Source: Myxococcales bacterium (GTDB lineage Bacteria; Myxococcota_A; Polyangia; Polyangiales; Polyangiaceae). Taken from it: a DNA stretch of 64,000 nt. Made by a program: the position numbers and the translations under genes. Within the stretch, counting starts at the first letter, position 1; each line of letters begins with the position of its first letter. The notes under the pieces were generated by a model. That model had not been told where the DNA came from and did not search any database. It saw only the letters and a list, made by a program, of their open reading frames with translations. Where the stretch lies: positions 250,050-314,049 of the forward strand of contig JADJCA010000011.1 of NCBI GenBank assembly GCA_016703425.1, in the 5' to 3' direction. Positions 1 to 64,000 of this stretch are shown in pieces.

Positions 1-99
1 GACTTGCTGACACCAACGATCTTCCACGACGCGATCCTCGTCGTCGACTAAGGCGCGTTGCCCGTTGAATGCCGCCCCGTCCGCGGCTACGACGGTCGC

Positions 100-1209
100 A
101 TGAACCGACTGTTCCTCGCGCCCGTTGCCCTCTTGGTCCTCGCTTGCGGTGCCGCCGAGGCGACGCCAGTGGCGCCGCCACCACCGCCGCCCGTCGCGAC
201 CACGCCGCCCGTTGCCGCCGCACCGGTGCCCGTCAAGGCGCCCGAGCCCACGGCTGAAGAGAAGAAGAAGGCTGACGACGCGCGCCAGCTCAAAGAAGAT
301 CGCGCCAAGTGGGAAGAGGACCACAAGCTCGAGCTCGCGCGTTGGAACGCGGAGCTTCACGCTGAGGCAAAGGCCCTCGCGGACAAGAGCTTCCCCAACC
401 TCAAAGCGGCCCTCACGGCAGCGATGGCGGGCCACCACCGCAAGCCCGGCGCCGCCGAACGCGACAAGTCGCGACACCCGCTGGAGACGCTCGAGTTCTT
501 CGGCCTCAAACCCACCATGACCGTCATCGACGTCGGCCCCGGCGAAGGTTGGTACACCGAGCTCTTGGCGCCCGTGCTCGCAAAGGGTGGAAAGTACATC
601 GGCACCTCCGCCGACCCGAACGGTCCCGCGGACGCGCGTGGCACCTTCTACGGCCAGCGGTTCAAGAGCTTCTTGGAGAAGGCGCCGGAGCTCTACGGCA
701 AGGTGCAGACGATGGTCGTCGACGGAAAAGCGCCGAAGCTCGCGGCCGACGGCACCGTCGACATGGTCCTCATCATGCGCGGCGTGCACGGCATGAAGGG
801 CGGCGGCACCTACGGCGCATGGCTCTCCGAAATCCACCGTGCGCTGAAGCCGGGCGGCGTCCTCGGCATCGAGGAGCACCGCGCCCTCGAGGGCGCGAAC
901 CCCGACGAGAGCGCGAAGAAGGGCTACATGCCGGAGAAGTGGGTCATCGAGCAAACGGAAGCGGCGGGCTTCAAGCTCGAGAAGAAGTCAGAGCTCAACG
1001 CGAACAAGAACGACACCAAGGACTACCCGGAGGGCGTCTGGACGCTCCCGCCGACGCTTCGACTGAAGGAGCAGGACCGGGCGAAGTACGTCGCCATCGG
1101 CGAGAGCGACCGGATGACCCTGAAGTTCGTGAAGGTGAAGCCCGCGACCGACAAAGCCGACAAGCCCGCGCCGGCCAAAGCTCCGGCGAAACCCGCCGCG
1201 AAGAAGTAA
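100..1209 (+). CDS. Secreted/lipoprotein class I SAM-dependent methyltransferase (COG4798-like predicted methyltransferase)
   Basis: ORF 58..1209; internal ATG at 100 gives a signal peptide with Cys (MNRLFLAPVALLVLACG). The methyltransferase glycine motif VIDVGPGEGWYT and a later LKPGGVLGIEEH segment are present, followed by a Lys/Pro/Ala-rich C-terminus. Confidence 0.6.
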   Translation: MNRLFLAPVALLVLACGAAEATPVAPPPPPPVATTPPVAAAPVPVKAPEPTAEEKKKADDARQLKEDRAKWEEDHKLELARWNAELHAEAKALADKSFPNLKAALTAAMAGHHRKPGAAERDKSRHPLETLEFFGLKPTMTVIDVGPGEGWYTELLAPVLAKGGKYIGTSADPNGPADARGTFYGQRFKSFLEKAPELYGKVQTMVVDGKAPKLAADGTVDMVLIMRGVHGMKGGGTYGAWLSEIHRALKPGGVLGIEEHRALEGANPDESAKKGYMPEKWVIEQTEAAGFKLEKKSELNANKNDTKDYPEGVWTLPPTLRLKEQDRAKYVAIGESDRMTLKFVKVKPATDKADKPAPAKAPAKPAAKK

Positions 1210-1446
1210 CGGGCCGCGGGCCGCGGACAAATCCAGGCTCCTTGCAGCAATTGGGCACGATGTAGCCACGGCGCGCACGAGCTTGAGGCGATCCACCGAT
1301 GGGGTGGCGGCCTCGGGCGCGTGCCACCTGCGTCACCCTTTTTCGCTGAGCCCGTTACGCCACGACGCGACCTCATGGTGTTGGGCGAGACGGGCGTGAG
1401 GCACTTGTGTTGCAGCGTGCACGATCCTCTGCCCCCTGGAGGATCG

Positions 1447-2622
1447 ATGCCCCGTTCGTCCGCGCTCCCGTCCTTGCTCGCGTTGCTCGCGTCGTTCGCG
1501 CTCTTGGCCTGCTCTGCCGAGACGCCGGCCCCGGACGTTCCGCCGCTCGTTCCGGGCCAAGGCGGCGGCGCGCCGAACCCCGGCGCCAGCGCCGGCGCGA
1601 GCGACACGACCAGCGGGGTCGGGGCGGCGCCCGGGTCGCCGACGCCCTTGCCAACAGCGCCGCCTCTGGTCGGCCCCAACGCGCCCGCAGAACCAACCCC
1701 CCGCGACATGGCCAAGGCGTCTTGGTCGCCCATGAGCACGGTTGGCGCGCCCGCCGACGCCGAGTGCCCTTCAGCCGTGTGGACCGGCTCGAAGATGCTC
1801 GTGGTGGGTGGCTCCCACAGCCGCACGCTCGTCACGGCCTACGACCCCGTGACCGACACGTGGTCCTCGCTTCCGTCGAACAACATGCCGCCGGGTCGCG
1901 TCGAGGCGTCGGCCGTTTGGACCGGCTCGAAGCTCATTCAGTGGGGCGGCCGACAAGTCACCGCCGGTTGCTCGCCGTTCTGTTGGTACTACGAAGGCTA
2001 CACGTACGATCCCGACAAGGGCTCTTGGACTCAGAACGCCAACGCCCCCGTCGTCGACGGGTTGTACTTTGCACGTTTTGGTCACGCGGCCGTGTGGACC
2101 GGCACGAAGATGTTCGTCTACGGAGGGAACTTCCCCTCCATCGTGTTCGGCCTCGCACAAACCTACGACCCAACGAGCAATCAATGGGCTGCGGCTCCGA
2201 CCGCACCCGAGGCCCGCTCGATGGTCGCGGGCACGATGATGGGGGACAAGGCGCTCTTTTGGGGCGGCGCCGACTCCGTTGATCCGTCGACGGCCGCTGC
2301 GGCCTACGAGGCAGTGGTCTTTGATCCGACCACCCAGAAGTGGTCCGCGGCGCTCAAGCCTTCGCCGCTCAAGCCTCGCGCCGGCGTCTCGCTCGTGTGG
2401 ACCGGGCGAGAAGCCGTCGTTTGGGGTGGGACGCTCGGCGCCGAGACCTTCGGCGACGGCGCAGCCTACAACCCACAAACCGGTGTTTGGAGCGTGCTTC
2501 CCAACAAGGGAGCGCCCTCGGCGCGCCGCTGCGCGGCGTCCGTGTGGACCGGCAAGGAGACCATCGTGTGGGGCGGCGTCTCCGGAGGAACGGCGCAAGC
2601 GTCGGGCGCCATCCTCCGCTGA
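1447..2622 (+). CDS. Kelch-repeat lipoprotein
   Basis: ORF 1321..2622; internal ATG at 1447 gives a lipoprotein signal (LLALLASFALLACSAE). Five or six repeats of the form (A/S)VWTG-K-hydrophobic-x-GG are typical of Kelch/galactose-oxidase beta-propeller blades. Confidence 0.6.
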   Translation: MPRSSALPSLLALLASFALLACSAETPAPDVPPLVPGQGGGAPNPGASAGASDTTSGVGAAPGSPTPLPTAPPLVGPNAPAEPTPRDMAKASWSPMSTVGAPADAECPSAVWTGSKMLVVGGSHSRTLVTAYDPVTDTWSSLPSNNMPPGRVEASAVWTGSKLIQWGGRQVTAGCSPFCWYYEGYTYDPDKGSWTQNANAPVVDGLYFARFGHAAVWTGTKMFVYGGNFPSIVFGLAQTYDPTSNQWAAAPTAPEARSMVAGTMMGDKALFWGGADSVDPSTAAAAYEAVVFDPTTQKWSAALKPSPLKPRAGVSLVWTGREAVVWGGTLGAETFGDGAAYNPQTGVWSVLPNKGAPSARRCAASVWTGKETIVWGGVSGGTAQASGAILR

Positions 2623-2713
2623 ACAAATCTCGACGCGCCCTCGATTCCTTTAAAAGGGGACCATCTTAGTCTTCTTTGATGCCGCGCTACGCAGCGGCGG
2701 ATACGCTCGCGGC

Positions 2714-3714
2714 ATGCCGTTGGGGGCTTCGAGCAACCTGTTCCGCCTCGTTCTTGAGGCGTCGCCTACGGGAATGCTCATGGCCGACGAAGACGGCATC
2801 GTCGTGCTCGTCAACGAGGCGACGGAGCGGCTCTTCGGCTACTCACGCGACGATCTCGTGGGCCTGCCGCTGGAGGTCTTGGTGCCGGCACGGTTTCGCG
2901 CGGGCCACCCCGCGCTTCGCAAGGACTACGCGGAGAGCCCGCGCATCCGCGCCATGGCGGAGAGCCGCGACCTCTACGGCGTCGCCAAGAACGGCGAGGA
3001 AATTCCCCTCGAGATCCGTTTGAACCCCGTGACCATGGAGGGGCGTCGCTACGTCCTCAGCAGCATCGTCAACGTCAGCGAGCGAAAGCTCGCGGCGGCG
3101 GCCCTCGAGGCCTCGCTGAAGGAGAAGGAGACGCTCCTTCGCGAGGTTCATCATCGGGTGAAGAACAACCTGCAGGTCATCTCGAGCCTGTTGAACCTCC
3201 AAGCGGCCACGAGCGACGAGCAGCTGAAGGACAGGCTCCTCCAGGTTCGCGATCGCATCCATTCCATCGCCATGATCCACGAGAGCCTTTACGGCGCCGT
3301 CGATCTGGCTCGCGTCAACTTCGCCGACTACCTAAGGCGACTAACCACCAACCTCGGGGGCCTCGGGGCCGGGCGCACCGAGATCACCGTCGACGCGGAG
3401 GGCGTGATGGTCCCGCTCGACGTCGCTGTGCCGTGCGGCCTCATCGTGAACGAGCTGGTCACCAACGCCGTGAAGCACGGGATTGGGCAGCGGAACGGTT
3501 GCGTTCGCATCGTGGCCACGCACCCGAACGACGCGGGCCCGCTAACGCTCACCGTGAGAGACAACGGCGTCGGCCTACCCGACGGACTCGATCCGACGAC
3601 TGGGGGAAACATGGGAATGATGATTGTCGCGACGCTCATTCGTCAGCTCGGCTCCTCGCTTCGAGTCAAGAGAGAGGGGGGCACCGAGATCTCCTTCGAC
3701 GTCCCGGTGCACCC

Positions 3715-3718
<4 letters not shown>
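2714..3718 (+). CDS. PAS-domain sensor histidine kinase (HisKA_2/HWE-type)
   Basis: An N-terminal PAS-like segment is followed by HHRVKNNLQVISSLLNLQ (HisKA_2 phosphoacceptor helix) and an HATPase_c-like C-terminus (VTNAVKHG, DNGVGLP). Confidence 0.65.
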
Positions 3719-5590
<1,872 letters not shown>

Positions 5591-5619
<29 letters not shown>

Positions 5620-6952
5620 CGCGGGGCTCGCCCAAGTGGGCAGCCCGCGCGAGGCCCTCTGCGTAGGCCGCGCGGTCGCGGAACGTGCCGCGAACGAAGG
5701 CGACGCCGCGGCCATGTTGTTCGAGCGCATCGTGCGTGGCGGCGCCGGGGAGACACCGCCGCGCCTCGGCGAGCGCGAGACGAAAGGCTGCGGCCTGCTC
5801 CTCGGTCTCCCAGAGCGACGCCCACGCGAGCGCGTGCGGGACGCTCGCTTGCGGCGTTGGAACCGACGGGGAGCCGACAACGAACCGTTCGCCAACGAGG
5901 CCACCGAGGAGCGTCGCGCGCTTCCGGCACCGTGATGCGACGAGCTGAGTCCGGAACTCGCCCAACGAACCGCCTCCTTCGCGCACGAGCCCAGCGGGGA
6001 TTGGGGGCTCCGGTAGCACTCGCGGCTTGTGACCGCGCAGGAAGGCTTCCGGGTGCAGGATTTCCATGGTGCTCGTCGGCGGCGCTCGAAAGGCGGCGTC
6101 AATGCGCGCCGTGCCGCCCACCTCGTAGAGGCGGGCCACAAAGCGCAGGCCCGCTAAGTAAGGAAAGAGGGCCTCCTCGCGCTCGTCGTTCGGGGCTCCG
6201 AGGACGCGTTGCGAAGCGCCCACCGCGCGCGCGACGGTGGCGCCCGGCAGCGCGTCGATGGCCCCGAGTGCGCGGGCGAGGAACGTTCCCTCCGCCTCGC
6301 CAACGCGACGCGCGGCGAGCCGTTCGCGAAGCAAGACCGCGTCCCCTTCGTAGAGCGCCTCGGCGGCGAGAGCCTCGTCGGGCGACGCGCCATCGGCGAT
6401 GAGTCCGAAGTGTTGGTCCTGCAGCGCGTGAACCAGCTCGTGGGCGACGATGCCGTCGAAGCGGGAGCGTCCTTCCGACGCGGCGTCGCCGCGGACGATG
6501 AGTCGGTGGGTGACGAAGTCGTAGAGTCCGACGTAGCGCTCTTGCGAGGCGCCGCCGGAAGCCGCGCGCGTGGGGCCCAGCCCAAAGACGCGGGCCACGA
6601 GGGCACGCGACGGGTGCGGCGACGACGCGGTGCTCGCGCGCACGCGGCGCACGAAGTCGACGCGACCGAGGAGCTCCACCGCAACGGGGCGACGAAAGGC
6701 GAGGCCGCGAAGCGCGGTCACCTCGGCGAAGAGCTCCGCGTGCGAGCCCGCGGGCATGGTCGCTGCCTCTGCGGCGCTCGCGGAGGGCGCCGGCGAGGCG
6801 CTAGCCGACGCCTGCGGTGGTGTGTGTCCGGCGTCGGTCCGAGCGGAGCCGATCGGTGCCATGGGCGGAACCACGGTGGCGCCACGCGGTGCACAGCCGC
6901 CTAGGAGGAGCGCGGCCAGGAGCGCGCGGCCGAGGAGCCAAGGCTGTCCCAC
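5591..6952 (-). CDS. HExxH-motif putative zinc metallopeptidase lipoprotein
   Basis: ORF 5591..7069 (-). An internal GTG at 6952 gives the signal/lipobox WLLGRALLAALLLGGC. An HExxH motif lies in IVAHELVHALQDQHFG. No closer family assignment is possible by eye. Confidence 0.45.
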
Positions 6953-7044
6953 GCTGACCAGACAGGGCCTTTGCGCCGAAGTTCCCGCCTTGTCGGGGGC
7001 GGGATTGGCTCTAAATTGCCGTCGCGGCCCGACCCGAGCGGGCC

Positions 7045-7557
7045 TTGCGAGGGGCGATGACGCGATCAACGACGGTTCGCGAGGCGCGCGACGCGTACCT
7101 CGCGGAGAACGGCTTCACCGTGGCCGGCTACGACGAACCCAAGACGGAAGCGTCGTTCATGGGGATTCGCTTCACGGTGCCAAACACGCCGCGGCATCGC
7201 TTCGCGATCATGCTCCACGACCTGCACCACGTGGCCACGGGCTTTGGAACCGACATCGTCGGCGAGGGGGAGATCTCCGCCTGGGAGCTGAGGCACATTC
7301 GAGCGCTCGGGTGGTACGTGGGCGGCATCGTGGCGCTCGGCGCTTTCGCCGGCGCCGCCGCGGCGCCGCGCCGCGCGTGGGCCGCGTTCCGCGGGATGCG
7401 CGGCAAGACCCTCTTTGACTTGGCCCGGACGGAAGCCGAATACGAAGCGCTGCTGGAGCTCGATGTGAGCGAGCTTCGACGGAGGCTGAACGTACCTCCG
7501 GACGGCCTTGCGCGGGGGCCGCGCCACCTGCACCGATACGCGCCGCCGCGGCCCTAG
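7045..7557 (+). CDS. Coq4-like protein (HDxxH-x11-E zinc motif)
   Basis: MLHDLHHVATGFGTDIVGEGE matches the Coq4-family HDxxH...E metal-binding motif; length about 170 aa. Confidence 0.4.
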   Translation: MRGAMTRSTTVREARDAYLAENGFTVAGYDEPKTEASFMGIRFTVPNTPRHRFAIMLHDLHHVATGFGTDIVGEGEISAWELRHIRALGWYVGGIVALGAFAGAAAAPRRAWAAFRGMRGKTLFDLARTEAEYEALLELDVSELRRRLNVPPDGLARGPRHLHRYAPPRP

Positions 7558-7597
7558 ATGGGCGTCGATTTTGTGATCCATCGGCGGTCCTCGGGCC

Positions 7598-8560
7598 ATG
7601 ATCGCCGCGATGAGTCAGAACGCGATGGCTTGCTCTCGCTGCGGTGCACCGACTTGGGCCGGTGCGGCATGCGCACGATGCGGAGCTCCGCCGGCGGGCG
7701 CCCCGGCGCAGGGGTATGGCCCTTCGCATGCCCAAGGCGCGCCGCCCAACGCCTATGGTCCGCCGGGCGCGCACGGCGGTCCCCCATTTGGAGCGGCCCC
7801 ACCGGGCCCAGGCCCCTACGGGGCGCCGGGTATGGCGGGCGGGATGGGCCCGGGCATGCCGGTGAACCCCGCCGCCGCGATGTTCGTAAACGCCATGGGT
7901 CAGGTGCCGGGGGCTGGCCGCAAGAGCAGCGTGCTTCCGATCCTTGGGGTCGTCTTGGTCGTGCTCCTCGTGGGTGCCGGGAGCGTCGCCTTCGCGTTCT
8001 TGAAAGGCAGCTTGTTCCAGCCCAAAGGAACGGCCAACGCGAAAGACTTCGGCATCGATCCCGCGAGGGCGACGCCCGAGGCGATCCTCACGGCCGCCAC
8101 CAAGCTCGCGAAGGGCTGGCGCTCCGACGCTCAATTCCGAGCGCTCTCCGTCAACGGCCTCCGTGTCGACGGCACCGTTGACCTCACATCGGGCAACGCG
8201 CAGGTCGAGTTTTTCTCTCCGTCGCGCGTCGCGGCCTTCACCGAGAAGGGGCGCCAAGATTCAGTGAAGAAGTTCGCCTTCAACAGCGAGCGCATCGTCT
8301 TCAAAGATCGCTGGGACGTGAAGAAGAAGCCTTGGAAGTTCGTGCAGGCCACGCCAACGCCGAGCTGCCCCAGCAGCGAGCTAGGCAAGGTTCTCAAGGC
8401 CGCCGGAGCGAAGGCCGACGCAAAGGGCATCCTCGCCGTTCATCCGCGTTATGGGGCGACCTACAAGGTGAACATGGGTCCCTTGAACAAGTGGTATTCG
8501 CTCACCGACTGCAAGGAGCTCTTCTCCGCCGGCAGCGGCTCCGCCGACGACGACGAATGA
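7598..8560 (+). CDS. Zinc-ribbon / Pro-Gly-rich / single-TM membrane protein, function unknown
   Basis: N-terminal CSRCG...CARCG zinc ribbon, a Pro/Gly-rich linker, one hydrophobic helix (VLPILGVVLVVLLVGAGSVAFAFL), then an extracytoplasmic domain of about 180 aa. Confidence 0.4.
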   Translation: MIAAMSQNAMACSRCGAPTWAGAACARCGAPPAGAPAQGYGPSHAQGAPPNAYGPPGAHGGPPFGAAPPGPGPYGAPGMAGGMGPGMPVNPAAAMFVNAMGQVPGAGRKSSVLPILGVVLVVLLVGAGSVAFAFLKGSLFQPKGTANAKDFGIDPARATPEAILTAATKLAKGWRSDAQFRALSVNGLRVDGTVDLTSGNAQVEFFSPSRVAAFTEKGRQDSVKKFAFNSERIVFKDRWDVKKKPWKFVQATPTPSCPSSELGKVLKAAGAKADAKGILAVHPRYGATYKVNMGPLNKWYSLTDCKELFSAGSGSADDDE

Positions 8561-8594
8561 GCGCGCGAAGACGCTGTCGGCTCCGTCCGACAGC

Positions 8595-9899
8595 TTGATG
8601 AGACGCGCTCACGGCGCAGACGTGAGCTACGTGTACCCTGCGCCCGTGGACGAGCCGAATCGCGCCATCGGCACCGCTTCGCTCCTCGCGCTCGGCGTCA
8701 ACGGCATCGTCGGCGTTGGCATTTTCTTCGCGCCATCGGCGCTCGCGGCGGAGGTCGGCGCGACGGGAAGCGTGCTCGTTCTCCTCGCGGTGGCCGCAGC
8801 CCTTGTGCCGGTGGCGCTTTGCTTCGCGATCTTAGGGAAACGTTTCCCTGTCGACGGCGGGCCCGTCGCGTTCGCGCGAGACGCCTTCGGGCCGCGCACC
8901 GCATTCGCCGTCGGTTGGCTCGCCTATGCGAGCGCGCTCTTCAGCTCTGCCGCCGTCGTGTCAGGCCTCGTTCAGGCGACCTTCGGCGCCGGCCCCAAGA
9001 GCACCGCGATCGCCGTGGGCGCGGCGCTGGTGCTCGCCGCGATCGTCGCGCTGGGCGTCGACGTGTCGAGGCGCGCGTGGTCGACACTCACCGCGCTGAA
9101 GCTCGCGCCGCTCGTCGCTTTGGCCTTCGTCTCCGTGGTCAGCACGCGAGTCGCTGAACCGGCGCCGGCGGACGCCGCTGTGTTCACCGCGAGCGGCGCG
9201 CTGCGCGCGGCGCTGACCGCATGTTTTGCCTTCCAGGGTTTCGAGATCATCCCGGTCATCGCAGGCCAGACGAAGCGCGTCGAGCGGGCCGTCCCGCGCG
9301 CCATCCTCGGCTCGCTGCTCTTCGCGGCAGCGCTCTACGCGCTGCTCCAGTGGGGCTTCGTTCGGTCCGGCGTGCCGCTGACGTCGACGGAACCGCTCGT
9401 CGACGCGGGCGCGCGGCTTTCGGGGCCCCGCTTCGGCGCGGTCTTGCGCGCGGGAACGAGCGTCTCGGCGCTGGGCATCGCCTTCGGAATGATGGTGACC
9501 ACGCCGCGCTACCTCTCGGCCGCCACCTCCGGTCGCCTCGCCGCGACCGATCGGCGCGGCGTGCCGCAGCGGGCGCTCTTCGTCACGGCGGTCGCCCTTG
9601 TCGGTCTCCTGACCTTCGCCCGCCTCGCCGAGCTCTTCGTTCTCTCGAGCCTGGCCGTCGTCATTCAATACGCGGCGGTCGCACTATCCCTCTTGCGGCT
9701 CGCGGCTCGGCGGCGCCACGGGCTCGGGCCGAAGCACTACCTGCCGGCCATCGCGACCCTCATCTTTTCCGTGACGCTCTTGGGCTCGCCCTCGGCGACG
9801 GAGTGGCGAGTCTTCGCGGCTCTCCTGGTGGTCGGCGTATTTGCGTACTTTTTTGCGGGGGTTCGGGGTACGCGCCGCGCCCAAGAGCCGCCCCCGTAA
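8595..9899 (+). CDS. APC-family amino acid/polyamine permease
   Basis: A 434-aa polytopic membrane protein with about 12 hydrophobic segments. The N-terminal pattern IGTASLLALGVNGIVGVGIFFAP is typical of APC transporters. Confidence 0.6.
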   Translation: MMRRAHGADVSYVYPAPVDEPNRAIGTASLLALGVNGIVGVGIFFAPSALAAEVGATGSVLVLLAVAAALVPVALCFAILGKRFPVDGGPVAFARDAFGPRTAFAVGWLAYASALFSSAAVVSGLVQATFGAGPKSTAIAVGAALVLAAIVALGVDVSRRAWSTLTALKLAPLVALAFVSVVSTRVAEPAPADAAVFTASGALRAALTACFAFQGFEIIPVIAGQTKRVERAVPRAILGSLLFAAALYALLQWGFVRSGVPLTSTEPLVDAGARLSGPRFGAVLRAGTSVSALGIAFGMMVTTPRYLSAATSGRLAATDRRGVPQRALFVTAVALVGLLTFARLAELFVLSSLAVVIQYAAVALSLLRLAARRRHGLGPKHYLPAIATLIFSVTLLGSPSATEWRVFAALLVVGVFAYFFAGVRGTRRAQEPPP

Positions 9900-9943
9900 C
9901 GACGAGCATTGGTGCCGAGCCCGTCCCTTGGTAGGAGAGGGGC

Positions 9944-11500
9944 GTGACAGAAAAGGCCCTTGGCGCGGACGCGCCCTACGAAGTCCTCGCTCCCCTCGCC
10001 GGTGGTACCTACGGCGAGAACCTCGTCGCCGTGCGGAAGGACCGCCTCGGCGTCGGTAAGCTCGTCGTCCTGCGTCAACTCAGGCGAAGCCTCTCGAGCG
10101 ATCGCGGCGCGGCCCAGGCCTTCGTCGAAATGGGCAAGCGCGCCGTGCGCCTATCGCACCCCAACGTCGTCACCACGTTCGAGCTGACGGAGCGGGGCGG
10201 AACGCTCGCCGCCGTGACCGAATACTCCGAGGGCGAGCCGCTTGACGCGATCATGGCGGCGGTCGTCTCGGCGCCCAGCGCCGTCGATCCCCGACTGTGG
10301 CTCCTCTTGATCTACGAGGCCCTGGCGGGACTCCACTACGCTCATGAGCTCGACGACTTCGACGGCTCGCCGCTCGAGCTCGTGCACGGTGGGCTCACGC
10401 CGCGACGCATCTTCGCCTCCTACACGGGACGCGTCTTTCTGACGGACTTCGGCCTCGCCACCTTGGCCCCCCACGCGAAGCGCATCGAGGGAACGTATCT
10501 GCCGGAAATGGTCGGCTACGCGTCGCCGGAGCAGCGCTCCGGCCTCGAGACCGATCGCCGGAGCGACATCTTCTCCATCGGCGTCATTCTCTGGGAGCTC
10601 TTGTCGGGCAAGCGGCACCACGCCCCAGCGGACCTCGAGACGGAGATGGAGCCCTTGCCCAACCTCAAGGAGCTCAAGGAGGGCATCGAGCCGACGTTGG
10701 CGGCAGCCGTCGCGCGCGCCGTCGCCCTCAATCCGTCGGCGCGCTGGGCCACAGCAGCGGAGTTCAAGCGCGCGCTCGAGCCGCACGTGGACCTCGGCCT
10801 CTTGCGACGCGGCGCCATCGGTGAGTCGGTGGCGGCGCTTTTCGCCAAGTCGCGCGACAAGATCCCTTCGCTCTTGGCACGTCGCCTCGAGCCGCTCGGC
10901 AAGCAGGGCCCCTTGTCGTTGGCGCTGCGTCCGTCGGCGCCGCCCGGCGCGACGGAAGACGCCGAGGAGGAGGCCTTCCTCCTCGCTTCCCCCATCGAAC
11001 CGGTCTCCGAAGCGCAGGTCATTTCCGTGCGCGAACTGGTGAGCGAGTCGGAGCTCCTCGAAGGGGCCGGTGCCGGTGGCAGCGCCGACGCGGCCCCGCC
11101 GGTCTTGAGCAGCGTGGAGCTGGTGGTCGATTTCGGCTCTGGGCAGTTGCCGGAACCGGGCGACGGAGCCCGCGCGCCGGTGCCCGTCGAGTCGGCGCCG
11201 GTCATGACAGAACGCAGTCCTCGCGCGAGTCTTTCGGCGGACCCGGGCGCACAGGTCTCCGTCGCGCCGCCTACGGAGGTCACGCCCCGAGTGGCCGAAG
11301 AGTCCGCCGAGGAAGGCGCCCGGCCCACACTCACGGAGGCGGCGCCGGCTTCCGCGAGCGCGCCGGAGGCGCTGGCCTCGACGCCCAAGCCGAAGGCGGC
11401 TGAGGCGAAGGGCAGCGTCCCGCCGAAGGCCGAGCCGAAGACTGCCCCCCCATCCGACAAAGGAAGCGGATCCGGCAAGAACGAACCGGACAAGGCCTGA
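9944..11500 (+). CDS. Ser/Thr protein kinase-like pseudokinase with disordered Pro/Ala/Ser-rich C-terminus
   Basis: Kinase-fold landmarks are present (DFGLA, ASPEQ, W-x-G), but the catalytic-loop HRDLKPxN is replaced by LVHGGLTPRRI (no catalytic Asp). The C-terminal 200 aa are low complexity. Confidence 0.55.
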   Translation: MTEKALGADAPYEVLAPLAGGTYGENLVAVRKDRLGVGKLVVLRQLRRSLSSDRGAAQAFVEMGKRAVRLSHPNVVTTFELTERGGTLAAVTEYSEGEPLDAIMAAVVSAPSAVDPRLWLLLIYEALAGLHYAHELDDFDGSPLELVHGGLTPRRIFASYTGRVFLTDFGLATLAPHAKRIEGTYLPEMVGYASPEQRSGLETDRRSDIFSIGVILWELLSGKRHHAPADLETEMEPLPNLKELKEGIEPTLAAAVARAVALNPSARWATAAEFKRALEPHVDLGLLRRGAIGESVAALFAKSRDKIPSLLARRLEPLGKQGPLSLALRPSAPPGATEDAEEEAFLLASPIEPVSEAQVISVRELVSESELLEGAGAGGSADAAPPVLSSVELVVDFGSGQLPEPGDGARAPVPVESAPVMTERSPRASLSADPGAQVSVAPPTEVTPRVAEESAEEGARPTLTEAAPASASAPEALASTPKPKAAEAKGSVPPKAEPKTAPPSDKGSGSGKNEPDKA

Positions 11501-11589
11501 GGTACTCGCCCGTCATCGACACGTCACAGAAACGGCACACGCGCTCGTTACAACGCGCTCCAGCAACCACGAGAGTATGAGGAGCAACG

Positions 11590-12294
11590 ATGATGGCTCG
11601 CATCTTGGTCGTTGAGGACGAGAAGGATCTTCAAGAAATTCTCGACTACAACCTTCGGCAAGCGGGCCACAAGACCTACCTGGCCGACACAGGCCACGCG
11701 GGCCTGCGCATCGCCCGGGAGAAGAAGCCCGACGTGGTCCTGCTCGACCTCATGCTCCCCGACATCGCCGGGACCGAGGTCTGTCGAGCGCTCAAGTCTG
11801 AGGCAGCGACGCGCGACGCGCAGGTCATCATGGTGACCGCGAAGGGCGAGGAAATCGATCGCGTGGTGGGCTTCGAGCTCGGCGCCGACGACTACGTGAC
11901 GAAGCCTTTCAGCGTGCGCGAGTTGTTGCTCCGCATCCAGGCCGTCCTTCGCCGCGTCACCGGAGAGCTCGAGACCGACAAGCTCGTCTCCTTTGGTGAT
12001 CTGCGCGTCGATCGGGCGGCCCATCGGGCCTGGGTTCGCGACACCGAGATCGAGCTCACGGCCCTCGAGTTCAAGCTGCTGATCACGCTCTTCGATCGCA
12101 AGAACCGCGTGCAGTCGCGCGGCACCTTGCTCCGCGACGTGTGGAACCTCGACGCCGAGATAGAGACGCGCACCGTTGACACGCACGTCAAGCGCCTCCG
12201 GGAGAAGCTCGGCTCGGCCGCCGAGTACATCCAAACGGTGCGCGGCACGGGCTATCGGTTCGCCGAAGACCCAGCCGAGGAGCCCGACGGTTGA
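11590..12294 (+). CDS. OmpR/PhoB-family response regulator (PhoB-like)
   Basis: Receiver (ILVVEDE ... VVLLDLMLPD) plus winged-helix domain. Strong similarity to PhoB signature stretches (TAKGEEIDRVVGFELGADDYVTKPFS; VQTVRGTGYRF). Confidence 0.75.
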   Translation: MMARILVVEDEKDLQEILDYNLRQAGHKTYLADTGHAGLRIAREKKPDVVLLDLMLPDIAGTEVCRALKSEAATRDAQVIMVTAKGEEIDRVVGFELGADDYVTKPFSVRELLLRIQAVLRRVTGELETDKLVSFGDLRVDRAAHRAWVRDTEIELTALEFKLLITLFDRKNRVQSRGTLLRDVWNLDAEIETRTVDTHVKRLREKLGSAAEYIQTVRGTGYRFAEDPAEEPDG

Positions 12295-13709
12295 CGCGGG
12301 GCTATCCCCTCCGACTCTTCTTCGTCGCCGCGGTTCTGGTCTTCCTTCCGTTCGCGTGGGCGCGCCGTTGGGCGCCTGACACGATGACGTTTTTCGCCTA
12401 CGGCGCCGGGGCGGCGCTCGTGACGGGCGCGCTGGTGGCCGCGCTCGCGTCCTCATGGTTGCGACGAGAGGTGCGGCTCCTGACGGAGGCCGCGACGCGC
12501 ATCGCCGCCGGGGAACACGGCGTGCGCACCCGCGTCTCCGGCGACGGGGGCGGCGATGGCGAGATGGAGCGACTCGGCGGCGCCCTCGATCGGCTCGCAG
12601 AGACGCTCGGCGCAGCGACGAATGATCTGCGCACCGAGCGGGATCTCGTCGCCGGCATCCTCGACGGGATGCAGGAGGGCGTCCTCTTGATTCAAGGCGA
12701 CGGCTCGGTGGGGTTGGTGAACACGTCGCTCCGCGAGATGTTCCTCTTGAGCGGCGACGTCGTCGGCCGTCCCCTCTTGATGGTCTTGCGACACTCGGTG
12801 TTGCTCGAACTCGTCGAGACGGTCCGTCGACGCAAGAAGGCGGCGTCCGGCGAGATTGAGCTAGGGGGCCTCAAACCACGACGACTCTTGGTGCGGATCG
12901 CCCCGTTGGCAAAGGACCTTGCGTCTCAACTGGTCGTGGTCGTCGACGTAACTGAGTTGCGTCGCCTGGAGCGGGTGCGGCAGGACTTTGTTGCGAACGT
13001 GTCCCACGAGCTTCGCACGCCGGTCGCGGCGATCCAATCGGCCGCCGAAACGCTCGGCGACGGGGCCCTCGGCGACGCGGTCGCGGCGCCGCGCTTCTTG
13101 GACATGATCGCCCGCAACAGCGCGCGCCTCCGAAACCTTATCGACGACCTGCTCGATTTGTCCCGCATCGAAGCCAACGAGTTTGCCGTTCACGTGGCGA
13201 CGACGAACCTCGCCGCCGCGGTGGCGCAGGTGTTCGCGGGCGCGCGAGCGGCCGCCGACCGCCAACGCGTCACCCTCGCTTCGGAGATCGCAGCGCGTGG
13301 TGAGACGGCGATGACCGATCCAAGGGCCGTCGAGCAGATCCTGGGCAATCTCGTCGACAACGCCGTCAAGTACTGCCCCGGCGCTCTCGTGACGGTGACC
13401 ATCGTGCCACGGGACGGTGGTGGCGTTTCCTTGCGCGTGGCCGACACGGGGCCGGGCATTGAACCGAGACACATCGGCCGAATCTTCGAGCGCTTCTATC
13501 GGGTCGACGCGGGGCGCTCGCGCGACCTTGGCGGCACGGGCCTTGGCCTCTCCATCGTCAAGCACTTGGTCGACGCCTTAGGCGGCACGGTCCACGTCGA
13601 GAGCGTGGTCGGACGCGGCACAACCTTCACCGTCGAGTTGCCGGCCCGAAGCGAGTCCGGCGTGATGCCCAGCGACGGCGAGCCTCCCGCCGCTACTGGA
13701 GCGCCGTGA
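12291..13709 (+). CDS. Sensor histidine kinase (HAMP/PAS-HisKA-HATPase; PhoR-like)
   Basis: Its TTG start overlaps the response-regulator stop (TTGA). Two N-terminal TM segments; H-box DFVANVSHELRTP; G-box GGTGLGLSIVKHLV. Cognate partner of the upstream regulator. Confidence 0.7.
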   Translation: MTRGYPLRLFFVAAVLVFLPFAWARRWAPDTMTFFAYGAGAALVTGALVAALASSWLRREVRLLTEAATRIAAGEHGVRTRVSGDGGGDGEMERLGGALDRLAETLGAATNDLRTERDLVAGILDGMQEGVLLIQGDGSVGLVNTSLREMFLLSGDVVGRPLLMVLRHSVLLELVETVRRRKKAASGEIELGGLKPRRLLVRIAPLAKDLASQLVVVVDVTELRRLERVRQDFVANVSHELRTPVAAIQSAAETLGDGALGDAVAAPRFLDMIARNSARLRNLIDDLLDLSRIEANEFAVHVATTNLAAAVAQVFAGARAAADRQRVTLASEIAARGETAMTDPRAVEQILGNLVDNAVKYCPGALVTVTIVPRDGGGVSLRVADTGPGIEPRHIGRIFERFYRVDAGRSRDLGGTGLGLSIVKHLVDALGGTVHVESVVGRGTTFTVELPARSESGVMPSDGEPPAATGAP

Positions 13710-13779
13710 CCGGGAACGAGGCCTCGGCGGGGCCGCCTTCGACGTCGTCCCGCCGCCAATTACGCTCTAAGCTCACGCG

Positions 13780-15258
13780 GTGACCCGCGTCGCCGATCTC
13801 CCTGTGTTGCCAGGTGTGGAGCCGGTCTTCGGCCACGTGCGGCGCATGCAGCGCGATCGACTGGGCTTCCTCTACGACGTCGCCCACGACGTCGATCGCC
13901 TCTCGCGCTTTGGCACCGTGGCCGCCGAAGGCGCCATCGCCAACCACCCGGAGGTCCTGGCCGAGCTCTTTGTCGAGAAGGCCCGCGTCTTCGACAAATC
14001 GTTCATCACGCGCTTCGCGCTGGGGCCCCTCGGTGGCGAAGGGCTCTTTACGAGTCGATACGACCTGTGGCGTGGGCAGCGCAGGATCATGGCGCCGCTC
14101 TTCCATCCGTCGCAGCTCGCGCGCTACGCCACCGACATGGTTCGCTGCGCCGAGCGGGTCACGTCCGAGTGGAGCGACGGCGAGACCTTCGAGCTCTTGC
14201 GCGAGACCACGCGTATGACCATGAGCATCGCCGGCAAGACGCTGTTCGACGCCGAGACGCTCGGCGAAGCCGACGCCATTGGCCGGGCGCTCAACACCAC
14301 GCTCGACTGGGCCGCAAAGAACTCACCGGGGCCGCTGGCCATCGCGCATCTGCTCGCGCGAGAGGCGCTCGTTCGGGGGGCGCGCGCTCTTCCGCAAGGC
14401 GCGTTGGCCAACACACTTCGCGAGACCGCGTCACGCTTCGAGAGGCCGGTTGCGCTCGTGGGCGAGAGCGGACGCAAGCTCAAGGCCGCCGTCGCTGTGC
14501 TCGACGCGGAGGTCGAGCGCATGATCGCCACGCGGCGACGAGAGGCCGCGCTGGGCCGCGCGCCCACCGATCTGTTGGCGCGCCTCCTGGCAGCGCAGGA
14601 CGACGACGGCACCCGCATGACCGACCGGCAGCTCCGCGACGAGGTCCTCACGCTCTTCGTCGCCGGCCACGAAACGACGGCGACGGGGCTCGCGTGGACG
14701 GTCCATTGCCTATGCCAGAACCGGGATGTCTACGCAGCCGTGCAGCGGGAGGTCGACGCGCTCGGTCACGAGCCCTCGTTGCACGACCTTCCGGCGCTAG
14801 ACCTCACGCTGCGCGTCTTCAAGGAGGCCCTCCGACTTTACCCGCCTGTCTATCTCCTCGGTCGGCAGGCCACGACCGAGACGACGCTCGACGGCGTCGC
14901 CTTCGGCGACCGCGCCATCGTCCTCGTCGCGCCTTTCGCGCTCCACCGGCGAAGGGACCTTTGGCCCAACCCCGAGCGCTTCGACCCGAGCCGCTTCGTT
15001 GCTGCGGAAGAGGCCAAGCGACACCGGCTCGCCTGGTTGCCCTTCGGCGCCGGCCCGCGCGTGTGCATCGGAAATCACTTCGCGCTCATGGAGGCTCAAC
15101 TCGTGCTCGCGACGATGTTGCGGCGCGCAGAGTTCGAGGCCACCGACGACGAAACGCCGCTCGCCGGCGCGACGCTGCGACCGAAGCACGGCGTCCGCGT
15201 GCGCGTCAAAGTCCGCCAGAAGAAGGCGACCCAATGGACCGGCGCTGAACTCTCATGA
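13780..15258 (+). CDS. Cytochrome P450
   Basis: Heme-binding signature FGAGPRVCIGNHFA; ExxR (ETLRL); AGHETT oxygen-binding helix; about 490 aa. Confidence 0.8.
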   Translation: MTRVADLPVLPGVEPVFGHVRRMQRDRLGFLYDVAHDVDRLSRFGTVAAEGAIANHPEVLAELFVEKARVFDKSFITRFALGPLGGEGLFTSRYDLWRGQRRIMAPLFHPSQLARYATDMVRCAERVTSEWSDGETFELLRETTRMTMSIAGKTLFDAETLGEADAIGRALNTTLDWAAKNSPGPLAIAHLLAREALVRGARALPQGALANTLRETASRFERPVALVGESGRKLKAAVAVLDAEVERMIATRRREAALGRAPTDLLARLLAAQDDDGTRMTDRQLRDEVLTLFVAGHETTATGLAWTVHCLCQNRDVYAAVQREVDALGHEPSLHDLPALDLTLRVFKEALRLYPPVYLLGRQATTETTLDGVAFGDRAIVLVAPFALHRRRDLWPNPERFDPSRFVAAEEAKRHRLAWLPFGAGPRVCIGNHFALMEAQLVLATMLRRAEFEATDDETPLAGATLRPKHGVRVRVKVRQKKATQWTGAELS

Positions 15259-15488
15259 GCGACCCCCGACTACCAGAGGACGTCGACCCGGCGGCCAAAG
15301 AGTACAAGGTCGTTGAGCTCGCGACGGTGACCGACGAAGAGGTCGAACGCGTGCTCAACGACCTCACGCGATCGGGATGGGCCTTCGAAGGGATGCAGTT
15401 CGCGATGCGAGAGGCGTCGCGACGCCCCTCGATGGCCTTCTTGTTCTTCTCGCGTCGACGCAAGGACGACGGGGTCGCTGACCCCTGA
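15255..15488 (+). CDS. Small DUF4177-like protein, translationally coupled to the P450
   Basis: ATGA start/stop overlap with the P450. The 77-aa protein has EYKVVEL...SGWAFEGMQF, which matches the DUF4177 pattern (EYKVV ... GWE). Confidence 0.4.
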   Translation: MSDPRLPEDVDPAAKEYKVVELATVTDEEVERVLNDLTRSGWAFEGMQFAMREASRRPSMAFLFFSRRRKDDGVADP

Positions 15489-15507
15489 TCGGCACGACGG
15501 CCGCGTT

Positions 15508-15930
15508 TCACGGCCGCGCCAGCGCCAAGGACGACCGAAACCGCATCGGCGTGGCCCCCGTCCACCGGCGAAACGCGCGACAGAGCGCGCTCGAGTGAGA
15601 GAAGCCGAGGCGGAACGCGAGCTCACGAAGGGGCGGCGCCGCTTCGAGGGTCGCCTCGAGCGTTGACAGCGCGAGACGCCGACGAGCGTCGTCTACAACC
15701 TCGCGGTACGTGGTGCCCTGCTGATGAAGCCGACGCCGTAGCGTCCGAGCGCTCATGCCAAGCTCGGCAGCGACGTCCTCGATTTGGGGAGCTTCGCCAC
15801 AGAAGCCCGCCTGGATGGCCCTCACGAGCTCGTCCAGGGGAAAGCCTTGTCCGGCAACTCTGTGGCGCGCCTGCGGCTTCGCGTGGACGATGGCTTCCAT
15901 GAGGCGGTGACATTGCAACGGGCCTGCCAT
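15508..15930 (-). CDS. AraC-family transcriptional regulator (HTH domain)
   Basis: C-terminal AraC HTH signature (LGMSARTLRRRLHQQGTTYREVVDDARRR ... LAFRLGFSHSSALCRAFRRWTGATP). Start chosen at internal ATG 15930; the N-terminal extent is uncertain. Confidence 0.5.
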   Translation of the reverse strand: MAGPLQCHRLMEAIVHAKPQARHRVAGQGFPLDELVRAIQAGFCGEAPQIEDVAAELGMSARTLRRRLHQQGTTYREVVDDARRRLALSTLEATLEAAPPLRELAFRLGFSHSSALCRAFRRWTGATPMRFRSSLALARP

Positions 15931-16088
15931 CACAGGCCGCAATGAACAAGCGGGCTTTTCGCGGCGTTTTTCACCCTCGCGCGCGCCCTTTCGTCTTGAT
16001 CGTCGGCCCGAGGTGGGCGCCTCGGTGGCCTGTGCACGTGTGCACGAACAAGTCACAGGTGCCGACGCCGAGGCGGGCGCCCGCCGAG

Positions 16089-16826
16089 TCAGAGATTCGT
16101 CGCGGGCATCGCCGTCGCGACGCGACCCTCGTGAAGGCGTTCACCGGCGGCCGCCACGTGCATGACGCCGAGCCCGACGAGGATCACGCCAAAGGCGCGC
16201 CGGACCAGGGGCCGCGCGAAGAGCTTAGCCACCGCCTCCGCCACGACGCCGACGCTCACAACCGCGGGCAACGTCCCGAGCCCGAAGGCGGTCATGACAA
16301 GGGCGCCGCGGAAGAGAGAGCCCGAGGCCGCCGCGACACTTAGTGCAGAATACACGAGTCCGCACGGAACGAAGCCCCACGCGGCGCCGAAGAGGGCCGC
16401 TTTCGGCAAGGTGTTCAGCGGCAAGAGACGCCTGGCGAACGGCGTGACGCGGCGGAAGAGGGGACCGCCCAATCGCTCGACGGTGACAAAGGCGGGAAAG
16501 AGACCGATGAGAAACAGGCCGAGCGACAGAAGCAGCAGGCCCGACGCGAGCTCGAGCGCGCCCTGTCCCTTTTGAAGACCGGCGCCGAGTCGGGCGCCGA
16601 GGCCGCCGAGCGTCAGACCCAGCGCCACGTAAGCCGTCAGGCGACCGGCGTTCTGAGCCAAGAGGAGCAGCGGCCGCGACGGCTGCGTTCGGCGAACGAG
16701 CGCCGCCGGCGCCAGGAGCGGGCGAGGGTCGGCGGTGAGCGACGCGAAGCCGGAACACATGCTGACGCAGTGGCTCGCGCCCAGGAGGCCGAGCGTGAAC
16801 GCCGAGGCGATGATCGCGGCGCTCAT
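16089..16826 (-). CDS. DsbD_2/TauE-SafE-like polytopic membrane protein in the cbb3 assembly cluster
   Basis: ATG at 16826 lies 4 nt after the ccoG stop. Six or seven TM helices and an N-terminal GASHCVSMCSG Cys motif. This family commonly follows ccoG in cbb3 loci. Confidence 0.45.
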   Translation of the reverse strand: MSAAIIASAFTLGLLGASHCVSMCSGFASLTADPRPLLAPAALVRRTQPSRPLLLLAQNAGRLTAYVALGLTLGGLGARLGAGLQKGQGALELASGLLLLSLGLFLIGLFPAFVTVERLGGPLFRRVTPFARRLLPLNTLPKAALFGAAWGFVPCGLVYSALSVAAASGSLFRGALVMTAFGLGTLPAVVSVGVVAEAVAKLFARPLVRRAFGVILVGLGVMHVAAAGERLHEGRVATAMPATNL

Positions 16827-16830
16827 CGGC

Positions 16831-18270
16831 TCACCTCTTCGGCCCGAGGAAGGGCAGCGTGATGGTTCGTGCGTCGGCCTCAAACCCCTTCGGCACCACA
16901 CGCAGTGGCAACGCTCGATCGGAGACGAAGTCGTTCGCTGGGAGCGTGACGAAGACCGGAGCGCTGACCTGCTCGAGCGGCTTGAGGCGCACCTCGCGGA
17001 GCGGCACGAGGAAGGTCGCCCCCGGCGCGGGCACCGGCTCGATGAGGAACACCGTCTCGCTCGAGCGCTTGTTCACGATGTGAATGGTGAAGGCGTTGCG
17101 GACGAGGCCGCCCTCAAGGGTATAGGGCGGCCCTTGGACGCGCAGGACGTTCGACTCGAAGTCGACGCGACGGCCGTAGGCGAAGGTCGCCGCGGCCACG
17201 CCGAATGCGCCGAGCACGAGGTAGAGCGCGATGCGCGGGCGGAAGAACCGCCGCGGCTGCCCCACCAGGCCCGCCATCGAGTCATAGCGAATCAGCCCGC
17301 GGGGCCGATTGAGCTTGTCCATGATCTCGTCGCAAGCGTCGATGCAGGCGGTGCAGGCCACGCAATCCATCTGCAAACCGTTGCGAATGTCGATGCCCGT
17401 CGGGCAGACGGTAACGCAGCGACCGCAATCGACGCAGTCACCATGCTTCTCCGCTGCGTCGCCGGCGGTGGCGTCGGCTTTCTTGGCCTTGCCGCGCGGC
17501 TCGCCGCGGGACTTTTCGTAGCCGATGACGAGCGAGTCGGGGTCGAGGAGAGCCGACTGGAGCCGGCCGTAAGGGCACAGGATCACGCAAAACTGCTCGC
17601 GAAACCAGGCGAAGTTGAAGAGCAGGATGCCCGTCAACACGGCAACCACGGCGAAGGCCTCCGGGTGCGCCGCCGGAGATTGCTGCATGGCGCGGAGCAA
17701 CTGTGGCACCGACACGAAGTACGCGAGCAGCACATGCGCGATGAGGAACGCGAGCACCACGTAGCCCAGGTGCGTCAGCGTCTTGCGCCACACCTTGTCC
17801 CAGGTGAGCGGCCCCGCGTTGCGGCGAAGGCGCTTCTCGCGAGGCCCCTGCAGAAGCCTCTCGAGGCGACGGAAGAGCGCCTCCAGAAACACCGTCTGCG
17901 GACACGCCCAACCGCACCAGACGCGACCGGCGGCTGCCGTGAGGAACACGAGGCCGAAGGCCGCGCCCGTGACAACGAACACCAGCATCCAGATGTCTTG
18001 GGCGTTGAAGGAGGCGCCGAAGAGGAAGAAGCTGCGGCTCTCGATGTCGAGGAAGACAGCGGGGTGACCGCCAACGTTGATCCACGGCAGCGCGACGTAG
18101 ACGGCCAGCAGCACCACGAAGACAAGTTTGCGCGCCGTCGCGAAGCGCCCCTTCACGTCGGCGGGGTGCACGTAGGCGCGCGACCCGTCGAGGTGAAGCG
18201 AGCTCTTCATGTCCACCAGCGGCAGGTGGACGGTCTTGCCGCCGGGACTCGGTGTTACGGGCTTGTCCAT
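16831..18270 (-). CDS. ccoG: CcoG/FixG 4Fe-4S ferredoxin-type cbb3 oxidase assembly protein
   Basis: Membrane N-terminus; two ferredoxin Cys clusters (CVDCGRCVTVCP; CVACTACIDAC); C-terminal FixG Ig-like domain. Confidence 0.8.
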   Translation of the reverse strand: MDKPVTPSPGGKTVHLPLVDMKSSLHLDGSRAYVHPADVKGRFATARKLVFVVLLAVYVALPWINVGGHPAVFLDIESRSFFLFGASFNAQDIWMLVFVVTGAAFGLVFLTAAAGRVWCGWACPQTVFLEALFRRLERLLQGPREKRLRRNAGPLTWDKVWRKTLTHLGYVVLAFLIAHVLLAYFVSVPQLLRAMQQSPAAHPEAFAVVAVLTGILLFNFAWFREQFCVILCPYGRLQSALLDPDSLVIGYEKSRGEPRGKAKKADATAGDAAEKHGDCVDCGRCVTVCPTGIDIRNGLQMDCVACTACIDACDEIMDKLNRPRGLIRYDSMAGLVGQPRRFFRPRIALYLVLGAFGVAAATFAYGRRVDFESNVLRVQGPPYTLEGGLVRNAFTIHIVNKRSSETVFLIEPVPAPGATFLVPLREVRLKPLEQVSAPVFVTLPANDFVSDRALPLRVVPKGFEADARTITLPFLGPKR

Positions 18271-18449
18271 ACCGTGATGCTCACTCCGAAGCCCCCGAAG
18301 ATGCTGAGCCAGTGCGGCGACTCAAGGATTCACGACTAGACGGATGGTGGAAGGAAGAGAGCACCCAGAACGGCCCCCAGAGACGGCCGAACCGGGTGGC
18401 TCTCGCACTGCTATCGACACATTCTGGAGACGAATCGTCTGTTGAAGAC

Positions 18450-19016
18450 CTATCGGCCCGCGAATTTCTCGCCCTGCGGCGCCTTGCCCCCGGGCACGTT
18501 GGTGTTGCGGAGCGAAAGCACGTAGGCGGATACCGCTTGCGTCTTGGCTTCGCCGAGCTGCGGGCCCCACGCTGGCATGCCCTTGGCAACGACGCCGTCC
18601 TTCATCGTCTTGTAGATCGACATGGGGTCGCCGCCGTGGATCCAGTACTCGTCGGTGAGGTTTGGTCCGATGGTGCCGCCGCCGGTGGGTGCGTGACAGG
18701 GCGCGCAGAATGTAACGAACCCCTCCTTGCCGTCCTTGAGCGCGGAGGTGTCGGCGGCGAGCGCGACGAGGGTGTTCTCGTCGGCACCCTTGCCGGCGCG
18801 TTTTGCCGCCTCAACCGTCTCGCGACGCAGCTCCGCCACCGGCAGCTCGCCGGCCCCGAGGCCGTGGTAGTAAAACCAGTAGCCGATGCCGAAGATGACG
18901 CTTCCGTAGAGGGTCCACAGCCACCAAGTCGGGAGCTTGTTGTCGTACTCCTGGATGTCGCCGTACTCGTGAACGACCTTGTTTTCGCCGTGCCGTTCCT
19001 GTGACCGGTCACTCAT
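18450..19016 (-). CDS. ccoP: cbb3 oxidase cytochrome c subunit CcoP (short, monoheme variant)
   Basis: N-terminal TM (WWLWTLYGSVIFGIGYWFY), typical of CcoP, and a single CAPCH heme-binding motif; 188 aa. Confidence 0.7.
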   Translation of the reverse strand: MSDRSQERHGENKVVHEYGDIQEYDNKLPTWWLWTLYGSVIFGIGYWFYYHGLGAGELPVAELRRETVEAAKRAGKGADENTLVALAADTSALKDGKEGFVTFCAPCHAPTGGGTIGPNLTDEYWIHGGDPMSIYKTMKDGVVAKGMPAWGPQLGEAKTQAVSAYVLSLRNTNVPGGKAPQGEKFAGR

Positions 19017-19210
19017 GACTGCCTCCCTGCGGTGGAGCTTTCGTGTTCAGGTGCAAGCGGAAGCTCAGCCATGGCTTGGAGCCCGCGCCCACGTTTTCCA
19101 AAGGTCCGAACGAGCACGACGACGAAGAAGGTCACGAACAGCACGATGCTGATGAGCGGAAAGAACAGAAGCCCGCTCTCTTCGAAAAATTTCGAGGCAA
19201 TGAATCGCAT
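19013..19210 (-). CDS. ccoQ: Small single-TM CcoQ-like subunit
   Basis: 65-aa ORF between ccoNO and ccoP; its stop overlaps the ccoP start; one TM helix (LLFFPLISIVLFVTFFVVVLV). Confidence 0.45.
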   Translation of the reverse strand: MRFIASKFFEESGLLFFPLISIVLFVTFFVVVLVRTFGKRGRGLQAMAELPLAPEHESSTAGRQS

Positions 19211-19225
19211 AGCTTCGCTCCTTCC

Positions 19226-21568
19226 TCAGCGGCGCTCGGCGACGGGCGCCGTGGCGGGTTTGGCGTCGGCCTTGCGACCGAGCGATTGCATGTAGGCCAC
19301 AAGGGCGACGAGTTCGCTGTCTTCGCGGGCATCCTCGGCGCCGCCTTCACGCAGCTCTTTGGTCACCGCCGCGGCCTGTGCGCGAGCGGCTGCGCTCGCG
19401 CCTTGGACCTCCGCGTTCGTGTACGGGACGCCGAGCGTTTGCATCGCCGCCACCTTGACGGCGACAGCGTCGAAGTCGACCTTGGCGGCCGCCATGAACG
19501 CATAGGGGGGCATGTTCGATCCTGGCGAGGTTGCGCGGGGGTCCTGCATGTGGCGCCAGTGCCAGAGATGCGGGTACTTGCCGCCAACGCGCGAGAGATC
19601 CGGCCCGGTCCGCTTCGACCCCCACTGGAAGGGGTGGTCATAGGCCGAGTCTGCCATCTCCGAGTGGTTGCCGTAACGAGCCGTCTCGAAGACCATCGGT
19701 CGAATCATCTGCGAGTGGCACGTGTAGCAACCTTCACGGATGTAGACGTCTCGGCCCTCGAGCTCGAGCGGCTTGTAGACGCCACCGGTCGCGACGCGAG
19801 CGTCGGTCTTTGAGATGACGACGGTGGGGATAATCTCGGCGATGCCGCCGACGAGGATCGCCAGCACCGAGAAGACGGTGAAGAGCAGCGGTCGCCCCTC
19901 GATGATCCGGTGCCACGTGGGCTTACCGGGTACGTTGCTCACCTTGAGGGCAATGACGCCGCCAATCCCAACGGCGAGACCGATGACCACCGTTCCAATG
20001 GCTGCGCTCACGTTGAGGAAGCCTGCCGAGCCGATGAGAACCACGACGAGGACCGTGAGGATCATCGGTGCACCGAAGACCAACTGCGTCCAGGGCACCT
20101 TGTCTTCAGCGGACGCGACGGGGCGGACGACCTGCACCTCGCCATCGACGGCCTTGCCAGAGCGGGCCGTCATGAGGAGGTTGTAGGCCATGAGCAGGAA
20201 GCCCAGCAGGTAGAGCGTCCCACCGGCGAGGCGCACCCAGTACATCGGGCGAATGGCGATGAGCGTCTCGACGAAGTTGGGATACTGGAGCGCGCCATCG
20301 GGCGTCTGAGCGCGCCACATCATGCCTTGCGTGATGCCGCTCACCCACATCGAGATGACGTAGAGAATGATCCCCACGGTGCCGAGCCAGAAGTGCGTGT
20401 CGGCGAGCGACTTGGAGTGGAGCTTCGTGCCGAAGAGGCGGGGGACCATCCAATAGAAGAGGCCCGCGGCCATGAAGCCGTTCCAGCCGAGCGCGCCCGA
20501 GTGCACGTGCCCGATGATCCAGTCGGTGTAGTGGGCGAGGCCGTTGACCGACTTGATGGAGAGCAGCGGGCCCTCAAACGTGGCCATTCCGTAGAAGGTG
20601 ACGGCCGCCACGAAGAACTTGAGCACCGGCTCCTCGCGGACCGTGTTCCAGGCCCCGCGCAACGTGAGCAAGCCGTTGAGCATCCCGCCCCACGAGGGAG
20701 CGAGGAGCATGACGCTGAAGATCATGCCGAGCGTCTGCGCCCAGTCGGGGAGCGCCGTGAAGAGCAGGTGGTGCGGGCCGGCCCAGATGTAGAGAAAGAT
20801 CAGCGCCCAGAAGTGAACGATGCTGAGGCGGTAGGAGTAGACGGGGCGATCGGCCGCCTTCGGCAAGAAGTAGTACATGATGCCGAGCACGGGGGTGGTC
20901 AGGAAGAACGCCACCGCGTTGTGGCCGTACCACCACTGGACGAGCGCATCCTGCACGCCGCCGTAGATTGAGTAGCTCTTCATCGCGAAGACCGGCAACG
21001 CGAGGCTGTTCACGATGTGGAGGACCGCGACGGTGACGATCGTCGCGATGTAGAACCAGAGCGCTACGTAGATGTGCTTCTCGTTCCGCTTCGCCAAGGT
21101 CCAGAAGAAGTTGATCGCGAAGACGACCCAGACGAGCGCGATGGCAATATCGATGGGCCACTCGAGCTCGGCGTATTCCTTGCCGGTCGAGAAACCGAGC
21201 GGCAACGAAACAGCCGCCGCGGCGATGATGGCTTGCCACCCCCAGAAGTGAATCTTGCTCAGCGCATCGGACGCCATGCGCGCCTTTAGGAGGCGCTGCG
21301 TCGAGTAGTAGATCCCCGCAAAGATCATGTTCCCGACGAAGGCGAAGATCACCGCGTTCGTGTGCAGCGGGCGAAGACGCCCGAAGGAGAGCTGCGGCGC
21401 GACGTTCGCGGGAAAGAAGGCCAGCTGCAGCGCGATGATCACACCGACGAGCAGGCCCACGATGCCGAAGATCACCGAGGCCGCGATGAAGAGCCGCGGC
21501 GTCGAGTCATCAAAGACGACCGTCGACTTCTCCAGTTGAGCAGGAGTGTTGGTGGATTCAGTTTCCAT
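19226..21568 (-). CDS. ccoNO: Fused cbb3-type cytochrome c oxidase subunits I+II (CcoN-CcoO)
   Basis: 780 aa. The N-terminal ~480 aa are a heme-copper oxidase subunit I with 12 TM helices and His ligands (HFWALIFLYIWAGPHHL). The C-terminal part carries the CcoO heme motif CYTCHSQMIRP. Confidence 0.85.
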   Translation of the reverse strand: METESTNTPAQLEKSTVVFDDSTPRLFIAASVIFGIVGLLVGVIIALQLAFFPANVAPQLSFGRLRPLHTNAVIFAFVGNMIFAGIYYSTQRLLKARMASDALSKIHFWGWQAIIAAAAVSLPLGFSTGKEYAELEWPIDIAIALVWVVFAINFFWTLAKRNEKHIYVALWFYIATIVTVAVLHIVNSLALPVFAMKSYSIYGGVQDALVQWWYGHNAVAFFLTTPVLGIMYYFLPKAADRPVYSYRLSIVHFWALIFLYIWAGPHHLLFTALPDWAQTLGMIFSVMLLAPSWGGMLNGLLTLRGAWNTVREEPVLKFFVAAVTFYGMATFEGPLLSIKSVNGLAHYTDWIIGHVHSGALGWNGFMAAGLFYWMVPRLFGTKLHSKSLADTHFWLGTVGIILYVISMWVSGITQGMMWRAQTPDGALQYPNFVETLIAIRPMYWVRLAGGTLYLLGFLLMAYNLLMTARSGKAVDGEVQVVRPVASAEDKVPWTQLVFGAPMILTVLVVVLIGSAGFLNVSAAIGTVVIGLAVGIGGVIALKVSNVPGKPTWHRIIEGRPLLFTVFSVLAILVGGIAEIIPTVVISKTDARVATGGVYKPLELEGRDVYIREGCYTCHSQMIRPMVFETARYGNHSEMADSAYDHPFQWGSKRTGPDLSRVGGKYPHLWHWRHMQDPRATSPGSNMPPYAFMAAAKVDFDAVAVKVAAMQTLGVPYTNAEVQGASAAARAQAAAVTKELREGGAEDAREDSELVALVAYMQSLGRKADAKPATAPVAERR

Positions 21569-21728
21569 TTTCTTTTCCAGTGGGTTTGGCGTCGTCTTCA
21601 GCGATGGGAAATAGGGCGAGCCGGTCAGCGTGCTCGTAGTCGCGCCCCCGCACGCTCTTCAGGAAGAGCAAGAGCCCGCCGACGACGAGCATCAGGCTCA
21701 CAAACACTTGCAGAATCAACACTTCCAA
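21558..21728 (-). CDS. ccoS: Candidate CcoS/FixS cbb3 maturation peptide
   Basis: Small ORF between ccoI and ccoNO. A TTG/GTG start at 21728/21722 overlaps the ccoI 3' end. Sequence LEVLILQVFVSLMLVVGGLLLFLKSVRGRDYEHAD resembles CcoS (TM helix followed by G-x-Y/F-DD/E). 56 aa. Confidence 0.4.
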   Translation of the reverse strand: MEVLILQVFVSLMLVVGGLLLFLKSVRGRDYEHADRLALFPIAEDDAKPTGKENGN

Positions 21729-24226
21729 AGTGGGCTCCGTGGACTGAGGGAAGCGACCGTGAGCAGAACGATCGAGAGCGAGCTCAAGGGCATCACCACG
21801 GCGCACAGGAGCGGCGTCATGAGACCGAGCGACGCGAGGAGCACCGTGAGGACGTTGTAGAGAACCGCGATGAGGAGGTTGCGGCGCGTCACGCGGCGAA
21901 GCGCCGCGGCTGCGGTGAGCGCCAGACGCACGGGCCGAAGGCCCGCTGTGGTGAAGTAGAGGTCGGTCTTCGCGGGCATGAAGGGACGATCGATGGCAGG
22001 CGTCGCCGACGCGAAGGCGCGCTCCGCCGCGAGCCCATCGTTCAGACCGTCACCGATCATGAAGGACCGCTCATGGTCCTCTAGCCAAGCGGCCTTGCCC
22101 TCGGGGGAGCGTTCGCCGATGGCACGCTCGAGCGGGACGTCGACGCGTTGCGCGAGCTCGTCGACGCGCGATTGCGCGTCGCCACTCAAGATCCAGACGT
22201 CGTAACCGGCGGCCTCGAGGGCGCCGATCTCGCCCCGCGCGTCGGGCCTCAGCGACTCGGCAAACTCGAACGCCGCGAGCACGCGCCCATCGCGAGAGAA
22301 GAAGACGTCACCGACCGAGTCGGCGCCAACGAACTCACGAGAGCCGAGTCGGTAGGTGTGTCCGAAGACCAGCTCCACCCCCGCGCCGGCGTGCTCCGTC
22401 ACCACGAGGTCGGCGCGGAGGCTGACCTTACCAAGGTGTCGTTCGAGCGCCTTCGAAAGGGCAACGCTCTTGGGGTGGGCGCTCCGCGCCGCCAGGTCGT
22501 AGAGCGCGCGCAGGTCGACCGGCTCGAGCGCCGCGAGCGAGGTGACGTCGGCGACGGCGAGGTCGCCTGTGGTGAGCGTGCCGGTTTTGTCGAAGACGAC
22601 ACGACGAACGTCCACGGCGCGATCGAGAAAGCTCGCCGATCGGACGAAAACGCCCGCGCGCCGCAGCCCTGCCTGCACGAACTCGTACGCCATCGGCGTG
22701 GCGATGCCGAAGGCGCAAGGACAGGTGACGACGAGCAGCGCCGTCGTCACTTCGAGGGCGCGCGTCAGATCGCGCGTCGCGTAGAGCCAAGCGGCAAAGG
22801 TAACCGCGGCCACGCCGAGGACCACGATGACGTAGACGCGCGTAAAGAGGCGCCACCAAGGCGTAGCGCGCGCCGCGTCGCGAACGCCAGCGCGCGGGCT
22901 GCGGAGGAGCGACAGGATGGGCGACGCGGCGAACGGCGAGAGGGCGCGGACGACGATGGCGCTCTGTCCAACGTTGAAGGCGCCAGCGTCGATGCGCTCG
23001 CCACGGCGAACCGCCCGCGGACTGCTCTCGCCGTTGATCCAATCAAGGGACACGCTCGCCGACTCCTCCTCGAGAGCGGCGGGCACAGGAACGAGGTCGC
23101 TCGGCGCAACGAGCAGCCGAGCGCCGGCGTCGACTTCGCTGCACGGCACGAGACGCACACCGCCGTCGGGGGCGATCATCCGCGTCAGGAGCGCGTCGAC
23201 GTCCCCCGTCAAGAGCTCGCGCCGGTTCCGCACGAGGACACGCTCCTGAAGGAACCGGCCCACGAGCATGAGCGCGATGAAGACGCTCACCGTGTCGAAG
23301 TACGCCGCCTTCCCGCCGCCCAGGAAGAGCGAGAGCGCGCTGCCCGTGTACGCGAAGACGATGCCGAGCGCGATGGGGACGTCGAGATGAAGGACGCGCG
23401 CCCGAAGCGCTTGCCAGGCGGATCGGAAGAAGACGGTTCCGCCCACGAGCACGCTCAACGTCGCGAGGGCGAAGTTGAGACCGTGAAAGAAGCGAAAGAT
23501 GGGCCCGCTCTCGAGGCCGGCGTAGATGGCGATGGCGAAGATCATCGCGTTCATCGCGATGGCGACCGTCACGCCGGTGCGCATCAGGAGGTCGCTCGTC
23601 TCGTGGACCTCTGAGCGTGCGGCCTCGTCGATGGGCCCGACGAGGTAGCCGAAGCGCTCGACTTGGGAAACGAAGCGGCTCACGTCGAAGCCGCGGTCGA
23701 CCGAAAGGTCCATCCGGCCGAGCGCTGGATTGACCGTGAGCGCGGCGCCCTTCCCTTGACGGCGGAAGAGCTCCTCGAAGAGCCATACGCACGCCGCGCA
23801 GTGGACGCCCTGCACCGACAACGCGACGTGGGTCACCCCCGACGGGGCGCCGGCGCGCTGGTCTTCGCACTCGAGGTCGGCCGTGAGCCGCTCCAGCCAC
23901 TTGTGGTCCTTCCGGCGACCCCAGGTCGTCACGGCGGAGCCTTTGCCACCACCGAGGGCGTAGTAGCGACCGAGCCCCTCGTTGGTCAGGAGCTCGTGCA
24001 CGGCTTCGCAGCCTCCGCAACAGAACGCGCTCGCCTGCCCCGCCGGAAGCCTCTCGTCGCAGTGCGCGCAACGCTCTCGAGAGCCCACGCTCAGTGCGGG
24101 AAAGACGCCGGACGAATCGCGGTCCCCCCCGAGAGGCGTAGCGGTCTCCACGGGCCGAGCCCGAGCAAACGACGTGCCGTAGAGTAAGGGCGCGGAAAGT
24201 CCGCGAAAAGGCCCCAATTCACGCAC
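21716..24226 (-). CDS. ccoI: Copper-translocating P1B-type ATPase CcoI/FixI
   Basis: P-type ATPase motifs: DKTGTLT, CPC (VVTCPCAFGI), MIGDGLNDGLAAERA hinge, and an N-terminal HMA-like GVHCAACV motif. Sits at the head of the cbb3 cluster. Confidence 0.8.
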   Translation of the reverse strand: MRELGPFRGLSAPLLYGTSFARARPVETATPLGGDRDSSGVFPALSVGSRERCAHCDERLPAGQASAFCCGGCEAVHELLTNEGLGRYYALGGGKGSAVTTWGRRKDHKWLERLTADLECEDQRAGAPSGVTHVALSVQGVHCAACVWLFEELFRRQGKGAALTVNPALGRMDLSVDRGFDVSRFVSQVERFGYLVGPIDEAARSEVHETSDLLMRTGVTVAIAMNAMIFAIAIYAGLESGPIFRFFHGLNFALATLSVLVGGTVFFRSAWQALRARVLHLDVPIALGIVFAYTGSALSLFLGGGKAAYFDTVSVFIALMLVGRFLQERVLVRNRRELLTGDVDALLTRMIAPDGGVRLVPCSEVDAGARLLVAPSDLVPVPAALEEESASVSLDWINGESSPRAVRRGERIDAGAFNVGQSAIVVRALSPFAASPILSLLRSPRAGVRDAARATPWWRLFTRVYVIVVLGVAAVTFAAWLYATRDLTRALEVTTALLVVTCPCAFGIATPMAYEFVQAGLRRAGVFVRSASFLDRAVDVRRVVFDKTGTLTTGDLAVADVTSLAALEPVDLRALYDLAARSAHPKSVALSKALERHLGKVSLRADLVVTEHAGAGVELVFGHTYRLGSREFVGADSVGDVFFSRDGRVLAAFEFAESLRPDARGEIGALEAAGYDVWILSGDAQSRVDELAQRVDVPLERAIGERSPEGKAAWLEDHERSFMIGDGLNDGLAAERAFASATPAIDRPFMPAKTDLYFTTAGLRPVRLALTAAAALRRVTRRNLLIAVLYNVLTVLLASLGLMTPLLCAVVMPLSSLSIVLLTVASLSPRSPLWKC

Positions 24227-24268
24227 CCGCTGCGGAGGCGCCGCAGCCTTTGCACGAGCCGACCGGCG

Positions 24269-25672
24269 TTAGAGGCGGATTCTGGTCCCGGCGTCGGGAA
24301 TGTGAACCCGCGAGAATCCCTTCGCCTTCAGGCGACCCGCCAACGCCTCCTGCGGCGCCGGCTCACCGTGGACCAGGATGACGTCTTCCAGCGGCCCCGC
24401 CTCGCGAGCGCTCGACGCATACGACAACAGCTCGTTTCGGTCCGCGTGAGCGCTGAAGCCGTTCAACACGTCGACCTCGGCGCGCAGCTCTCGCTCAAGA
24501 CCGAAGATCTTCACGCGCTTGCGACGCTCGACGATGCGCCTCCCAAGCGTGTGCTGCGCCTGGAAGCCAACGATGCAGACGGTGTTCTTCGGGTCTTCGA
24601 CGGCGGCCTTCAGGTGATGAAGTACGCGACCCGCCTCGCACATGCCGCTGGCGGCGATGATGATGGCTGGCTTGTCCGTGGCATCGAGCGCCTGCGATTC
24701 CTCCTTGTCGGAGACGTAGCGGAGGAGCTCGAACTCGAAGGGCGGATCGCGCCCGACCAAGAGCGCCCGCGCATCGTCGTCGTAACACTCGGGGTGAAGC
24801 TTGAAGACGTCGGTGATCTTCACCGTGAGCGGCGAATCGACATAGACGGGGATGTTCGGAAGGCGGCCGAGCTTCTTCAGCCCCTTGAGCGCGTAGACGA
24901 TCTCTTGAGCGCGCTCGAGCGCGAACGAGGGGATGATGACCTTCCCGCCGCGCTCGAAGGTGCGCTTCACGATGGCCGCGAGCTCGTCGTACATGCTCTC
25001 GATGGGCGGGTGTTCGCGGTCGCCGTAGGTGCTCTCGGTGATAAGCACGCTCGCCCCCTGAACGACCTCCGGATCACGCAAGATCGGCATACCGGTCCGC
25101 CCCAAATCGCCGGTAAATAGGAGCCTCTTTCGCGTTCCGCCTTCCTCGACATCGAGCGCCGTAATGGCGCTCCCAAGGACGTGCCCCGCGTCGAAAAACG
25201 TGAGCGTAATCCCCGGCGCGACGGTGAGCGGTCGGTGGTAGGGGAGCGAAATCATCTGCTCTAGGACCTTGAGCACGTCGCGCGCGGTGTAGAGCGGCTC
25301 GACGCGCTCCATGTCGCTCTCGCCCCGCTCGATGAGCTTGTTGATGTACCGCGCGTCGGCCTCCTGAATGTGCGCAGCGTCTTCCAGCATGACGGCGCAG
25401 AGGTCACGCGTCGCCGGCGTCGCGAAAATCGGTCCGTCGTAGCCGGATCGGGCCAGGAGCGGCAGCGCCCCCGAGTGATCGATGTGCGCGTGAGAGAGAA
25501 CCACGGCGTCGAGCTCGCTCACGGGAAGCCCGATGTCGCGGTTTCGGTCGATGGATTCGCGCCGCTTCCCTTGGTAGAGGCCGCAATCGAGGAGCACCGT
25601 CGAGCCCGCGGCACGCACGATGTGTTTGGAGCCAGTGACGGTGCGGGCCGCGCCCACAAACTCGAGTTCCAT
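24269..25672 (-). CDS. MBL-fold beta-CASP ribonuclease (RNase J/CPSF73-like)
   Basis: Internal ATG at 25672 (MELEFVGAARTVTGSKH). Metallo-beta-lactamase motif HAHIDHSG, then beta-CASP and RNA-specificity regions; about 467 aa. Confidence 0.7.
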   Translation of the reverse strand: MELEFVGAARTVTGSKHIVRAAGSTVLLDCGLYQGKRRESIDRNRDIGLPVSELDAVVLSHAHIDHSGALPLLARSGYDGPIFATPATRDLCAVMLEDAAHIQEADARYINKLIERGESDMERVEPLYTARDVLKVLEQMISLPYHRPLTVAPGITLTFFDAGHVLGSAITALDVEEGGTRKRLLFTGDLGRTGMPILRDPEVVQGASVLITESTYGDREHPPIESMYDELAAIVKRTFERGGKVIIPSFALERAQEIVYALKGLKKLGRLPNIPVYVDSPLTVKITDVFKLHPECYDDDARALLVGRDPPFEFELLRYVSDKEESQALDATDKPAIIIAASGMCEAGRVLHHLKAAVEDPKNTVCIVGFQAQHTLGRRIVERRKRVKIFGLERELRAEVDVLNGFSAHADRNELLSYASSAREAGPLEDVILVHGEPAPQEALAGRLKAKGFSRVHIPDAGTRIRL

Positions 25673-25893
25673 GACACTCTCCTCTCGGGCGCTACCGGGC
25701 GATCTTGTCAGCAGCCTACGCCACATCGACGCGTTCGACCGGTGGCAACGTCTTTGCTTGTCGCAGAGCACGATGCCCCCTTCGCCGCGAAACGCTTCAA
25801 GCTTTCACGAACGTCGTGCGTCGTCGCGCAAAAGGCGCGCGGTCCCGCGGGGCCTGCTGAAGCAGCGCTCGGGCCGTCTTCTCCGAGGGGGCG

Positions 25894-26283
25894 ATGGACG
25901 CACCTGACGCTTCACGCGGCCTCGTGCTCGTCGTCGACGATGACGCGCGAACGGCGCGACGCCTGGCGACGCTGCTCCGGGAAGACGGCTTGGTGGAGGT
26001 CGCCGTCAACGGTGCCGTCGCCATCGGTCGCCTCTCGCGAGAGCCGACGCCTCACGCTCTCGTGACGGACCTGCAAATGCCACTCGCCGACGGCTCGTCG
26101 GTCGTGCGCTACGCTCGCTCACGAGAGCCGGGCATCGTTGTGGTCGTCGTGACCGGCCACCCGAACCTCGCAGGCGATCTCGTGGAGATGTCGCCGGAGG
26201 TGTTCGTGATGCCGAAGCCGCTGGAATACGAGCGCCTGCTGAACGTGCTCGCGGACGCGGTGAAACAACCCCCGCTCGAGTGA
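25894..26283 (+). CDS. Stand-alone CheY-like response regulator receiver
   Basis: 129 aa; LVLVVDDDARTAR ... ALVTDLQMPLADG ... VVVVTGHP receiver motifs. Confidence 0.6.
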   Translation: MDAPDASRGLVLVVDDDARTARRLATLLREDGLVEVAVNGAVAIGRLSREPTPHALVTDLQMPLADGSSVVRYARSREPGIVVVVVTGHPNLAGDLVEMSPEVFVMPKPLEYERLLNVLADAVKQPPLE

Positions 26284-26417
26284 CGTTGGCGTGCCGCGCG
26301 GCTCGGCGCGGAGCGCACCGAGTGCGGTGCGGATGCAATCGATGCGAAGGCGGCGCCGCACCGAGTGGGCAACGATGCGGTTTGTTGCCGGCACGATAGC
26401 TGCGTGTCGGCTCGGCC

Positions 26418-26858
26418 ATGAACGACCCGCGCGCGGAGAACGAATCGGCTGGGGCCGTCTTGCGCCAGAACATCGAGCGACTCCTCGACGCTCTGCGCCG
26501 CGCCGATGGCTCCGAGGCGGACGCTCTGCGCGCCTTCGACGCGGGGCTCCGCCTCCACATGATGGCGGAAGAGGAGGTGCTCTTTCCGGTGCTCGCCGAG
26601 GCCTTCGCCGACGAGGTCAGGGCGCTGCGCCGCGAGCACGCTGAACTTCGGTCGCTCCTCGACGTCGCGGTCGCGTCTAGCGACGGACGAGCCGTCCACC
26701 GCGACGTCCTCGACGATCTCGTCTCGCGACTCCGAGACCGCGCGGCCCGCGAGGACGGAAGCGTCTTTCGGAACGCACTGGCGCGGCCCGACGTCGCGGA
26801 GCGGCTCCACGCGCGTCTGCGCGGCATCGAACGCGAGCAAGGAGCGCTCTTCCAATGA
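26418..26858 (+). CDS. Hemerythrin-like (HHE) domain protein
   Basis: Helical 146-aa protein with H/E spacing (LRLHMMAEEEVLFPVL; EHAELRSLLD; VHRDVLDDL) that fits the hemerythrin HHE cation-binding pattern. Its stop overlaps the next start (ATGA). Confidence 0.35.
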   Translation: MNDPRAENESAGAVLRQNIERLLDALRRADGSEADALRAFDAGLRLHMMAEEEVLFPVLAEAFADEVRALRREHAELRSLLDVAVASSDGRAVHRDVLDDLVSRLRDRAAREDGSVFRNALARPDVAERLHARLRGIEREQGALFQ

Positions 26859-28447
26859 GCGCGGACCGGACGAAGGCGCTGCCCGACGCGCTCCGAGGGG
26901 CGTCGCTGGGCGGAGCTCCCATCGAAGAGGTTCGAACCACCCACATCTCCTGGGTCTTCTTGACGGCCACCGAGGCCTACAAGGTGAAGCGGCCGGTGCG
27001 CTTGCCGTTCCTCGACTTCTCCACACTCGAAAGCCGGCGCGAGGCGTGCGAGGCCGAGGTCAAGAAGAACCGGCGGCTCGCCGGCGACGTCTACCGTGGC
27101 GTCCTACGTCTCTGCGAGGGCGACGGCGGCCTCTCGCTCGGCGGCCCCGGCGCCGTCGTCGACTACGTCGTCCACATGCGACGCCTGGCCGATGAAGACA
27201 GCGCCGCGGCGCGCCTTCGCGCCGGGAGTCTGTCATGGGCCGACGTCGATGGCGTGGCGCGACGGGTTGCCGCCTTCCACGACGCCGTCGGGCCTGCGCC
27301 GGACGGCTCGTTCGGCGACGCTCCGGCTCTCCAAAGGCACGTCGAAGAGAACTTTCGCGCCGCGCGGAGCACCCTCGACCAGCGGCGAGAGCTTGACGAA
27401 GCTGAGGCCTTCCAGCGCGCCTTCTTGGCGCAGTCGAAGGAGCTCTTCGAGCGTCGTGCCCACGGAGGTCGCGTTCGCGATGGGCACGGCGATCTGCGAC
27501 TCGACCACGTGTACTTCATGCGCGACGGCACGCTGCGCATCCTGGACTGCGTTGAGTTCTCGGACCGCTACAGCGTGAGCGACGTCACCGCGGACCTCGC
27601 GTTCTTCTCCATGGACTTGGCGTTTCATGGACGCGTGGACCTCGCCGAGCGGTTCATCGCCACCTACGCCGCCGAGTCGGGCGATTTCGAGGTTTACTCG
27701 CTGGTCGACTTCTTCGAGGCCTACCGCGCGCTCGTGCGCGGCAAGATCGAGGGCTTCATGGCGATCGACCCGAGCGCCGCCGAGTCGGAGCGGCGAGCGG
27801 CCGACTCGGCGGGGCGTCGCTACCTACTCTTGGCCGTCTCCGCGGGGCGTCGCGCCACGTTGGCGCCGTCGTTGACGGCCGTCGGCGGCCTCATCGGCGC
27901 CGGCAAGAGCAGCGTCTCCGACGCCCTCGCGAGGGAGTTCGGCGCCCCGGTGATTGAAGCAGACCGGACGCGCAAACAGCTCCTCGGCGTTCCCGCACAC
28001 GAGCACGTCGACGAGGGCGCCTTCCGCGGTGCGTACGATCCGGCGTTCACGGAACGCGTCTATGAGGAGATGTTCCGTCGCGCCGGCCTCGTGCTCGCGT
28101 CGGGACGCCCCGTCGTCCTCGACGCGTCGTTTCGTTCGGCGGCGCTACGGGGCGCGGCCCGCGATCTTGCCAAGCGTCACGGCGTTCCGTTCCGTTTCGT
28201 CGAGTGTCGGGCGCCCTTGGAGGTCCTTCGGACGCGCTTGCTCGAACGAGAGAAGCGCCTCGTCGTATCGGATGCGCGCCTTCCACTCCTCGAGGACTTC
28301 GCGAAGCGCTTCGAAGCCGTGGTTGAACTCGGCGAGGAGGAGCACCTCGTGGTGGACACGAGCGGTCCTCTTGAGGCCGTGGTAGACGGGCTCCGTCATC
28401 GGCGCCTCGTGTGCGACCTCGCTTGGCCGAGTCGACTGACCGCCTAA
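26855..28447 (+). CDS. Bifunctional aminoglycoside-phosphotransferase-like / P-loop ATP-binding protein
   Basis: N-terminal APH/protein-kinase-like fold with HGDLRLDHVYF (Brenner motif). C-terminal Walker A GLIGAGKSSVSDALA (AAA_33-type P-loop kinase). Confidence 0.6.
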   Translation: MSADRTKALPDALRGASLGGAPIEEVRTTHISWVFLTATEAYKVKRPVRLPFLDFSTLESRREACEAEVKKNRRLAGDVYRGVLRLCEGDGGLSLGGPGAVVDYVVHMRRLADEDSAAARLRAGSLSWADVDGVARRVAAFHDAVGPAPDGSFGDAPALQRHVEENFRAARSTLDQRRELDEAEAFQRAFLAQSKELFERRAHGGRVRDGHGDLRLDHVYFMRDGTLRILDCVEFSDRYSVSDVTADLAFFSMDLAFHGRVDLAERFIATYAAESGDFEVYSLVDFFEAYRALVRGKIEGFMAIDPSAAESERRAADSAGRRYLLLAVSAGRRATLAPSLTAVGGLIGAGKSSVSDALAREFGAPVIEADRTRKQLLGVPAHEHVDEGAFRGAYDPAFTERVYEEMFRRAGLVLASGRPVVLDASFRSAALRGAARDLAKRHGVPFRFVECRAPLEVLRTRLLEREKRLVVSDARLPLLEDFAKRFEAVVELGEEEHLVVDTSGPLEAVVDGLRHRRLVCDLAWPSRLTA

Positions 28448-28459
28448 CCTGGAGGCCCC

Positions 28460-29731
28460 TTGCGAATCGTCAGCGCCGAAGAAGCCGTCTCCGTCATCCG
28501 CTCCAACGACGCCATCTACGTGCATTGTGCAGCGGCCGCGCCGAACGTGCTCCTCCGCGCGCTCGTCGCGCGCGCGCCGGAGCTGACAGACGTTTCGATC
28601 ATCCACCTGCACCTCGACGGCGACGCCCCGCACCTTCGGCGCGAGGTCTCAAGGAGCTTCCGCCACAAGGCGCTCTTCATCGGACCGAGCGCTCGCGAGG
28701 CCGTCAACGAGGGGCGCGCCGAATACGTCCCGGTCTTCTTGTCGGACGTGCCGGCGCTCTTCCGAAGGCGGACGCTCGCGCTCGATGCGGTGTTCATCAA
28801 TGTGTCGCCGCCCGACGCGCACGGCTTCTGTTCGCTCGGGACGTCATGCGAAGCCATGCTCGCGGCGATCCCGGCTGCAACGACCGTAGTTGCGCAGATC
28901 AACCGCTCGATGCCCCGCGTGCTCGGAGACGGCTTCGTTCACGTGTCGAACATTCACCTGGGCGTGCTTGTCGACGAGCCGCCGTTCGAACATGCCGAAC
29001 CGGAACTCGGCGATGTGGAGCGGCGCATCGGCGCGCACGTCGCTGAGTTGGTGCCCAACGGCGCGACACTCCAGATGGGCATAGGGGCTATCCCCAGCGC
29101 CGTCGCGGCTTGCTTGACGGACAAACGCGAGCTGGGCGTGCACACCGAAATGTTCACCGACGCCGTCATGCACCTCGTCGAGGCGGGCGCCATCACCGGC
29201 GCGGCCAAGGAGGTCAACCGCGGCAAGATCGTCTCGGGCTTCCTCATGGGCACCAAGCGCCTCTACTCGTTCGTCGACGACAACCCGATGATCGAGATGC
29301 GCCCCGTCGACTACACCAACGACTCGACGCTGATTCGTCGCTTTCGAAAGATGATCGCCATCAACTCGGCCATCGAGGTCGACCTGACCGGCCAGGTCTG
29401 CGCCGACTCGATCGGCGCCCGCCTTTACAGCGGCGTCGGCGGACAAATGGACTTCATTCGCGGCGCGGCCATGGCGGAAGAGGGGCGCGCCATCATCGCG
29501 CTGCCGTCGACGGCGGCGGGCGGCAAGGCGTCGCGCATTTCGGCGTTCCTGAAGGAGGGCGCCGGCGTGGTCACGACGCGCGCGCACGTGCACACGGTCG
29601 TGACCGAGTGGGGCGTCGCCGAGCTTCACGGTCGCAGCCTTGCGGAGCGCGCGCGAGCGCTCATCGGCGTTGCGCACCCAGACTTTCGAGACGACCTCCT
29701 GGCGCGGGCGCGCCACACGCACACCCTGTAG
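28460..29731 (+). CDS. Acetyl-CoA hydrolase/CoA-transferase family protein (4-hydroxybutyrate CoA-transferase-like)
   Basis: 423 aa. The N-terminal EEAVSVIRSNDAIYVHCAAAAPNVLLRAL and C-terminal GGQMDFIRGAA...TEWGVAELHGRS stretches are characteristic of the Ach1/Cat1 family. Confidence 0.7.
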   Translation: MRIVSAEEAVSVIRSNDAIYVHCAAAAPNVLLRALVARAPELTDVSIIHLHLDGDAPHLRREVSRSFRHKALFIGPSAREAVNEGRAEYVPVFLSDVPALFRRRTLALDAVFINVSPPDAHGFCSLGTSCEAMLAAIPAATTVVAQINRSMPRVLGDGFVHVSNIHLGVLVDEPPFEHAEPELGDVERRIGAHVAELVPNGATLQMGIGAIPSAVAACLTDKRELGVHTEMFTDAVMHLVEAGAITGAAKEVNRGKIVSGFLMGTKRLYSFVDDNPMIEMRPVDYTNDSTLIRRFRKMIAINSAIEVDLTGQVCADSIGARLYSGVGGQMDFIRGAAMAEEGRAIIALPSTAAGGKASRISAFLKEGAGVVTTRAHVHTVVTEWGVAELHGRSLAERARALIGVAHPDFRDDLLARARHTHTL

Positions 29732-29879
29732 GTCGGCACGCCGTGGACTGAGCGCAAGGCGTGCGCGGACTTGCGCGATGCGCGCGCGCCCTCTGCGCAG
29801 CGGCCCTTGGTTTCGTGGCGTTTGCGCCTTGCCGAGGGGACGCGCCGCGACCGGCCCGTGCCTTGCACCGTCGGCCGCG

Positions 29880-30605
29880 ATGGCCCCGAAGCCCCGGCGT
29901 CCGCCGCCTCTCTCCACGCCTAAGAAGCCCGCCGTCGAAGCGACGCCATCCAAAGCGGCGATTCACGCGCGCGTGGCCGTCGACAACGCGGACGAGGTCG
30001 AGGTGGAGCGCGTGGCCTTCTGCCCCAAGCGCAAGCAGAGCGTCGCCGTTGGCGTGTGCGAAGGCTGCGTCCACTTCGAACACATCGGGCAAGACGAAGA
30101 CGGGCCGGTCGTTCATTGCGCTCCGCCGATGGCCGCCGATGGCAATCGCGCTCGTTTGGCGCGGAGCTTCGACCTCGGTGAGCTGGCGCTCCGGGTGCCG
30201 GTCGGCGAAGTCATGTCGCGCGTGGTGACCTGCGTGCGCCCGGAAACGCTGCTGGGCAAGGTTCGCAAGTTGCTCGTCGAGAACGGGGCCGCCTGCGCCC
30301 CCGTGATCAACGAGGACGGTTTGCTGCTCGGCATCGTCTCGGCGCAGGAGCTCTTGGCGGCACCAGACAGCATGAAGGCCGGCGACGCGATGTCGAGGGT
30401 CGCCCTCGGCATTCCGGAGGACGCGCCGCTCACACACGCTGTCGCAACCATGGCACAAGCACGCGCCCTCGCACTTCCTGTCATCGCGGGAGACGGTGAA
30501 GTGATTGGCTGCGTGAGCGCCCTCGACGCGATGCGCTTCTTCGGCCGTCGCTGGGGTTACGACATGTCGAGCGTCGAGCTGGAGTCTGCGGCGCCCGACG
30601 AGTAG
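29880..30605 (+). CDS. CBS-pair domain protein with N-terminal Cys/His cluster
   Basis: ORF 29640..30605; internal ATG at 29880. Two CBS repeats (VMSRVVTCVRPETLLGKVRKLLVENGAACAPVINEDGLLLGIVS; DAMSRVALGIPEDAPLTHAVATMAQARALALPVIAGDGEVIGCVS) follow CPKRK...CEGCVHFEH. Confidence 0.55.
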   Translation: MAPKPRRPPPLSTPKKPAVEATPSKAAIHARVAVDNADEVEVERVAFCPKRKQSVAVGVCEGCVHFEHIGQDEDGPVVHCAPPMAADGNRARLARSFDLGELALRVPVGEVMSRVVTCVRPETLLGKVRKLLVENGAACAPVINEDGLLLGIVSAQELLAAPDSMKAGDAMSRVALGIPEDAPLTHAVATMAQARALALPVIAGDGEVIGCVSALDAMRFFGRRWGYDMSSVELESAAPDE

Positions 30606-30846
30606 TCCGGCCTGCGTCGAGCCCATCTCGGTCACGCGACTGTGCACCACGCGTTCACTTCGCGGTGCGCGCGCGCGTCGACGACCCGTGCGCGACACTC
30701 GCACACGAGGCGCCTGTCTCGCCGAGGTGTCTTTGTATTCCATCCCGATCCAGTAAGAAGGTCTCCCACCGGTAATTTTTCACGCGGTGGCTCGAGAATG
30801 CAGCGCCTTCCCGAAGATCACCGGCCACCGGATCCATGGTGGCCGC

Positions 30847-30862
30847 TGGCACCAGACGTGCT
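30847..30862 (+). promoter_or_regulatory. Candidate sigma-54 (-24/-12) promoter upstream of the Gly-rich cargo gene
   Basis: TGGCAC-cagac-GTGCT gives GG-N10-GC spacing matching TGGCAC-N5-TTGC with one -12 mismatch. It lies about 115 nt upstream of ATG 30977 on the same strand. An FHA/sigma-54 activator is encoded at 49668..51068. Confidence 0.3.
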
Positions 30863-30976
30863 GAAGCCCAACTGACAGCGGAACGTAACGTGATGGGCTC
30901 GCGAGGGACGCGCCCGCTCATGCGTTCGCTGTTCGTGCCCGCGCCTTCAAGCGCGCGCAGATCGTTGGAGGAACGG

Positions 30977-32171
30977 ATGCGGTTTAGTGCTCGTCGCGCC
31001 ATAGAGCGCTCATGCTCGTTGGACGACCTCGACGACGTCCAGGGCGGATGCCATCACCCGAAGATCGAGGACAGCATCGAGATCGACAACGGTGGTCTAG
31101 GCATCTTCGGCCCCAACCAACAACCCTTCTTCGGCGGCGGCATCGGCGTCGGTGGACCTTCGCCGCTCGTCCCCGCGGGCAGCTTGCCCGTGAACGGCAT
31201 CGGTCCCAACGGCGGCCTCGGCGTGCTCGGCAGCGGGCTCCATGGGCCCAACGGCGAAGCCATCGTCGGCTTCGGTCCTCACGGCGAACCGCTCGGCGGA
31301 GTCGGTGGCGTTTTTGGGCCCGACGGTCAGGTCATCGGCGGCATTCCCGGTATGGGTCCGCTCGGAGGTTCACCCTTGAACGGCGCCGGTGTCGTGGGCG
31401 GCTCGCCGCTCGGGGTTGGCGGAGTCGGCGGCGTTGGCAACTTCGCTCCGAACGATTGGAATGGCGCGCTTCAGGCCGTTCATCAGAACGGCGCGAACGG
31501 CGGCGGTGCTGGCGTGGTCGGCGGCGTGGTCGGCGGCGTGCCTGGTGGGGGGGTCTTTGGTGCGGGAGGCAGCGCGCACCCGCTTGGCGATCTAGGTGCC
31601 TTTCGCGCCCAACGCTGGAGCGGGGTTGGGTGCCGCGGGAAATCCGGGAATGATGTACCCGCCCGGTAGCGGCATGGGCGCCGGCAACGGCGTGGGGCCC
31701 GGAGGTGGCCTCGGCGATCTCGGAGCCTTCGGCGTCGGCGGCGCGGGCGCTAACGGTGGAGTCTTCGGTCCGCTCGGCGTCGGTGCGAACGGAGGCGTCT
31801 TCGGCGCACCGGGCGCTCCCGGCGGAGGCATTCTCGGCGTCATCGGCGATCCGAACGGACTCGGCGGCGGCGTTGTGAACGCGGGCGGCATCTTCGGCAA
31901 CGGCGGAGCCGGCGGCGCAGGCGGCATCTTCGGTGCACCGGGCGCGCCCGGCGGAGGCATCTTCGGTGTCGGCGGCAACGGCGGCATCTTCGGCGTCGGT
32001 GCGAACGGTGGCGTGTTCGGTGCGCCGGGCACGGTGAACGGCGGCGGCGTGGGCGCGTCGGGCAACTCGTGGGACGGCTTCTCGCCGAGCAACGGCGTGG
32101 GCGCATCGGGCAACACGGGACTCGCGAATCCGTTCGCGGCGTACGCGCCGTCAGCGGCGATCCCCAAGTGA
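30977..32171 (+). CDS. Glycine-rich repeat protein with N-terminal double-glycine (GG) leader; candidate PCAT cargo; apparent +1 frameshift near 31596-31605
   Basis: GGAGGAA Shine-Dalgarno 5 nt before ATG 30977. Leader MRFSARRAIERSCSLDDLDDVQGG fits the LSxxELxxIxGG consensus (L-7, acidic -8/-9, V-4, GG-1/-2). The body is about 400 aa of GG(I/V)FG, GPNGG and LGDLGAF repeats. The frame-2 ORF (30836..31669) and frame-0 ORF (31596..32171) are both Gly-rich and share the LGDLGAF motif, so they form one gene interrupted by a single-base indel. Confidence 0.55.
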
Positions 32172-32327
32172 TCGAGGCGCGCGCGCTGTAGCGGCGGGCC
32201 CGCTGCGGCGCGCGCGAGCTTGGTCGCACAACCAGGAGCAACGCCTCGCGCTCACCGCGTCGAGGCAGTTTTCAAAGAAACCAGGCACGTCACGACGAGG
32301 CTTCCGAGAGCCACGAGAGACGCGGGA

Positions 32328-32380
32328 GTGTGGGACGGCGCCGCCCATCCACGGGGCGGGTTGGCGGCGTCGTCCCACAC
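32328..32380. repeat. 18-bp imperfect inverted repeat (stem-loop) between the cargo gene and tolC-like gene
   Basis: GTGTGGGACGGCGCCGCC, a 17-nt loop, then GGCGGCGTCGTCCCACAC; 17/18 complementary. No downstream T-run. Confidence 0.5.
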
Positions 32381-32603
32381 TTCCGCGTGTCGTCTCCACG
32401 CCGAGACAACGATCCGTCCTTGTACGGGTGGTTTCTCGGCGTGGATCATTTTGTCCTCTGCGAAGGCTTTCTTCTCGCAAAATTCGTAAGTCATTCTGTA
32501 CGCTTACATTATGCTACCGAGCCGCGTTCTCAGGTCCTTCTCGTGGGCCCTTCGTTTGCAGCAGTCGTGTGCAGTGTCTGCGAATTCAGCAAAATGGCTC
32601 GGC

Positions 32604-33971
32604 ATGCTCGGAGCGCTCGCGGTGTGCGCGACCACGAGCGTTGCGCGCGCAGAGACGCTGACGTTGGCTCAGGCGATCGAGATGGGGCTCTCGAAATCGC
32701 CGACCCTCCGCGGGGCGCGCGCTCGAACCGCAAGTGCCGACGCAAGTGTGACGGCCGCTCAAGGAGGCTATTGGCCGCGCTTCGACGGTACGATCACAGC
32801 CGGAAGCGGCTCGTTTCAACCCATGGCGCAGGGCGTAGTCACCGACACGAAGGCCACGGGTTTCCCGACCCAAACGAGTCGCTCGGTCCAGTACACCTAT
32901 GGCATTCGCGCCGAGGCCGGCCTCCGGTGGACACTTTGGGACTTCGGCAAGACCTCGAACAATGTAGGCGCATCGGAGGCAGGCCTCCGCGGAGCCGCGG
33001 CGAACGAAAAAGAGTCCGTGGCCCAGACCAGCGCACTAGTTGCTAACGCGTACCTCACGTTGTTTCATCAAGAGAAGTTGCTCGAAGTCGCCAAAGCCAC
33101 GCTCTCGTCGCGTGAGGACCTCTTCAAGATCGCCAAGGGCCTCGTCAAGGCGGGCATCCAGCCCCCCGTCGAGGAGCTCCGGTCCGAGGCTCGCTTCGAA
33201 GGAGCCCAACGCGATTTCGCGCGCGCTCGCGCCGAGGCCGAGCAAGCGCGGATGAGCCTTGCGATCGTCCTCGGCCACGACACCCCGACCGCACTGCGGG
33301 TCGTGACCCCGAAGCTGCCTCGCATCTCCCTCGAGCTCAACGCGGCGATGAAGGAAGCGGAGAAGCGCCCCGCCATCACCGCCGCCGAACAGGCCTACGA
33401 GTTCAACAAGAGCCGGGCTGACGCGACGATCGCGCAATACTTCCCCACCCTCTCCGCGCAAGGAACGCTGGCCTACAGCTATTCGGCCAGCGATCCACCG
33501 AGTGGCACGAACGTTCGCTTGGACCAAACCACGGAGCTGCGCAGCGGCACGGGCTCGATTGTCCTCGGCGGTCCGCTCTGGGACCCGTCGCAGAGCGCCG
33601 CCGTAGACAAGGCTCGCGCCGACGCCGCTGCCGCCGAAGCGAGCATCGACGACACGAAGCGTGACGTGAAGTCAGAGGCCGCGCGGTCCGCGATTCAGGT
33701 CAAGCTGGGCCAGGCGCAGCTCGAGCACGCTCGGCTCGCCGAAGAACGCGCGGGCCAGGTGCGCATGGTCATCGAGGAGCGCTACAAGCGCGGCCTCTCA
33801 AACCCGCTCGAGCTCATCGACGCCGAAGACTCGGATCTTTCGGCGCGCATCTCGCGCATTCAAACGGAGCTCGACTATCAGCTCGCCATCGTGCGCCTCT
33901 GCGTCGCGACGGGCCGACCCATCGTCGACGACGCGGACAAGCCCTCCAAGAGCTCGAAGGATTCGCCATGA
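32604..33971 (+). CDS. TolC-like outer membrane efflux protein (OMF)
   Basis: Internal ATG at 32604 gives signal MLGALAVCATTSVARA. Two OEP repeats with the typical pattern (LTLAQAIEMGLSKSPTLRGARA ... YWPRFDG ... QYFPTLSAQGTLAYSY). Confidence 0.7.
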   Translation: MLGALAVCATTSVARAETLTLAQAIEMGLSKSPTLRGARARTASADASVTAAQGGYWPRFDGTITAGSGSFQPMAQGVVTDTKATGFPTQTSRSVQYTYGIRAEAGLRWTLWDFGKTSNNVGASEAGLRGAAANEKESVAQTSALVANAYLTLFHQEKLLEVAKATLSSREDLFKIAKGLVKAGIQPPVEELRSEARFEGAQRDFARARAEAEQARMSLAIVLGHDTPTALRVVTPKLPRISLELNAAMKEAEKRPAITAAEQAYEFNKSRADATIAQYFPTLSAQGTLAYSYSASDPPSGTNVRLDQTTELRSGTGSIVLGGPLWDPSQSAAVDKARADAAAAEASIDDTKRDVKSEAARSAIQVKLGQAQLEHARLAEERAGQVRMVIEERYKRGLSNPLELIDAEDSDLSARISRIQTELDYQLAIVRLCVATGRPIVDDADKPSKSSKDSP

Positions 33972-34944
33972 GCGGGGGCGGCGCCGGTGACATGTTTCGC
34001 GCCGAAGCCGTGGCGCACCACGTCCAGGGCGTCCAGGAAGGCGACATCCTTCGCTACGACCACACGTGGACGCGTCACGCGTACACGCTCGTGGTCATCG
34101 CGTGCCTCGTCGGCTTCGCCTTCATCAGCATCTTCAGCGTCGACGAGTGGGCCACCGGCACATGCGTCGTCCGCATCGACGGTCGGCAGGTGTTGACCGC
34201 GAAGAACCCCGCGACGGTGGACACCGTTGAGGGCCGCACGGGCCAGGCCGTTGAACCCGGCCAGGTCATCGTCATGATGAACGCGCAAGAAGAGGCGAAG
34301 GAGTACGCCAGCGCAACGAAAGAGTTCGAGCTCGCCCTGGTGCGCATGATGCGCGATCCGAACGACGGCGAAGCGAAGGCCAACCTCACGAGCCTGAGGG
34401 CGCGCCGCGAGAGTTCGAAGACGGTTTTCGACGCTCGCCGCATCGTCTCGCCCATCTCCGGGACCATCACGGATGTGCGCGTTCGTCCGGGCCAACGCGT
34501 CAACCCGGGCGATGTCCTCGCGACCGTCGCGCCGAAGTCCGGCGGCTCGCAAGCCTCGATCACGGCCATCGTGCCCGCCGACTACCGACCCATGCTGGAG
34601 CCGGGCCAGAAGATGCGCTTCGAACTCGACGGCTTCCGCTACATCTACGCCGACTTGAAGGTGGAGGAGATCTCCGCCGAGGCTGTGGGTCCCACCGAGG
34701 TCATGCGCATGCTCGGCCAAGAGAAGGCCGACTCCGTCGCCCAAGACCGCGGCGCGAAGGTCCTCGTGTCGGCGAAGCTTCCGTCGTCCACCTTCACGTC
34801 GGAAGGCCAGGCCTTTGGCTATTTCGACGGCCTCACCGGCACCGCCGAGATTCGCGTGCGCCGTGAGCCCATCTTGGTGCTCCTCATCCCGGCGCTCCGC
34901 GCGCTCCTCCCCAACGAGGCTCTCGTGAAAATGCCGGGTGCATC

Positions 34945-34948
<4 letters not shown>
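33968..34948 (+). CDS. HlyD/CvaA-family membrane fusion protein (type I / peptide-bacteriocin secretion adaptor)
   Basis: ATGA overlap with tolC. N-terminal FRAEAVAHHV...W pattern (the CvaA-like FRxEA motif), then one TM, a coiled-coil and beta-barrel regions; 326 aa. Confidence 0.65.
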
Positions 34949-37733
<2,785 letters not shown>

Positions 37734-37755
<22 letters not shown>

Positions 37756-38102
37756 GCAGCCGGCCGCCGACGCCGAGTGCGCCGCCGCAGGGCGCGATGC
37801 CCGGTGCTGTCATCGGCTCGCGGCCGCCGCCGTCGCTTCACTTTGGCGACGAGCACGCGACCCTCGCGCGCGGGCCCAAGCCGCCGTTGCCGCCGCCCCG
37901 CGGCAGCACGCCGCCGGGCCAAAGCCGCGCGCCCACCGGAGCGCAGACGACGGCGGGCCGCGACGTGCGCCCACCGGCGCTCCGCGCCATCGGCGGCGGT
38001 GCCACGCCCGATGGCGGAGGGGCGCAGTTTGAGGCGGCCGACGATGCGCCGACGCTCAGCGAGAAACAGTTCGAGAACCTCTGGAGGTCGTCGGCCGGAT
38101 GA
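37734..38102 (+). CDS. Pro-rich 122-aa ORF; either a separate small protein or the frameshifted continuation of the PCAT tail
   Basis: It shares the PQGAM motif with the PCAT tail. The reading frame upstream of its ATG encodes AQERALAQAQMEAQQ (same style as the tail). Its stop overlaps the next gene start (ATGA). Confidence 0.3.
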
Positions 38103-39055
38103 AACATTCCACTCTTCTCAAGTTGGTCGGAATCGTGGCGACCGTTCTTGGGGCGCCGCTGCTCGGCGTCTTGATGACGCCCAAACGCGAGAACGTCGCG
38201 AAGGCCGAGGAGGCGCAGACGGAAGCGGTGACGTCGGCGACGGCGGCGGCCAAGCCCATTCCCACCAGCGATTTCGTCGGCGTGCTGCTTTCGCAGCAGA
38301 TGGCCACCATCTCGTCGTACGCCGACAGCCGCGTGATGTCGCTTGAGGTCAAAGTCGGTCAGCGCATCCACAAGGGACAGAAGCTCGTCGTCCTCGACCC
38401 TCGCTCGACGCAGCAAGAGCTCGAAGGCGCCAAGGGCGCGCTCGCCGCCGCCGGCGGCCAGGCCGGCGCCGCGGCCGCCGAGGCCCGCTTCGCGAGCCAA
38501 CGGGCCAACCGAAGAAACGAGACCATCGACCTCGGCGGCGGACGAAAGATGTCCCTCGTCTCCGGCGAAGATCAGGGCCAGGCGCTCTCCGACCGCGCCG
38601 CCGCAGCGGGACGTGCAGCCTCCGCGGCAGGCTCGATGGCGCAGGCGCGCGCACGGATCAAGCAGCTCGAGCTCGCCCTCGAGAACATGGAGCCGATGGC
38701 GCCCTTCGACGGCGTCGTGCAGCAGATCATGGTCGAGACCGGAACGACGATTCACAACGGCCAGCCGCTCGTTCGGCTCGTCGGTGGCCAAGGGCTGCGC
38801 GCAAAGATCGCGATCCCGGAGGAGGCCGCTGGCGTTTGGCAAGGCCGTCGACGCGCGCAGCTCGACGTCGACATTCAAGGCCAGACGCGCACATTTTGGG
38901 CGGTCATCGATCAGGTGGCCCCGGAGGTTGAACCGGCCTCACGCTCCTTCTTCATTGAGGGACCAGTACCGGTGACGCCAGAAATGTGCGGCGGCGATTG
39001 CGTGATGCTCGGTGGGCGACCTGTGAAAGCGAGCCTCATTTCCGACAAGGAGTGA
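38099..39055 (+). CDS. Second periplasmic adaptor / HlyD-family membrane fusion protein
   Basis: N-terminal TM (LLKLVGIVATVLGAPLLGVLM); biotin-lipoyl-like hairpin (MSLEVKVGQRIHKGQKLVVLD ... FDGVVQQIMVETGTTIHNGQPLVRLV); beta-barrel C-terminus. Confidence 0.55.
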   Translation: MKHSTLLKLVGIVATVLGAPLLGVLMTPKRENVAKAEEAQTEAVTSATAAAKPIPTSDFVGVLLSQQMATISSYADSRVMSLEVKVGQRIHKGQKLVVLDPRSTQQELEGAKGALAAAGGQAGAAAAEARFASQRANRRNETIDLGGGRKMSLVSGEDQGQALSDRAAAAGRAASAAGSMAQARARIKQLELALENMEPMAPFDGVVQQIMVETGTTIHNGQPLVRLVGGQGLRAKIAIPEEAAGVWQGRRRAQLDVDIQGQTRTFWAVIDQVAPEVEPASRSFFIEGPVPVTPEMCGGDCVMLGGRPVKASLISDKE

Positions 39056-39091
39056 GCCCGCGCGCCGCCACGTGCGATACTCCATGTCGCC

Positions 39092-40456
39092 GTGACGACC
39101 CGCGAAGCAGGCGCCCTGGTGGCAGGACGGTACCGGCTCGAGCGACCGCTCGGCGCCGGTGGGATGGGCGAGGTGTGGGTCGCGACGAACATCGTGACGT
39201 CGGGCCGCGTCGCCTTGAAGTTCTTGAAGCCCGAATACGCCAAGGTGCCCGATCTGCGGCTGCGCTTTGTGCGTGAGGCGCGCGCCGCGAGCGCCGTGAG
39301 TCACCCGAACATCGTCACGGTTCACGATGTGCTCGACCTCGACAGCGAGTCGCCAGTGATGGTCATGGAGCTGCTGCAGGGCGAGGCCCTGAGCGAGCGA
39401 CTCGCGCGCGAGCGAGCGTTGACGCTCGGCGAGGTCGCTCGCCTGCTCGTGCCCGCGCTCCACGGACTTCAGGCGGCCCATCGGGCCGGGATCGTTCATC
39501 GCGACCTCAAGCCCGACAATCTCTTCATCGTGCGGCATCCCGACGGGACCGAACAGACCAAGGTGCTCGACTTCGGCATCGCGAAGATGGTCGCCGCCGG
39601 CGAAGAGGACGTGGGAGGCGCGCTGACCAAGACGGGCGCCATGATGGGAACGCCCTATTACATGTCGCCGGAGCAGGCCTTCGGCGAAAAGAGCATCGAC
39701 CATCGCTCGGACGTTTGGTCGATGGGCATCATCTTCTACCAGTGCTTGACGGGCATCCTGCCTACGGAAGCGGGCAATTTTGGCCAGATCGTGAAGATCA
39801 TCACGATGCTGGGCATTCCTCCCATCGGCGAGCGCGCGCCGTCGTTGCCGTCTGACGTCGCCTCCGTCATCACGCGTATGTTGTCGCGCCTTGCCGCTGA
39901 CAGGCCCGCCGATCTCGCGGACGTGGCCGCCATCCTGCAACCCTACGGCTCGGGAAGCGTCGCCGACACCAAGTACGTCGTCGCCGTCGCGGGAAAGATG
40001 CCCTCGTCGGGGCAAGGTCGGGCGCTGACGGCGCCGAGCTCCAACGGCATGGCGGCGTCCCTCGTCGAGCCGCCCCTCGTCTCACGACGGTGGGCCTGGT
40101 GGTTGATGGGGGGCGTGGCCACGCTTAGCGCGGTCACGCTGGCTGTCCAGCAGCGCGGCGCCACGACGACCAGCCCCCTGCAGCCGCCCGCAAGCACGGC
40201 GCAAGTGATGGCCGCTCCACCGGAAGCGAAGACCATCATGCCGCTTGCGGAACTCGCTGAGCGAGACGCGAGCGCGCCCGATACCGGTGCAACGACGACG
40301 CGCTTGCCGGTTAAGCTCGTGGCCAAACCGGAGGCGACGCTCGCGTCACCGGTTCGACCGCAGGCATCGAACGCGCCCTCGCCGAAGGCAGCAGAGGGTG
40401 CGACGCCCGCTGGGAGCGGACGCGTGTCCGACCGCCTCGCGCCAGCGCCCTTCTGA
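39092..40456 (+). CDS. Ser/Thr protein kinase (active, Hanks-type) with C-terminal TM and Pro/Ala-rich region
   Basis: GAGGMGEVW glycine loop; VALKFL lysine; HRDLKPDNLF catalytic loop; DFGIAK; GTPYYMSPE. TM WWLMGGVATLSAVTLAV follows. Confidence 0.75.
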   Translation: MTTREAGALVAGRYRLERPLGAGGMGEVWVATNIVTSGRVALKFLKPEYAKVPDLRLRFVREARAASAVSHPNIVTVHDVLDLDSESPVMVMELLQGEALSERLARERALTLGEVARLLVPALHGLQAAHRAGIVHRDLKPDNLFIVRHPDGTEQTKVLDFGIAKMVAAGEEDVGGALTKTGAMMGTPYYMSPEQAFGEKSIDHRSDVWSMGIIFYQCLTGILPTEAGNFGQIVKIITMLGIPPIGERAPSLPSDVASVITRMLSRLAADRPADLADVAAILQPYGSGSVADTKYVVAVAGKMPSSGQGRALTAPSSNGMAASLVEPPLVSRRWAWWLMGGVATLSAVTLAVQQRGATTTSPLQPPASTAQVMAAPPEAKTIMPLAELAERDASAPDTGATTTRLPVKLVAKPEATLASPVRPQASNAPSPKAAEGATPAGSGRVSDRLAPAPF

Positions 40457-40468
40457 TACCTTTGCCCC

Positions 40469-41467
40469 GTGCGCGTCGCCACCGGCCTCTTCGTGTTAGC
40501 CATGACGCTCGCGGTGACGGGCGCCTCGGCGCAAGACGACGACAAGAAGACGCAGGCGCGCACCGAGTTTCAGCGCGGCAGCGAGCTCGCGAAGGCGGAG
40601 TCTTGGGCGGACGCACTCGCGGCGTTCCAGCACTCGCACGAGCTCTTGGCGCACCCAAGCACGCTCTTCAACATCGGCATGTGCGAGCGCGTCCTCGGTC
40701 GCTTCACGCGAGCGCGCGAGAACATGAAGCGCGCCCTTGCCGACGCGTCGCTACCGGCGTCCCTGGCCGAGGAGGCGCGCACCTATCTCGCGGAGATCGA
40801 GCGCCTCTTGGCGCACGTCGAGGTCGAGCTGTCGCCGGCCGAGGCCGGCATCGCCGTCGATGGGAGGCCGCTCTTTACGGAGACAAGCGCGGCGGGCGGG
40901 AGCGCGCCGGTGCTCATCGCTGGCCTTCGGCCGGCGGCGCCCGGCGAGTCTGCCCCTAGCAGCTCGTTTGAGCTCGTCGCCGACCCAGGGACGCGCGTCA
41001 TTGTCCTGTCTCGCAAGGGCTTCCGAGACATCGTTCGGCAGGAGCGCCTAGCGCCGGGCGCGCGGACGAAGCTGAAGCTGGAGCTCGAACGTCTGCCCGC
41101 CACCTTGCGCATCGAGGCCAACGTCGGTGCGGCGACCGTTCGCGTCAACGACGTCGATGTCGGCGCCGCGCCGCTTGAGGTCTCGCGCCCGGCTGGCATC
41201 TACCGCGTCGTCGTTCACAAGCCCGGGTTCGTGCCCCACGAGATGAACGTGACCGTCGGCCCCGGCGACGAGGCGAAGGTTGATGCCTCGCTCGCGGAAG
41301 AGCGCGTCCCGGTCACGAAGCGGTGGTGGTTCTGGGCCGGCGCGGCGGGCGTTCTGGCCGGCGGCGCCGCCCTAACGTACGCCCTCACGAGGCCAGAGCC
41401 CTCCCCTCCTCCCTACAACGGCGGCAGCACCGGTTGGGTCGTCGGTGGGCAATCGCTGCGCTGGTAG
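40469..41467 (+). CDS. Secreted PEGA-domain protein with TPR-like N-terminus and C-terminal TM anchor
   Basis: Signal peptide MRVATGLFVLAMTLAVTGASA; PEGA-like motif YRVVVHKPGFVPHEMNVTVGPGDEAKV; C-terminal TM WWFWAGAAGVLAGGAAL. Confidence 0.5.
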   Translation: MRVATGLFVLAMTLAVTGASAQDDDKKTQARTEFQRGSELAKAESWADALAAFQHSHELLAHPSTLFNIGMCERVLGRFTRARENMKRALADASLPASLAEEARTYLAEIERLLAHVEVELSPAEAGIAVDGRPLFTETSAAGGSAPVLIAGLRPAAPGESAPSSSFELVADPGTRVIVLSRKGFRDIVRQERLAPGARTKLKLELERLPATLRIEANVGAATVRVNDVDVGAAPLEVSRPAGIYRVVVHKPGFVPHEMNVTVGPGDEAKVDASLAEERVPVTKRWWFWAGAAGVLAGGAALTYALTRPEPSPPPYNGGSTGWVVGGQSLRW

Positions 41468-41468
41468 C

Positions 41469-42371
41469 TCAGAAGCCGCAGGCGTCGCGGCAGCGAGCCT
41501 GCTGGCAGAGTGAAAAGACTCCGTATTCGGGCAGCCTGGTCGATGCCTCGTTGCACTTCTCGCTGCACGACTCGTTGCCCTTGCAGTCGAGGCTACAGGC
41601 ATCGGCGCGGGCGACCTCCGGCAAGGCGTGCCATGTTGCGAACTCGTCACCGCAGCGGTCAAACCAACACGCGACGCAAGGGTCCAGACGGCTCGGATCG
41701 TCGAGGCAATCGCGCGCGCAAGAGACGTTGACGCACGCCAGGTATTCGCCGTAACGCGGGATGCCGGCGGGAATGCGATCAAAACACGATGTGAAGGTGT
41801 TCTCGTCGCAGTACGTGCACCCGAGCATCGACTTGCAGGCGACGTCATTCTCACAGGCTCTTCGACTCTCGCAGCAACGTGAAACCATGCACGCGCGACA
41901 GCGAACGCGCCCTGGTGTCTCCGTCGGTGGCGCGGTGCAAGAAGCCCGGTCCACGCGGTAGAAGTCATCGACCCCGGAGCAGGCGTCGTCGAGCAAGGGA
42001 TGGGCGCTCTTGCCCGACGGGCAACCGTTGCAGCTGCTCCGCGCCGAGGCGCGACAGCGAGAAAGATCCGCCGCCGCGCTCTCTGCCGCCGAGCCTTTGG
42101 GCTGGGGACATGTGTCGGCGCAGGCTCCGCCGTCTTCGCAGGACCGCGAGGCGCAGCGGTCCCACGCGGCGCACGTCGGCTCAGCGTTGCATCGCGAGGT
42201 GGCGAAGGCACAGCTTGCGGCGAGGCACGTGCCGCACGCGTCGAGAGGCGCCGCGCTCGCGTCGTCGCGATCGAGTGCGCCGGAGGGGTCACCGGTCGTG
42301 CGAGCGCAGGCCGTGGCCACGCCCATGAGCGCCGCGACCACCGCGAGGCCGCGACCCCGCCACGAGGGCAT
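41469..42371 (-). CDS. Cysteine-rich secreted/lipoprotein, function unknown (about 40 Cys in 300 aa)
   Basis: Convergent to the PEGA gene. Internal ATG at 42371 gives signal MPSWRGRGLAVVAALMGVATACA. The body has many CxxC/CxxxC pairs. Confidence 0.4.
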   Translation of the reverse strand: MPSWRGRGLAVVAALMGVATACARTTGDPSGALDRDDASAAPLDACGTCLAASCAFATSRCNAEPTCAAWDRCASRSCEDGGACADTCPQPKGSAAESAAADLSRCRASARSSCNGCPSGKSAHPLLDDACSGVDDFYRVDRASCTAPPTETPGRVRCRACMVSRCCESRRACENDVACKSMLGCTYCDENTFTSCFDRIPAGIPRYGEYLACVNVSCARDCLDDPSRLDPCVACWFDRCGDEFATWHALPEVARADACSLDCKGNESCSEKCNEASTRLPEYGVFSLCQQARCRDACGF

Positions 42372-42426
42372 CGGACGAAACGAGGGGCCTACCATCGCCG
42401 AGAAAGACTGGTATCACATCGAGTCG

Positions 42427-43863
42427 ATGAGGGCTTTCCGGCGCGCTGGAAGTTTCGCGCTCCTCGCCCTCGCGGGGGGCGCGTGTTCCGACGATGCGCC
42501 ACCCCGCGCCCAGTGGCTGCTGGTCCTTGATACGACGGCTCCGCTCGTCGACGACCTTCGTCGCGACGCGACCTTGTCGGCGGACTTGGCCGTCGACACC
42601 TTGCGCATCGACATCTTGGCCGCACGCCGCGATGGGCCGGCGGAGGTCACCGAGAGCCGCGTGATCGTCGCGCCAAGTCCCGAGAGCTTTCCCCTATCGC
42701 TCGGCATCGTGCCCGACGCCGACCACGGTGCATTGGTGCGCGTTCGCCTCTTCCGTGGCGCGCTCGCAGCGACGGGCCGTGGCCCCGCCGGCGAGACGGT
42801 GACGGACCCCTTTCCCGAAACGACGATCGATCGCCTGGTGCACCTCGGCTCCGCCACTGGCGTGCCCGTCGCGAAGGTGGTGCTCGACGCCGATTGTCTC
42901 GGTGTTCCGTCGAGCTTCGGCGAGGTTCGTCGCACTTGTCTCGACGGGGGAACGCGGAGCGGGGACCCCGCCGACGGCATTGTCGTCACAGCCGATGCGC
43001 CGCAAGCTCGGTTCGCGAGCGTGGTGCCCTTCGCCAGGGCCGCGCCTTGCGGTGGCGCGGCCCCCAAGGGCGCGGTGTGCGTCCCCGGTGGATTTACCGT
43101 CCTCGGGGACCGACGCCTCGAAGGCTTCTCCGAGGGCGGCATGGTCCCGCTTCGGCCGGTGCTCCTGAGCCCGTTCTTCCTCGACGAAACGGAGTTTACC
43201 GTCGGACGTTTTCGGGCGCTCGTGGCGAGCGGCAAACTAAAGACTGCGCCGCCCAAGACGCGGCTCAGTACGGACATTTTTCGTGCAGATTGCACATGGA
43301 CGGGCGCGGCCGACGGCAGCGCCGACGCGCTTCCGCTCAACTGCATCTCGGTGGCCTCGGCGGAGGCTGCCTGCGCCGCCGAAGGCGGCACCTTGCCCTC
43401 GGAGGCCGAGTGGGAGCACGCAGCTCGCGGGCGCGGAGAGCGGCGCAGCTATCCGTGGGGCGAGGAAGCTCCTTCTTGCTGCACGGCGAGCGTTTCGCGA
43501 GAAAACCCGGTTACAACCCTCGTGTTGTGCAAAGGACGAGGCCCAGAAGCGGCGGGGTCGCATCGGCCGACGGCGGGGTGCCCGGGCGGCGGTGATCTGT
43601 CGCGGGACGGGGTCTCCGACTTGGGCGGGAGCCTCGCGGAGGTGCTGCGCGACAAGTTCCGCCCCTACGAGAGCAATTGCCTCGGCCCCAGCGGAATCGC
43701 GCGCGATCCCGTCTGCGCAGATCCGGCTGCGCCCTTCCGCGTTCGCCGCGGCGGGGAGTGGTCGGCCGGGACGCTGATCGCCATGAGCGCGCTCCGTCAC
43801 GCGACGGTCGGGGACGGCGACAACGTGACGGGCTTTCGATGCCGCTATCCGGGGACGCCATGA
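42427..43863 (+). CDS. Lipoprotein with C-terminal FGE-sulfatase (SUMF1/EgtB/PvdO-type) domain
   Basis: ORF 42010..43863; ATG at 42427 gives lipobox ALLALAGGAC. The C-terminal half has FGE-sulfatase landmarks (PLNCISVASAEAACAAEGGTLPSEAEWEHAARG ... RVRRGGEWS). Confidence 0.6.
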   Translation: MRAFRRAGSFALLALAGGACSDDAPPRAQWLLVLDTTAPLVDDLRRDATLSADLAVDTLRIDILAARRDGPAEVTESRVIVAPSPESFPLSLGIVPDADHGALVRVRLFRGALAATGRGPAGETVTDPFPETTIDRLVHLGSATGVPVAKVVLDADCLGVPSSFGEVRRTCLDGGTRSGDPADGIVVTADAPQARFASVVPFARAAPCGGAAPKGAVCVPGGFTVLGDRRLEGFSEGGMVPLRPVLLSPFFLDETEFTVGRFRALVASGKLKTAPPKTRLSTDIFRADCTWTGAADGSADALPLNCISVASAEAACAAEGGTLPSEAEWEHAARGRGERRSYPWGEEAPSCCTASVSRENPVTTLVLCKGRGPEAAGSHRPTAGCPGGGDLSRDGVSDLGGSLAEVLRDKFRPYESNCLGPSGIARDPVCADPAAPFRVRRGGEWSAGTLIAMSALRHATVGDGDNVTGFRCRYPGTP

Positions 43864-45200
43864 CTGCCGCACGCATCGGCGCGGGCTTCATGCTCATCGC
43901 CTTAGGCGCCTGCGCCGTCGACGAGCCGGCTCGTAGTCAGTGGCGGGTGGCTGTATCGACGGACGCGCCCGTCCCGTTGTTGGCCGATCGCCTGCTCGTA
44001 GAGGTCTTGGACGACAAGGGTTCGCTCGCGTGCTCCGCATGCTCGCGGCTCTTCGGCGTAGCGCGCGAGACAACCTGGCCCGTCTCGTTTGGCGTCGTTC
44101 CCACGGGGCGAGAGCGCTTCGTCCGCGCGAGGCTCTACCGAGGCGCGCGCATCGGCGCGAACGGACTCCCGGAAGGGGCGATGCTCATCGACGGCCTTGG
44201 CGCGCTCGAGGCCCCACACGGCGTCACCGACGTCGCGCTACGACTCTCGATGCTGTGTTTTGGTCATGCGGCGGAGCCTACTCGCCCGGCAGCGTGCGAT
44301 CCGGCGACCGGTGCGACGACGCCGCCGCTCACGCTCAAGGGCGACGCGCCACTCGAGGTAGGCCAGGCGGCGATCGCTGTGGAGTCGGAGTGCGATGGGG
44401 TCCCGAGCGGCATGGCCTGCGTGAAGGGCGGGGTGTTCGTCCTCGGCGATTCGCGCACCGTTGGGAGCGTCGCGCCAACGACGCCCGAGCGCTTGGTGCG
44501 CATCGATGCGTTCGCGATGGACAAGGACGAGATGACGGTCCGTGAGGCGCGTTCGCTGCTCGCAAAGGTGGGCGGCGACGACCGGCCCGGCCGTCGCGGC
44601 GAAAACGTGTGCACGTTCACCACCGAGCCCAGCGACAACGACGAGCTCCCCCTCAATTGCGTCAGTCACGCGCTCGCAGGCGCGCTCTGCAACGCTCTAG
44701 GCAAGCGCCTACCCACGGAGGCTGAGTGGGAATACGCGGCCGGCAGTCGTGGCGAAGAGCGCGAAACCCCGTGGGGCGACATTGGCAGTGCGTGTTTCGA
44801 TGCCGTCCTCGCGCGCGGGCGCTCTCCCGCAGAAGGCGGGCCAAATCAGACTGACTCGACGTCGTGCCGCGTCGTACCTGGCGAGCCCACGCGCCCCTTC
44901 GGACCTGTACGAGGCGGCAGCGCGGGCGACGTGACGCGAGAGGGCCTTCGAAACCTTGGGGGCAACCTCACCGAGTGGGTCAGTGGCGCGCCAGCCCCCT
45001 ACGACGACGCCTGCTTCGGGCCAGCGGGTGCGCTGACGAACCCCGAGTGCAAGGCGCGCGATGAACAGAGGCTCGTCCGCGGCGGCCACTGGGCTCTTGC
45101 GCCGACGTTCTCCGCCACGACCTTCCGCGGAGTCCAACGCCGTGGCCTCGGAGACAGCTTCACCGGCGTGCGATGCGTCATGCCGTTCGGACGGAAGTAG
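43860..45200 (+). CDS. Paralogous lipoprotein with FGE-sulfatase domain
   Basis: ATGA overlap with the upstream paralog. Lipobox FMLIALGAC. Same C-terminal domain (LPLNCVSHALAGALCNALGKRLPTEAEWEYAAGSRG ... RLVRGGHW). Confidence 0.6.
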   Translation: MTAARIGAGFMLIALGACAVDEPARSQWRVAVSTDAPVPLLADRLLVEVLDDKGSLACSACSRLFGVARETTWPVSFGVVPTGRERFVRARLYRGARIGANGLPEGAMLIDGLGALEAPHGVTDVALRLSMLCFGHAAEPTRPAACDPATGATTPPLTLKGDAPLEVGQAAIAVESECDGVPSGMACVKGGVFVLGDSRTVGSVAPTTPERLVRIDAFAMDKDEMTVREARSLLAKVGGDDRPGRRGENVCTFTTEPSDNDELPLNCVSHALAGALCNALGKRLPTEAEWEYAAGSRGEERETPWGDIGSACFDAVLARGRSPAEGGPNQTDSTSCRVVPGEPTRPFGPVRGGSAGDVTREGLRNLGGNLTEWVSGAPAPYDDACFGPAGALTNPECKARDEQRLVRGGHWALAPTFSATTFRGVQRRGLGDSFTGVRCVMPFGRK

Positions 45201-45215
45201 GAGCCGGGGCCCCCC

Positions 45216-45764
45216 ATGTCGACGCCTCGTCCCTTTGATGCTCGGGCGCGCACCTGTCGCGCGGTGAGGACCTTCGCTGCCTGCGGCCTGGTGTTCGCCC
45301 AAGTCTCGCTGCTCTCATGCACCAAGCGAGGGCGCGAGGTGGAGGCCGGAGCGGCCCTCGCGCGGGCCGTTGCCGACGAGACACGCTACGCGCAAGAGGG
45401 CCGTCCGCGCGTGTTCTTGGCCGATGGCGCGCGAGCCGACTGCGAGCCGTTCCGGCGCTATGTCGCGACGTGCCCCGTCGTCCCCACCTGCGAAGCCGTT
45501 CGGAAGACGCACGAGGCGTTGACGCACAACGCCTGCGCAAACGAGCGTGGCGCGCTCTCTCGCGTGATGCCGTGCGGCACGGGCGCCGCGCCCAGCGAAT
45601 CCTATTGCACGACGGTAGCCTTCCCGTCCTGCCGTGCACTGTTGGGCAGCCGATGCGATCTACAAGTTGCGCTCTGCGAGGCTGACGACGGCCGACTCGC
45701 CACGGTTCGATGCGCCGGAGGGCGTTACGTGCCGTTGCCTCTGCGAGACGCAGGCGCAGAGTGA
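45216..45764 (+). CDS. Cys-rich small lipoprotein, unknown function
   Basis: Signal plus lipobox (LVFAQVSLLSC); about 17 Cys in 182 aa; contains one C-E-P-F-R (CxPxR) element. Confidence 0.35.
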   Translation: MSTPRPFDARARTCRAVRTFAACGLVFAQVSLLSCTKRGREVEAGAALARAVADETRYAQEGRPRVFLADGARADCEPFRRYVATCPVVPTCEAVRKTHEALTHNACANERGALSRVMPCGTGAAPSESYCTTVAFPSCRALLGSRCDLQVALCEADDGRLATVRCAGGRYVPLPLRDAGAE

Positions 45765-45828
45765 GCGGTTTCGGTTGGCGGCCGTCGGCGCAACAACCCG
45801 CGAGCCGTCGTCGATGTAGGCTAGCGAA

Positions 45829-46500
45829 ATGGCTTCACAGGTGCGCTCGCCGACGAAGCCGCTCCTTCGAGGAGTTTCGCACCAGGTCGCGTTCTTCGTC
45901 GCCGTGGTGGCCACGGCCTGGCTCGTGAGGGGCGCGCCTTCAGAACGAGCGGCCGCCGCGGCCCTCGTTTTCGGAACGAGCTTGGCGCTGCTGCTCGGCA
46001 CCAGCGCGCTCTATCACCGCATCGACTGGCAGCCGCAGGCCCGCGCGCGCATGCGCCGCCTCGACCACGCGGCCATTTTCATTCTTATCGCGGGCGGGTA
46101 CACGCCGCTCCTGTGGCTCGTGCCGTCGCCCGACCCGGGTGCGGGCGGGGGCAAGGGCGCCCTCCTCGCCGTTTGGCTCGGCGCTGCCGTGGGGGTCGTC
46201 AAGTCGATGGTGTGGAGCCAATCGCCCAAGTGGGTGACGGCGGCCATCAGCCTCGCCGTCGGCTGGATGGTCGTCGGCCCCGTCATCGACCGAGCGCCAG
46301 CGATGAGCGCGCTCTCCGTTGGATGCGTGGTCGCCAGCGGAGTTCTCTACAGCCTCGGCGCCGTCGTCTACGCCGCGAGGAGGCCCGACCCCGTCCCCCG
46401 GGTGTTCGGCTACCACGAGGTCTTCCATGCGCTCGTGGTGCTGGCGAGCGCGTGCCTCTTCGTTCACGTGACCCTCGTCGTCCGGGGCGGCGCGCGCTAA
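45829..46500 (+). CDS. Hemolysin III / PAQR-family 7-TM channel protein
   Basis: LRGVSHQVAFFVA ... YHRIDW ... MRRLDHAAIFILIAGGYTP ... EVFHALVVLAS matches the HlyIII/YqfA family. Confidence 0.6.
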   Translation: MASQVRSPTKPLLRGVSHQVAFFVAVVATAWLVRGAPSERAAAAALVFGTSLALLLGTSALYHRIDWQPQARARMRRLDHAAIFILIAGGYTPLLWLVPSPDPGAGGGKGALLAVWLGAAVGVVKSMVWSQSPKWVTAAISLAVGWMVVGPVIDRAPAMSALSVGCVVASGVLYSLGAVVYAARRPDPVPRVFGYHEVFHALVVLASACLFVHVTLVVRGGAR

Positions 46501-46562
46501 GTGACGTCGCCGAGGCGGCGCCGGCTCACCCAAACTTTCTGGGCCGCGTCGGTCTAAGCGAC

Positions 46563-47099
46563 GTGTGGCTCTTGCTCTTCGCCCTCATGGCCTCGGCGCC
46601 GCTCAAGGCGCCCGGCCTACACAGCCCGATGCCCGGGGGCACGCTCGCGGGCTACCCCGGCGACACGGGCTTGGACATCGGCGGTCACTTCCTGTCGGTG
46701 CACGCCATCGCCAGCGGAACCCTCGAGTACTCGGAGCGCGGCCACACGTTGTGGACTAGAGCGCCCGACACGCCACACAGCGTCCGTCTACGGCTCGATG
46801 AACCGATCCCGTGGACGGATCGCCGAGATCCGAAACGCCCGCGCCAGCGCGCCGTCACTCACGTGTACTACACACACATGTCGACGCTGCGCTTCGCGGT
46901 GCCGGAAGGCAGCGAATCCTCGGTCCACGTCAGCGGCGGTGAGTGGCTCGGCCGTTCGGGGATCGGCAACGGCGTTCCTCACTTGCACATCGGCCTTCTG
47001 CTCGACGGAGACGTGTCGCAGTCGTCGTGGGAGTTCATCCTGCGCGAAGGCGAGGTGCGAGCGGTTCTCGGCAGCTACCGGAACGGCGCGCGCCTCTGA
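46563..47099 (+). CDS. M23-family peptidase-like small protein
   Basis: ORF 46113..47099 overlaps the hlyIII gene in another frame, so the start was placed at GTG 46563. C-terminal HVYYTHMS...GEWLGRSGIGNGVPHLHIGLL fits the M23 Y-x-H ... PHLH motif; an upstream GYPGDTGLDIGG fits HxxxD imperfectly. Confidence 0.4.
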   Translation: MWLLLFALMASAPLKAPGLHSPMPGGTLAGYPGDTGLDIGGHFLSVHAIASGTLEYSERGHTLWTRAPDTPHSVRLRLDEPIPWTDRRDPKRPRQRAVTHVYYTHMSTLRFAVPEGSESSVHVSGGEWLGRSGIGNGVPHLHIGLLLDGDVSQSSWEFILREGEVRAVLGSYRNGARL

Positions 47100-47156
47100 G
47101 GCGCGAAGGGCGTCGAAGGAGTCACCGACGCGGCCAAATCGGCCTAGCGTGGCGGC

Positions 47157-47795
47157 ATGGGCGATCGACACGCATATTGGGACGCCGTCTACTCCAAGAA
47201 GAGCCCGACCGAGGTCAGCTGGTACGAAGCGTCGCCGACGCGGTCCCTTGAGCTCATCAAGCGCGCTGGGCTCCCGCCAAGCGCGCCCATCATCGACATC
47301 GGGGGCGGTGCATCGACGCTGGTCGACGAGCTCTTGGCGCGTGGGCATCTTGACGTCACCGTGGTGGATGCAGCCCAGAGGGCGCTCGACATTGTGGCCC
47401 AACGCACGCGAGACCTGCGACCGAAGGGCAGCGCCGTGCACCTCGAAGTCGCTGACGTCACGGCCTTCGAGCCGCGGCGACGCTTCTCGCTTTGGCACGA
47501 TCGCGCGGTCTTCCACTTCTTGACGACCGCCGCCGATCAGGCGGCTTACCGACGCGTCCTTCTCGCGGCGCTCGCCGACGACGGCACGGCGGTGCTCATG
47601 ACGTTCGCCGAAGGTGGCCCCGAGACATGCAGCGGCCTGCCCGTCACACGATGGTCTGAGGCCGCGCTCGCCGCGTTCTTTGCGCCCGAGCTGTCCCTCA
47701 TCGAAAGCGGACGCGACGTGCACACGACACCGTGGGGCGCGCTCCAGGCCTTCACTTGGGTTCGCCTCGCGCGCCGGGCGGTTCACATGCCGTAG
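47157..47795 (+). CDS. Class I SAM-dependent methyltransferase
   Basis: Motif I IIDIGGGASTLVDELLARGH, acidic motif II VTVVDAAQ, motif III AVLMTFAEG; 212 aa. Confidence 0.6.
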   Translation: MGDRHAYWDAVYSKKSPTEVSWYEASPTRSLELIKRAGLPPSAPIIDIGGGASTLVDELLARGHLDVTVVDAAQRALDIVAQRTRDLRPKGSAVHLEVADVTAFEPRRRFSLWHDRAVFHFLTTAADQAAYRRVLLAALADDGTAVLMTFAEGGPETCSGLPVTRWSEAALAAFFAPELSLIESGRDVHTTPWGALQAFTWVRLARRAVHMP

Positions 47796-49408
47796 GGGTT
47801 CGGGTGAAGCTCGGGCCGCGGCGCCGGGGCTTCCGTCTTCGCGGGCTCCGGCGCGCGCTCCGGCTTCGCCTCCGCTTGCGGGTGCGGCGCGGGCTTCCCC
47901 TTGGGGCGGCCGCGCAAGACTTGTCGGCCTCCGGCAAAAGGCGCCGGCGTCGGACGAGGTGTCGCGATGACGGTGGGCTCCGCTTGTGCCGCGGCGGGGG
48001 CGGCCGGGGCCGGCGACGCATGGCCAGCACCAAACGGCAGCGCCTCGAGCACGGGCGTCGGCGGTGGGGCCGGCGGCGCCGGGGCGGCGATGGCCGTGGC
48101 CGCCGTCACCGGTGCCGAGGTCCCCGAGAGCACGAAGGGAATCGCCATCAGACCGAACATACCCACCGCGACGAGCGCCGCGAGCGCGACGCCGCGCTTC
48201 GGTCGACGGATCTTCTTGGCCGTCGCGAGCGAAGCTGCCGAGAGATCATCGAAGGGCAAGAGCGAGTCGGTCGTCGTGATGATCGGATCGATGGGCAGGC
48301 CGATGGGAATGAGGCTCGGCTCCGTCGCCGGCGCGTCGTCGGCCGTCAGCACGAACTCCGCCATCTGCGGCATGGGAACGATCGGCGGCAGCGTCAGCGT
48401 GTGCGCTTCGCCGTCGAGGCGCCCCGACGGCAATGGCGTCGAGCGGACGAGCGCAGGGCCCGAGGTCACCGCCGGCGTTGCCGTCGGCATTTGATTGACG
48501 ACCGCCGCGAGCCTTGGCGACGCGAAGGGCGCGAAGGCGCGCGCTAACTCGGCAGCGGACTGGTACCGCTCGTGCGGCTCGCGCGCGAGGCAACGATTGA
48601 TGATCGCCTCCACCGTCGGCGGGAGATCGGGGCGCACCTTGCTGAGGGGCGCGAAGCGGCGCTCGAGGACCGCGCAGAACACTTCACCGACCGATTGGCC
48701 GTCGAAGGGCAGGCGACCCGCGAGCAGCTGGTAGGCCACGATCCCCATCGACCAGATGTCCGTGCGGTGGTCCACCGAGCGCGCGTCACGAATGTGCTCG
48801 GGTGACATGTACGGAGGTGATCCGAGCATGCCGTCGCGCGACGTGGTGAGCGTGTGCTCAAACTCTTCTTGGCCACGCGCCTTCGAGATTCCGAAATCCA
48901 AGACCTTGAGCGTGTGACTACCGTCGGGGTTCGCGTGGTCGAAGAGGTTCGACGGCTTCACGTCGCGATGCACGACGCCGACTTGATGCGAGCACGCCAG
49001 CGCGTCACAGGCTTGAACGACGCAATCGGCGACGTCGCGGAGCCCGAGGGGCCCTTCGGCGCGGAGCCGCTTGCCGAAGTCCCGACCGCGGAGGCGCTCC
49101 ATCACGATGAAGGGTGTCTCTTCTTCCGGCGAGCTGACGGCGATGACCTTGACGACGTGCGTGCTGTTGATGCGGGAGACGGCGCGCGCCTCGCGGAAGA
49201 AGCGCTCGACCCAAACACGCTCCGACGGCGGCGAGAGGAGCAGCTTGATGGCGACGGCGCGGCCTGCCTCGTCGCGGGCCGCCACGACCCGTCCCATGCC
49301 CCCCGTACCGATGACACCCTCGACCTGATAACGACCCGCGATGAGCTCCCCGTCGCGCGGGGCGCTGGGATCGTGGCGTTCGTTACGGGCTTCGGCGAGC
49401 GATCTCAT
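47783..49408 (-). CDS. Ser/Thr protein kinase with Pro/Ala-rich C-terminal region
   Basis: GTGGMGRVV; AVAIKLL; HRDVKPSNLF; DFGISK; GSPPYMSPE. The C-terminal 230 aa are low complexity with one TM-like stretch. Confidence 0.75.
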   Translation of the reverse strand: MRSLAEARNERHDPSAPRDGELIAGRYQVEGVIGTGGMGRVVAARDEAGRAVAIKLLLSPPSERVWVERFFREARAVSRINSTHVVKVIAVSSPEEETPFIVMERLRGRDFGKRLRAEGPLGLRDVADCVVQACDALACSHQVGVVHRDVKPSNLFDHANPDGSHTLKVLDFGISKARGQEEFEHTLTTSRDGMLGSPPYMSPEHIRDARSVDHRTDIWSMGIVAYQLLAGRLPFDGQSVGEVFCAVLERRFAPLSKVRPDLPPTVEAIINRCLAREPHERYQSAAELARAFAPFASPRLAAVVNQMPTATPAVTSGPALVRSTPLPSGRLDGEAHTLTLPPIVPMPQMAEFVLTADDAPATEPSLIPIGLPIDPIITTTDSLLPFDDLSAASLATAKKIRRPKRGVALAALVAVGMFGLMAIPFVLSGTSAPVTAATAIAAPAPPAPPPTPVLEALPFGAGHASPAPAAPAAAQAEPTVIATPRPTPAPFAGGRQVLRGRPKGKPAPHPQAEAKPERAPEPAKTEAPAPRPELHPNPYGM

Positions 49409-49667
49409 GCGGGGGCGTAGACTCCTTCAAGCAACCGAGATGCCACGACGTCGGTCGCCAGGACCTCGATCCGAGGGCGGTTTTCTATTGTCTCCCAAGC
49501 GTGACGCGCCGTCGCGCCGCGTGCATGGAGAACCATCTATCCATGTACGACAATGGCGACTTTGTGCGCGAATATCTGCGAGATAGCCGCCTCGCGCTGT
49601 GGCCTAGGCGTTCACAACCGCCGTCTCCGAGCGCGCTTGCGACGTCTGCGAACCGTCGCGACCAGCC

Positions 49668-51068
49668 TTACATGCCGCCGGGCGGCGGCATGGTGCCGCC
49701 GGGCGGCGGATCGCTGGGACGAAGGCGCGCCATCATCCGGTAGAAGCTCGGGCGCGCGACGCCAGCGAGCTCGGCAGCGCGCGACATCACGCCGCTCGCG
49801 CGCTCAAGGACGCGCGGCAAGTACTGCTCTTCGAAGCGGTCGAGGACGATCTTCCGAGCCTCGTGGTAGGTGAGCGACGCGAGGTCGTCGTCAGCCGAGC
49901 GCGCGACAGCGCTCGCACGGTCGAAGAGTCCGCGCTCGCTGCCGAAGACCGCGTAACGCTCGACAACGTTGCGCAGCTCGCGGACGTTGCCGGGCCAAGG
50001 ATAGGCCGCGAGCATCGAGGAGAAGTCCGCGGGGAAGTCGGCGTTGGGGTCGCCCCGCAACGCGCGCAAGATGACGCGCGCGATGGGCAGGATGTCTTCT
50101 GTGCGGTCGCGAAGCGGCGGCACGGTGACGCGGGCCACGGCCAAGCGATAGTAGAGGTCGGTGCGGAACTCGCCGGTGCGCGCGCCTTCGGCGAGGCGCC
50201 GATTGGTGGCGGCGATGACGCGCACGTTCACGGGCTTCGGCGCGCGCGCGCCAACGCGACGAATCTCGCGCTGCTCAAGCGCGCGAAGGAGCTTGGGCTG
50301 GAGGTCGAGCGGCAATTCGCCGATTTCATCGAGAAAGATGGTGCCGCCGTCGGCTTCTTCGAACATGCCGCGGCGCGATTCCGTCGCGCCCGTGAAGGCG
50401 CCGCGCTCGTGACCGAAGAGCTCGCTCTCGACGAGGTTTGCCGGGATGGCGCCACAGTCCACAACGACGAACGGACCGTCATAGCGGGGCGAACGCTGGT
50501 GAATGCCGCGGGCGAGGAGGTCTTTTCCAACGCCGCTCTCACCTTCGATGAGCACCGTGAGGTCGGAGCCGGCGATGCGCTCAAGGTTGGCGAACATGTG
50601 CCGCATGACCGTCGACGAGCCGATGGCGTCGCCGAAGCGGTCGGCCTCGCTGAGCGGGAGCTCGATGGACTCCGGTTCGATCGAGATCTGGATGGTCGTG
50701 CCGCCGATGGTGATGGCGGTGTCTTGCGACAGCGTGGCGTCGCGCACCCGCATGCCGCCGATGTACGTGCCGTTCTTGCTCGTGTCCTGGAGCCGCGCGC
50801 CGCTCAAGTCGAGCAGGATGCGCAGGTGCTCACGCGACACGCCGGGATCGGAGATCCGAAGGTCGGCGGTTTGGCCCGAGCCGATGATGAAAAGGGGCCG
50901 GTCGACGCGCGCCGTGATCCCTTGTTCGGAGCCTTTGAGGATGCGAAGCGAGACGGCGCGCACTCGAAATGCGCTGGCGCTCGCCGCCACGGTTTGGGTC
51001 AACTCGGAGACGGGAGGCACGTCGGAAGTGTGCACTTTTTCTTCAGCCATAGCCAAACGCTCTTTCAT
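49668..51068 (-). CDS. FHA-domain sigma-54-dependent transcriptional activator (bacterial enhancer-binding protein)
   Basis: N-terminal FHA ([25 protein letters not shown]...[10 protein letters not shown]). AAA+ sigma-54 interaction domain ([15 protein letters not shown]; [15 protein letters not shown], the GAFTGA motif). C-terminal Fis-type HTH. Confidence 0.75.
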
Positions 51069-51119
51069 GGCACCCCGAAAAAAGACGTCGCGCTGCTGCC
51101 GGGGCTGCTACCGGGCCTG

Positions 51120-51584
51120 CTACCGGGCGAGCCGGTACGCGTCGCAGTCGGCCTTGTGAGCCCCGTAGCTGGGCCAGCTTCGAAAGGCCGACATTTGGTA
51201 CACGGCGAACGCGCATTTGGCGTTCTCGGCCGCGTCGTAGAGCCGCTCGACCTTCGTTGGGCATCCCGGCGTGTTGGCCACGTGCACGCTGTTGATGAGG
51301 AAGAGGCCGACGTCCCAGGTTCCGTTGGGCCGGCGCCGCGCCGCCAAGTCGTTGAGACCCGACTCGTATTGGCCGATGCAGACCATGCGTGGGATCGTCG
51401 CCGCTGGAAAGCCAGCCTTCGCCAAGAGGTTCGCCACCGCCGCGTCGCTCAACGTTCGTTCATCGGAGAGCGCCTCGCTCGTGGTGCCGGTCTCGTGTTC
51501 GACGCTTGGCGAGCAGGCGCCAAGCACCAAGACGGCGAAGGGCGCCAACTGAGCGGCGAGCGGGCGAGTCATGGGAACCTGCAC
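51120..51584 (-). CDS. Lysozyme-like (GH22/GH23-superfamily) lipoprotein
   Basis: Lipobox LVLGACS. MVCIGQYESGLND...NGTWDVGLFLINS aligns with C-type lysozyme WVCAAKFESNFNT...DGSTDYGILQINS, including the catalytic Glu and Asp positions. Confidence 0.5.
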   Translation of the reverse strand: MQVPMTRPLAAQLAPFAVLVLGACSPSVEHETGTTSEALSDERTLSDAAVANLLAKAGFPAATIPRMVCIGQYESGLNDLAARRRPNGTWDVGLFLINSVHVANTPGCPTKVERLYDAAENAKCAFAVYQMSAFRSWPSYGAHKADCDAYRLAR

Positions 51585-51715
51585 CTATCGGTGCAACGAG
51601 TGGACCATGCGCCCGCCCTCGCGGCGGCCGTCCGGCGCTCGAATTCCGCGCTCGGAGCGGCGTCGATGGACCGCGGGGGGCCCACCTTGTCGCCGCCTCG
51701 CGACGCTTGGTTCGC

Positions 51716-52744
51716 TTAGCCGTCGACGACGTTGAGCACGTATTCGGCGATCTTCTCGTGACCCTTGGGCGTCGGGTGAATGCACGTAAAGTCGAACCAG
51801 AGCTCGGCGCCGGGGCCCCGGTAACACTGCAGCGCGGGGTCGTCCCGGTGGTAGCCGTGGCCGCAGAAGTTCTCGAGAAGAAATAGAACGTCGCTCCCGG
51901 TCTCGACGGCGTGGCGCACGAGCTCCTCTTCGAAGTGCGAAACGATGGGCTCGCCGGCCTTGAAGACGCCGCCGTTGCCGGTGAGGTTCGCCGCCGGGCA
52001 CGACGAGAGATCACCGGTCGTGTCGGTGTATTCGTAGACGTTGCCAAAGATGACGAAGCTCCCGTTCGGGAAGCGCGCCTTGTCCTTGAGCCAATCAAGG
52101 GCGGAGCGGAGCTGGCCAGCGGCCTCGTCGGCAACGGCCTGTCCTTCGGCGGGCGTGAGGTTGTCGCCGCTCCAAGCGTGGACGTCGTTGCCACCCAGCG
52201 TCATGACGACGAGCGTGCGTTTCGGTTCGACGGCCGCTGCAAAACATGTCTCGAGCTGGCCCTTCTGCCCGGACTTGGGGTCGTTCGCGAGGTCCGCCAT
52301 GCGCGCGCCCCAACGCGCGCAGTTCTTCACCTCGACGTCACCAAAACGCGCGCGAACGCCGGCTTCGACGCGCGCGCGGTAGATCTGGTTCGACGCGGTA
52401 GGGGGGGTGCCTTGCGTGATCGAGTCGCCGAGGAACACGAGCTTCTCCACGCCTCGAATCGACTGGGCCTGGGTGCCGGCGCAGTGGCGCCCCATCTTCG
52501 GCGCGAACCGATCGTAGTTCGGGCCCGGCACCGGGCCCGCGAGATCCGCGAAACAGTCCGTTGGCTTCGTCGGTGAGGGTCGGTCGTCGATGGCGTCGAT
52601 CGCCACGTCGGGGGCCGCCGCGTCGGAGGAGGTCGCCGCGGCCGGCGCGTCGACGTTTCCACCACACGCGACGTGACCGAGCACCAGGGTCGCCGTGGTT
52701 GTCACCAAGGGCAGGAGCCATGGCAGCCAGGACGCGACGCGCAT
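51716..52744 (-). CDS. SGNH/GDSL-family hydrolase lipoprotein
   Basis: Internal ATG at 52744 (signal LPWLLPLVTTTATLVLG). Block I FLGDSITQG, block III GGNDV, block V HPTPKGH. Confidence 0.6.
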   Translation of the reverse strand: MRVASWLPWLLPLVTTTATLVLGHVACGGNVDAPAAATSSDAAAPDVAIDAIDDRPSPTKPTDCFADLAGPVPGPNYDRFAPKMGRHCAGTQAQSIRGVEKLVFLGDSITQGTPPTASNQIYRARVEAGVRARFGDVEVKNCARWGARMADLANDPKSGQKGQLETCFAAAVEPKRTLVVMTLGGNDVHAWSGDNLTPAEGQAVADEAAGQLRSALDWLKDKARFPNGSFVIFGNVYEYTDTTGDLSSCPAANLTGNGGVFKAGEPIVSHFEEELVRHAVETGSDVLFLLENFCGHGYHRDDPALQCYRGPGAELWFDFTCIHPTPKGHEKIAEYVLNVVDG

Positions 52745-52854
52745 CACCGAAGCATGGCACTTCGAACCGAGCTGTGAAACCACTATGCGGCCCGACGAAG
52801 CTCGGCGGGCGCGGTCCGTCCACCTTGGTCAGGGAGGCGCACGACAGCGTCACG

Positions 52855-55032
52855 TCAGCGCGTGTTGCCCTCGAGCTCTTCGAGGACTCGCGTCGCTCCG
52901 TAGACGACCTTGAGCGCGTGCACGATGCCGCGGCCGTGCACGGCGACGGCGCGGTTCTTCTCGCCCTCGTAGCCGAAGTCACCGCCCAGCGAGTGGATGT
53001 TGCCGTCGAAGATGAGACCGACGATCTCGCCTTGCTTGTCGATGACCGGCGAGCCGGAGTTGCCGCCGATGATGTCGTTGGTCGTCACGAAATTGAACGG
53101 CACGTCTCGGTCGACAGCCTTCCCAGCGCTAATCCATCGCGGTGGCAGCTCGAACGGTTCGGCCCCCGTCGCGCGGTCGAAGAGGCCACCGAAGGTCGTG
53201 GCCATGGGCACATCACGCGCGCCGTCGCGATAACCTCGGGCGACGCCAAAGGACAACCGGAGCGAGAACGTCGCGTCGGGATAACGGCTCGTGCCCTCCG
53301 CCGCGAAGCGCGCACGGGCGATGAGCTCATCGTTCTTCTTGATGATCGCGTCGACCTTGTCTTCCCACTCCTTGCGGACCGCGCGGGCCGGGCCGTCGAG
53401 CGTTCGGGCCAAGACGAGCATCGGGTCCTGACTCTTGGCCACGGCGGCGAGATCGCCGAACAACGACTTGCGAAAGCTCGGCGAGCCCAGCTTGGTGCCA
53501 CGCACGGCGGCTGACGCGACGTCGCGCGGGGACTTCTTGCCGAGCACGGCGCGCACCGCCGGGTCGTCGGGGGAGATGAGCTCGCGAAGCTTCACGAGGC
53601 CGTGCGTGAGCAGGAGCGACTCGAGGCCGACGTAGGTCGGTGCGTCGGCGAAGAGCTGCGCCTTGATGGCGGGCTTCTTCGCGTCGGCGTACTCCGGCAG
53701 GCGCTCTTCGTTCTTCTTTTCGAACTCGGCGGCGGCGCGAACCAGGGTGCGCGCGTAGCCGAAGAGGTCCGCGTCGATGGCGGCGCTTCCTTCGAGGGCC
53801 GCGTAGCGAACGAAGAGACGCTTCGCTTCCTCTTCGGCGCGCGCGATGGCATCCCACGCGCCCTTCGCTTGCGCAAGCTCGGGACGCGTGGCGGACTCGA
53901 CGGCGTTGCGCAACGACGCCTCGGCGGCGCGCTTCTTTTCGAGGAAGGCCGGCTCCACGAGGGCCTCGCGACGGCCGCGGAGGGCCTTGAGCCCGTTCTC
54001 GATGGTGTGGAGCGTCTCCTGGGACGTGCGCCGCTCTTCCTTGCCGATGGAAGCGTATTGGTTGAGGAGACCTCGCTTCTCGGAGAGCCACTGCAAGCGA
54101 TTGGGCAACTCGACGTCGCGCTTCCACGCGAGCTGCGAGAGCGTGAGGAGGCGCGACGTGCGCCCCGGGTGACCCGCGACGAAGGTGAGCTCTCCCTCCT
54201 TCGGTCCGACCTTTGACCATGGAAAGTAGTGCGGTTGCTCGAGCGGCCTCTGGTCCTTGCCGTAAACGCGCAGGAACGTGAGGTCGAGGTTGTACCGAGG
54301 GAAGTTGAAGTTGTCGGGGTCGCCGCCAAAGAAAGCGATGCCTGACTCCGGCGCGAAGACGAGGCGCACGTCCTGAAAGCGCGCGTAGCGGTAGAGGTGA
54401 TAGAGGCCCCCCCGGTAGAGCGACACGACGTCGCAGCGCGCGCCGTCGTCCTTCGCGCACGCCTTCTCGAGCTTCGCGACGACGCCCTTTTGCGCGTCGA
54501 GGTAGGCGCGATCGGACAGGCCTTTGGTTGCCGCGGCGACCTGTTCGGTGACGTCGGTGATCTCCACCAACTGATTGACCTCCATGCCCGGGCAACGACG
54601 CTCGTCGGCTTGGGTCTTCGCCGTGAACCCAGCGGCCGTAAGATCGTTCGCCTTGGTGGAGAGCTGCGCGATGCAGTCGGCGGCGCAGTGATGATTGGTC
54701 ATCACGAGGCCGTGCTTCGACACGAAGCTTCCGGAGCAACCGAGCGCGAGCCTTACAGCCGAGAGGCGCGTGTGCTCGAGCCACTCCTTGCTGGGCGAGA
54801 AGCCGCGGAAGCGACCGAGCCGCTCCGAGGGGAAGTCGCTGAGGAGCCACATGCCCTCGTCGCTCGTGAGCTCGGCGGCCTTTGGCGTCGAGGGCGTTGC
54901 CGGCAAAGCGCGCTCTTGCGCGACGGAGGGCACGGCGGGCAGCGGCGCTGGGACGTGCGGCGGGGCGGGCTCGGCGCCCCCGGCACAACCGACAAGGATC
55001 AGAAGCGCGAGGCCCGGCAGACGATGTGACAT
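52855..55032 (-). CDS. S46-family dipeptidyl-peptidase (DPP7/DPP11-like) lipoprotein
   Basis: Signal LALLILVGCAG. S46 landmarks GMWLLSDFP, VMTNHHC, and catalytic-Ser region GGNSGSPVID near the C-terminus; 725 aa. Confidence 0.6.
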   Translation of the reverse strand: MSHRLPGLALLILVGCAGGAEPAPPHVPAPLPAVPSVAQERALPATPSTPKAAELTSDEGMWLLSDFPSERLGRFRGFSPSKEWLEHTRLSAVRLALGCSGSFVSKHGLVMTNHHCAADCIAQLSTKANDLTAAGFTAKTQADERRCPGMEVNQLVEITDVTEQVAAATKGLSDRAYLDAQKGVVAKLEKACAKDDGARCDVVSLYRGGLYHLYRYARFQDVRLVFAPESGIAFFGGDPDNFNFPRYNLDLTFLRVYGKDQRPLEQPHYFPWSKVGPKEGELTFVAGHPGRTSRLLTLSQLAWKRDVELPNRLQWLSEKRGLLNQYASIGKEERRTSQETLHTIENGLKALRGRREALVEPAFLEKKRAAEASLRNAVESATRPELAQAKGAWDAIARAEEEAKRLFVRYAALEGSAAIDADLFGYARTLVRAAAEFEKKNEERLPEYADAKKPAIKAQLFADAPTYVGLESLLLTHGLVKLRELISPDDPAVRAVLGKKSPRDVASAAVRGTKLGSPSFRKSLFGDLAAVAKSQDPMLVLARTLDGPARAVRKEWEDKVDAIIKKNDELIARARFAAEGTSRYPDATFSLRLSFGVARGYRDGARDVPMATTFGGLFDRATGAEPFELPPRWISAGKAVDRDVPFNFVTTNDIIGGNSGSPVIDKQGEIVGLIFDGNIHSLGGDFGYEGEKNRAVAVHGRGIVHALKVVYGATRVLEELEGNTR

Positions 55033-55853
55033 GGCGGGCGAGTAGAGCGCATTTCACAACGTGAATGCGCTCGAAACCAGGACACGCCCGATTGAACGGT
55101 CCTCGCCGATTCCGCCGAAGTCGGGCTTGCTCGCCAAAACCGTGGCAGGCCCGATTTCGGCGTCGACGACTGTGAAGTGCGCCCTCTACGACCGAGATGG
55201 GCTGGGCAAGGGGCGATCAGAGCACCGCATGGCTCAGCGCCAATGTGTGTGGCGCGAGGCGATCACGGAAAACGGGCCGGCGTCAGCTCGACGGTCGCTG
55301 GCACATGACCTGCGAGGTCCGAGAGCACGAGGTTCACATGAAGTCAGCCATGAATCCAGTCATGAAGTCAGTGAGCATCGAAGCGCTCGACGCCGTTGTG
55401 GAGGCCTCGCGCTTCCGGCGCGCCCGCTCCCCGCCTTGCCGCAACAACCCGAGAACTACGACTTCTTCGCTCCCTACGTGGATCGCAATCCGACGTATCA
55501 GCCCGGTCGAGACGCCCCGCCCACTGATCAAGGACCGCTTCGGCCCGAGGAGCTCTTGGACCCACCGCCGGCAGAGCGCGACGCCGCCTTCAGGGCCCCA
55601 ACAAGCAACCAATTCGATGGGCCCGTCCGCTCGGACCCCAACGAAGCACCGCAACCCCAGGTGGAGGAGCCCTTCGACCAAAGGTTTGTCGACAACGTCC
55701 CGCCGCAGCCCGAACCGTGGCAGCCGCCCGACGAGACGATCGACGATCGCCCCGTTCAGTCGGACCCCAACGAGGCCATGCAGCCGACGGCTGACTACGA
55801 CGGCGCAGGCTTCGAAGAGTGACGCTGCGCGCTGAGAGATGCCGCTGGTCTAG

Positions 55854-56705
55854 CTACCGCGCGCCGCGGAGCTCGTCGGCGTAGACGTCTTCGATGGCGC
55901 GGGGGTTGATCTTGATGCCGCCCGAGACGACCGGGTCCGCGTCTTCGCCTTCGTCGAGGCTGAGCATCGTGAAGTGCGACGTGAGCTCCTGAGGGATCGG
56001 GCTCGCGAGGTGACAGACATAGGCCGAGTAGGCGACTTGCGACGCCTTCCGGAAGAAGGTGAGGACGTGCGTCGGGAGGCACCGCGTGCCGCTGTAGTCC
56101 GTGTCGATGGACTGCTCGATGTTCATCGCCGCGAGGACCTTGTCGATGCCCTCGGCCTTGTCGACGTGAGCGATGCCCGTCGGCGCGTCGCCAACGCGCT
56201 GCAGCTTCTTGATGTCGATCTTGTCGATGCCCCACAGGGCGTCCTTCGGGACAAGCGGGGCGTCGAGCGCTTGGCTGACCTCGTCGCTGCGCAGGATGAT
56301 CGGAATGGTGGTGCCGTCGGCGCGCTCAACGGAGCCCATGCGGCACGTGTAGCCGCCGGTCGCGACTTGTTCGCCCTTGGCGTTGAAGAACTTCATGCTC
56401 GTGCGCGTGCTGCCGGGGTGGCAAAGCGGGATCGCGTCGGCCTCGGTGCGCCGCTTGAGGCCTCGGACGATCTTCTTCACCTTGGCATCAGCGCCGATGG
56501 TGAACGTGTGCTTGGAGGGGCGACCGTTCATCTGGCCGGCGCCCGGCGTGACGGTCTCGAACTCAATGGCCGCGACATCGGGGAGCATGCGCATCGAGAG
56601 CGCTTCTTCCTCCGAACCGTCGGCCGAGGGGCCGTCTACGGCCGAACCCCCACAAGCGGCCGCGAGGAGAGAGACCGAGCTGAGAAGAAGCGTTCGAAGG
56701 TTCAT
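55854..56705 (-). CDS. Hypothetical lipoprotein
   Basis: ORF 55854..56864; internal ATG at 56705 gives MNLRTLLLSSVSLLAAACGG lipobox. No recognisable domain. Confidence 0.4.
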   Translation of the reverse strand: MNLRTLLLSSVSLLAAACGGSAVDGPSADGSEEEALSMRMLPDVAAIEFETVTPGAGQMNGRPSKHTFTIGADAKVKKIVRGLKRRTEADAIPLCHPGSTRTSMKFFNAKGEQVATGGYTCRMGSVERADGTTIPIILRSDEVSQALDAPLVPKDALWGIDKIDIKKLQRVGDAPTGIAHVDKAEGIDKVLAAMNIEQSIDTDYSGTRCLPTHVLTFFRKASQVAYSAYVCHLASPIPQELTSHFTMLSLDEGEDADPVVSGGIKINPRAIEDVYADELRGAR

Positions 56706-56888
56706 GGAGCTCCTGCGCAAGCGACGCCGAAGCCGACAATCAACCACCATGCCACACATGGGCGCCGTATTTCGGCCGCAGAATGCGGCTCGCGGATCGC
56801 GGCCCGAGCGCGCCGTGGGTCGCCGGATCCATCGTCGGCATGGAGATCGGGACGCGGCTCCCAAAAAGCGGACTATAAATGCCGGCCC

Positions 56889-58031
56889 ATGGGCTTCGAT
56901 CCGAACGCGGCCGCCCCGCCCGATTCAGGCATCTTCGGCCTCCCCACGGCGCCCGACGACGCGCGCGTCGTCCTCGTGCCGGTGCCCTGGGACGCCACGA
57001 CCTCCTACCGCGCTGGGACCGCTCGCGGGCCCGACGCGATCCTAGAGGCCTCGAAACAGGTCGACCTCTTCGACATCGAGACAGGCAAGCCGTACGAAGC
57101 CGGCCTCGCGATGCTGGACGCGGAAGCTGACGTTGCGGCGTGGAACCGAACGGCGCGCGCGCTCGCGCTTCCGATCCTCGAAGCCGGTGGCATCACGACC
57201 CCCGACGCGGACCTCGAGGGCAAACTCGCTCGCGTGAACCAGTTTGGCGAGCGCGTGAACCAGCGCGTCTACGAGACCGTGGGCCGGTGGCTCGACAAGG
57301 GAAAGATCGTCGGCGTCGTCGGTGGCGATCACGCGACGCCCTACGGCGCCATCCAAGCGCTCTCGGAGCGCCATCCCGGGCTCGGCGTCTTGCATATCGA
57401 CGCCCACGCCGACCTCCGCCGCGCGTACGAGGGCTTCGAGTGGTCCCACGCGTCGATCATGGAGAATGTCACGCGGCGCTTGGACGGCGTGGGCAAGCTC
57501 GTTCAAGTCGGCATTCGCGACTTCTGCGAAGAGGAGTTCACGCGCATTCGTCAGAGCAAGGGACGCATCGTCACGCACTTCGACGCGGAGCTCGCTGACG
57601 CACGGCGTCGCGGCGCGCTCGACAAGCGCTTCGCCGACATCGCCCGGGCGTTGCCGCAGAAGGTCTACGTCTCCTTCGACATCGACGGCCTCGATCCTGT
57701 GCTGTGCCCCGGTACCGGCACGCCGGTGCCAGGCGGCCTCGCCTTTCACGACGTGAGCGCGCTCTTGCGCGCCGTCCTCGCGGCCGGCAAGCGCATTGTC
57801 GGCTTCGACTTGAACGAGGTCTCGCCCGGCGACGACGACGACGAGTGGAACGGCAACGTCGGCGCCCGTGTACTTTACAAGCTCATCGGCTGGACCCTCT
57901 TGTCACAGGGCATCGGGCGACCGCCGGAGCGGCTCGTCACGCCCTCGAAGCGGCGCCCGAGCGCCCCGCGCAACCCCCGCCGAAAGCGAGCCGTCGCGCC
58001 GCGCGCACCGGCCGGTCGACCCAAACGGTAG
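56889..58031 (+). CDS. Arginase/agmatinase/formiminoglutamase-family ureohydrolase (agmatinase-like) with basic C-terminal tail
   Basis: ORF 55974..58031; ATG at 56889. Mn-binding motifs GGDHATPYG, HIDAHADL, SFDIDGLDP. The last 30 aa are Arg/Lys/Pro-rich. Confidence 0.7.
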   Translation: MGFDPNAAAPPDSGIFGLPTAPDDARVVLVPVPWDATTSYRAGTARGPDAILEASKQVDLFDIETGKPYEAGLAMLDAEADVAAWNRTARALALPILEAGGITTPDADLEGKLARVNQFGERVNQRVYETVGRWLDKGKIVGVVGGDHATPYGAIQALSERHPGLGVLHIDAHADLRRAYEGFEWSHASIMENVTRRLDGVGKLVQVGIRDFCEEEFTRIRQSKGRIVTHFDAELADARRRGALDKRFADIARALPQKVYVSFDIDGLDPVLCPGTGTPVPGGLAFHDVSALLRAVLAAGKRIVGFDLNEVSPGDDDDEWNGNVGARVLYKLIGWTLLSQGIGRPPERLVTPSKRRPSAPRNPRRKRAVAPRAPAGRPKR

Positions 58032-58123
58032 CTGCGCCCTAGCGACCTGAGTCCACGCTGCGCCGCGACACCGGTTGTCACGAGTGCACCGCCTGAAGCG
58101 GAGCTTGCGCATCTCGACGGCGG

Positions 58124-59761
58124 TTAACGCTTGGCGAGATGGACCTTCGGGGCCTCTTTCGGAGCGGCGAGCCCCGCAACGTCGTCGCGCGAGAAAGCCT
58201 TCGCGTGAGCCGCCGCGAGGAGCGCGTTGTCACGCTCGCCGCCCGCCGCCAGCGCGAGCGCTCGCACTCCGAGCAGCCGCGCTGTGGTGCGCGACAAGGT
58301 CTCCGCCCGCGCCATGGCGAGTGCTCGCGCCAGCGGCACGACGACGCGGTCCACCTCGTCGAGACGCTTCCGCCGCTCGAGGGCGCCGCGCGGCTCGACC
58401 TCGTAGGCGTCGAAGAAGCCGTGCATGGTGAGGTGGCGCGTAAGGCCCTTGTCCCACGACGGCGAGTAGAGCGCGGCCACGGGCCGAGTCTCGGCGAGCT
58501 TCCCGAGGGCCAGCTCGCTCAACGCCCCTACGAGGGTGACGTCGCGGACCAGGGGCCGGAGCGCGTCGTCTCGCTGGAGCTCGGCGCGCGCCATCCGGCC
58601 GCCGATGTCGTAGAGAGGCAAGAGGGCACTCGCCTCAGGCCCATCGCCGGCGAGCCACGCGGCGACGAGACGACGCGCGACGACGGGGTCTTCGGTCACG
58701 ACGAGCGAGCCGGGCTTGTGCGAACCGAACGCGCTCTCGGCCCAATCCACGCGTTCGAGCGACGCGCGAGCCTCCAAGACGAGGCTCGACTCATCGAGCG
58801 CGACGGCGGCGAAGGTGGCCGAGAACACCGCCACCATCGCTGCGCTGGCGGCGGCCAGCGGCAGGCGCAAGCGAGCGACGGCGACGACGCCGCGGGCCAT
58901 GGCGACGGCCGCGAAGGTGTGGACGCCGGCGAAGAAGAGGAGCGCCGAGGCGTCGTAGCGTTCGGGCCCGGGAGCGGGGCGGAACAAGGCGACCATGGCG
59001 GCGGCGGCAGTCACGGCGAGCGCGACGAAGAGCGGGCGGCCGCGCCTTTGGGCGACGGCGAGGACGACGCCAAGGGCGCCGAGGGCCGACGTGACCAACC
59101 CAACGTCGTCGCGAAGAAACGCTCGCAACGCCTGGGCGTTCGGCGCGAAGGGCGGCGCATCTGTGGCAGGGAAGACGAATGCACTCGCCCGATGGCGGGC
59201 CAGCGCGAAGAGCACGACCACGGCGAGCGACGCGAGCGCGGCGATGGCGACGGGGCGCGAGGGAACGAACGTGCGCCACGGCGATAGCGATGAACCGTCA
59301 CGAGGAGAGAGCCCAGGCGCCGAGGCGAGAAACGTGGCGAGCCCCAGGATGGCGGCAGTGGGGAGCGTCGCCGAGAGCATCGCCGTAGCTTCCAACTGCC
59401 ACGGCGGCGACAGCGTCGTCGCGAGCGACGCGGCGACCGCGACGAACGTGCCCAAACGCGTGGACGCGGGCGTGACGAGGACCTGTTTCGTGAGAAGAAA
59501 GAGGAACAGGCCGGCAAGCCCGGCTGCCAAGGCCGAAGGGATGGCGAGCCTAAACGCGAGCGTGCCGAGAGGAAGCGCGAGAAAGGGCGCGGCCACGAAG
59601 GGCTCGAGCGTCGGCATGGGCCCGACAACGCCGAGGCCCAACGCGCGCACCAGCAACTCGTCGTGGGCGCCGTCGTCGGCGAGCGGGAGCCGATGGAGGG
59701 CCAACAGTGCTGGCACCAGCGCCGCGATCGCGAGGAGCAGCGTGTCCACGAGACGCGCCAT
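58124..59761 (-). CDS. Polytopic integral membrane protein with C-terminal soluble domain, unknown function
   Basis: Internal ATG at 59761 (MARLVDTLLLAIAALV). At least 10 hydrophobic helices in the first ~380 aa, then a soluble ~170 aa region. Confidence 0.4.
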   Translation of the reverse strand: MARLVDTLLLAIAALVPALLALHRLPLADDGAHDELLVRALGLGVVGPMPTLEPFVAAPFLALPLGTLAFRLAIPSALAAGLAGLFLFLLTKQVLVTPASTRLGTFVAVAASLATTLSPPWQLEATAMLSATLPTAAILGLATFLASAPGLSPRDGSSLSPWRTFVPSRPVAIAALASLAVVVLFALARHRASAFVFPATDAPPFAPNAQALRAFLRDDVGLVTSALGALGVVLAVAQRRGRPLFVALAVTAAAAMVALFRPAPGPERYDASALLFFAGVHTFAAVAMARGVVAVARLRLPLAAASAAMVAVFSATFAAVALDESSLVLEARASLERVDWAESAFGSHKPGSLVVTEDPVVARRLVAAWLAGDGPEASALLPLYDIGGRMARAELQRDDALRPLVRDVTLVGALSELALGKLAETRPVAALYSPSWDKGLTRHLTMHGFFDAYEVEPRGALERRKRLDEVDRVVVPLARALAMARAETLSRTTARLLGVRALALAAGGERDNALLAAAHAKAFSRDDVAGLAAPKEAPKVHLAKR

Positions 59762-59989
59762 CTTGCCAAGGCGAGGCGCGCCTCGGCTGCTGGGATGGTC
59801 GTCGCTTTTGGGCTGGGCGTTGGCGATCACGGGGGGGGGTGCGCTACGGCGGCCTTCAGAGGATGCGCTCGGCGGCACCCCCACACATGCCGGGCGCCGG
59901 GAAAAGCGGCAACATTTCGTCCTTCGAGACGCCGCTCACCGGCCGCGTTATGGAATCCGAGCATGCCGCCAACGAGCCGACGGTCACCC

Positions 59990-60364
59990 ATGCCTTGGCA
60001 ACCCGCCGCCTTGGCGCTCCTTGGCGCCGCGACGATGAGCGCCGCGTGCGGTGAGCCGTCGTACGTCTTCTTGGTACGCACCTACGTCGGAGAGCGTGAC
60101 TGCTTGCGGACAGCCGACGCCTTCGACGTGATGCGGGGCACGGACCCGGGCACTTGCGCGGCGCGATGCGTGAGCGTCGCGTCGCCCGACGGCGGCGCTC
60201 GGGCGACGCTCCTGGCGCTCACCTGCGGCCCCTTGCCCGTGGGCATGCGGGACGAAGCCAACGTTGCCTGGTGCCGCGCCGCGCTCGACGCCGAACAACG
60301 GAGCAACGCGTGTTTCGCAGACGGCGGCGCTCGAGCCCCGCTGACCGACGCCAGCGCCGAGTAA
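59990..60364 (+). CDS. Small Cys-containing lipoprotein, hypothetical
   Basis: ORF 59663..60364; ATG at 59990 gives MPWQPAALALLGAATMSAACG; 124 aa, 6 Cys. Confidence 0.3.
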   Translation: MPWQPAALALLGAATMSAACGEPSYVFLVRTYVGERDCLRTADAFDVMRGTDPGTCAARCVSVASPDGGARATLLALTCGPLPVGMRDEANVAWCRAALDAEQRSNACFADGGARAPLTDASAE

Positions 60365-60568
60365 GCAGGCGTCACGAAGCGCGTCGCCAGCTCCCCACTA
60401 AACAGCGCGTGGGCGGCGGCCCTCGGCGCACCCGTCTCCGACTGGAGACGGATCGCGAAGCTGGGTTCTGCTTGTCGCGTGCGATCCAGGACTTCACACC
60501 CATTTCGTCGAAATTCTCTCACCGTCGGCTTGCGCGGCCGTTGGCACATGACATGTAGGTCGCCCTTC

Positions 60569-61630
60569 ATGCCCCGCATCGCGCTATCCGTAGTTGTCCT
60601 CGCGTCCACCCTCGTCGCCGGCTGCAGCGCTGGGCGAGAGGAGGCTCCCGGCGAAACGGAAGACGCCCTCAGACGCCGCGTCGACGCCGAGTGGTTCTAC
60701 GACGGCGCGCTCCCCGCCCTCAGCGAGGCCAGCGTGGTCGTTTCGCTCAAGGGCCACACGGTCCGCGTCTCGGGCTTTGCGCCCGGCGGCACGAACGTCG
60801 CGAACCTTCCCCACGTCAAGTCGACGCGTGAGGGCGACCGGCTCCACGTCGACGTCGTCTACCCGATCGCTACGGCGCGCCCCGGCAAGAGCAACTCGCC
60901 ACCGGGCGAATACAACTTCCAGGGCGTGCGCCCCTACCGGCCCGACGGCACGGCTGTCACGCGCGACGAAGGCGAGCACTGGGTGCCCTGGGGCGGGTAC
61001 CCCTTCGTGGCTTACAACGGCGGCATCGCGTTCCACGGTCCCATCACGGCCAACGACGCGGCGCAAACGCTCGACGTGCCGGAGGACGACGTTTGGTACT
61101 TGCAGCGTGGGCCCGTCTCGGGCGGATGCAACCGCATGGCCGCCGAGCACATCGTCGAGTTCACGCACGTCATCGGCGTGTCGATGCGCAAGGTCTACGT
61201 TGCCAACAAGACCTACGCCGCCAACACGCCCACGAAGGTCACGGTCATCGACGACTACGACACCATCGGCGACAAGCTCGTCGACGTCGACTACCCGACG
61301 TGGACCGGCGCCGTACGCCCGAGCCTGGAGCACGGCTCAGAGAACGTGACGATGTTCGGCTCCTGGGTCGCCACCGAGACGCCCAACGGCACCGATCTGC
61401 CGCCCTCGATGAAGTGGGAAGGCGGCGTGCGAGGAAAATACTACGTCTTCTCGGAGCACGCGAAGACGGGCCTCGTTTGCTCCGTCGACAAGATCGATCT
61501 GCCCGCGCTCAAGAGCTTCGCGGCGCAGAAGTTCGGCGGCGAGCTGCCGAAGGGTTTCTGCCAAAAGCGCGACTGCGTCGTGAGCGCCTTGCGCAGCGGC
61601 GCCAACGCGAAGAGCGCCTGCGGCCTTTGA
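60569..61630 (+). CDS. L,D-transpeptidase (YkuD) domain lipoprotein
   Basis: ORF 60479..61630; ATG at 60569 gives lipobox VVVLASTLVAGCS. Catalytic motif GGIAFHGP ... SGGCNRM (the H-G ... S-x-G-C-x-R signature). Confidence 0.6.
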   Translation: MPRIALSVVVLASTLVAGCSAGREEAPGETEDALRRRVDAEWFYDGALPALSEASVVVSLKGHTVRVSGFAPGGTNVANLPHVKSTREGDRLHVDVVYPIATARPGKSNSPPGEYNFQGVRPYRPDGTAVTRDEGEHWVPWGGYPFVAYNGGIAFHGPITANDAAQTLDVPEDDVWYLQRGPVSGGCNRMAAEHIVEFTHVIGVSMRKVYVANKTYAANTPTKVTVIDDYDTIGDKLVDVDYPTWTGAVRPSLEHGSENVTMFGSWVATETPNGTDLPPSMKWEGGVRGKYYVFSEHAKTGLVCSVDKIDLPALKSFAAQKFGGELPKGFCQKRDCVVSALRSGANAKSACGL

Positions 61631-61643
61631 CGCGGCCGGACCG

Positions 61644-62642
61644 TCAGCGCTTCAAGAGGGCGCGCAAGACGACGAGCGGGTTGAAGCCGAGGAGTGACTC
61701 GACCTCGTAGCTCCCTACGGCGGCGCCCACGCGCTCCTTCAGCAGACCGAAGGCCGGCTCGAAGAGACCGAAGCTGTCGAAGCGAGAGATCAACGCGCGT
61801 GCGTTTTCGGCGACGACGCGCGCGCCGTCGAAGCCGAGCGCTGCGGCGATGGCTGTGGGGAGCGGCGAGAGGATCACGTCGCGTACGGTAACGGCGCGGC
61901 TCCAGGCGCCGGGCCGCGGATCGACGGCCAGCTCGCGGAAGAAGTCGAACTCGGCGAAGCAACCGAGCGAAAGAGGTCCGTAGGTCTCTTCAACGGCGCG
62001 TACCAGGTAGCGCTGATCGCGACGAAAGTCGCCCGAGAGCAAACCCACCTGGGCGCGCAGATTGTCGGGGCCCGCGACGAGATCGAAGAGCGTGCCCTTC
62101 CGACGCAAGACGAGCGACGTGTAGAGATCCTCGTCTTTGAACATGCCGAGGCACATCACGTGGCCGTCGCGGCACAAGGTGTCGAGCGTGCGGTGGACCA
62201 TCGTCGCCGACGGAACGGGAACCCCCTTCAAGCGCTCGGGCCAACGCTCGATGATCCCGGCTTCCATGAGTTCGCGAACCACGGCGACGAGCTTGAGCGA
62301 CTGATCAAGGAAATCGTCACTTGCGCGGCATCGCGCGCCGAACCGCTCCATGAGCTCTTCGAGGCCGTGATGCTCGAGCCCCAGCGCCCAACTGCCGCTG
62401 TGCATCTCGCACAAGGCCTCGAGCGACGGCGCCGTCTCGCCAGCGACGAAAGGCGGCGGCTCGATGCGCCCCTTGCCGGTGTGAAGGAGTTTGCGAACGC
62501 GCCCGCCGTCGCGAATGGCGATGATGCCGCCCCTCGGCCGCGACGATTCGCGCTCCAGCGGCGCGCGCGGCTTGAAGAGGGCGAGCAGGCGACGCCAGTC
62601 TTCCGTGGTCCACCCCTCGAAGCGGACGTTCGCGGTCAGCAC
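61644..62642 (-). CDS. Hypothetical 332-aa protein, divergent from the candidate RiPP precursor gene
   Basis: Continuous ORF with GC3-rich codons and no recognisable motif. It shares a 240-bp intergenic region with the precursor-peptide gene. Confidence 0.4.
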   Translation of the reverse strand: MLTANVRFEGWTTEDWRRLLALFKPRAPLERESSRPRGGIIAIRDGGRVRKLLHTGKGRIEPPPFVAGETAPSLEALCEMHSGSWALGLEHHGLEELMERFGARCRASDDFLDQSLKLVAVVRELMEAGIIERWPERLKGVPVPSATMVHRTLDTLCRDGHVMCLGMFKDEDLYTSLVLRRKGTLFDLVAGPDNLRAQVGLLSGDFRRDQRYLVRAVEETYGPLSLGCFAEFDFFRELAVDPRPGAWSRAVTVRDVILSPLPTAIAAALGFDGARVVAENARALISRFDSFGLFEPAFGLLKERVGAAVGSYEVESLLGFNPLVVLRALLKR

Positions 62643-62741
62643 GGGTGCGAGTATGCGCCTAGTTTTGACGCGGCGGCAAAGGCGAGGCGCACTCCCGCAA
62701 TGGTTCTGAGGGGTTGCTCATGCCCGCGAGGACTGGCGCCG

Positions 62742-62761
62742 ACCAGTAGCCACCAGTAGCC
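62742..62761. repeat. Perfect 10-bp tandem direct repeat (ACCAGTAGCC x2) in the divergent intergenic region
   Basis: Read directly: gACCAGTAGCCACCAGTAGCCaaatgg. It lies about 125 nt upstream of the peptide start and about 100 nt upstream of the divergent gene. Confidence 0.8.
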
Positions 62762-62884
62762 AAATGGGCGACCGCGATGCGTCGACGCGCTTGCGCATGG
62801 TCATGCGATGCGAAAGCGGACGAAGGGAGGAGACGCTTGTCAGATTGGCCGAGGCTTGACTCGGCCGTCCCCAAGGAGAACGCC

Positions 62885-63001
62885 GTGAAGAAGAACTACA
62901 CGAAGCCCGTCATCGTCCAGCTCGGCAACGTTGCCAACATCAAGAGCAACTCAACTGGCCCGAGCAGCGACGGGAAGAAGTACGCCGGCTTCTTCAAGTG
63001 A
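62885..63001 (+). CDS. Candidate RiPP (lasso-peptide-like) precursor peptide, 38 aa
   Basis: AAGGAG Shine-Dalgarno 6 nt before GTG 62885. Product MKKNYTKPVIVQLGNVANIKSNSTGPSSDGKKYAGFFK. GC3 is about 92% despite a Lys/Asn-rich composition. The leader carries Y-x-x-P-x-I-x3-G, resembling the lasso YxxPxLxxxG recognition motif. The C-terminal STGPSSD...YAGFFK could form a Ser1-Asp7 macrolactam with a Tyr/Phe plug. Confidence 0.5.
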   Translation: MKKNYTKPVIVQLGNVANIKSNSTGPSSDGKKYAGFFK

Positions 63002-64000
63002 CCGAAGCGCGACGCGCGGACCCGGGCGGACGTTCGTCCCGGTCCGCGGCGCCGCGACTTCGCTTCACGGCGACTTGAAAGTCGCGCCACCAGACGAGGT
63101 AGCCGAGCAGCGTGAGCACGGCGCGCGTGGCGCTCGTTTGAACGCCAAAGGTGAGCTGCTCGAAGGACTCGGCGAGCCCCCTCCGATCGACCCAAGGCCC
63201 GTCGACCCAAGGTGCCGTCCCTTGATCGCGCAATGCGTCCGACGAGGCCATGAGGTCCACGAAGGCGGCGTGATTCTTCTTGAGGAAGTCGGAGCGGAAC
63301 GAATCGAAGACGAAGGTGTCGTGGGCGCGGTTGCGAAGCTCTTCCGGGACGATGCCCTCTTGCGCGACCCGGAGGAGCTCTTTGTATCGCCCTCGGAAGT
63401 CATGAACCAGGTGAACGCTGATCTCGCCGTAGACGTAGTCCATGAGCGGAAGGTCGCAATAGGGCGACTCCTCGCGGATCTGCTTCGGAGCCATGAAGGG
63501 CGCGTAGACCGCGGTGCTGGCGGCGAGGTACGCGAGGTCGTCGCAGACGATGCCATCGCCAATCAGTCGAGCGTCAGCCGCGAGGCGGAGGCTTTCGACG
63601 CGCTCGAGGCCCTCGGCCGAGGCCATTTCCCCGCCCCGCAGCCACGGTACCGTCGAGCGCACCTCCCAATCGGGATTCACGTCGCCCACGTAGAACGGAT
63701 TCAGGCGCCGGCCAGCGAAGGGGCGGACGAGCTTCCGATAACCCGAACGCGGCAACATCGAGAGCGCCGTTTGGAGCGCGAGGCTCGCCTCGGAACGTTG
63801 CGCGTAGCGCGCGAAGTCGCGGAGCACCGCGGCCCCTTCGCGCAAGAGCCCTTGCCGAAGCAGGTGCGGCACGACGCGCGGAGAACGCAAGAAGAGCTGA
63901 TCGGCGCCGAAGCCGTTGAACAGCGTCGACGCGGGCTGAAGCCGCGCGGCAGCGGCGCGGCCGAACATCTGACCGAACCAGAAGAAGTCGCTCGGCTCGT
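62994..64000 (-). CDS. Asparagine synthetase (AsnB)-like protein, C-terminal part (truncated by window end); candidate lasso cyclase (C protein)
   Basis: ORF runs to the window edge. FNGFGADQLF matches the AsnB synthetase-domain GADE(I/L)FGGY motif. The stop overlaps the peptide gene stop by 8 nt (convergent). Confidence 0.55.
   Translation of the reverse strand, partial: EPSDFFWFGQMFGRAAAARLQPASTLFNGFGADQLFLRSPRVVPHLLRQGLLREGAAVLRDFARYAQRSEASLALQTALSMLPRSGYRKLVRPFAGRRLNPFYVGDVNPDWEVRSTVPWLRGGEMASAEGLERVESLRLAADARLIGDGIVCDDLAYLAASTAVYAPFMAPKQIREESPYCDLPLMDYVYGEISVHLVHDFRGRYKELLRVAQEGIVPEELRNRAHDTFVFDSFRSDFLKKNHAAFVDLMASSDALRDQGTAPWVDGPWVDRRGLAESFEQLTFGVQTSATRAVLTLLGYLVWWRDFQVAVKRSRGAADRDERPPGSARRASVT

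Follow-up and report, generated by a model that had tools for sequence, protein, structure and literature searches.

Gene content of the locus

The window, i.e. the whole 64-kb stretch of DNA that was analysed, has a G+C content of 68 % and harbours, on the forward strand, a gene for a Gly-rich protein with a double-glycine leader (hereafter the cargo gene), an export operon and a Ser/Thr kinase gene, as well as, on the reverse strand, a second Ser/Thr kinase gene and the gene of an FHA-domain enhancer-binding protein (Table 1).

Table 1. Features discussed in the text, with their positions in the window
Feature	Position	Strand	Basis and remarks
Inverted repeat CACCGGCCACC-N8-GGTGGCCGCTG	30819..30848	.	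Overlaps TGG of the -24 box; 10/11 complementary; P ~0.03 in shuffles of the region
Sigma-54-type -24/-12 element TGGCAC-cagac-GTGCT	30847..30862	+	Direct read; sole exact match in the window; 12.4 bits
Predicted transcription start, ~30873	30872..30874	+	Inferred from standard sigma-54 geometry, C of GC = -12
Predicted 5' untranslated leader, ~104 nt	30873..30976	+	Shine-Dalgarno GGAGG at 30967-30971
Cargo gene, first reading frame	30977..31669	+	Double-glycine leader, then Gly-rich; database protein P0001 (230 aa)
Gly-rich cargo continuation, other frame	31596..32171	+	Apparent 1-nt frameshift near 31600-31640
Long, almost fully paired stem-loop	32320..32390	+	Between cargo stop and exporter operon; -76.5 kcal/mol, z = -6.1, equalled in 0/200 shuffles
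Export operon	32511..39055	+	Pfam matches; 4 genes
Outer-membrane factor, TolC-like	32511-33971	+	Pfam
HlyD-type adaptor	33968-34948	+	Pfam
C39-peptidase ABC transporter	34945-37755	+	PF03412, PF00664 and PF00005 all match
Second HlyD-type adaptor	38099-39055	+	Pfam
Ser/Thr protein kinase directly 3' of export operon	39092..40456	+	Pkinase, E = 5.6e-44; catalytic motifs in alignment
Ser/Thr protein kinase adjoining activator gene	47783..49408	-	Pkinase, E = 9.6e-42; L005 orthologue 67 % identical from the first residues
Sigma-54 element TGGCAT-ctcgg-TTGCT	49430..49445	-	15.5 bits; shuffle P = 0.0005; 22 nt before kinase ATG (49408)
Palindrome CATGGA-N10-TCCATG	49524..49545	.	~80 nt upstream of kinase promoter; candidate activator-binding site
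FHA - AAA+ sigma-54 interaction - HTH_8 enhancer-binding protein	49668..51068	-	Pfam; GAFTGA intact

The start of the cargo gene at 30977 agrees with that of its database entry, and the encoded N-terminus, MRFSARRAIERSCSLDDLDDVQGG|CHH…, consists of a double-glycine leader followed by a Gly-rich stretch. When inspected by eye, the predicted leader end, SLDDLDDVQGG|CHH, has hydrophobic residues at -4 (V) and -7 (L), as expected for the cargo of a peptidase-containing ABC transporter (PCAT); position -8 is D. A Pfam search with the cargo protein returned no family, and among 5.8 billion sequences it had no homologue except itself. On the syntenic contig of P0002, where the transporter is 86 % identical, the orthologous cargo is a single gene of 459 aa; the frame split in the window is probably an assembly indel, a pseudogene being the possible alternative. 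The stem-loop behind the cargo gene is likely to act as a terminator, attenuator or 3' stabiliser, which would render the cargo transcript monocistronic; Rfam 'microRNA' matches were rejected as a mere reflection of the long hairpin.

The transporter combines a C39 peptidase with the conserved motif TDCGAACL, a six-helix membrane domain and an ABC ATPase, i.e. the make-up of a PCAT transporter, and the gene order of the export operon is repeated in the related exporter loci L007, L008, L089, L092, L094 and L096. A contig search with the outer-membrane factor yielded only relatives of 24-38 % identity lacking synteny, an exact look-up of the same protein gave no match, and a metagenome search with a two-sequence alignment did not retrieve the syntenic P0002 contig. 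Directly after the export operon, where the first-pass annotation had placed another active kinase, a kinase gene is indeed present, with catalytic motifs that appear intact. A gene for a TPR/PEGA protein comes next; on comparison, this protein was rejected as an orthologue of the TPR proteins in L005 or L092.

A -24/-12 element upstream of the cargo gene

Between the preceding CBS-domain gene (29640-30605) and the cargo gene there is a non-coding gap of 371 nt (30606-30976), which holds the sequence TGGCAC (30847-30852), a CAGAC spacer (30853-30857) and GTGCT (30858-30862) on the forward strand. Its GG (30848-30849) and GC (30860-30861) are separated by exactly 10 bp, i.e. the invariant dinucleotides of sigma-54 promoters are in place. 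The cargo ATG at 30977 follows the GC after 116 nt, and no ORF of coding character lies in between. Therefore, the first-pass description of a TGGCAC-N5-GTGCT site about 115 nt before the cargo ATG, with no intervening gene, holds on reading of the sequence. Standard geometry would place the transcription start at about 30873; the fold of the predicted leader was no more stable than that of its shuffles (z = -0.28), and an Rfam search of this leader matched no family.

The literal pattern TGGCAC-N6-TGCW occurs once in the 64 kb versus 0.19 expected copies, but at least one copy was also seen in 18 of 100 shuffled windows. Since the literal pattern is thus not rare, we built a matrix from 89 distinct published promoter sites of the GG-N10-GC type (Barrios 1999 and EcoCyc, S2 Table of PMC12316311). 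On this matrix the element scores 12.4 bits, which corresponds to the 16th percentile of the known promoters and to rank 6 in the window. Its match to TGGCACG-N4-TTGCW is thereby inside the range of validated promoters, with a perfect TGGCAC box, while the deviations that put it in the lowest fifth are a G in place of T at -15 and a C in place of G at -20. Four of the 89 compiled sites share the -12 box GTGCT, the Myxococcus xanthus mbhA promoter included; its precedents are mbhA (TGGCAT-gcgta-GTGCT), Klebsiella pneumoniae nifJ and Rhizobium leguminosarum glnII (S2 Table, PMC12316311).

Scoring with a sigma-54 matrix, as the first-pass annotation had proposed, places the element not only within the validated range but also above what the base composition of its gap would produce: a score of at least 12.4 bits on the forward strand was reached in 0.5 % of 5000 dinucleotide shuffles of the 371-nt gap (P = 0.005). 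The window as a whole contains six sites of at least 12.4 bits, compared to 1.64 ± 1.15 expected under a first-order Markov model, and none of 100 simulations reached six. Four of these six are in promoter position, i.e. intergenic and at most 300 nt upstream of a start on the same strand, which covers 3.6 % of the (position, strand) space; about 0.06 would be expected by chance (binomial P = 2.5e-5). The element thus is a non-coding site that points to the downstream gene and belongs to a set commoner than chance, and the sites of at least 12.4 bits in the window, the flagged element among them, behave as a class like real promoters. Such a site is present in about one in ten gene-upstream regions of the window, so a special status of cargo genes among genes does not follow from these counts.

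These figures bear on the possibility that the element is a chance match and that the cargo gene is transcribed from a housekeeping or ECF sigma promoter, or by read-through from the CBS-domain gene. The frequency of the exact pattern in shuffled windows and the low rank of the score among known promoters are in keeping with a chance match, as is the finding that no terminator was detected after the CBS-domain gene, and a high G+C content is a known concern because it eases the formation of GG/GC-based motifs (PMC12316311). A chance match is nevertheless unlikely in view of the position-specific P value, the excess of promoter-position sites and the similar elements before cargo genes in three other loci. 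A scan of 30400-32700 for sigma-70-type consensus sites, which found none and hence none in the gap, points the same way but weakly, as it used the E. coli-type consensus.

The TGG of the -24 box also forms the end of an inverted repeat with arms separated by 8 nt (Table 1), possibly a regulator-binding site, or else due to chance. If it were the palindromic operator of a conventional dimeric repressor or activator, this regulator could be the main control of the cargo gene and the likeness to a sigma-54 promoter incidental or secondary. The near-perfect complementarity of the arms and their end inside the -24 box would fit an operator, but its significance in the shuffles is only marginal and the correctly spaced GTGCT box would be left unexplained. 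This is the least probable of the readings considered here. Moreover, the two are not exclusive, because a repressor could occlude a sigma-54 promoter. In the region 30606-30846 no convincing activator-binding site was found, the inverted repeats there being weak or marginal. The rpoN gene is absent from the 64-kb window; that the genome uses sigma-54 follows from the presence of an activator with an intact GAFTGA motif.

The FHA-type activator and the adjacent kinase gene

This activator was described in the first-pass annotation as an FHA-domain enhancer-binding protein next to a Ser/Thr kinase, and Pfam bears this out, with FHA, Sigma54_activat and HTH_8 domains in the one protein and Pkinase in the other. 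The AAA+ domain is unambiguous (PF00158, E = 2.2e-68) and contains the Walker A sequence 'GESGVGKD' as well as 'ERGAFTGAT', while the C-terminal HTH_8 scores 22.3 bits against a cut-off of 22 in a region that is fully conserved in the orthologue from locus L005, which belongs to a related genome. Both kinases (47783-49408 and 39092-40456) show the HRDxKPxN, DFG and SPE motifs.

The FHA domain departs from the canonical type. While SREH and NG are present, the residues for phosphothreonine binding are not complete, with Gly-Ser for the canonical Gly-Arg: aligned to M. tuberculosis TB39.8 (PDB 3po8_A), 'IIGRGQDA' corresponds to 'IIGSGQTA' here. The same substitution is found in the L005 orthologue, which is 87 % identical, and a YscD-type model fits the domain as well as the FHA model does. 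Therefore, the general statement that FHA domains bind phosphothreonine, on which the first-pass annotation relied, cannot simply be carried over to this protein.

A further sigma-54 element sits in the 260-nt gap between the activator and kinase genes, directed towards the kinase. In L005, it is kept as TGGCAC-ctcgg-TTGCT (7796-7811), again before the kinase gene, and the window and L005 each contain one copy of the palindrome upstream of it, in corresponding positions. L005 carries three extra genes between activator and kinase, and promoter element and palindrome are still kept; these extra genes were considered as cargo and rejected. Judged by score, shuffles and conservation, the kinase promoter is a better-supported sigma-54 promoter than that of the cargo gene, and the element at 49430-49445 is most likely the direct target of the adjacent activator; among the candidate targets, the neighbouring kinase gene is the one best supported by the sequence. 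The palindrome is not found near the cargo promoter, even when two mismatches are allowed, and a search for 11-mers common to the cargo and kinase upstream regions, or to all intergenic regions, gave only GC-rich low-complexity matches.

On the basis of these neighbours, the first-pass annotation had envisaged a chain from kinase to FHA-type activator to sigma-54 promoter. In full, one of the kinases (47783-49408 or 39092-40456) would phosphorylate a partner or the activator itself, the FHA domain would read the phosphothreonine, and the activator (49668-51068) would open the cargo promoter. All three components are present and look catalytically intact. L005 keeps a syntenic lipase-lysozyme-activator-kinase block, which abuts a C39-peptidase transporter 72 % identical to that of the window, and in L092 a different FHA-type activator gene follows the exporter operon amid peptide genes with sigma-54 elements. 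The chain is, however, rather improbable: the conserved palindrome and promoter lie before the kinase gene and have no counterpart at the cargo gene, the two upstream regions have no 11-mer meaningfully in common, the activator gene is 19 kb distant and on the opposite strand, and its FHA domain carries Ser for the phosphothreonine-binding Arg and can equally be modelled as YscD-type. Likewise, the L092 activator is only 38 % identical and no orthologue, and neither a cargo gene next to the L005 transporter nor a peptide gene in the gap between kinase and transporter there could be found. Activators number in the dozens in myxobacteria, and kinases of this type about a hundred, so that meeting some of them in a 64-kb stretch carries little weight on its own. 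The activator is thus a candidate for the cargo promoter by genomic association only.

In M. xanthus, enhancer-binding proteins of the FHA type form a class of their own that is well recognised (Jelsbak, Givskov & Kaiser 2005, PMID 15668379, cited in PMC12288465). The present protein resembles them in its N-terminal FHA domain, its AAA+ domain with GAFTGA, its C-terminal Fis-type HTH and the adjoining Ser/Thr kinase gene. Unlike them, it has a Gly-Ser pocket, both here and in L005, its likely target is the adjacent kinase gene, and it has no known link to development.

Similar elements in analogous loci

Comparison was made with a small number of loci in which analogous, non-orthologous cargo genes lie beside the nearest homologues of the transporter. 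Similar elements were found upstream of four further families of cargo with double-glycine leaders, one of them weak and another recognised only afterwards.

In L092 (transporter 55 % identical), the exporter operon is directly followed by an FHA-type activator gene, and a Ser/Thr kinase gene lies upstream. CGGCAC-ggcgg-TTGCA (13.9 bits) stands 87 nt upstream of the ATG in each of its three double-glycine peptide genes, and at a distance of about 150 nt upstream of these elements there is the inverted repeat CTGCAAC…GTTGCAG. Since the three upstream modules are 96 % identical, they were counted as one event. A fourth site of this locus, TGGCAC-gcgga-CTGCA, precedes a short ORF with a leader '…NLDAVSGG', likely a peptide gene, which was recognised after the fact. 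In L094 (transporter 56 %), the genes of two double-glycine peptides rich in YGGGG each carry a weak element of 8.3-9.8 bits, GGGCAT-gc[c/g]ga-CTGCA, some 24 nt ahead of the ATG. In L006 (transporter 62 %), a Gly-rich double-glycine cargo gene, divergent from the exporter genes, has the weak site CGGCAC-tgtcc-GTGCA (7.4 bits), and the exporter side has CGGCAC-cacgg-TTGCA. The cargo gene of L095 has no such element upstream.

By Fisher's method, the empirical P values per unit combined to 2.5e-4 over six units and to 2e-3 when the window was left out. The background consisted of 3264 stretches of 300 nt taken from the window and eleven of these loci, i.e. of random positions and not of other genes. 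Several candidates were discarded: the small proteins beside the L007 and L008 exporters are not double-glycine cargo, the genes behind the sites in L089 encode secreted proteins of an unrelated kind, and a site at 5910 in L003 is inside a gene, judging from match offsets. Across the exporter loci of this clade, kinases and genes with FGE-sulfatase domains are recurrent, and a sigma-54 activator lies within 10 kb in 3 of about 8.

A proposed sigma-54 promoter and its relation to known systems

Taken together, we consider the element, with a probability of about two in three, to be a functional sigma-54 promoter from which the cargo gene alone would be transcribed, up to the strong hairpin. The first-pass proposal of sigma-54 control of the cargo gene is to this extent upheld, by a non-random element in promoter position, by the GTGCT precedents and by the analogous loci, but the activator that it named could not be tied to the promoter. 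According to this proposal, sigma-54 RNA polymerase would bind the GG (-24) and GC (-12) boxes and remain closed until an AAA+ enhancer-binding protein, acting as a hexamer from an upstream site, hydrolyses ATP to open the complex. From the predicted start, the short leader and then the cargo ORF would be transcribed, and the transcript would mostly end, or gain stability, at the hairpin. The cargo would therefore be made from its own tightly gated transcript, apart from the exporter operon, and the exporter would cleave the leader after Gly-Gly and secrete the cargo. Any input from a kinase would be a further, putative layer of this control.

The element resembles the M. xanthus sigma-54 promoters (mbhA, pilA and the natural-product promoters MXAN1286/1579/3778) in its GG-N10-GC arrangement and its TGGCAC/T -24 box, and its -12 box is identical to that of mbhA. 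Like M. xanthus, the host is a myxobacterium of high G+C content with many activators. For M. xanthus it is established that sigma-54 controls genes of specialised products (PMC7910581), and like the promoters of that study, the element stands before the gene of a specialised secreted product, although here as a prediction from sequence. In contrast to the M. xanthus promoters, the gene encodes a ribosomal double-glycine-leader protein for peptidase-ABC export instead of a polyketide, a non-ribosomal peptide or a pilus.

The export side of the locus is similar to class II microcin-bacteriocin PCAT loci, with a Gly-Gly leader, a C39 peptidase with Q…DCG, HlyD-type adaptors and a TolC-like factor, and, as in double-glycine peptide PCAT loci, a hairpin separates the structural gene from the export genes. 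It differs from known PCAT loci in that the cargo is about 400 aa long and Gly-rich instead of a short peptide, and in that the transporter ends in a Gln-, Ala- and Pro-rich C-terminal extension of about 190 aa. Regulation of the known PCAT loci is exerted by quorum-sensing two-component systems, by Rgg regulators or by iron. No report linking sigma-54 with PCATs or double-glycine cargo came up in a full-text literature search.

Implications for cargo expression in the clade

Sigma-54 promoters and a wealth of activators are familiar features of myxobacteria (PMC7910581; PMC12316311), and a single promoter prediction in a sigma-54-rich phylum would be no surprise to a specialist. What is mildly new is the recurring pairing of sigma-54 elements with the double-glycine cargo of peptidase-ABC exporters. 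Whether this extends to a rule, i.e. that in Polyangia-type myxobacteria double-glycine PCAT cargo, bacteriocin-like peptides as well as Gly-rich proteins, is generally transcribed from sigma-54 promoters switched by FHA-type activators that integrate Ser/Thr-kinase signalling, is a tentative thought that we regard as doubtful, though less so than the specific chain from kinase to activator to cargo promoter in the window.

If the site works, it would provide a direct handle on the timing of an orphan Gly-rich secreted protein in an uncultured myxobacterium: since a sigma-54 promoter stays off unless its specific activator is triggered, cargo production would be confined to a defined signal. 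Should the reading that involves the FHA-type activator and a kinase prove true, secreted peptides would be under a gate of eukaryote-like phospho-signalling, which is undescribed for this export family. More broadly, the recurrence of such elements before unrelated double-glycine peptides, sometimes together with an FHA-type activator or kinases, suggests a clade-wide regulatory habit for bacteriocin-like products, and such a habit could guide the heterologous activation of silent peptide loci, e.g. by means of a constitutively active activator.

Predicted regulatory sites at the FHA activator and elsewhere in the window

Two predicted regulatory sequences lie beside the gene of the FHA-domain sigma-54 activator [49668-51068 (-)], i.e. 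the sigma-54 promoter and the palindrome preceding the adjoining Ser/Thr kinase gene, both of which are kept in two genomes: the window and L005, a related locus with activator and kinase orthologues (see table). The predicted leader of this kinase gene is merely ~11 nt. In the activator itself, the FHA domain carries Gly-Ser in place of the canonical phosphothreonine-binding Gly-Arg (residues ~60-70), a substitution that is also present in the L005 orthologue, and a YscD-type model scored equally well for this domain.

Three further sigma-54-like sites occupy promoter positions in the window. The site 5' of the lysozyme-like gene is not conserved in L005, and the site upstream of the receiver-domain gene overlaps the 5' end of a divergent beta-CASP RNase gene. 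Another high-scoring site, at 18572 (+), lies antisense within the CcoP gene and is probably a chance match. The surrounding cbb3-type cytochrome oxidase cluster [16089-24226 (-)], which encodes a fused CcoN-CcoO, CcoP, FixG, a DsbD-like protein and a P-type ATPase, is ordinary.

Coordinates of predicted regulatory sites and selected coding features in the window and in the related locus L005
Feature	Window (strand)	L005	Score (bits)	Context
Sigma-54-like site	15913-15930 (-)		15.3	Promoter position, 5' of short AraC-type HTH gene
Sigma-54-like site	25742-25759 (+)		15.6	Promoter position, 135 nt 5' of receiver-domain gene, then hemerythrin gene
Sigma-54-like site	51591-51608 (-)		12.5	Promoter position, 5' of lysozyme-like gene preceding activator gene
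Sigma-54 promoter TGGCAT/C-ctcgg-TTGCT	49430-49445 (-)	7796-7811		5' of Ser/Thr kinase gene
Palindrome CATGGA-N10-TCCATG (unique)	49524-49545	7705-7726		5' of same Ser/Thr kinase gene
Cargo ORFs	30977-31669; 31596-32171			Two frames of one Gly-rich gene
FGE-sulfatase-domain genes	42010-43863; 43677-45200

The cargo gene and its flanking sequences

Near 31600 (window 31560-31700), the Gly-rich cargo gene is broken across two reading frames; the motif 'LGDLGAF' occurs in frame 1 immediately ahead of the switch, and again in the second ORF. On the syntenic contig, the orthologue is one gene of 459 aa. The split is probably an indel in the assembly of this MAG, or possibly the mark of a pseudogene.

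Upstream, the inverted repeat CACCGGCCACC-N8-GGTGGCCGCTG (30819-30848; P ~0.03 by shuffles) has its end within the -24 box and could be an operator occluding the cargo promoter. A long, nearly fully paired hairpin (32320-32390; -76.5 kcal/mol, z = -6.1) without a U-tract separates the cargo stop from the exporter operon and is likely to be a terminator or attenuator, or a 3' structure stabilising the mRNA. The Rfam 'microRNA' matches to this segment were rejected as mere hairpin look-alikes.

The exporter and its neighbourhood

The C39-peptidase ABC transporter extends ~190 aa past its ATPase domain in a Gln/Ala/Pro-rich C-terminal tail (37180-37755; residues ~745-936). Its nearest relatives (P0002, P0005, P0009 and P0029) are likewise 900-1020 aa long; the majority of the relatives listed have ~730-850 aa.

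Ser/Thr kinase and FGE-sulfatase-domain genes repeatedly flank the exporter operons of this clade, i.e. in the window (39092-45200) and at the exporter loci L007, L008, L092 and L096, and may represent a conserved accessory module. At a further exporter locus of the clade, L094 (1-4100), two YGGGG-repeat peptides of 100 aa each, both carrying a double-glycine leader, represent a Gly-rich cargo analogous to that of the window. Adjacent to them are the exporter operon and genes for a sulfotransferase and a LanB-type lanthipeptide dehydratase; the peptides are possibly post-translationally modified.

What the first reader, a model, noticed from the sequence alone, without database searches (positions are those of the whole stretch)
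31560..31670. Apparent +1 frameshift splitting the Gly-rich cargo gene
The frame-2 ORF (to 31669) and frame-0 ORF (from 31596) overlap by about 75 nt. Glycine-rich coding switches frame exactly at ...HPLGDLGAF | APNAGAGLGAAG..., and the motif LGDLGAF recurs downstream in the new frame. After the switch point, frame 2 degenerates into non-repeat sequence (RAQRWSGVGCRGKSGNDVPAR*). This is the signature of a single-nucleotide indel in a GC-rich repetitive tract. The cause could be assembly error, recent pseudogenisation, or slippage-prone repeats.
Basis: seen in the sequence. Interest (0 to 1): 0.5.

Follow-up and report, generated by a model that had tools for sequence, protein, structure and literature searches.

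The report
One-base insertion splits secreted-protein gene
A single extra T cuts one 397-codon gene for a glycine-rich exported protein into two overlapping reading frames in this assembly only, so it is either a consensus error or a very recent strain-private mutation and is ordinary either way.

Summary
Glycine-rich coding runs in frame 2 up to about 31603 and in frame 0 from 31605. The two ORFs (30977-31669 and 31596-32171) overlap by 74 nt.

The cause is now exact. The window reads GCC TTT CGC where four other assemblies of the same species population (99.6% and about 95-97% identical) read GCC TTC GCG. That is one extra T in a TT run, at 31601-31603, codon 209. In those assemblies the gene is one uninterrupted ORF of 394-397 codons. 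It is therefore one gene, not two.

The T is the only net frame-breaking indel in 32 kb compared with the closest relative. It does not lie in a repeat or in the nearby G7 run.

The gene encodes an orphan protein. It has a 24-residue double-glycine leader and a 373-residue mature part that is 36.5% Gly and rich in GxxxG motifs. It sits just upstream of a TolC-like / HlyD-like / C39-peptidase ABC exporter, so it is the presumptive cargo.

Programmed frameshifting is not supported. Sequence alone cannot separate a consensus error in this MAG from a recent real mutation; I put these at roughly 50:45. Interest is low.

The parts
30977..31048 (+). Start codon and 24-residue double-glycine leader, MRFSARRAIERSCSLDDLDDVQGG. 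A GGAGGA Shine-Dalgarno sequence lies 4 nt upstream of the ATG.
   Evidence: Gene calls in L001, L002 and L005 start at the equivalent ATG, as does the NCBI protein P0001. The last 14 residues, RSCSLDDLDDVQGG, match the MccV signal RTLTLNELDSVSGG (quoted in PMC12219008) at 8 of 14 positions, compared by eye. The SD sequence was read directly.
31049..31603 (+). N-terminal 185 residues of the mature glycine-rich protein, in native frame 2 (codons 25-209).
   Evidence: Translation. This stretch is collinear with the intact ORF of the relatives.
31601..31603 (+). TTT run holding the one extra T (the relatives have TT). This is the frameshift point, at codon 209 (Phe).
   Evidence: Alignments. It is the only net frame-breaking indel in 32.2 kb compared with GCA_964269505.1.
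31604..31669 (+). Out-of-frame tail of 21 codons (RAQRWSGVGCRGKSGNDVPAR) plus the TAG stop. This is the end of the 230-aa product annotated as MBK6694852.1.
   Evidence: The Arg-rich composition contrasts with the Arg-free mature protein.
31605..32171 (+). C-terminal 188 codons of the same gene, now in frame 0. They carry GG[IV]FG/GxxxG repeats and a non-repeat tail, ...NSWDGFSPSNGVGASGNTGLANPFAAYAPSAAIPK.
   Evidence: There is no leader and no convincing Shine-Dalgarno sequence before GTG 31596 or ATG 31650. Six of the 7 window-private SNPs here are synonymous in frame 0.
32511..33971 (+). TolC-like outer-membrane efflux protein.
   Evidence: Pfam OEP, E = 1.6e-48. TIGR01844 hit below its curated cut-off.
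33968..34948 (+). HlyD-like membrane-fusion (adaptor) protein.
   Evidence: Pfam HlyD_3, E = 2.4e-13.
34945..37755 (+). Peptidase-C39-containing ABC exporter (PCAT), the presumptive processor and exporter of the cargo. Its Q-rich C-terminal extension is itself truncated.
   Evidence: Pfam Peptidase_C39 3.2e-32, ABC_membrane and ABC_tran. The best NCBIfam hit is TIGR03796, below its cut-off. The PDB double-glycine protease domain 6mpz matches at 2.4e-28, with the CGAA(C/S)LAM and HWNF.HFVV motifs aligned. Tail truncation.

Best explanation
What is shown: positions 30977-32171 are one gene. It encodes a 397-residue precursor made of a 24-residue double-glycine leader and a 373-residue mature part. 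The mature part is 32.9 kDa, acidic, 36.5% Gly and rich in glycine-zipper (GxxxG) motifs. In this assembly one extra T (TT->TTT, 31601-31603) after codon 208 moves the rest of the gene into the +1 frame.

Consequence of the sequence as written: it would give a 230-residue product, namely the leader, 185 native residues and 21 junk residues. A leaderless 3' ORF is left with no good ribosome-binding site.

What is inferred:
- From the gene's position next to a TolC-like / HlyD-like / C39-ABC exporter and from the leader, the intact protein is the exporter's cargo. It would be cleaved after GG24 and secreted.
- On origin, the extra T is slightly more likely to be a residual consensus error of a long-read metagenome-assembled genome than a real mutation. 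A very recent mutation private to this strain is almost as likely. In either case it is an ordinary indel, not two genes and not a recoding signal.
For: One gene:
- Four independent assemblies carry a single ORF of 394-397 codons. They are GCA_964269505.1, GCA_020051655.1 (partial ORF that reads through the site), ERZ27258471 and SRR14092380. Their sequence is GCC TTC GCG at the junction.
- The glycine-codon frame switch falls at the same point.

Cargo role:
- The exporter domains are present.
- The C39 domain keeps its catalytic motifs.
- The leader resembles the MccV signal.

Recent event or artefact:
- The downstream part is fully open.
- Six of its 7 private SNPs are third-position synonymous in frame 0. 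By my binomial calculation, errors spread at random over codon positions would give this with p of about 0.007.

Artefact lean:
- The source is an NCBI 'MAG: Myxococcales bacterium' on a 496-kb contig, which implies long reads.
- Residual indels that fragment gene calls are the typical error of Nanopore assemblies even after polishing (PMC9262707). The pipeline I suspect is described in PMC8012365.
- The T is seen in this assembly only, and the truncated protein's cluster has one member on one contig.
- One frame-breaking indel in 32 kb is about the rate I recall for such MAGs (my own knowledge, not checked here).
Against: Against an artefact:
- The assembly is otherwise clean. There is no other net frame-breaking indel in 32.2 kb against the 99.65-99.68% identical genome.
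- No other split gene was found among the suspicious adjacent ORF pairs of the 64-kb window that I checked.
- The site is a 2->3 T run in unique sequence, not a long homopolymer. The nearby G7 run (31547-31553) has the same length as in L001 (shown) and no indel against L008.
- The window shows real private variation 90-155 nt downstream, so this strain differs locally.
- The same lineage carries a second 1-nt frame break, in the exporter's tail, shared with an independent assembly. That could mean the locus is decaying.

Other gaps:
- The link from the locus tag IPG50 to the Nanopore study is from memory and was not verified.
- No cargo function has been tested.
Confidence: 0.5

Rival explanations
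1. The extra T is real. It would be a recent mutation private to this strain that truncates (pseudogenises) the cargo gene. The strain would export at most a 206-residue fragment after leader cleavage (185 native and 21 junk residues) and would lose the C-terminal GG[IV]FG repeat half.
For: - It is the only net frame-breaking indel in 32 kb, so the consensus is of good quality.
- The insertion is not in a long homopolymer.
- The window has 20 other private single-position differences in the 13-kb comparison (19 substitutions and one indel-associated site). Those I checked in the cargo, OEP and HlyD genes are mostly synonymous, so this is a distinct real strain.
- A dense private SNP patch lies at 31692-31757, next to the site.
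- The exporter's C-terminal tail is also frame-broken in this lineage and in the independent assembly GCA_964269505.1.
- Accessory toxin-like cargo genes are often lost. This is general knowledge and was not tested here.
Against: - The allele is seen in one assembly only, and its protein cluster has one member.
- All four other assemblies are intact.
- The downstream ORF shows no decay.
- The source is a MAG, very probably from long reads.
Confidence: 0.44
2. Programmed +1 ribosomal frameshifting. tRNA-Phe would slip from UUU to UUC at GCC-UUU-C, helped by the Shine-Dalgarno-like AGGUG 2 nt upstream, so that the full-length protein is still made.
For: UUU_C allows perfect re-pairing in the +1 frame. 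An AGGTG sits at 31594-31598, a spacing that superficially resembles the prfB site (sequence read; the prfB comparison is from my own knowledge).
Against: - The shift is not conserved. The closest relatives (99.6% and about 95-97% identical) encode the protein in one frame with the same upstream sequence.
- The next 0-frame codon, CGC, makes up 58% of Arg codons in the window's genes, so no pause is expected.
- There is no stop or rare codon at the A site.
Confidence: 0.02
3. There are two real, separately expressed genes: a 230-aa leader-bearing protein and a 173-191-aa glycine-rich partner.
For: NCBI annotates the first ORF as a protein, MBK6694852.1. Two-peptide bacteriocins do exist (Cdz, PMC5380434).
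Against: - The relatives have a single ORF.
- ORF2 has no leader and no credible Shine-Dalgarno sequence or start.
- The 21-residue tail of ORF1 is compositionally foreign.
- ORF2 products from the ATG starts are not in the protein collection. The GTG/TTG starts may have been translated without an initial Met, so that part of the look-up is uninformative.
Confidence: 0.02

Closest known systems
Frameshift-fragmented gene calls in long-read (Nanopore) assemblies and MAGs (PMC9262707; PMC12007338)
   Same: A single-base indel splits one gene into two overlapping ORFs. It is private to one long-contig MAG. The halves are collinear with intact homologues. The truncated half has entered the databases as a 'hypothetical protein'.
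   Different: The indel is an insertion in a 2-nt T run, not a length error in a long homopolymer. The assembly shows no other such error in 32 kb. The sequencing platform of this MAG was not verified here.
Class II microcins and their PCAT / MFP / TolC type I exporters (MccV/CvaC system; PMC12219008)
   Same: An N-terminal double-glycine leader resembling the MccV signal. The gene lies next to a C39-peptidase ABC transporter, a membrane-fusion protein and a TolC-like protein. The composition is glycine-rich and Cys-poor.
   Different: - The mature part is 373 residues (32.9 kDa), against about 5-10 kDa for microcins.
- The leader is 24 residues, against 15-18.
- There is no sequence homology to any microcin.
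- No immunity gene was identified.
- The host is a Polyangiales myxobacterium, not an Enterobacterales species.
- Antibacterial activity is untested.
Cdz contact-dependent glycine-zipper bacteriocins of Caulobacter (CdzC/CdzD with CdzAB; PMC5380434)
   Same: A secreted protein dominated by Gly and small hydrophobic residues, with extended GxxxGxxxG motifs (48 GxxxG and 17 GxxxGxxxG here). It is encoded beside a type I secretion ABC/MFP pair.
   Different: - Cdz proteins are 84-86 residues and act as a pair, whereas this is one 397-residue precursor.
- G+A+V+I is 60% here against 75% in Cdz.
- HMMER detected no homology.
- No CdzI-like immunity gene was identified.
prfB-type programmed +1 frameshift
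   Same: A +1 shift at a U-rich slippery codon with a Shine-Dalgarno-like element just upstream.
   Different: The shift is not conserved in the closest relatives, and there is no slow or stop codon in the A site. The resemblance is coincidental.

Membership tests
Gene disrupted by a single-base indel (pseudogene or assembly error) | Two same-strand ORFs in different frames that overlap or abut | tested here: met
   30977-31669 (frame 2) and 31596-32171 (frame 0) overlap by 74 nt.
Gene disrupted by a single-base indel (pseudogene or assembly error) | Both halves align collinearly to one uninterrupted homologue, with a single indel at the junction | tested here: met
   L001, L002, L005 and L008 each have one ORF. 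The difference is one T at 31601-31603.
Gene disrupted by a single-base indel (pseudogene or assembly error) | Read-level support that separates a real mutation from a consensus error | not testable with these tools
   No reads are available. The allele was not found in any other assembly.
Programmed +1 ribosomal frameshift | The frameshift site is conserved among orthologues | tested here: not met
   Relatives at 99.6% and about 95-97% identity are in one frame.
Programmed +1 ribosomal frameshift | A slow-to-decode or stop codon in the 0-frame A site | tested here: not met
   The next codon, CGC, is 58% of Arg codons in 25 genes of the window.
PCAT (C39 peptidase ABC exporter) substrate with double-glycine leader | N-terminal leader ending in GG (or GA/GS) with a conserved hydrophobic and acidic pattern | tested here: inconclusive
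   RSCSLDDLDDVQGG against the MccV signal RTLTLNELDSVSGG gives 8 of 14 identical, by eye. There is no Pfam or NCBIfam leader hit. The leader fails the published regex at position -12 (C instead of I/L).
PCAT (C39 peptidase ABC exporter) substrate with double-glycine leader | An adjacent ABC transporter with an intact C39 peptidase domain (catalytic Cys and His) | tested here: met
   Peptidase_C39 at 3.2e-32, covering model positions 3-131 of 133. The alignment to 6mpz keeps the CGAA and HFVV motifs.
PCAT (C39 peptidase ABC exporter) substrate with double-glycine leader | Cleavage after GG and export shown experimentally | not testable with these tools
   This needs co-expression and mass spectrometry.
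Class II microcin | Small size (about 5-10 kDa mature; screens use 150 aa or less) | tested here: not met
   The mature part is 373 aa and 32.9 kDa. The definition comes from PMC12219008.
Class II microcin | Antibacterial activity and a cognate immunity protein | not tested
   No immunity gene was identified, and there is no assay.
Cdz-like glycine-zipper bacteriocin | Sequence homology to CdzC/CdzD, and a small two-protein toxin | tested here: not met
   HMMER against 1.84 billion representatives found only the query itself and one 3719-aa Gly-rich protein. This is a single gene of 397 codons.

The most novel reading that the evidence does not exclude
The extra T is real, and the gene is the founding member of an undescribed class of large (about 33 kDa) glycine-zipper proteins. 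These would carry a double-glycine leader and be exported by a PCAT in Polyangiales. The gene is mosaic between co-occurring lineages, and this strain would be a natural loss or truncation variant, that is, a weapon-loss polymorphism within a population. A low level of +1 slippage at UUU-C might partly rescue the protein.
Probability: 0.3. Interest if true: 0.3.

Novelty: already known. Interest (0 to 1): 0.12.

Why it matters
The main value is practical. The 230-aa 'hypothetical protein' MBK6694852.1 in nr is the front half of a 397-aa protein plus 21 junk residues.

The finding also shows that an orphan gene with no database homologue cannot be repaired by reference-based frameshift correction. 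Only population-level comparison reveals the break.

The biology around it is moderately interesting but is not what the finding claimed. It is a 33-kDa glycine-zipper protein with a microcin-like leader, next to a PCAT exporter in an uncultured myxobacterium, and it is mosaic between lineages.

Tried and rejected
Searches for cargo homologues outside this species found nothing useful:
- Word-indexed search of 5.8 billion proteins: only the window's own truncated product.
- HMMER against 1.84 billion representatives: the query itself and one unrelated 3719-aa Gly-rich protein.
- Also negative: genome contigs, metagenome contigs by protein, PDB, Pfam and NCBIfam.

Looking for the TTT or TT allele elsewhere:
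- An allele-agnostic DNA pattern found 0 hits in JGI metagenome contigs.
- A junction-peptide search returned nothing, not even the query's own protein, so it is uninformative.
- Exact look-ups of the window's own products in the gene-position index failed, so the source MAG is not indexed there.

Orthologous exporter loci: those in other Polyangiales (L012-L015, 60-72% identity) have no Gly-rich ORF nearby, so they give no deeper orthologue test.

Gene conversion as the source of the private SNP patch: no donor sequence exists in the 64-kb window and there is no second Gly-rich gene. A donor elsewhere in the genome is not excluded.

Other frameshifts in the window as a gauge of assembly quality: a GC3 frame scan plus Pfam on 10 suspicious ORFs found none. 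The HlyIII gene is complete, and the two FGE-sulfatase genes are complete tandem paralogues.

Structure: single-sequence AlphaFold2 of the 230-aa product gave mean pLDDT 37, so it was unusable and no fold search was run.

Provenance: I could not verify the link to the Danish activated-sludge Nanopore MAG study. Neither IPG50 nor the protein accession appears in its supplements, although Polyangiaceae MAGs are listed there.

Full report
**1. The observation**

The window has 68% G+C. Between 30977 and 32171 on the + strand, glycine codons (GGN) make up 27-43% of frame-2 codons up to about 31600. After that they make up 37-50% of frame-0 codons, and the other frames stay near zero.

The mechanical ORFs are 30836..31669 (frame 2) and 31596..32171 (frame 0). 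They overlap by 74 nt. Frame 0 is closed by a TAG at 31593-31595, and frame 2 ends at a TAG at 31667-31669.

The heptapeptide LGDLGAF ends the in-frame part of the first ORF and recurs 42 residues later in the second. The 21-residue tail of the first ORF holds five Arg. The rest of the mature protein holds none.

**2. The cause is one extra T**

An exact-protein look-up with the neighbouring HlyD-like gene returned ten contigs from other assemblies that carry the same locus. Four of them cover the junction:
- L001/L097/L098 (GCA_964269505.1), 99.65-99.68% identical to the window over 32 kb;
- L008 (GCA_020051655.1), 99.6% identical;
- L002/L100 (ERZ27258471), about 95-97% identical;
- L005 (SRR14092380), about 95-97% identical.

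In three of them the gene callers found one ORF of 394-397 codons between the CBS-domain gene and the outer-membrane gene. In L008 the ORF runs off the contig end but reads through the site. Their translations read ...HPLGDLGAFAPNAGAGLGAAG....

At the nucleotide level they have GCC TTC GCG where the window has GCC TTT CGC. The window carries one extra T in the run at 31601-31603. Codon 209 is still Phe, and the native frame resumes at 31605.

The indel is not in a tandem repeat. It is not in the G7 run at 31547-31553, which has the same length in L001. The surrounding 11- and 13-mers are unique in the window.

**3. The gene and its neighbours**

The relatives' gene calls and the NCBI protein start at ATG 30977. 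A GGAGGA sequence lies 4 nt upstream.

The first 24 residues, MRFSARRAIERSCSLDDLDDVQGG, end in a double glycine. The last 14 residues match the microcin V signal RTLTLNELDSVSGG (quoted in PMC12219008) at 8 positions, including R-14, L-10, L-7, D-6, V-4, G-2 and G-1.

Properties of the mature part:
- 373 residues, 32.9 kDa, pI 4.5;
- 36.5% Gly, one Cys, no Arg;
- 48 GxxxG and 17 GxxxGxxxG motifs;
- nine GG[IV]FG units, seven of them downstream of the break.

Downstream lie three exporter genes:
- an OEP/TolC-like gene (32511-33971);
- a HlyD-like adaptor (33968-34948);
- an ABC transporter with an N-terminal Peptidase_C39 domain (34945-37755).

The C39 domain aligns to the solved 'double glycine motif protease domain' 6mpz at E = 2.4e-28, with the Cys and His motifs in place. 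Gene order plus leader make the glycine-rich protein the presumptive cargo. This is an inference; nothing has been tested.

The protein has no detectable homologue outside this species population. Related exporters in other Polyangiales have no such gene nearby.

**4. What the frameshift does**

As written, the sequence gives a 230-residue product. It consists of the leader, 185 native residues and 21 out-of-frame residues. This is exactly the NCBI protein MBK6694852.1 ('MAG: hypothetical protein IPG50_21975 [Myxococcales bacterium]', contig of 496,200 bp).

The 3' part has no leader and no convincing ribosome-binding site at any candidate start. It would not be exported even if it were translated.

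**5. Artefact or real mutation?**

Points favouring a consensus error:
- The source is a MAG on a half-megabase contig, which implies long reads.
- Indels that fragment genes are the typical residual error of Nanopore assemblies (PMC9262707).
- From memory, the IPG50 locus tag belongs to the activated-sludge MAG set. That set was built with CANU, Racon, two rounds of Medaka and one Illumina Racon round (PMC8012365). I could not verify this link.
- The T is private to this assembly.
- The downstream ORF is untouched.

Points favouring a real mutation:
- Across 32.2 kb compared with GCA_964269505.1, this is the only net frame-breaking indel. The other differences are a 3-nt indel at 25988, a 24-nt CAG-repeat difference and a net 3-nt difference around 40390.
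- No other split gene turned up among the candidates checked in the 64-kb window.
- The change is an insertion in a 2-nt run, not a long-homopolymer error.
- The window is a real, distinct strain. In the 13-kb multi-assembly comparison it has 21 private differences.
- Eight of those lie within 157 nt: the T and seven SNPs at 31692-31757. Six of the seven are synonymous third positions in frame 0. Random error would rarely give this; my binomial estimate is p of about 0.007.
- The SNPs show that frame 0 was under purifying selection when they arose. The frame break is therefore younger than they are, or not real.

I cannot separate the two without reads. I put them at about 0.50 (artefact) and 0.44 (real).

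**6. Rejected readings**

Two separate genes: refuted by the intact ORFs in the relatives.

Programmed +1 frameshifting: UUU_C with an AGGUG 2 nt upstream looks superficially like the prfB site. However, the shift is absent from relatives that share the same upstream sequence. The next 0-frame codon, CGC, is the commonest Arg codon in the window, at 58%.

Slippage in repeats: the site is not repetitive.

**7. Comparison with known systems**

The event is an ordinary single-base frameshift. The gene works like a PCAT substrate, and its leader and export genes resemble the class II microcin arrangement. It fails the size criterion for a microcin by about four-fold.

Its composition recalls the Cdz glycine-zipper toxins of Caulobacter (PMC5380434). 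There is no homology to them, and it is a single large protein rather than two small ones. It should not be filed in either family.

**8. Verdict**

The cause is pinned to one T. The origin of that T is unresolved but mundane either way. Interest is low (0.12).

The useful outcome is a corrected gene model and a caution about the truncated database entry.

Noticed in passing
window 37697-37755, continuing to 38102: The exporter (PCAT) gene has a second 1-nt frame break, in its Q-rich C-terminal extension. The window and the independent assembly GCA_964269505.1 have GGG (37700-37702). L002 shows GGGG in the nucleotide alignment, and L003 and L004 read through the site in frame. This gives 936/944 aa plus an orphan 122-codon ORF, against 1052-1055 aa ending in an ATGA overlap with the next gene. 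The lost tail ends ...QFENLWRSSAG, which resembles ...QIGNYWRNR in a 72%-identical Polyangiaceae exporter (L015).
   Followed up: partly
window 37663-37696: The CAG (poly-Q) tract in the exporter tail differs by 24 nt between the window and its 99.6% relative. It also differs in length in L002-L004. A long Q-rich extension after the ATPase domain is unusual for this transporter type.
   Followed up: partly
window 31405-32063: The cargo gene is mosaic between lineages, with dense, mostly third-position SNP patches. L002/L005 differ at 31405-31552, L003/L004 at 31940-32063, and the window privately at 31692-31757. There is also a 9-nt in-frame repeat indel at 31911-31919. This suggests recombination among diverged alleles in the population.
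   Followed up: partly
window 31547-31553: A G7 homopolymer lies inside the gene, 50 nt upstream of the break. It has the same length in L001, and L008 shows no indel there, so it is not the source of the frameshift even though it is the likelier place for a sequencing error.
   Followed up: yes
window 32178-32216 and 32317-32391: Two strong inverted repeats lie between the cargo stop codon and the outer-membrane gene. Their arms are 17 nt (88% complementary) and 34 nt (85% complementary). They may be terminator or attenuator hairpins, but neither is followed by a T run.
   Followed up: no
window 38099-41467: Directly after the exporter come a second membrane-fusion-type adaptor (318 aa), a Ser/Thr protein kinase and a PEGA-domain protein. 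The order is conserved in all related contigs. Whether they belong to the secretion system is unknown.
   Followed up: no
window 42010-45200: Two tandem paralogous genes each carry a complete FGE-sulfatase domain. Their mechanical ORFs overlap by 186 nt, which looks like a frameshift. It is not one: the relatives call two genes of 515-521 and 446 aa.
   Followed up: yes
window 40345-40399: A cluster of substitutions plus a net 3-nt indel against GCA_964269505.1 lies near the 3' end of the kinase gene (39092-40456). It stays in frame (454 against 453 aa).
   Followed up: no

Follow-up and report, generated by a model that had tools for sequence, protein, structure and literature searches.

The last part of the analyzed stretch of DNA (64,000 nucleotides in total; hereafter, the window) carries a 38-codon open reading frame that converges on an asparagine synthetase-like gene cut by the window edge. 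This arrangement raises the question of whether the two genes belong to a lasso peptide locus and, if so, where the leader of the putative precursor ends. We find it very probable that the window holds the precursor end of a lasso cassette that is both complete and minimal (A, C, B2 and B1), the genome being that of a Polyangiaceae-like member of Myxococcota. A preliminary description of the window had arrived at the same lasso reading, which is supported by a cyclase having neither Cys2 nor a glutaminase domain, by B2 and B1 genes adjacent to it on a nearly identical contig (L001) and by the presence of the peptide gene at all 30 related loci.

Precursor gene

The putative precursor gene (A) comprises 38 codons plus a stop codon (62885..63001, plus strand). 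It starts with GTG at 62885, ends with TGA at 62999-63001 and encodes VKKNYTKPVIVQLGNVANIKSNSTGPSSDGKKYAGFFK. The start codon is preceded, as had been described, by a Shine-Dalgarno sequence AAGGAG (62873..62878, plus strand) with a 6-nt spacer. The rarity previously attributed to AAGGAG does not hold for the motif itself, which occurs 42 times in the 64-kb window (two strands together); what is scarce is the motif followed by 4-9 nt and ATG or GTG, a configuration found only six times. Homologous precursor genes have GGAGG-type sites at the same place. We could also reproduce the reported GC content of about 92% at third codon positions (35/38), against 39% at first and 37% at second positions, the third-position values of the other two frames of this stretch being 37-39%.

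The position of the start codon is consistent with the homologs, many of which are 37-38-aa proteins with a Met start exactly at the position of GTG 62885. The public gene call on L001 begins at an upstream TTG (corresponding to window position 62837) and produces a 54-aa protein, which we judged too long. Because of this call, an exact look-up of the 38-aa peptide returned no match. The peptides encoded by the window and by L001 are identical, even though the two strains have diverged. A profile search with a 40-column alignment of the peptide matched 72 database proteins with E-values of 1e-14 to 1e-21 (the best being 3e-21). Judging by these values and by its retention at related cyclase loci, the precursor ORF is far beyond chance.

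Cyclase gene

The gene facing the precursor on the minus strand (62994..64000) corresponds to the 3' part of a lasso cyclase gene (C), coding for the C-terminal 334 of 626 residues and matching PF00733 and NF033561. Its earlier characterization as an asparagine synthetase-like gene truncated by the window edge proved accurate: the fragment contains the FGADQLFL motif, matches PF00733 and runs off at position 64000. The 334 residues match positions 293-626 of a full-length cyclase of 626 aa (P0001) with 100% identity. The ATP-pyrophosphatase motif SGGLDS (SGGLDSS in P0001) and the FGADQLF motif are invariant in 28 homologs. The full-length protein matches PF00733 (Asn_synthase) with 55.8 bits (cut-off 21), and its best NCBIfam match is the lasso macrolactam cyclase model NF033561 (E = 5.5e-20). 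The score obtained with the lasso-specific NCBIfam cyclase models (71.5 bits) is far below their cut-off of 300, and the peptide likewise scores below the cut-offs of the curated lasso-specific NCBIfam models.

The preliminary description had named a housekeeping asnB, with Cys2 and a glutaminase domain, as the alternative identity of this gene. It is not one. The N-terminus of P0001 reads MHLPDSF, so that residue 2 is His, a search of the protein for a GATase/glutaminase domain gave no match, and TIGR01536 yields only 60 bits against a cut-off of 267. We therefore rejected asparagine synthetase B as a candidate.

B1 and B2 genes and the extent of the cassette

No B gene is present inside the window, as had been correctly stated. 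The window ends 0.9 kb short of both B genes, and they were read on L001, a 99%-identical public contig from a Myxococcales MAG (CAXWNY010000014.1, GCA_964269505.1). On this contig B2 and B1 are located approximately 0.9-1.6 kb beyond the window edge, directly upstream of the cyclase gene and divergent from it; B-protein homologs, the presence of which near the cyclase had been left to be established, are thus its immediate neighbors. The B2 gene (L001 7318-7773; 0.9-1.3 kb past the window edge in the L001 layout), divergent from C, codes for a transglutaminase-like cysteine protease. The protein matches NF033537 (lasso_biosyn_B2) with 66.2 bits (cut-off 33) and PF13471 with 65.3 bits, and its Cys (ECLDQA) and His (GHAWV) residues align with those of the characterized BsfB2. 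The B1 gene (L001 7064-7321), upstream of C, codes for a PqqD-like leader-binding protein (RiPP recognition element). It matches PF05402 (PqqD) with 37.4 bits (cut-off 23.4) and NF033530 with 49.9 bits (E = 2.8e-13), the latter score being below the cut-off of 70. At the sequence level B1 also matches TbiB1, a lasso leader-binding protein of solved structure (5v1u, E = 8e-4), and gives a weak match to TfuB1 (6jx3).

Together, the four genes occupy L001 7064-9816. Beyond them the cassette appears to be bare. No exporter or tailoring gene is adjacent to it in the window or on L001, and no kinase domain was found in the genes around the cassette on L001 and L002-L005. The flanking ORFs (226, 317, 332 and 353 aa) were considered as tailoring or export genes and rejected, as they have no family match and none is conserved with the cluster.

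The missing exporter suggests another view of the locus, namely, a cassette reduced to an inactive or silent remnant: the genes are intact, and the mature peptide is not exported for want of the dedicated ABC exporter of its relatives. Indeed, an ABC_membrane/ABC_tran exporter homolog lies within 8 kb in 26 of the 30 relatives, while the exporter-like gene nearest to the cassette in the window is 26 kb away (~36250-37179). The genes flanking the cassette are, moreover, unrelated to the cluster at any other locus, and the related bsf cluster stayed silent in all hosts in which it was tested (PMC10368454). However, all four ORFs of the cassette are intact and retain their catalytic motifs, the same peptide is encoded in two strains that have diverged, and both the ribosome-binding site of the precursor and the hairpin that follows it (see below) are intact. 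The remaining four family loci also have no exporter match. On balance, we regard a silent remnant as unlikely.

Conservation and distribution of the peptide family

The same peptide gene is present at all 30 loci with a cyclase at least 40% identical to that of the window (4/4 and 26/26), so that the absence of the gene from orthologous loci, raised in the preliminary description as an argument against the lasso reading, is not observed. These loci span Polyangiaceae as well as Alpha-, Beta- and Gammaproteobacteria, and the only genes conserved between them are A, B1, B2 and C. In total, about 100 near-identical peptides exist. All are unnamed and annotated only as 'hypothetical protein'. The family is abundant among bacteria of soil and water (Bradyrhizobium, Afipia, Xanthobacteraceae, Solimonas and Polyangiaceae). 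The curated precursor models miss the family, probably because it has no Thr at position -2. The core is almost invariant over these ~100 homologs from two phyla, whereas identity between the cyclases has fallen to 40-50%.

It might be argued that the locus does not encode a RiPP at all, the short ORF being spurious and the AsnB-like gene being a housekeeping or polysaccharide-pathway amidotransferase. The window data alone are indeed weak, since the partial cyclase matches PF00733 at just E = 1e-4 and the match of the precursor to the lasso model NF033528 (residues 1-19) has an E-value of 1e-3. Yet such a reading is contradicted by the adjacency of B2 and B1, by a cyclase devoid of both Cys2 and the glutaminase domain, by the strong GC3 periodicity and by the conservation of the peptide gene at all 30 loci, the profile E-values reaching 1e-21. 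We give it practically no credence and retain the lasso assignment.

An exhaustive profile search through 1.84 billion representatives extended the set by a single distant relative (P0197), and a follow-up search with P0197 revealed no further members. This singleton comes from a contig labeled 2x and has a short cyclase (467 aa) with only weak similarity to that of the window. A full-text literature search for core strings (KKYAGFFK and others) retrieved no paper. The peptide family is widespread and unstudied, and the locus itself is an ordinary-sized natural-product cluster and not a new kind of system.

Leader, core and cleavage site

The leader contains the lasso motif that had been reported for it, Y5-x-x-P8-x-I10-x3-G14. 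In the window peptide the motif reads Y5-T-K-P8-V-I10 followed by G14, and its Tyr, Lys and Pro are invariant in 31 aligned homologs. Toward the other end of the peptide, Asp29 is invariant and is the only acidic residue among the C-terminal 25, which makes it the likely acceptor for ring closure. The tail, GKKYAGFFK, offers Tyr and Phe residues as candidate plugs. Depending on whether the core starts at Ser21, Asn22 or Ser23, the ring closed at Asp29 would have 9, 8 or 7 residues and the computed monoisotopic mass of the dehydrated product would be 1858.885, 1771.853 or 1657.810 Da, respectively. The residue at position -2 would be Ile19, Lys20 or Ser21; the canonical Thr is absent in every model. 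In lasso precursors the -2 residue is typically Thr; the Ile of BsfA is a documented exception, and Ile, Val or Ala have been predicted for others (PMC10368454). Thr(-2) is therefore not obligatory.

We favor cleavage after Ile19-Lys20. In this case the predicted leader would consist of residues 1-20 (62885..62944, plus strand) and the predicted core of the 18 residues SNSTGPSSDGKKYAGFFK (62945..62998, plus strand), with a putative Ser1-Asp9 ring and, presumably, a threaded tail. The assignment draws on the family alignment, on a sister family and on the BsfA precedent. Column 19 is Ile or Val throughout, and column 21 is occupied by Ser, Gly or Ala within the family. The sister family has Gly at the latter column, and its peptides read ...IK|G(N/S)(R/K)NVKSD.... 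BsfA was shown experimentally to be cleaved at Ile(-2)-Arg(-1)|Gly1 (PMC10368454). The favored boundary places Tyr at -16 compared to the canonical -17.

This one-residue shift disappears if, in the same lasso system, the leader extends to Ser21 (62947). The core would then be NSTGPSSDGKKYAGFFK, closed into an Asn1-Asp8 ring, and Lys would occupy position -2. The spacing then becomes canonical for Tyr(-17), Pro(-14), the hydrophobic residue (-12) and Gly(-8). The two P0197 peptides, which align without gaps, have Thr in column 20, Ser or Ala in column 21 and Gly in column 22, and hence in this register are fully canonical (Thr(-2)/Gly1/Asp8); their weight is reduced by P0197 being a singleton on a 2x-labeled contig with a short, weakly similar cyclase. 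Asn22 is invariant in the family, and Asn as the first ring residue has one experimental precedent, metanodin (PMC12670498). On the other hand, Lys or Arg at -2 is without precedent in the lasso precursor literature that we examined, where Thr and, rarely, Ile, Val or Ala are described (PMC10368454). Furthermore, when applied to the sister family, this register would yield a seven-residue ring that starts from Asn or Ser and would replace a plain Gly1-Asp8 ring. We consider the Ser21 boundary quite possible, if short of probable; were it true, this would be the second case, after metanodin, of a ring that starts with Asn.

The preliminary description had placed the core start at Ser23 (core STGPSSDGKKYAGFFK), which would close a seven-residue ring between Ser1 and Asp7 and leave Ser at -2. 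Taken on the window peptide, this is reasonable, as Asp7 is within the allowed ring sizes, Ser is an accepted first residue and Ser(-2) resembles Thr. Across the ~100 homologs, however, such a start would make residue 1 Ala, His, Ser or Asn, residue -2 Ser, Gly or Ala, and residue -1 an invariant Asn, and neither His1 nor Gly(-2) matches any lasso precursor described in the literature examined. In the sister family only 5-6 residues would precede the Asp. This boundary is probably wrong, and we rate it as very improbable; the comparison favors a start at Ser21 or Asn22, the former being our preferred choice.

Proposed pathway

The enzymes are identified here by homology, and each chemical step below is deduced from these identities. 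The 38-aa precursor would be made from its own monocistronic unit, equipped with a strong ribosome-binding site and, immediately past the stop codon, a hairpin. The PqqD-like B1 is expected to bind the leader through Y5-x-x-P8-x-I10 and to hand it to the B2 cysteine protease, which would remove it most likely after Ile19-Lys20 or, alternatively, after Ser21. Cyclase C would then adenylate the side chain of Asp29 using ATP and couple it to the new N-terminal amine, forming a nine-residue (alternatively, eight-residue) ring around GKKYAGFFK, with Tyr and Phe of the tail possibly acting as steric plugs. The predicted product is a cationic lasso peptide of ~1.86 kDa (alternatively, 1.77 kDa).

Comparison with known lasso systems

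The four-part machinery resembles that of split-B clusters such as fusilassin/fuscanodin from Thermobifida fusca and TbiA/TbiB1 from Thermobaculum terrenum. They share a Y-x-x-P-x-L-type leader, a PqqD-like B1, a transglutaminase-like B2 and an Asn synthetase-like C. In contrast to these clusters, the precursor of the window has no Thr(-2) and is convergent with C rather than heading the operon, its type of cyclase scores far below the curated lasso cyclase cut-offs, and the hosts are Myxococcota and Pseudomonadota instead of Actinomycetota and Chloroflexota.

Closer similarity is seen with the Bsf system of Bradymonas sediminis (PMC10368454), which also has a split B, a B2 with alignable Cys and His, and a related (deltaproteobacterial, in the old sense) host lineage. 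The BsfA leader ends, as here, with Ile-(Arg/Lys) followed by a small residue (AAIIR|GTSGNEVD versus VANIK|SNSTGPSSD), with Tyr at -17 compared to -16 at the favored boundary; the cores are unrelated. The Ile/Val(-2) clusters described in that study all encode a kinase, and their peptides are phosphorylated (PMC10368454). In contrast to the Bsf/paeninodin type, no HPr kinase-like kinase or other tailoring gene was found at this locus or in its relatives. Metanodin, from a soil metagenome (PMC12670498), has the Asn1 ring residue needed by the Ser21 boundary, and its precursor, like that of the window, was missed by automated annotation. It differs in keeping Thr(-2), in its classical A-B-C organization without a split B and in its unrelated core (a nine-residue ring and the tail NIQGDHGLNI).

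A third comparison, which we take as a lead only, is with the cationic, ribosome-targeting peptides triculamin, lariocidin and gelatinamin, to which the 18-aa cationic core conserved across phyla may be likened. In the favored register the core shares with triculamin/lariocidin a small residue 1, Pro6, and Asp-Gly followed by basic residues. Triculamin/lariocidin-like peptides are characterized by a nearly invariant Pro-Gly-Asp-Gly around the ring Asp8 and by many basic residues (10.1101/2024.12.20.629632, PMC13178200). Compared at the level of peptide motifs, the window core reads G-P-S-S-D-G (G-P-S-(S/T/V)-D-G in the family) and has only three Lys residues and no eight-residue ring. Canonical triculamin-like leaders are described as having no Y/P/L/T motif, whereas the window leader has Y-x-x-P, and no acetyltransferase or clostripain-like gene is located nearby.

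One may go further and picture an unrecognized two-phylum lasso family, the nearly invariant 18-aa cationic core of which would serve a single conserved target, perhaps the ribosome, and not act as an arms-race antibiotic, and the B1/B2 proteins of which would accept a non-Thr residue (Ile/Lys) at -2 without a kinase. As a whole, this reading is a long shot. A single target would be in line with the near-invariance of the core in the face of diverged cyclases, and the ribosome with the loosely lariocidin/triculamin-like layout (small residue 1, Pro6, Asp-Gly-Lys-Lys, 18 residues). 

Apart from this reading, the near-invariance of the core across two phyla is unusual, since, according to one published statement, lasso peptide families are typically confined to a single phylum. 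On this ground, it would be reasonable to choose the family for target identification. Lasso peptides combine a stable, knotted scaffold with activities such as antibiosis and receptor binding, and the family represents about 100 overlooked clusters. It would also widen the knowledge of -2 residues tolerated by the leader protease.

Flanking DNA

The stop regions of A and C overlap by 8 nt (62994..63001; TCAAGTGA), as the preliminary description had stated for this convergent pair. An identical overlap is found in L002, L003, L006, L009 and L013. We considered a conserved regulatory design and set it aside. The overlap is best read as a side effect of the conserved Phe-Lys-stop codons at the C-terminus, because the reverse complement of TTC-AAG-T(G/A)A contains TGA.

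A long G+C-rich hairpin (62998..63068) begins with the third base of the final Lys codon, immediately ahead of the stop codon, and lies within the non-conserved 3' tail of the cyclase gene. Its minimum free energy is -54.3 kcal/mol (z = -3.9), and none of 200 shuffled sequences was as stable. The hairpin has no T-run and for this reason was not called in a promoter and terminator scan of 62500-63300. The scan, which requires sigma-70 hexamers and a T-run and may not apply to the host phylum, detected neither promoters nor terminators. Of the related loci in which A and C are separated by a gap, most have a hairpin followed by a T-run (a classic terminator) at the corresponding place. We consider the window hairpin a candidate terminator or stabilizer of the precursor transcript. 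An Rfam search over 61500-64000 returned nothing meaningful. Recent horizontal transfer, sought by composition, was not seen, the GC content of the cassette (0.65-0.69) matching that of the flanks.

The intergenic region upstream of the precursor (62643..62884, plus strand) separates it from a divergent 332-aa ORF (61644-62642) and presumably includes the precursor's own promoter. Within this region, a 10-bp tandem duplication (62742-62762; ACCAGTAGCC, 2.1 copies) is present, which in the 99%-identical contig L001 is a single copy.

Components of the lasso cassette

The minus-strand gene running from 62994 to the window end at 64000 is the 3′ part of a cyclase gene (C) and contains the FGADQLF motif. 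Taken alone, this fragment scores no better than E 1e-4 on PF00733 and E 4e-6 on a lasso macrolactam cyclase model. It matches residues 293-626 of P0001 with 100% identity; P0001 is a full-length NCBI protein whose source is a MAG labelled 'Myxococcales bacterium', and it has the N-terminus MHLPDSF, without Cys2, and an SGGLDSS motif. Using an identical 332-aa ORF (window 61644-62642, minus strand) as an anchor, we compared the window with L001, a stretch of contig CAXWNY010000014.1 (GCA_964269505.1). The two are 99% identical across the 1.4 kb compared, and their peptide genes are identical. L001 codes for a 626-aa cyclase (7779-9659; PF00733 55.8 bits; NF033561 E 5.5e-20) devoid of a glutaminase domain. 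Directly upstream of C, on the other strand, are the transglutaminase-like protease B2 (7318-7773; NF033537 66.2 bits, cut-off 33; PF13471) and the PqqD-like leader-binding protein B1 (7064-7321; PF05402 37.4 bits, cut-off 23.4; NF033530 E 2.8e-13). B1 also matches TbiB1, a solved lasso leader-binding protein. In B2, the Cys (ECLDQA) and the His (GHAWV) line up with their counterparts in BsfB2, which has been characterised biochemically. Together, the L001 gene content, the fragment identity to P0001 and the B2 alignment indicate that the window probably holds the precursor gene (A) and the 3′ half of C from a complete A/C/B2/B1 lasso cassette. Judging from L001, B2 and B1 would sit ~0.9-1.6 kb beyond 64000. 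The preliminary description had taken the AsnB-like gene for a lasso cyclase and asked whether it might instead be a housekeeping asnB with no B-protein genes nearby; the outcome favours the lasso cyclase on both counts.

About ten substitutions relative to L001 fall within ~50 nt of the C gene (~63195-63246; ASSDALRDQGTA to ATSDVLRDQGTG); the remainder of the 1.4-kb alignment has only two others. The clustering suggests either a small patch of recombination or an effect of assembling mixed strains.

Precursor gene and its conservation

Gene A (plus strand, GTG 62885 to TGA 62999-63001) codes for VKKNYTKPVIVQLGNVANIKSNSTGPSSDGKKYAGFFK. Its Shine-Dalgarno sequence, AAGGAG (62873-62878, plus strand), lies 6 nt ahead of the GTG, as described earlier. 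The hexamer is, however, not rare as had been thought: counting the two strands, the window has 42 copies, of which just six precede an ATG or GTG by 4-9 nt. The proposed coding selection was confirmed, since the GC3 of the ORF is 92% (35/38) versus 39% for GC1 and 37% for GC2, while third-position GC in the remaining two frames of this stretch is 37-39%. Against the 68% G+C window this pattern is a clear coding signature. Many homologues are 37-38 aa long with an initial Met that aligns with GTG 62885, which argues for this start over the 54-aa public gene call. Upstream of A, the intergenic region carries a perfect 10-bp tandem duplication at 62742-62762 (ACCAGTAGCC, 2.1 copies). L001 has a single copy, so the duplication is a strain-level indel in a putative promoter region.

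Over 140 C homologues show 40-51% identity. The peptide gene is kept at orthologous loci: it is encoded in L002-L005, the four loci retrieved through exact protein look-up, and, when one genome per species was scanned, at all 26 loci with a cyclase at least 41% identical. The hosts of the latter are Polyangiaceae, Afipia, Bradyrhizobium, Xanthobacteraceae, Beijerinckiaceae, Hyphomicrobiales, Solimonas, Orrella and Azonexus. Among the four looked-up loci, that of Afipia carboxidovorans OM5 has no call for the gene in the locus table; another record of the species annotates the same sequence as hypothetical protein OCAR_7491. A profile search returned 72 peptide clusters (E 2e-14 to 3e-21), none named beyond 'hypothetical'. 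Even below threshold, curated NCBIfam lasso precursor models match only 5 of 31 members; the window peptide matches NF033528 with E 1e-3 over residues 1-19. What the loci have in common is A, C, B1 and B2 alone, and the genes flanking the cassette in the window are not shared. The locus represents a new and uncharacterised family within an already well-known type of system.

Leader/core boundary

The family consensus is M-K-K-Y-x-K-P-x-h-h-(K/Q)-L-G-x4-(I/V)-(K/R)-(S/G/A)-N-(A/H/S/N)-(T/S)-G-P-S-(S/T/V)-D-G-(K/R)-x-Y-(A/S)-G-(F/Y/N/V)-F-K. MAGs of Bdellovibrio, Oligoflexales and Polynucleobacter carry a sister lasso family (L032-L041; e.g. L032 7507-7602, L041 7435-7530), in which A lies upstream of C in the same orientation, the cyclases are 29-31% identical to that of the window, and the precursors take the form M..Y(K/Q)KP.hVKLG....IKG(N/S)(R/K)NVKSD(G/F/M)TTVG(F/Y)(L/M).

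Asp29 is the sole possible ring acceptor, so the core starts at S21, N22 or S23; predicted masses differ between the three. We give an even chance to S21, with cleavage after Ile-Lys and a Ser1-Asp9 ring. Sister-family peptides read ...LG-x4-I-K-G-(N/S)-(R/K)-N-V-K-S-D-..., and cleavage after Ile-Lys would yield a plain Gly1-Asp8 ring there and Ser/Gly/Ala1-Asp9 in the window family. The Bradymonas sediminis precursor BsfA was shown experimentally to be cleaved at ...AAIIR|GTSGNEVD (PMC10368454); its pattern of Ile at -2, a basic residue and then a small one is a precedent for this boundary. A start at N22 would place Lys at -2 and form an Asn1-Asp8 ring. It is a serious contender, if short of even odds: the S21 start puts Tyr at -16 instead of -17, and P0197, a singleton contig and the lone distant relative from an exhaustive profile search, aligns ungapped, its Thr in column 20 and Gly in column 22 giving a fully canonical reading one residue later. 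Asn1 itself has a single precedent, metanodin (PMC12670498). The initially proposed S23 start (Ser1-Asp7 ring) is very improbable, as it would give the family A/H/S/N at residue 1 and S/G/A at -2, which is least consistent with known precursors. With the core prediction corrected to favour S21, the lasso interpretation of the locus is supported.

In a six-sequence alignment, B1 proteins of the family (GDTFGLS, GDTYGLN, GESYGLN) have Thr/Ser where BsfB1 has the Tyr of ...NEYFGLN, discussed in the literature as a contact to Thr(-2). This replacement might be tied to the non-Thr residue at -2.

Gene arrangement

A is convergent with C, directly at its 3′ end, at 18 of the 26 genome loci and also in L002 and L003. 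At seven loci it shares the orientation of C and is found 4.6-5.0 kb upstream of it, and at one it lies elsewhere. Where A and C are separated by a gap, the A stop is usually followed directly by a G+C-rich hairpin and a T-run, resembling a classic terminator placed between two convergent genes. There is no such gap in the window, where the last ~25 codons of C contain a long hairpin (62998-63068; -54.3 kcal/mol, z = -3.9). The C-terminal ~27 residues of C are unconserved, invariant columns ending at F599 of 626 in a 28-sequence alignment. The 8-nt overlap reported earlier is present (the minus-strand ORF ends at 62994, the precursor stop at 63001) and recurs in L002, L003, L006, L009 and L013, because the reverse complement of the conserved A end (TTC AAG TGA/TAA) contains TGA, stopping a C frame that enters in that phase. 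The overlap is thus probably a by-product, and we infer that the true conserved design is a convergent, separately terminated A gene.

Genomic neighborhood and related peptides

No kinase, methyltransferase, acetyltransferase, isopeptidase or exporter gene adjoins the cassette in the window/L001 neighborhood. An ABC_membrane/ABC_tran homologue is present within 8 kb in 26 of 30 relatives; the nearest comparable gene in the window is 26 kb from the cassette. Cassette G+C is in line with that of the flanks. A 383-aa lipoprotein-like ORF (60479-61630, plus strand) matches YkuD L,D-transpeptidase below threshold (E 2e-3), the 332-aa anchor ORF has no match at all, and neither is conserved beside the lasso cluster in other loci. 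Four of the 30 family loci (L004 975-1892; L018, L019, L022), all with A upstream, have a PF01135 protein-L-isoaspartate O-methyltransferase-like gene close to the cluster. The locus in the window lacks this gene, whose product might act in tailoring within that subgroup.

The core is cationic, with three Lys and its sole Asp taken by the predicted ring, and is almost invariant across two phyla. It resembles the ribosome-binding lariocidin/triculamin peptides in its length of 18 residues, its small first residue, Pro6, and an Asp-Gly leading into basic residues, but lacks their defining Pro-Gly-Asp-Gly motif and high charge and has a leader of a different type. The likeness is one of loose layout, a lead rather than a finding. 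The system is modestly unusual in its non-Thr -2 residue without a kinase, its convergent A gene and a core conserved in two phyla.

On L086, a singleton metagenome contig labelled 2x, a single 110-aa ORF (4930-5262) joins two precursor-like peptides (YRAPTLVRYGRIESITSGQTGPDGDGKSG..., YRKPALVRYGRVEAITAGSTGTFTDGKSG...). A short cyclase (467 aa) and an ABC exporter immediately precede it, and the G-D-G surrounding Asp in the peptides is reminiscent of the triculamin-type motif.
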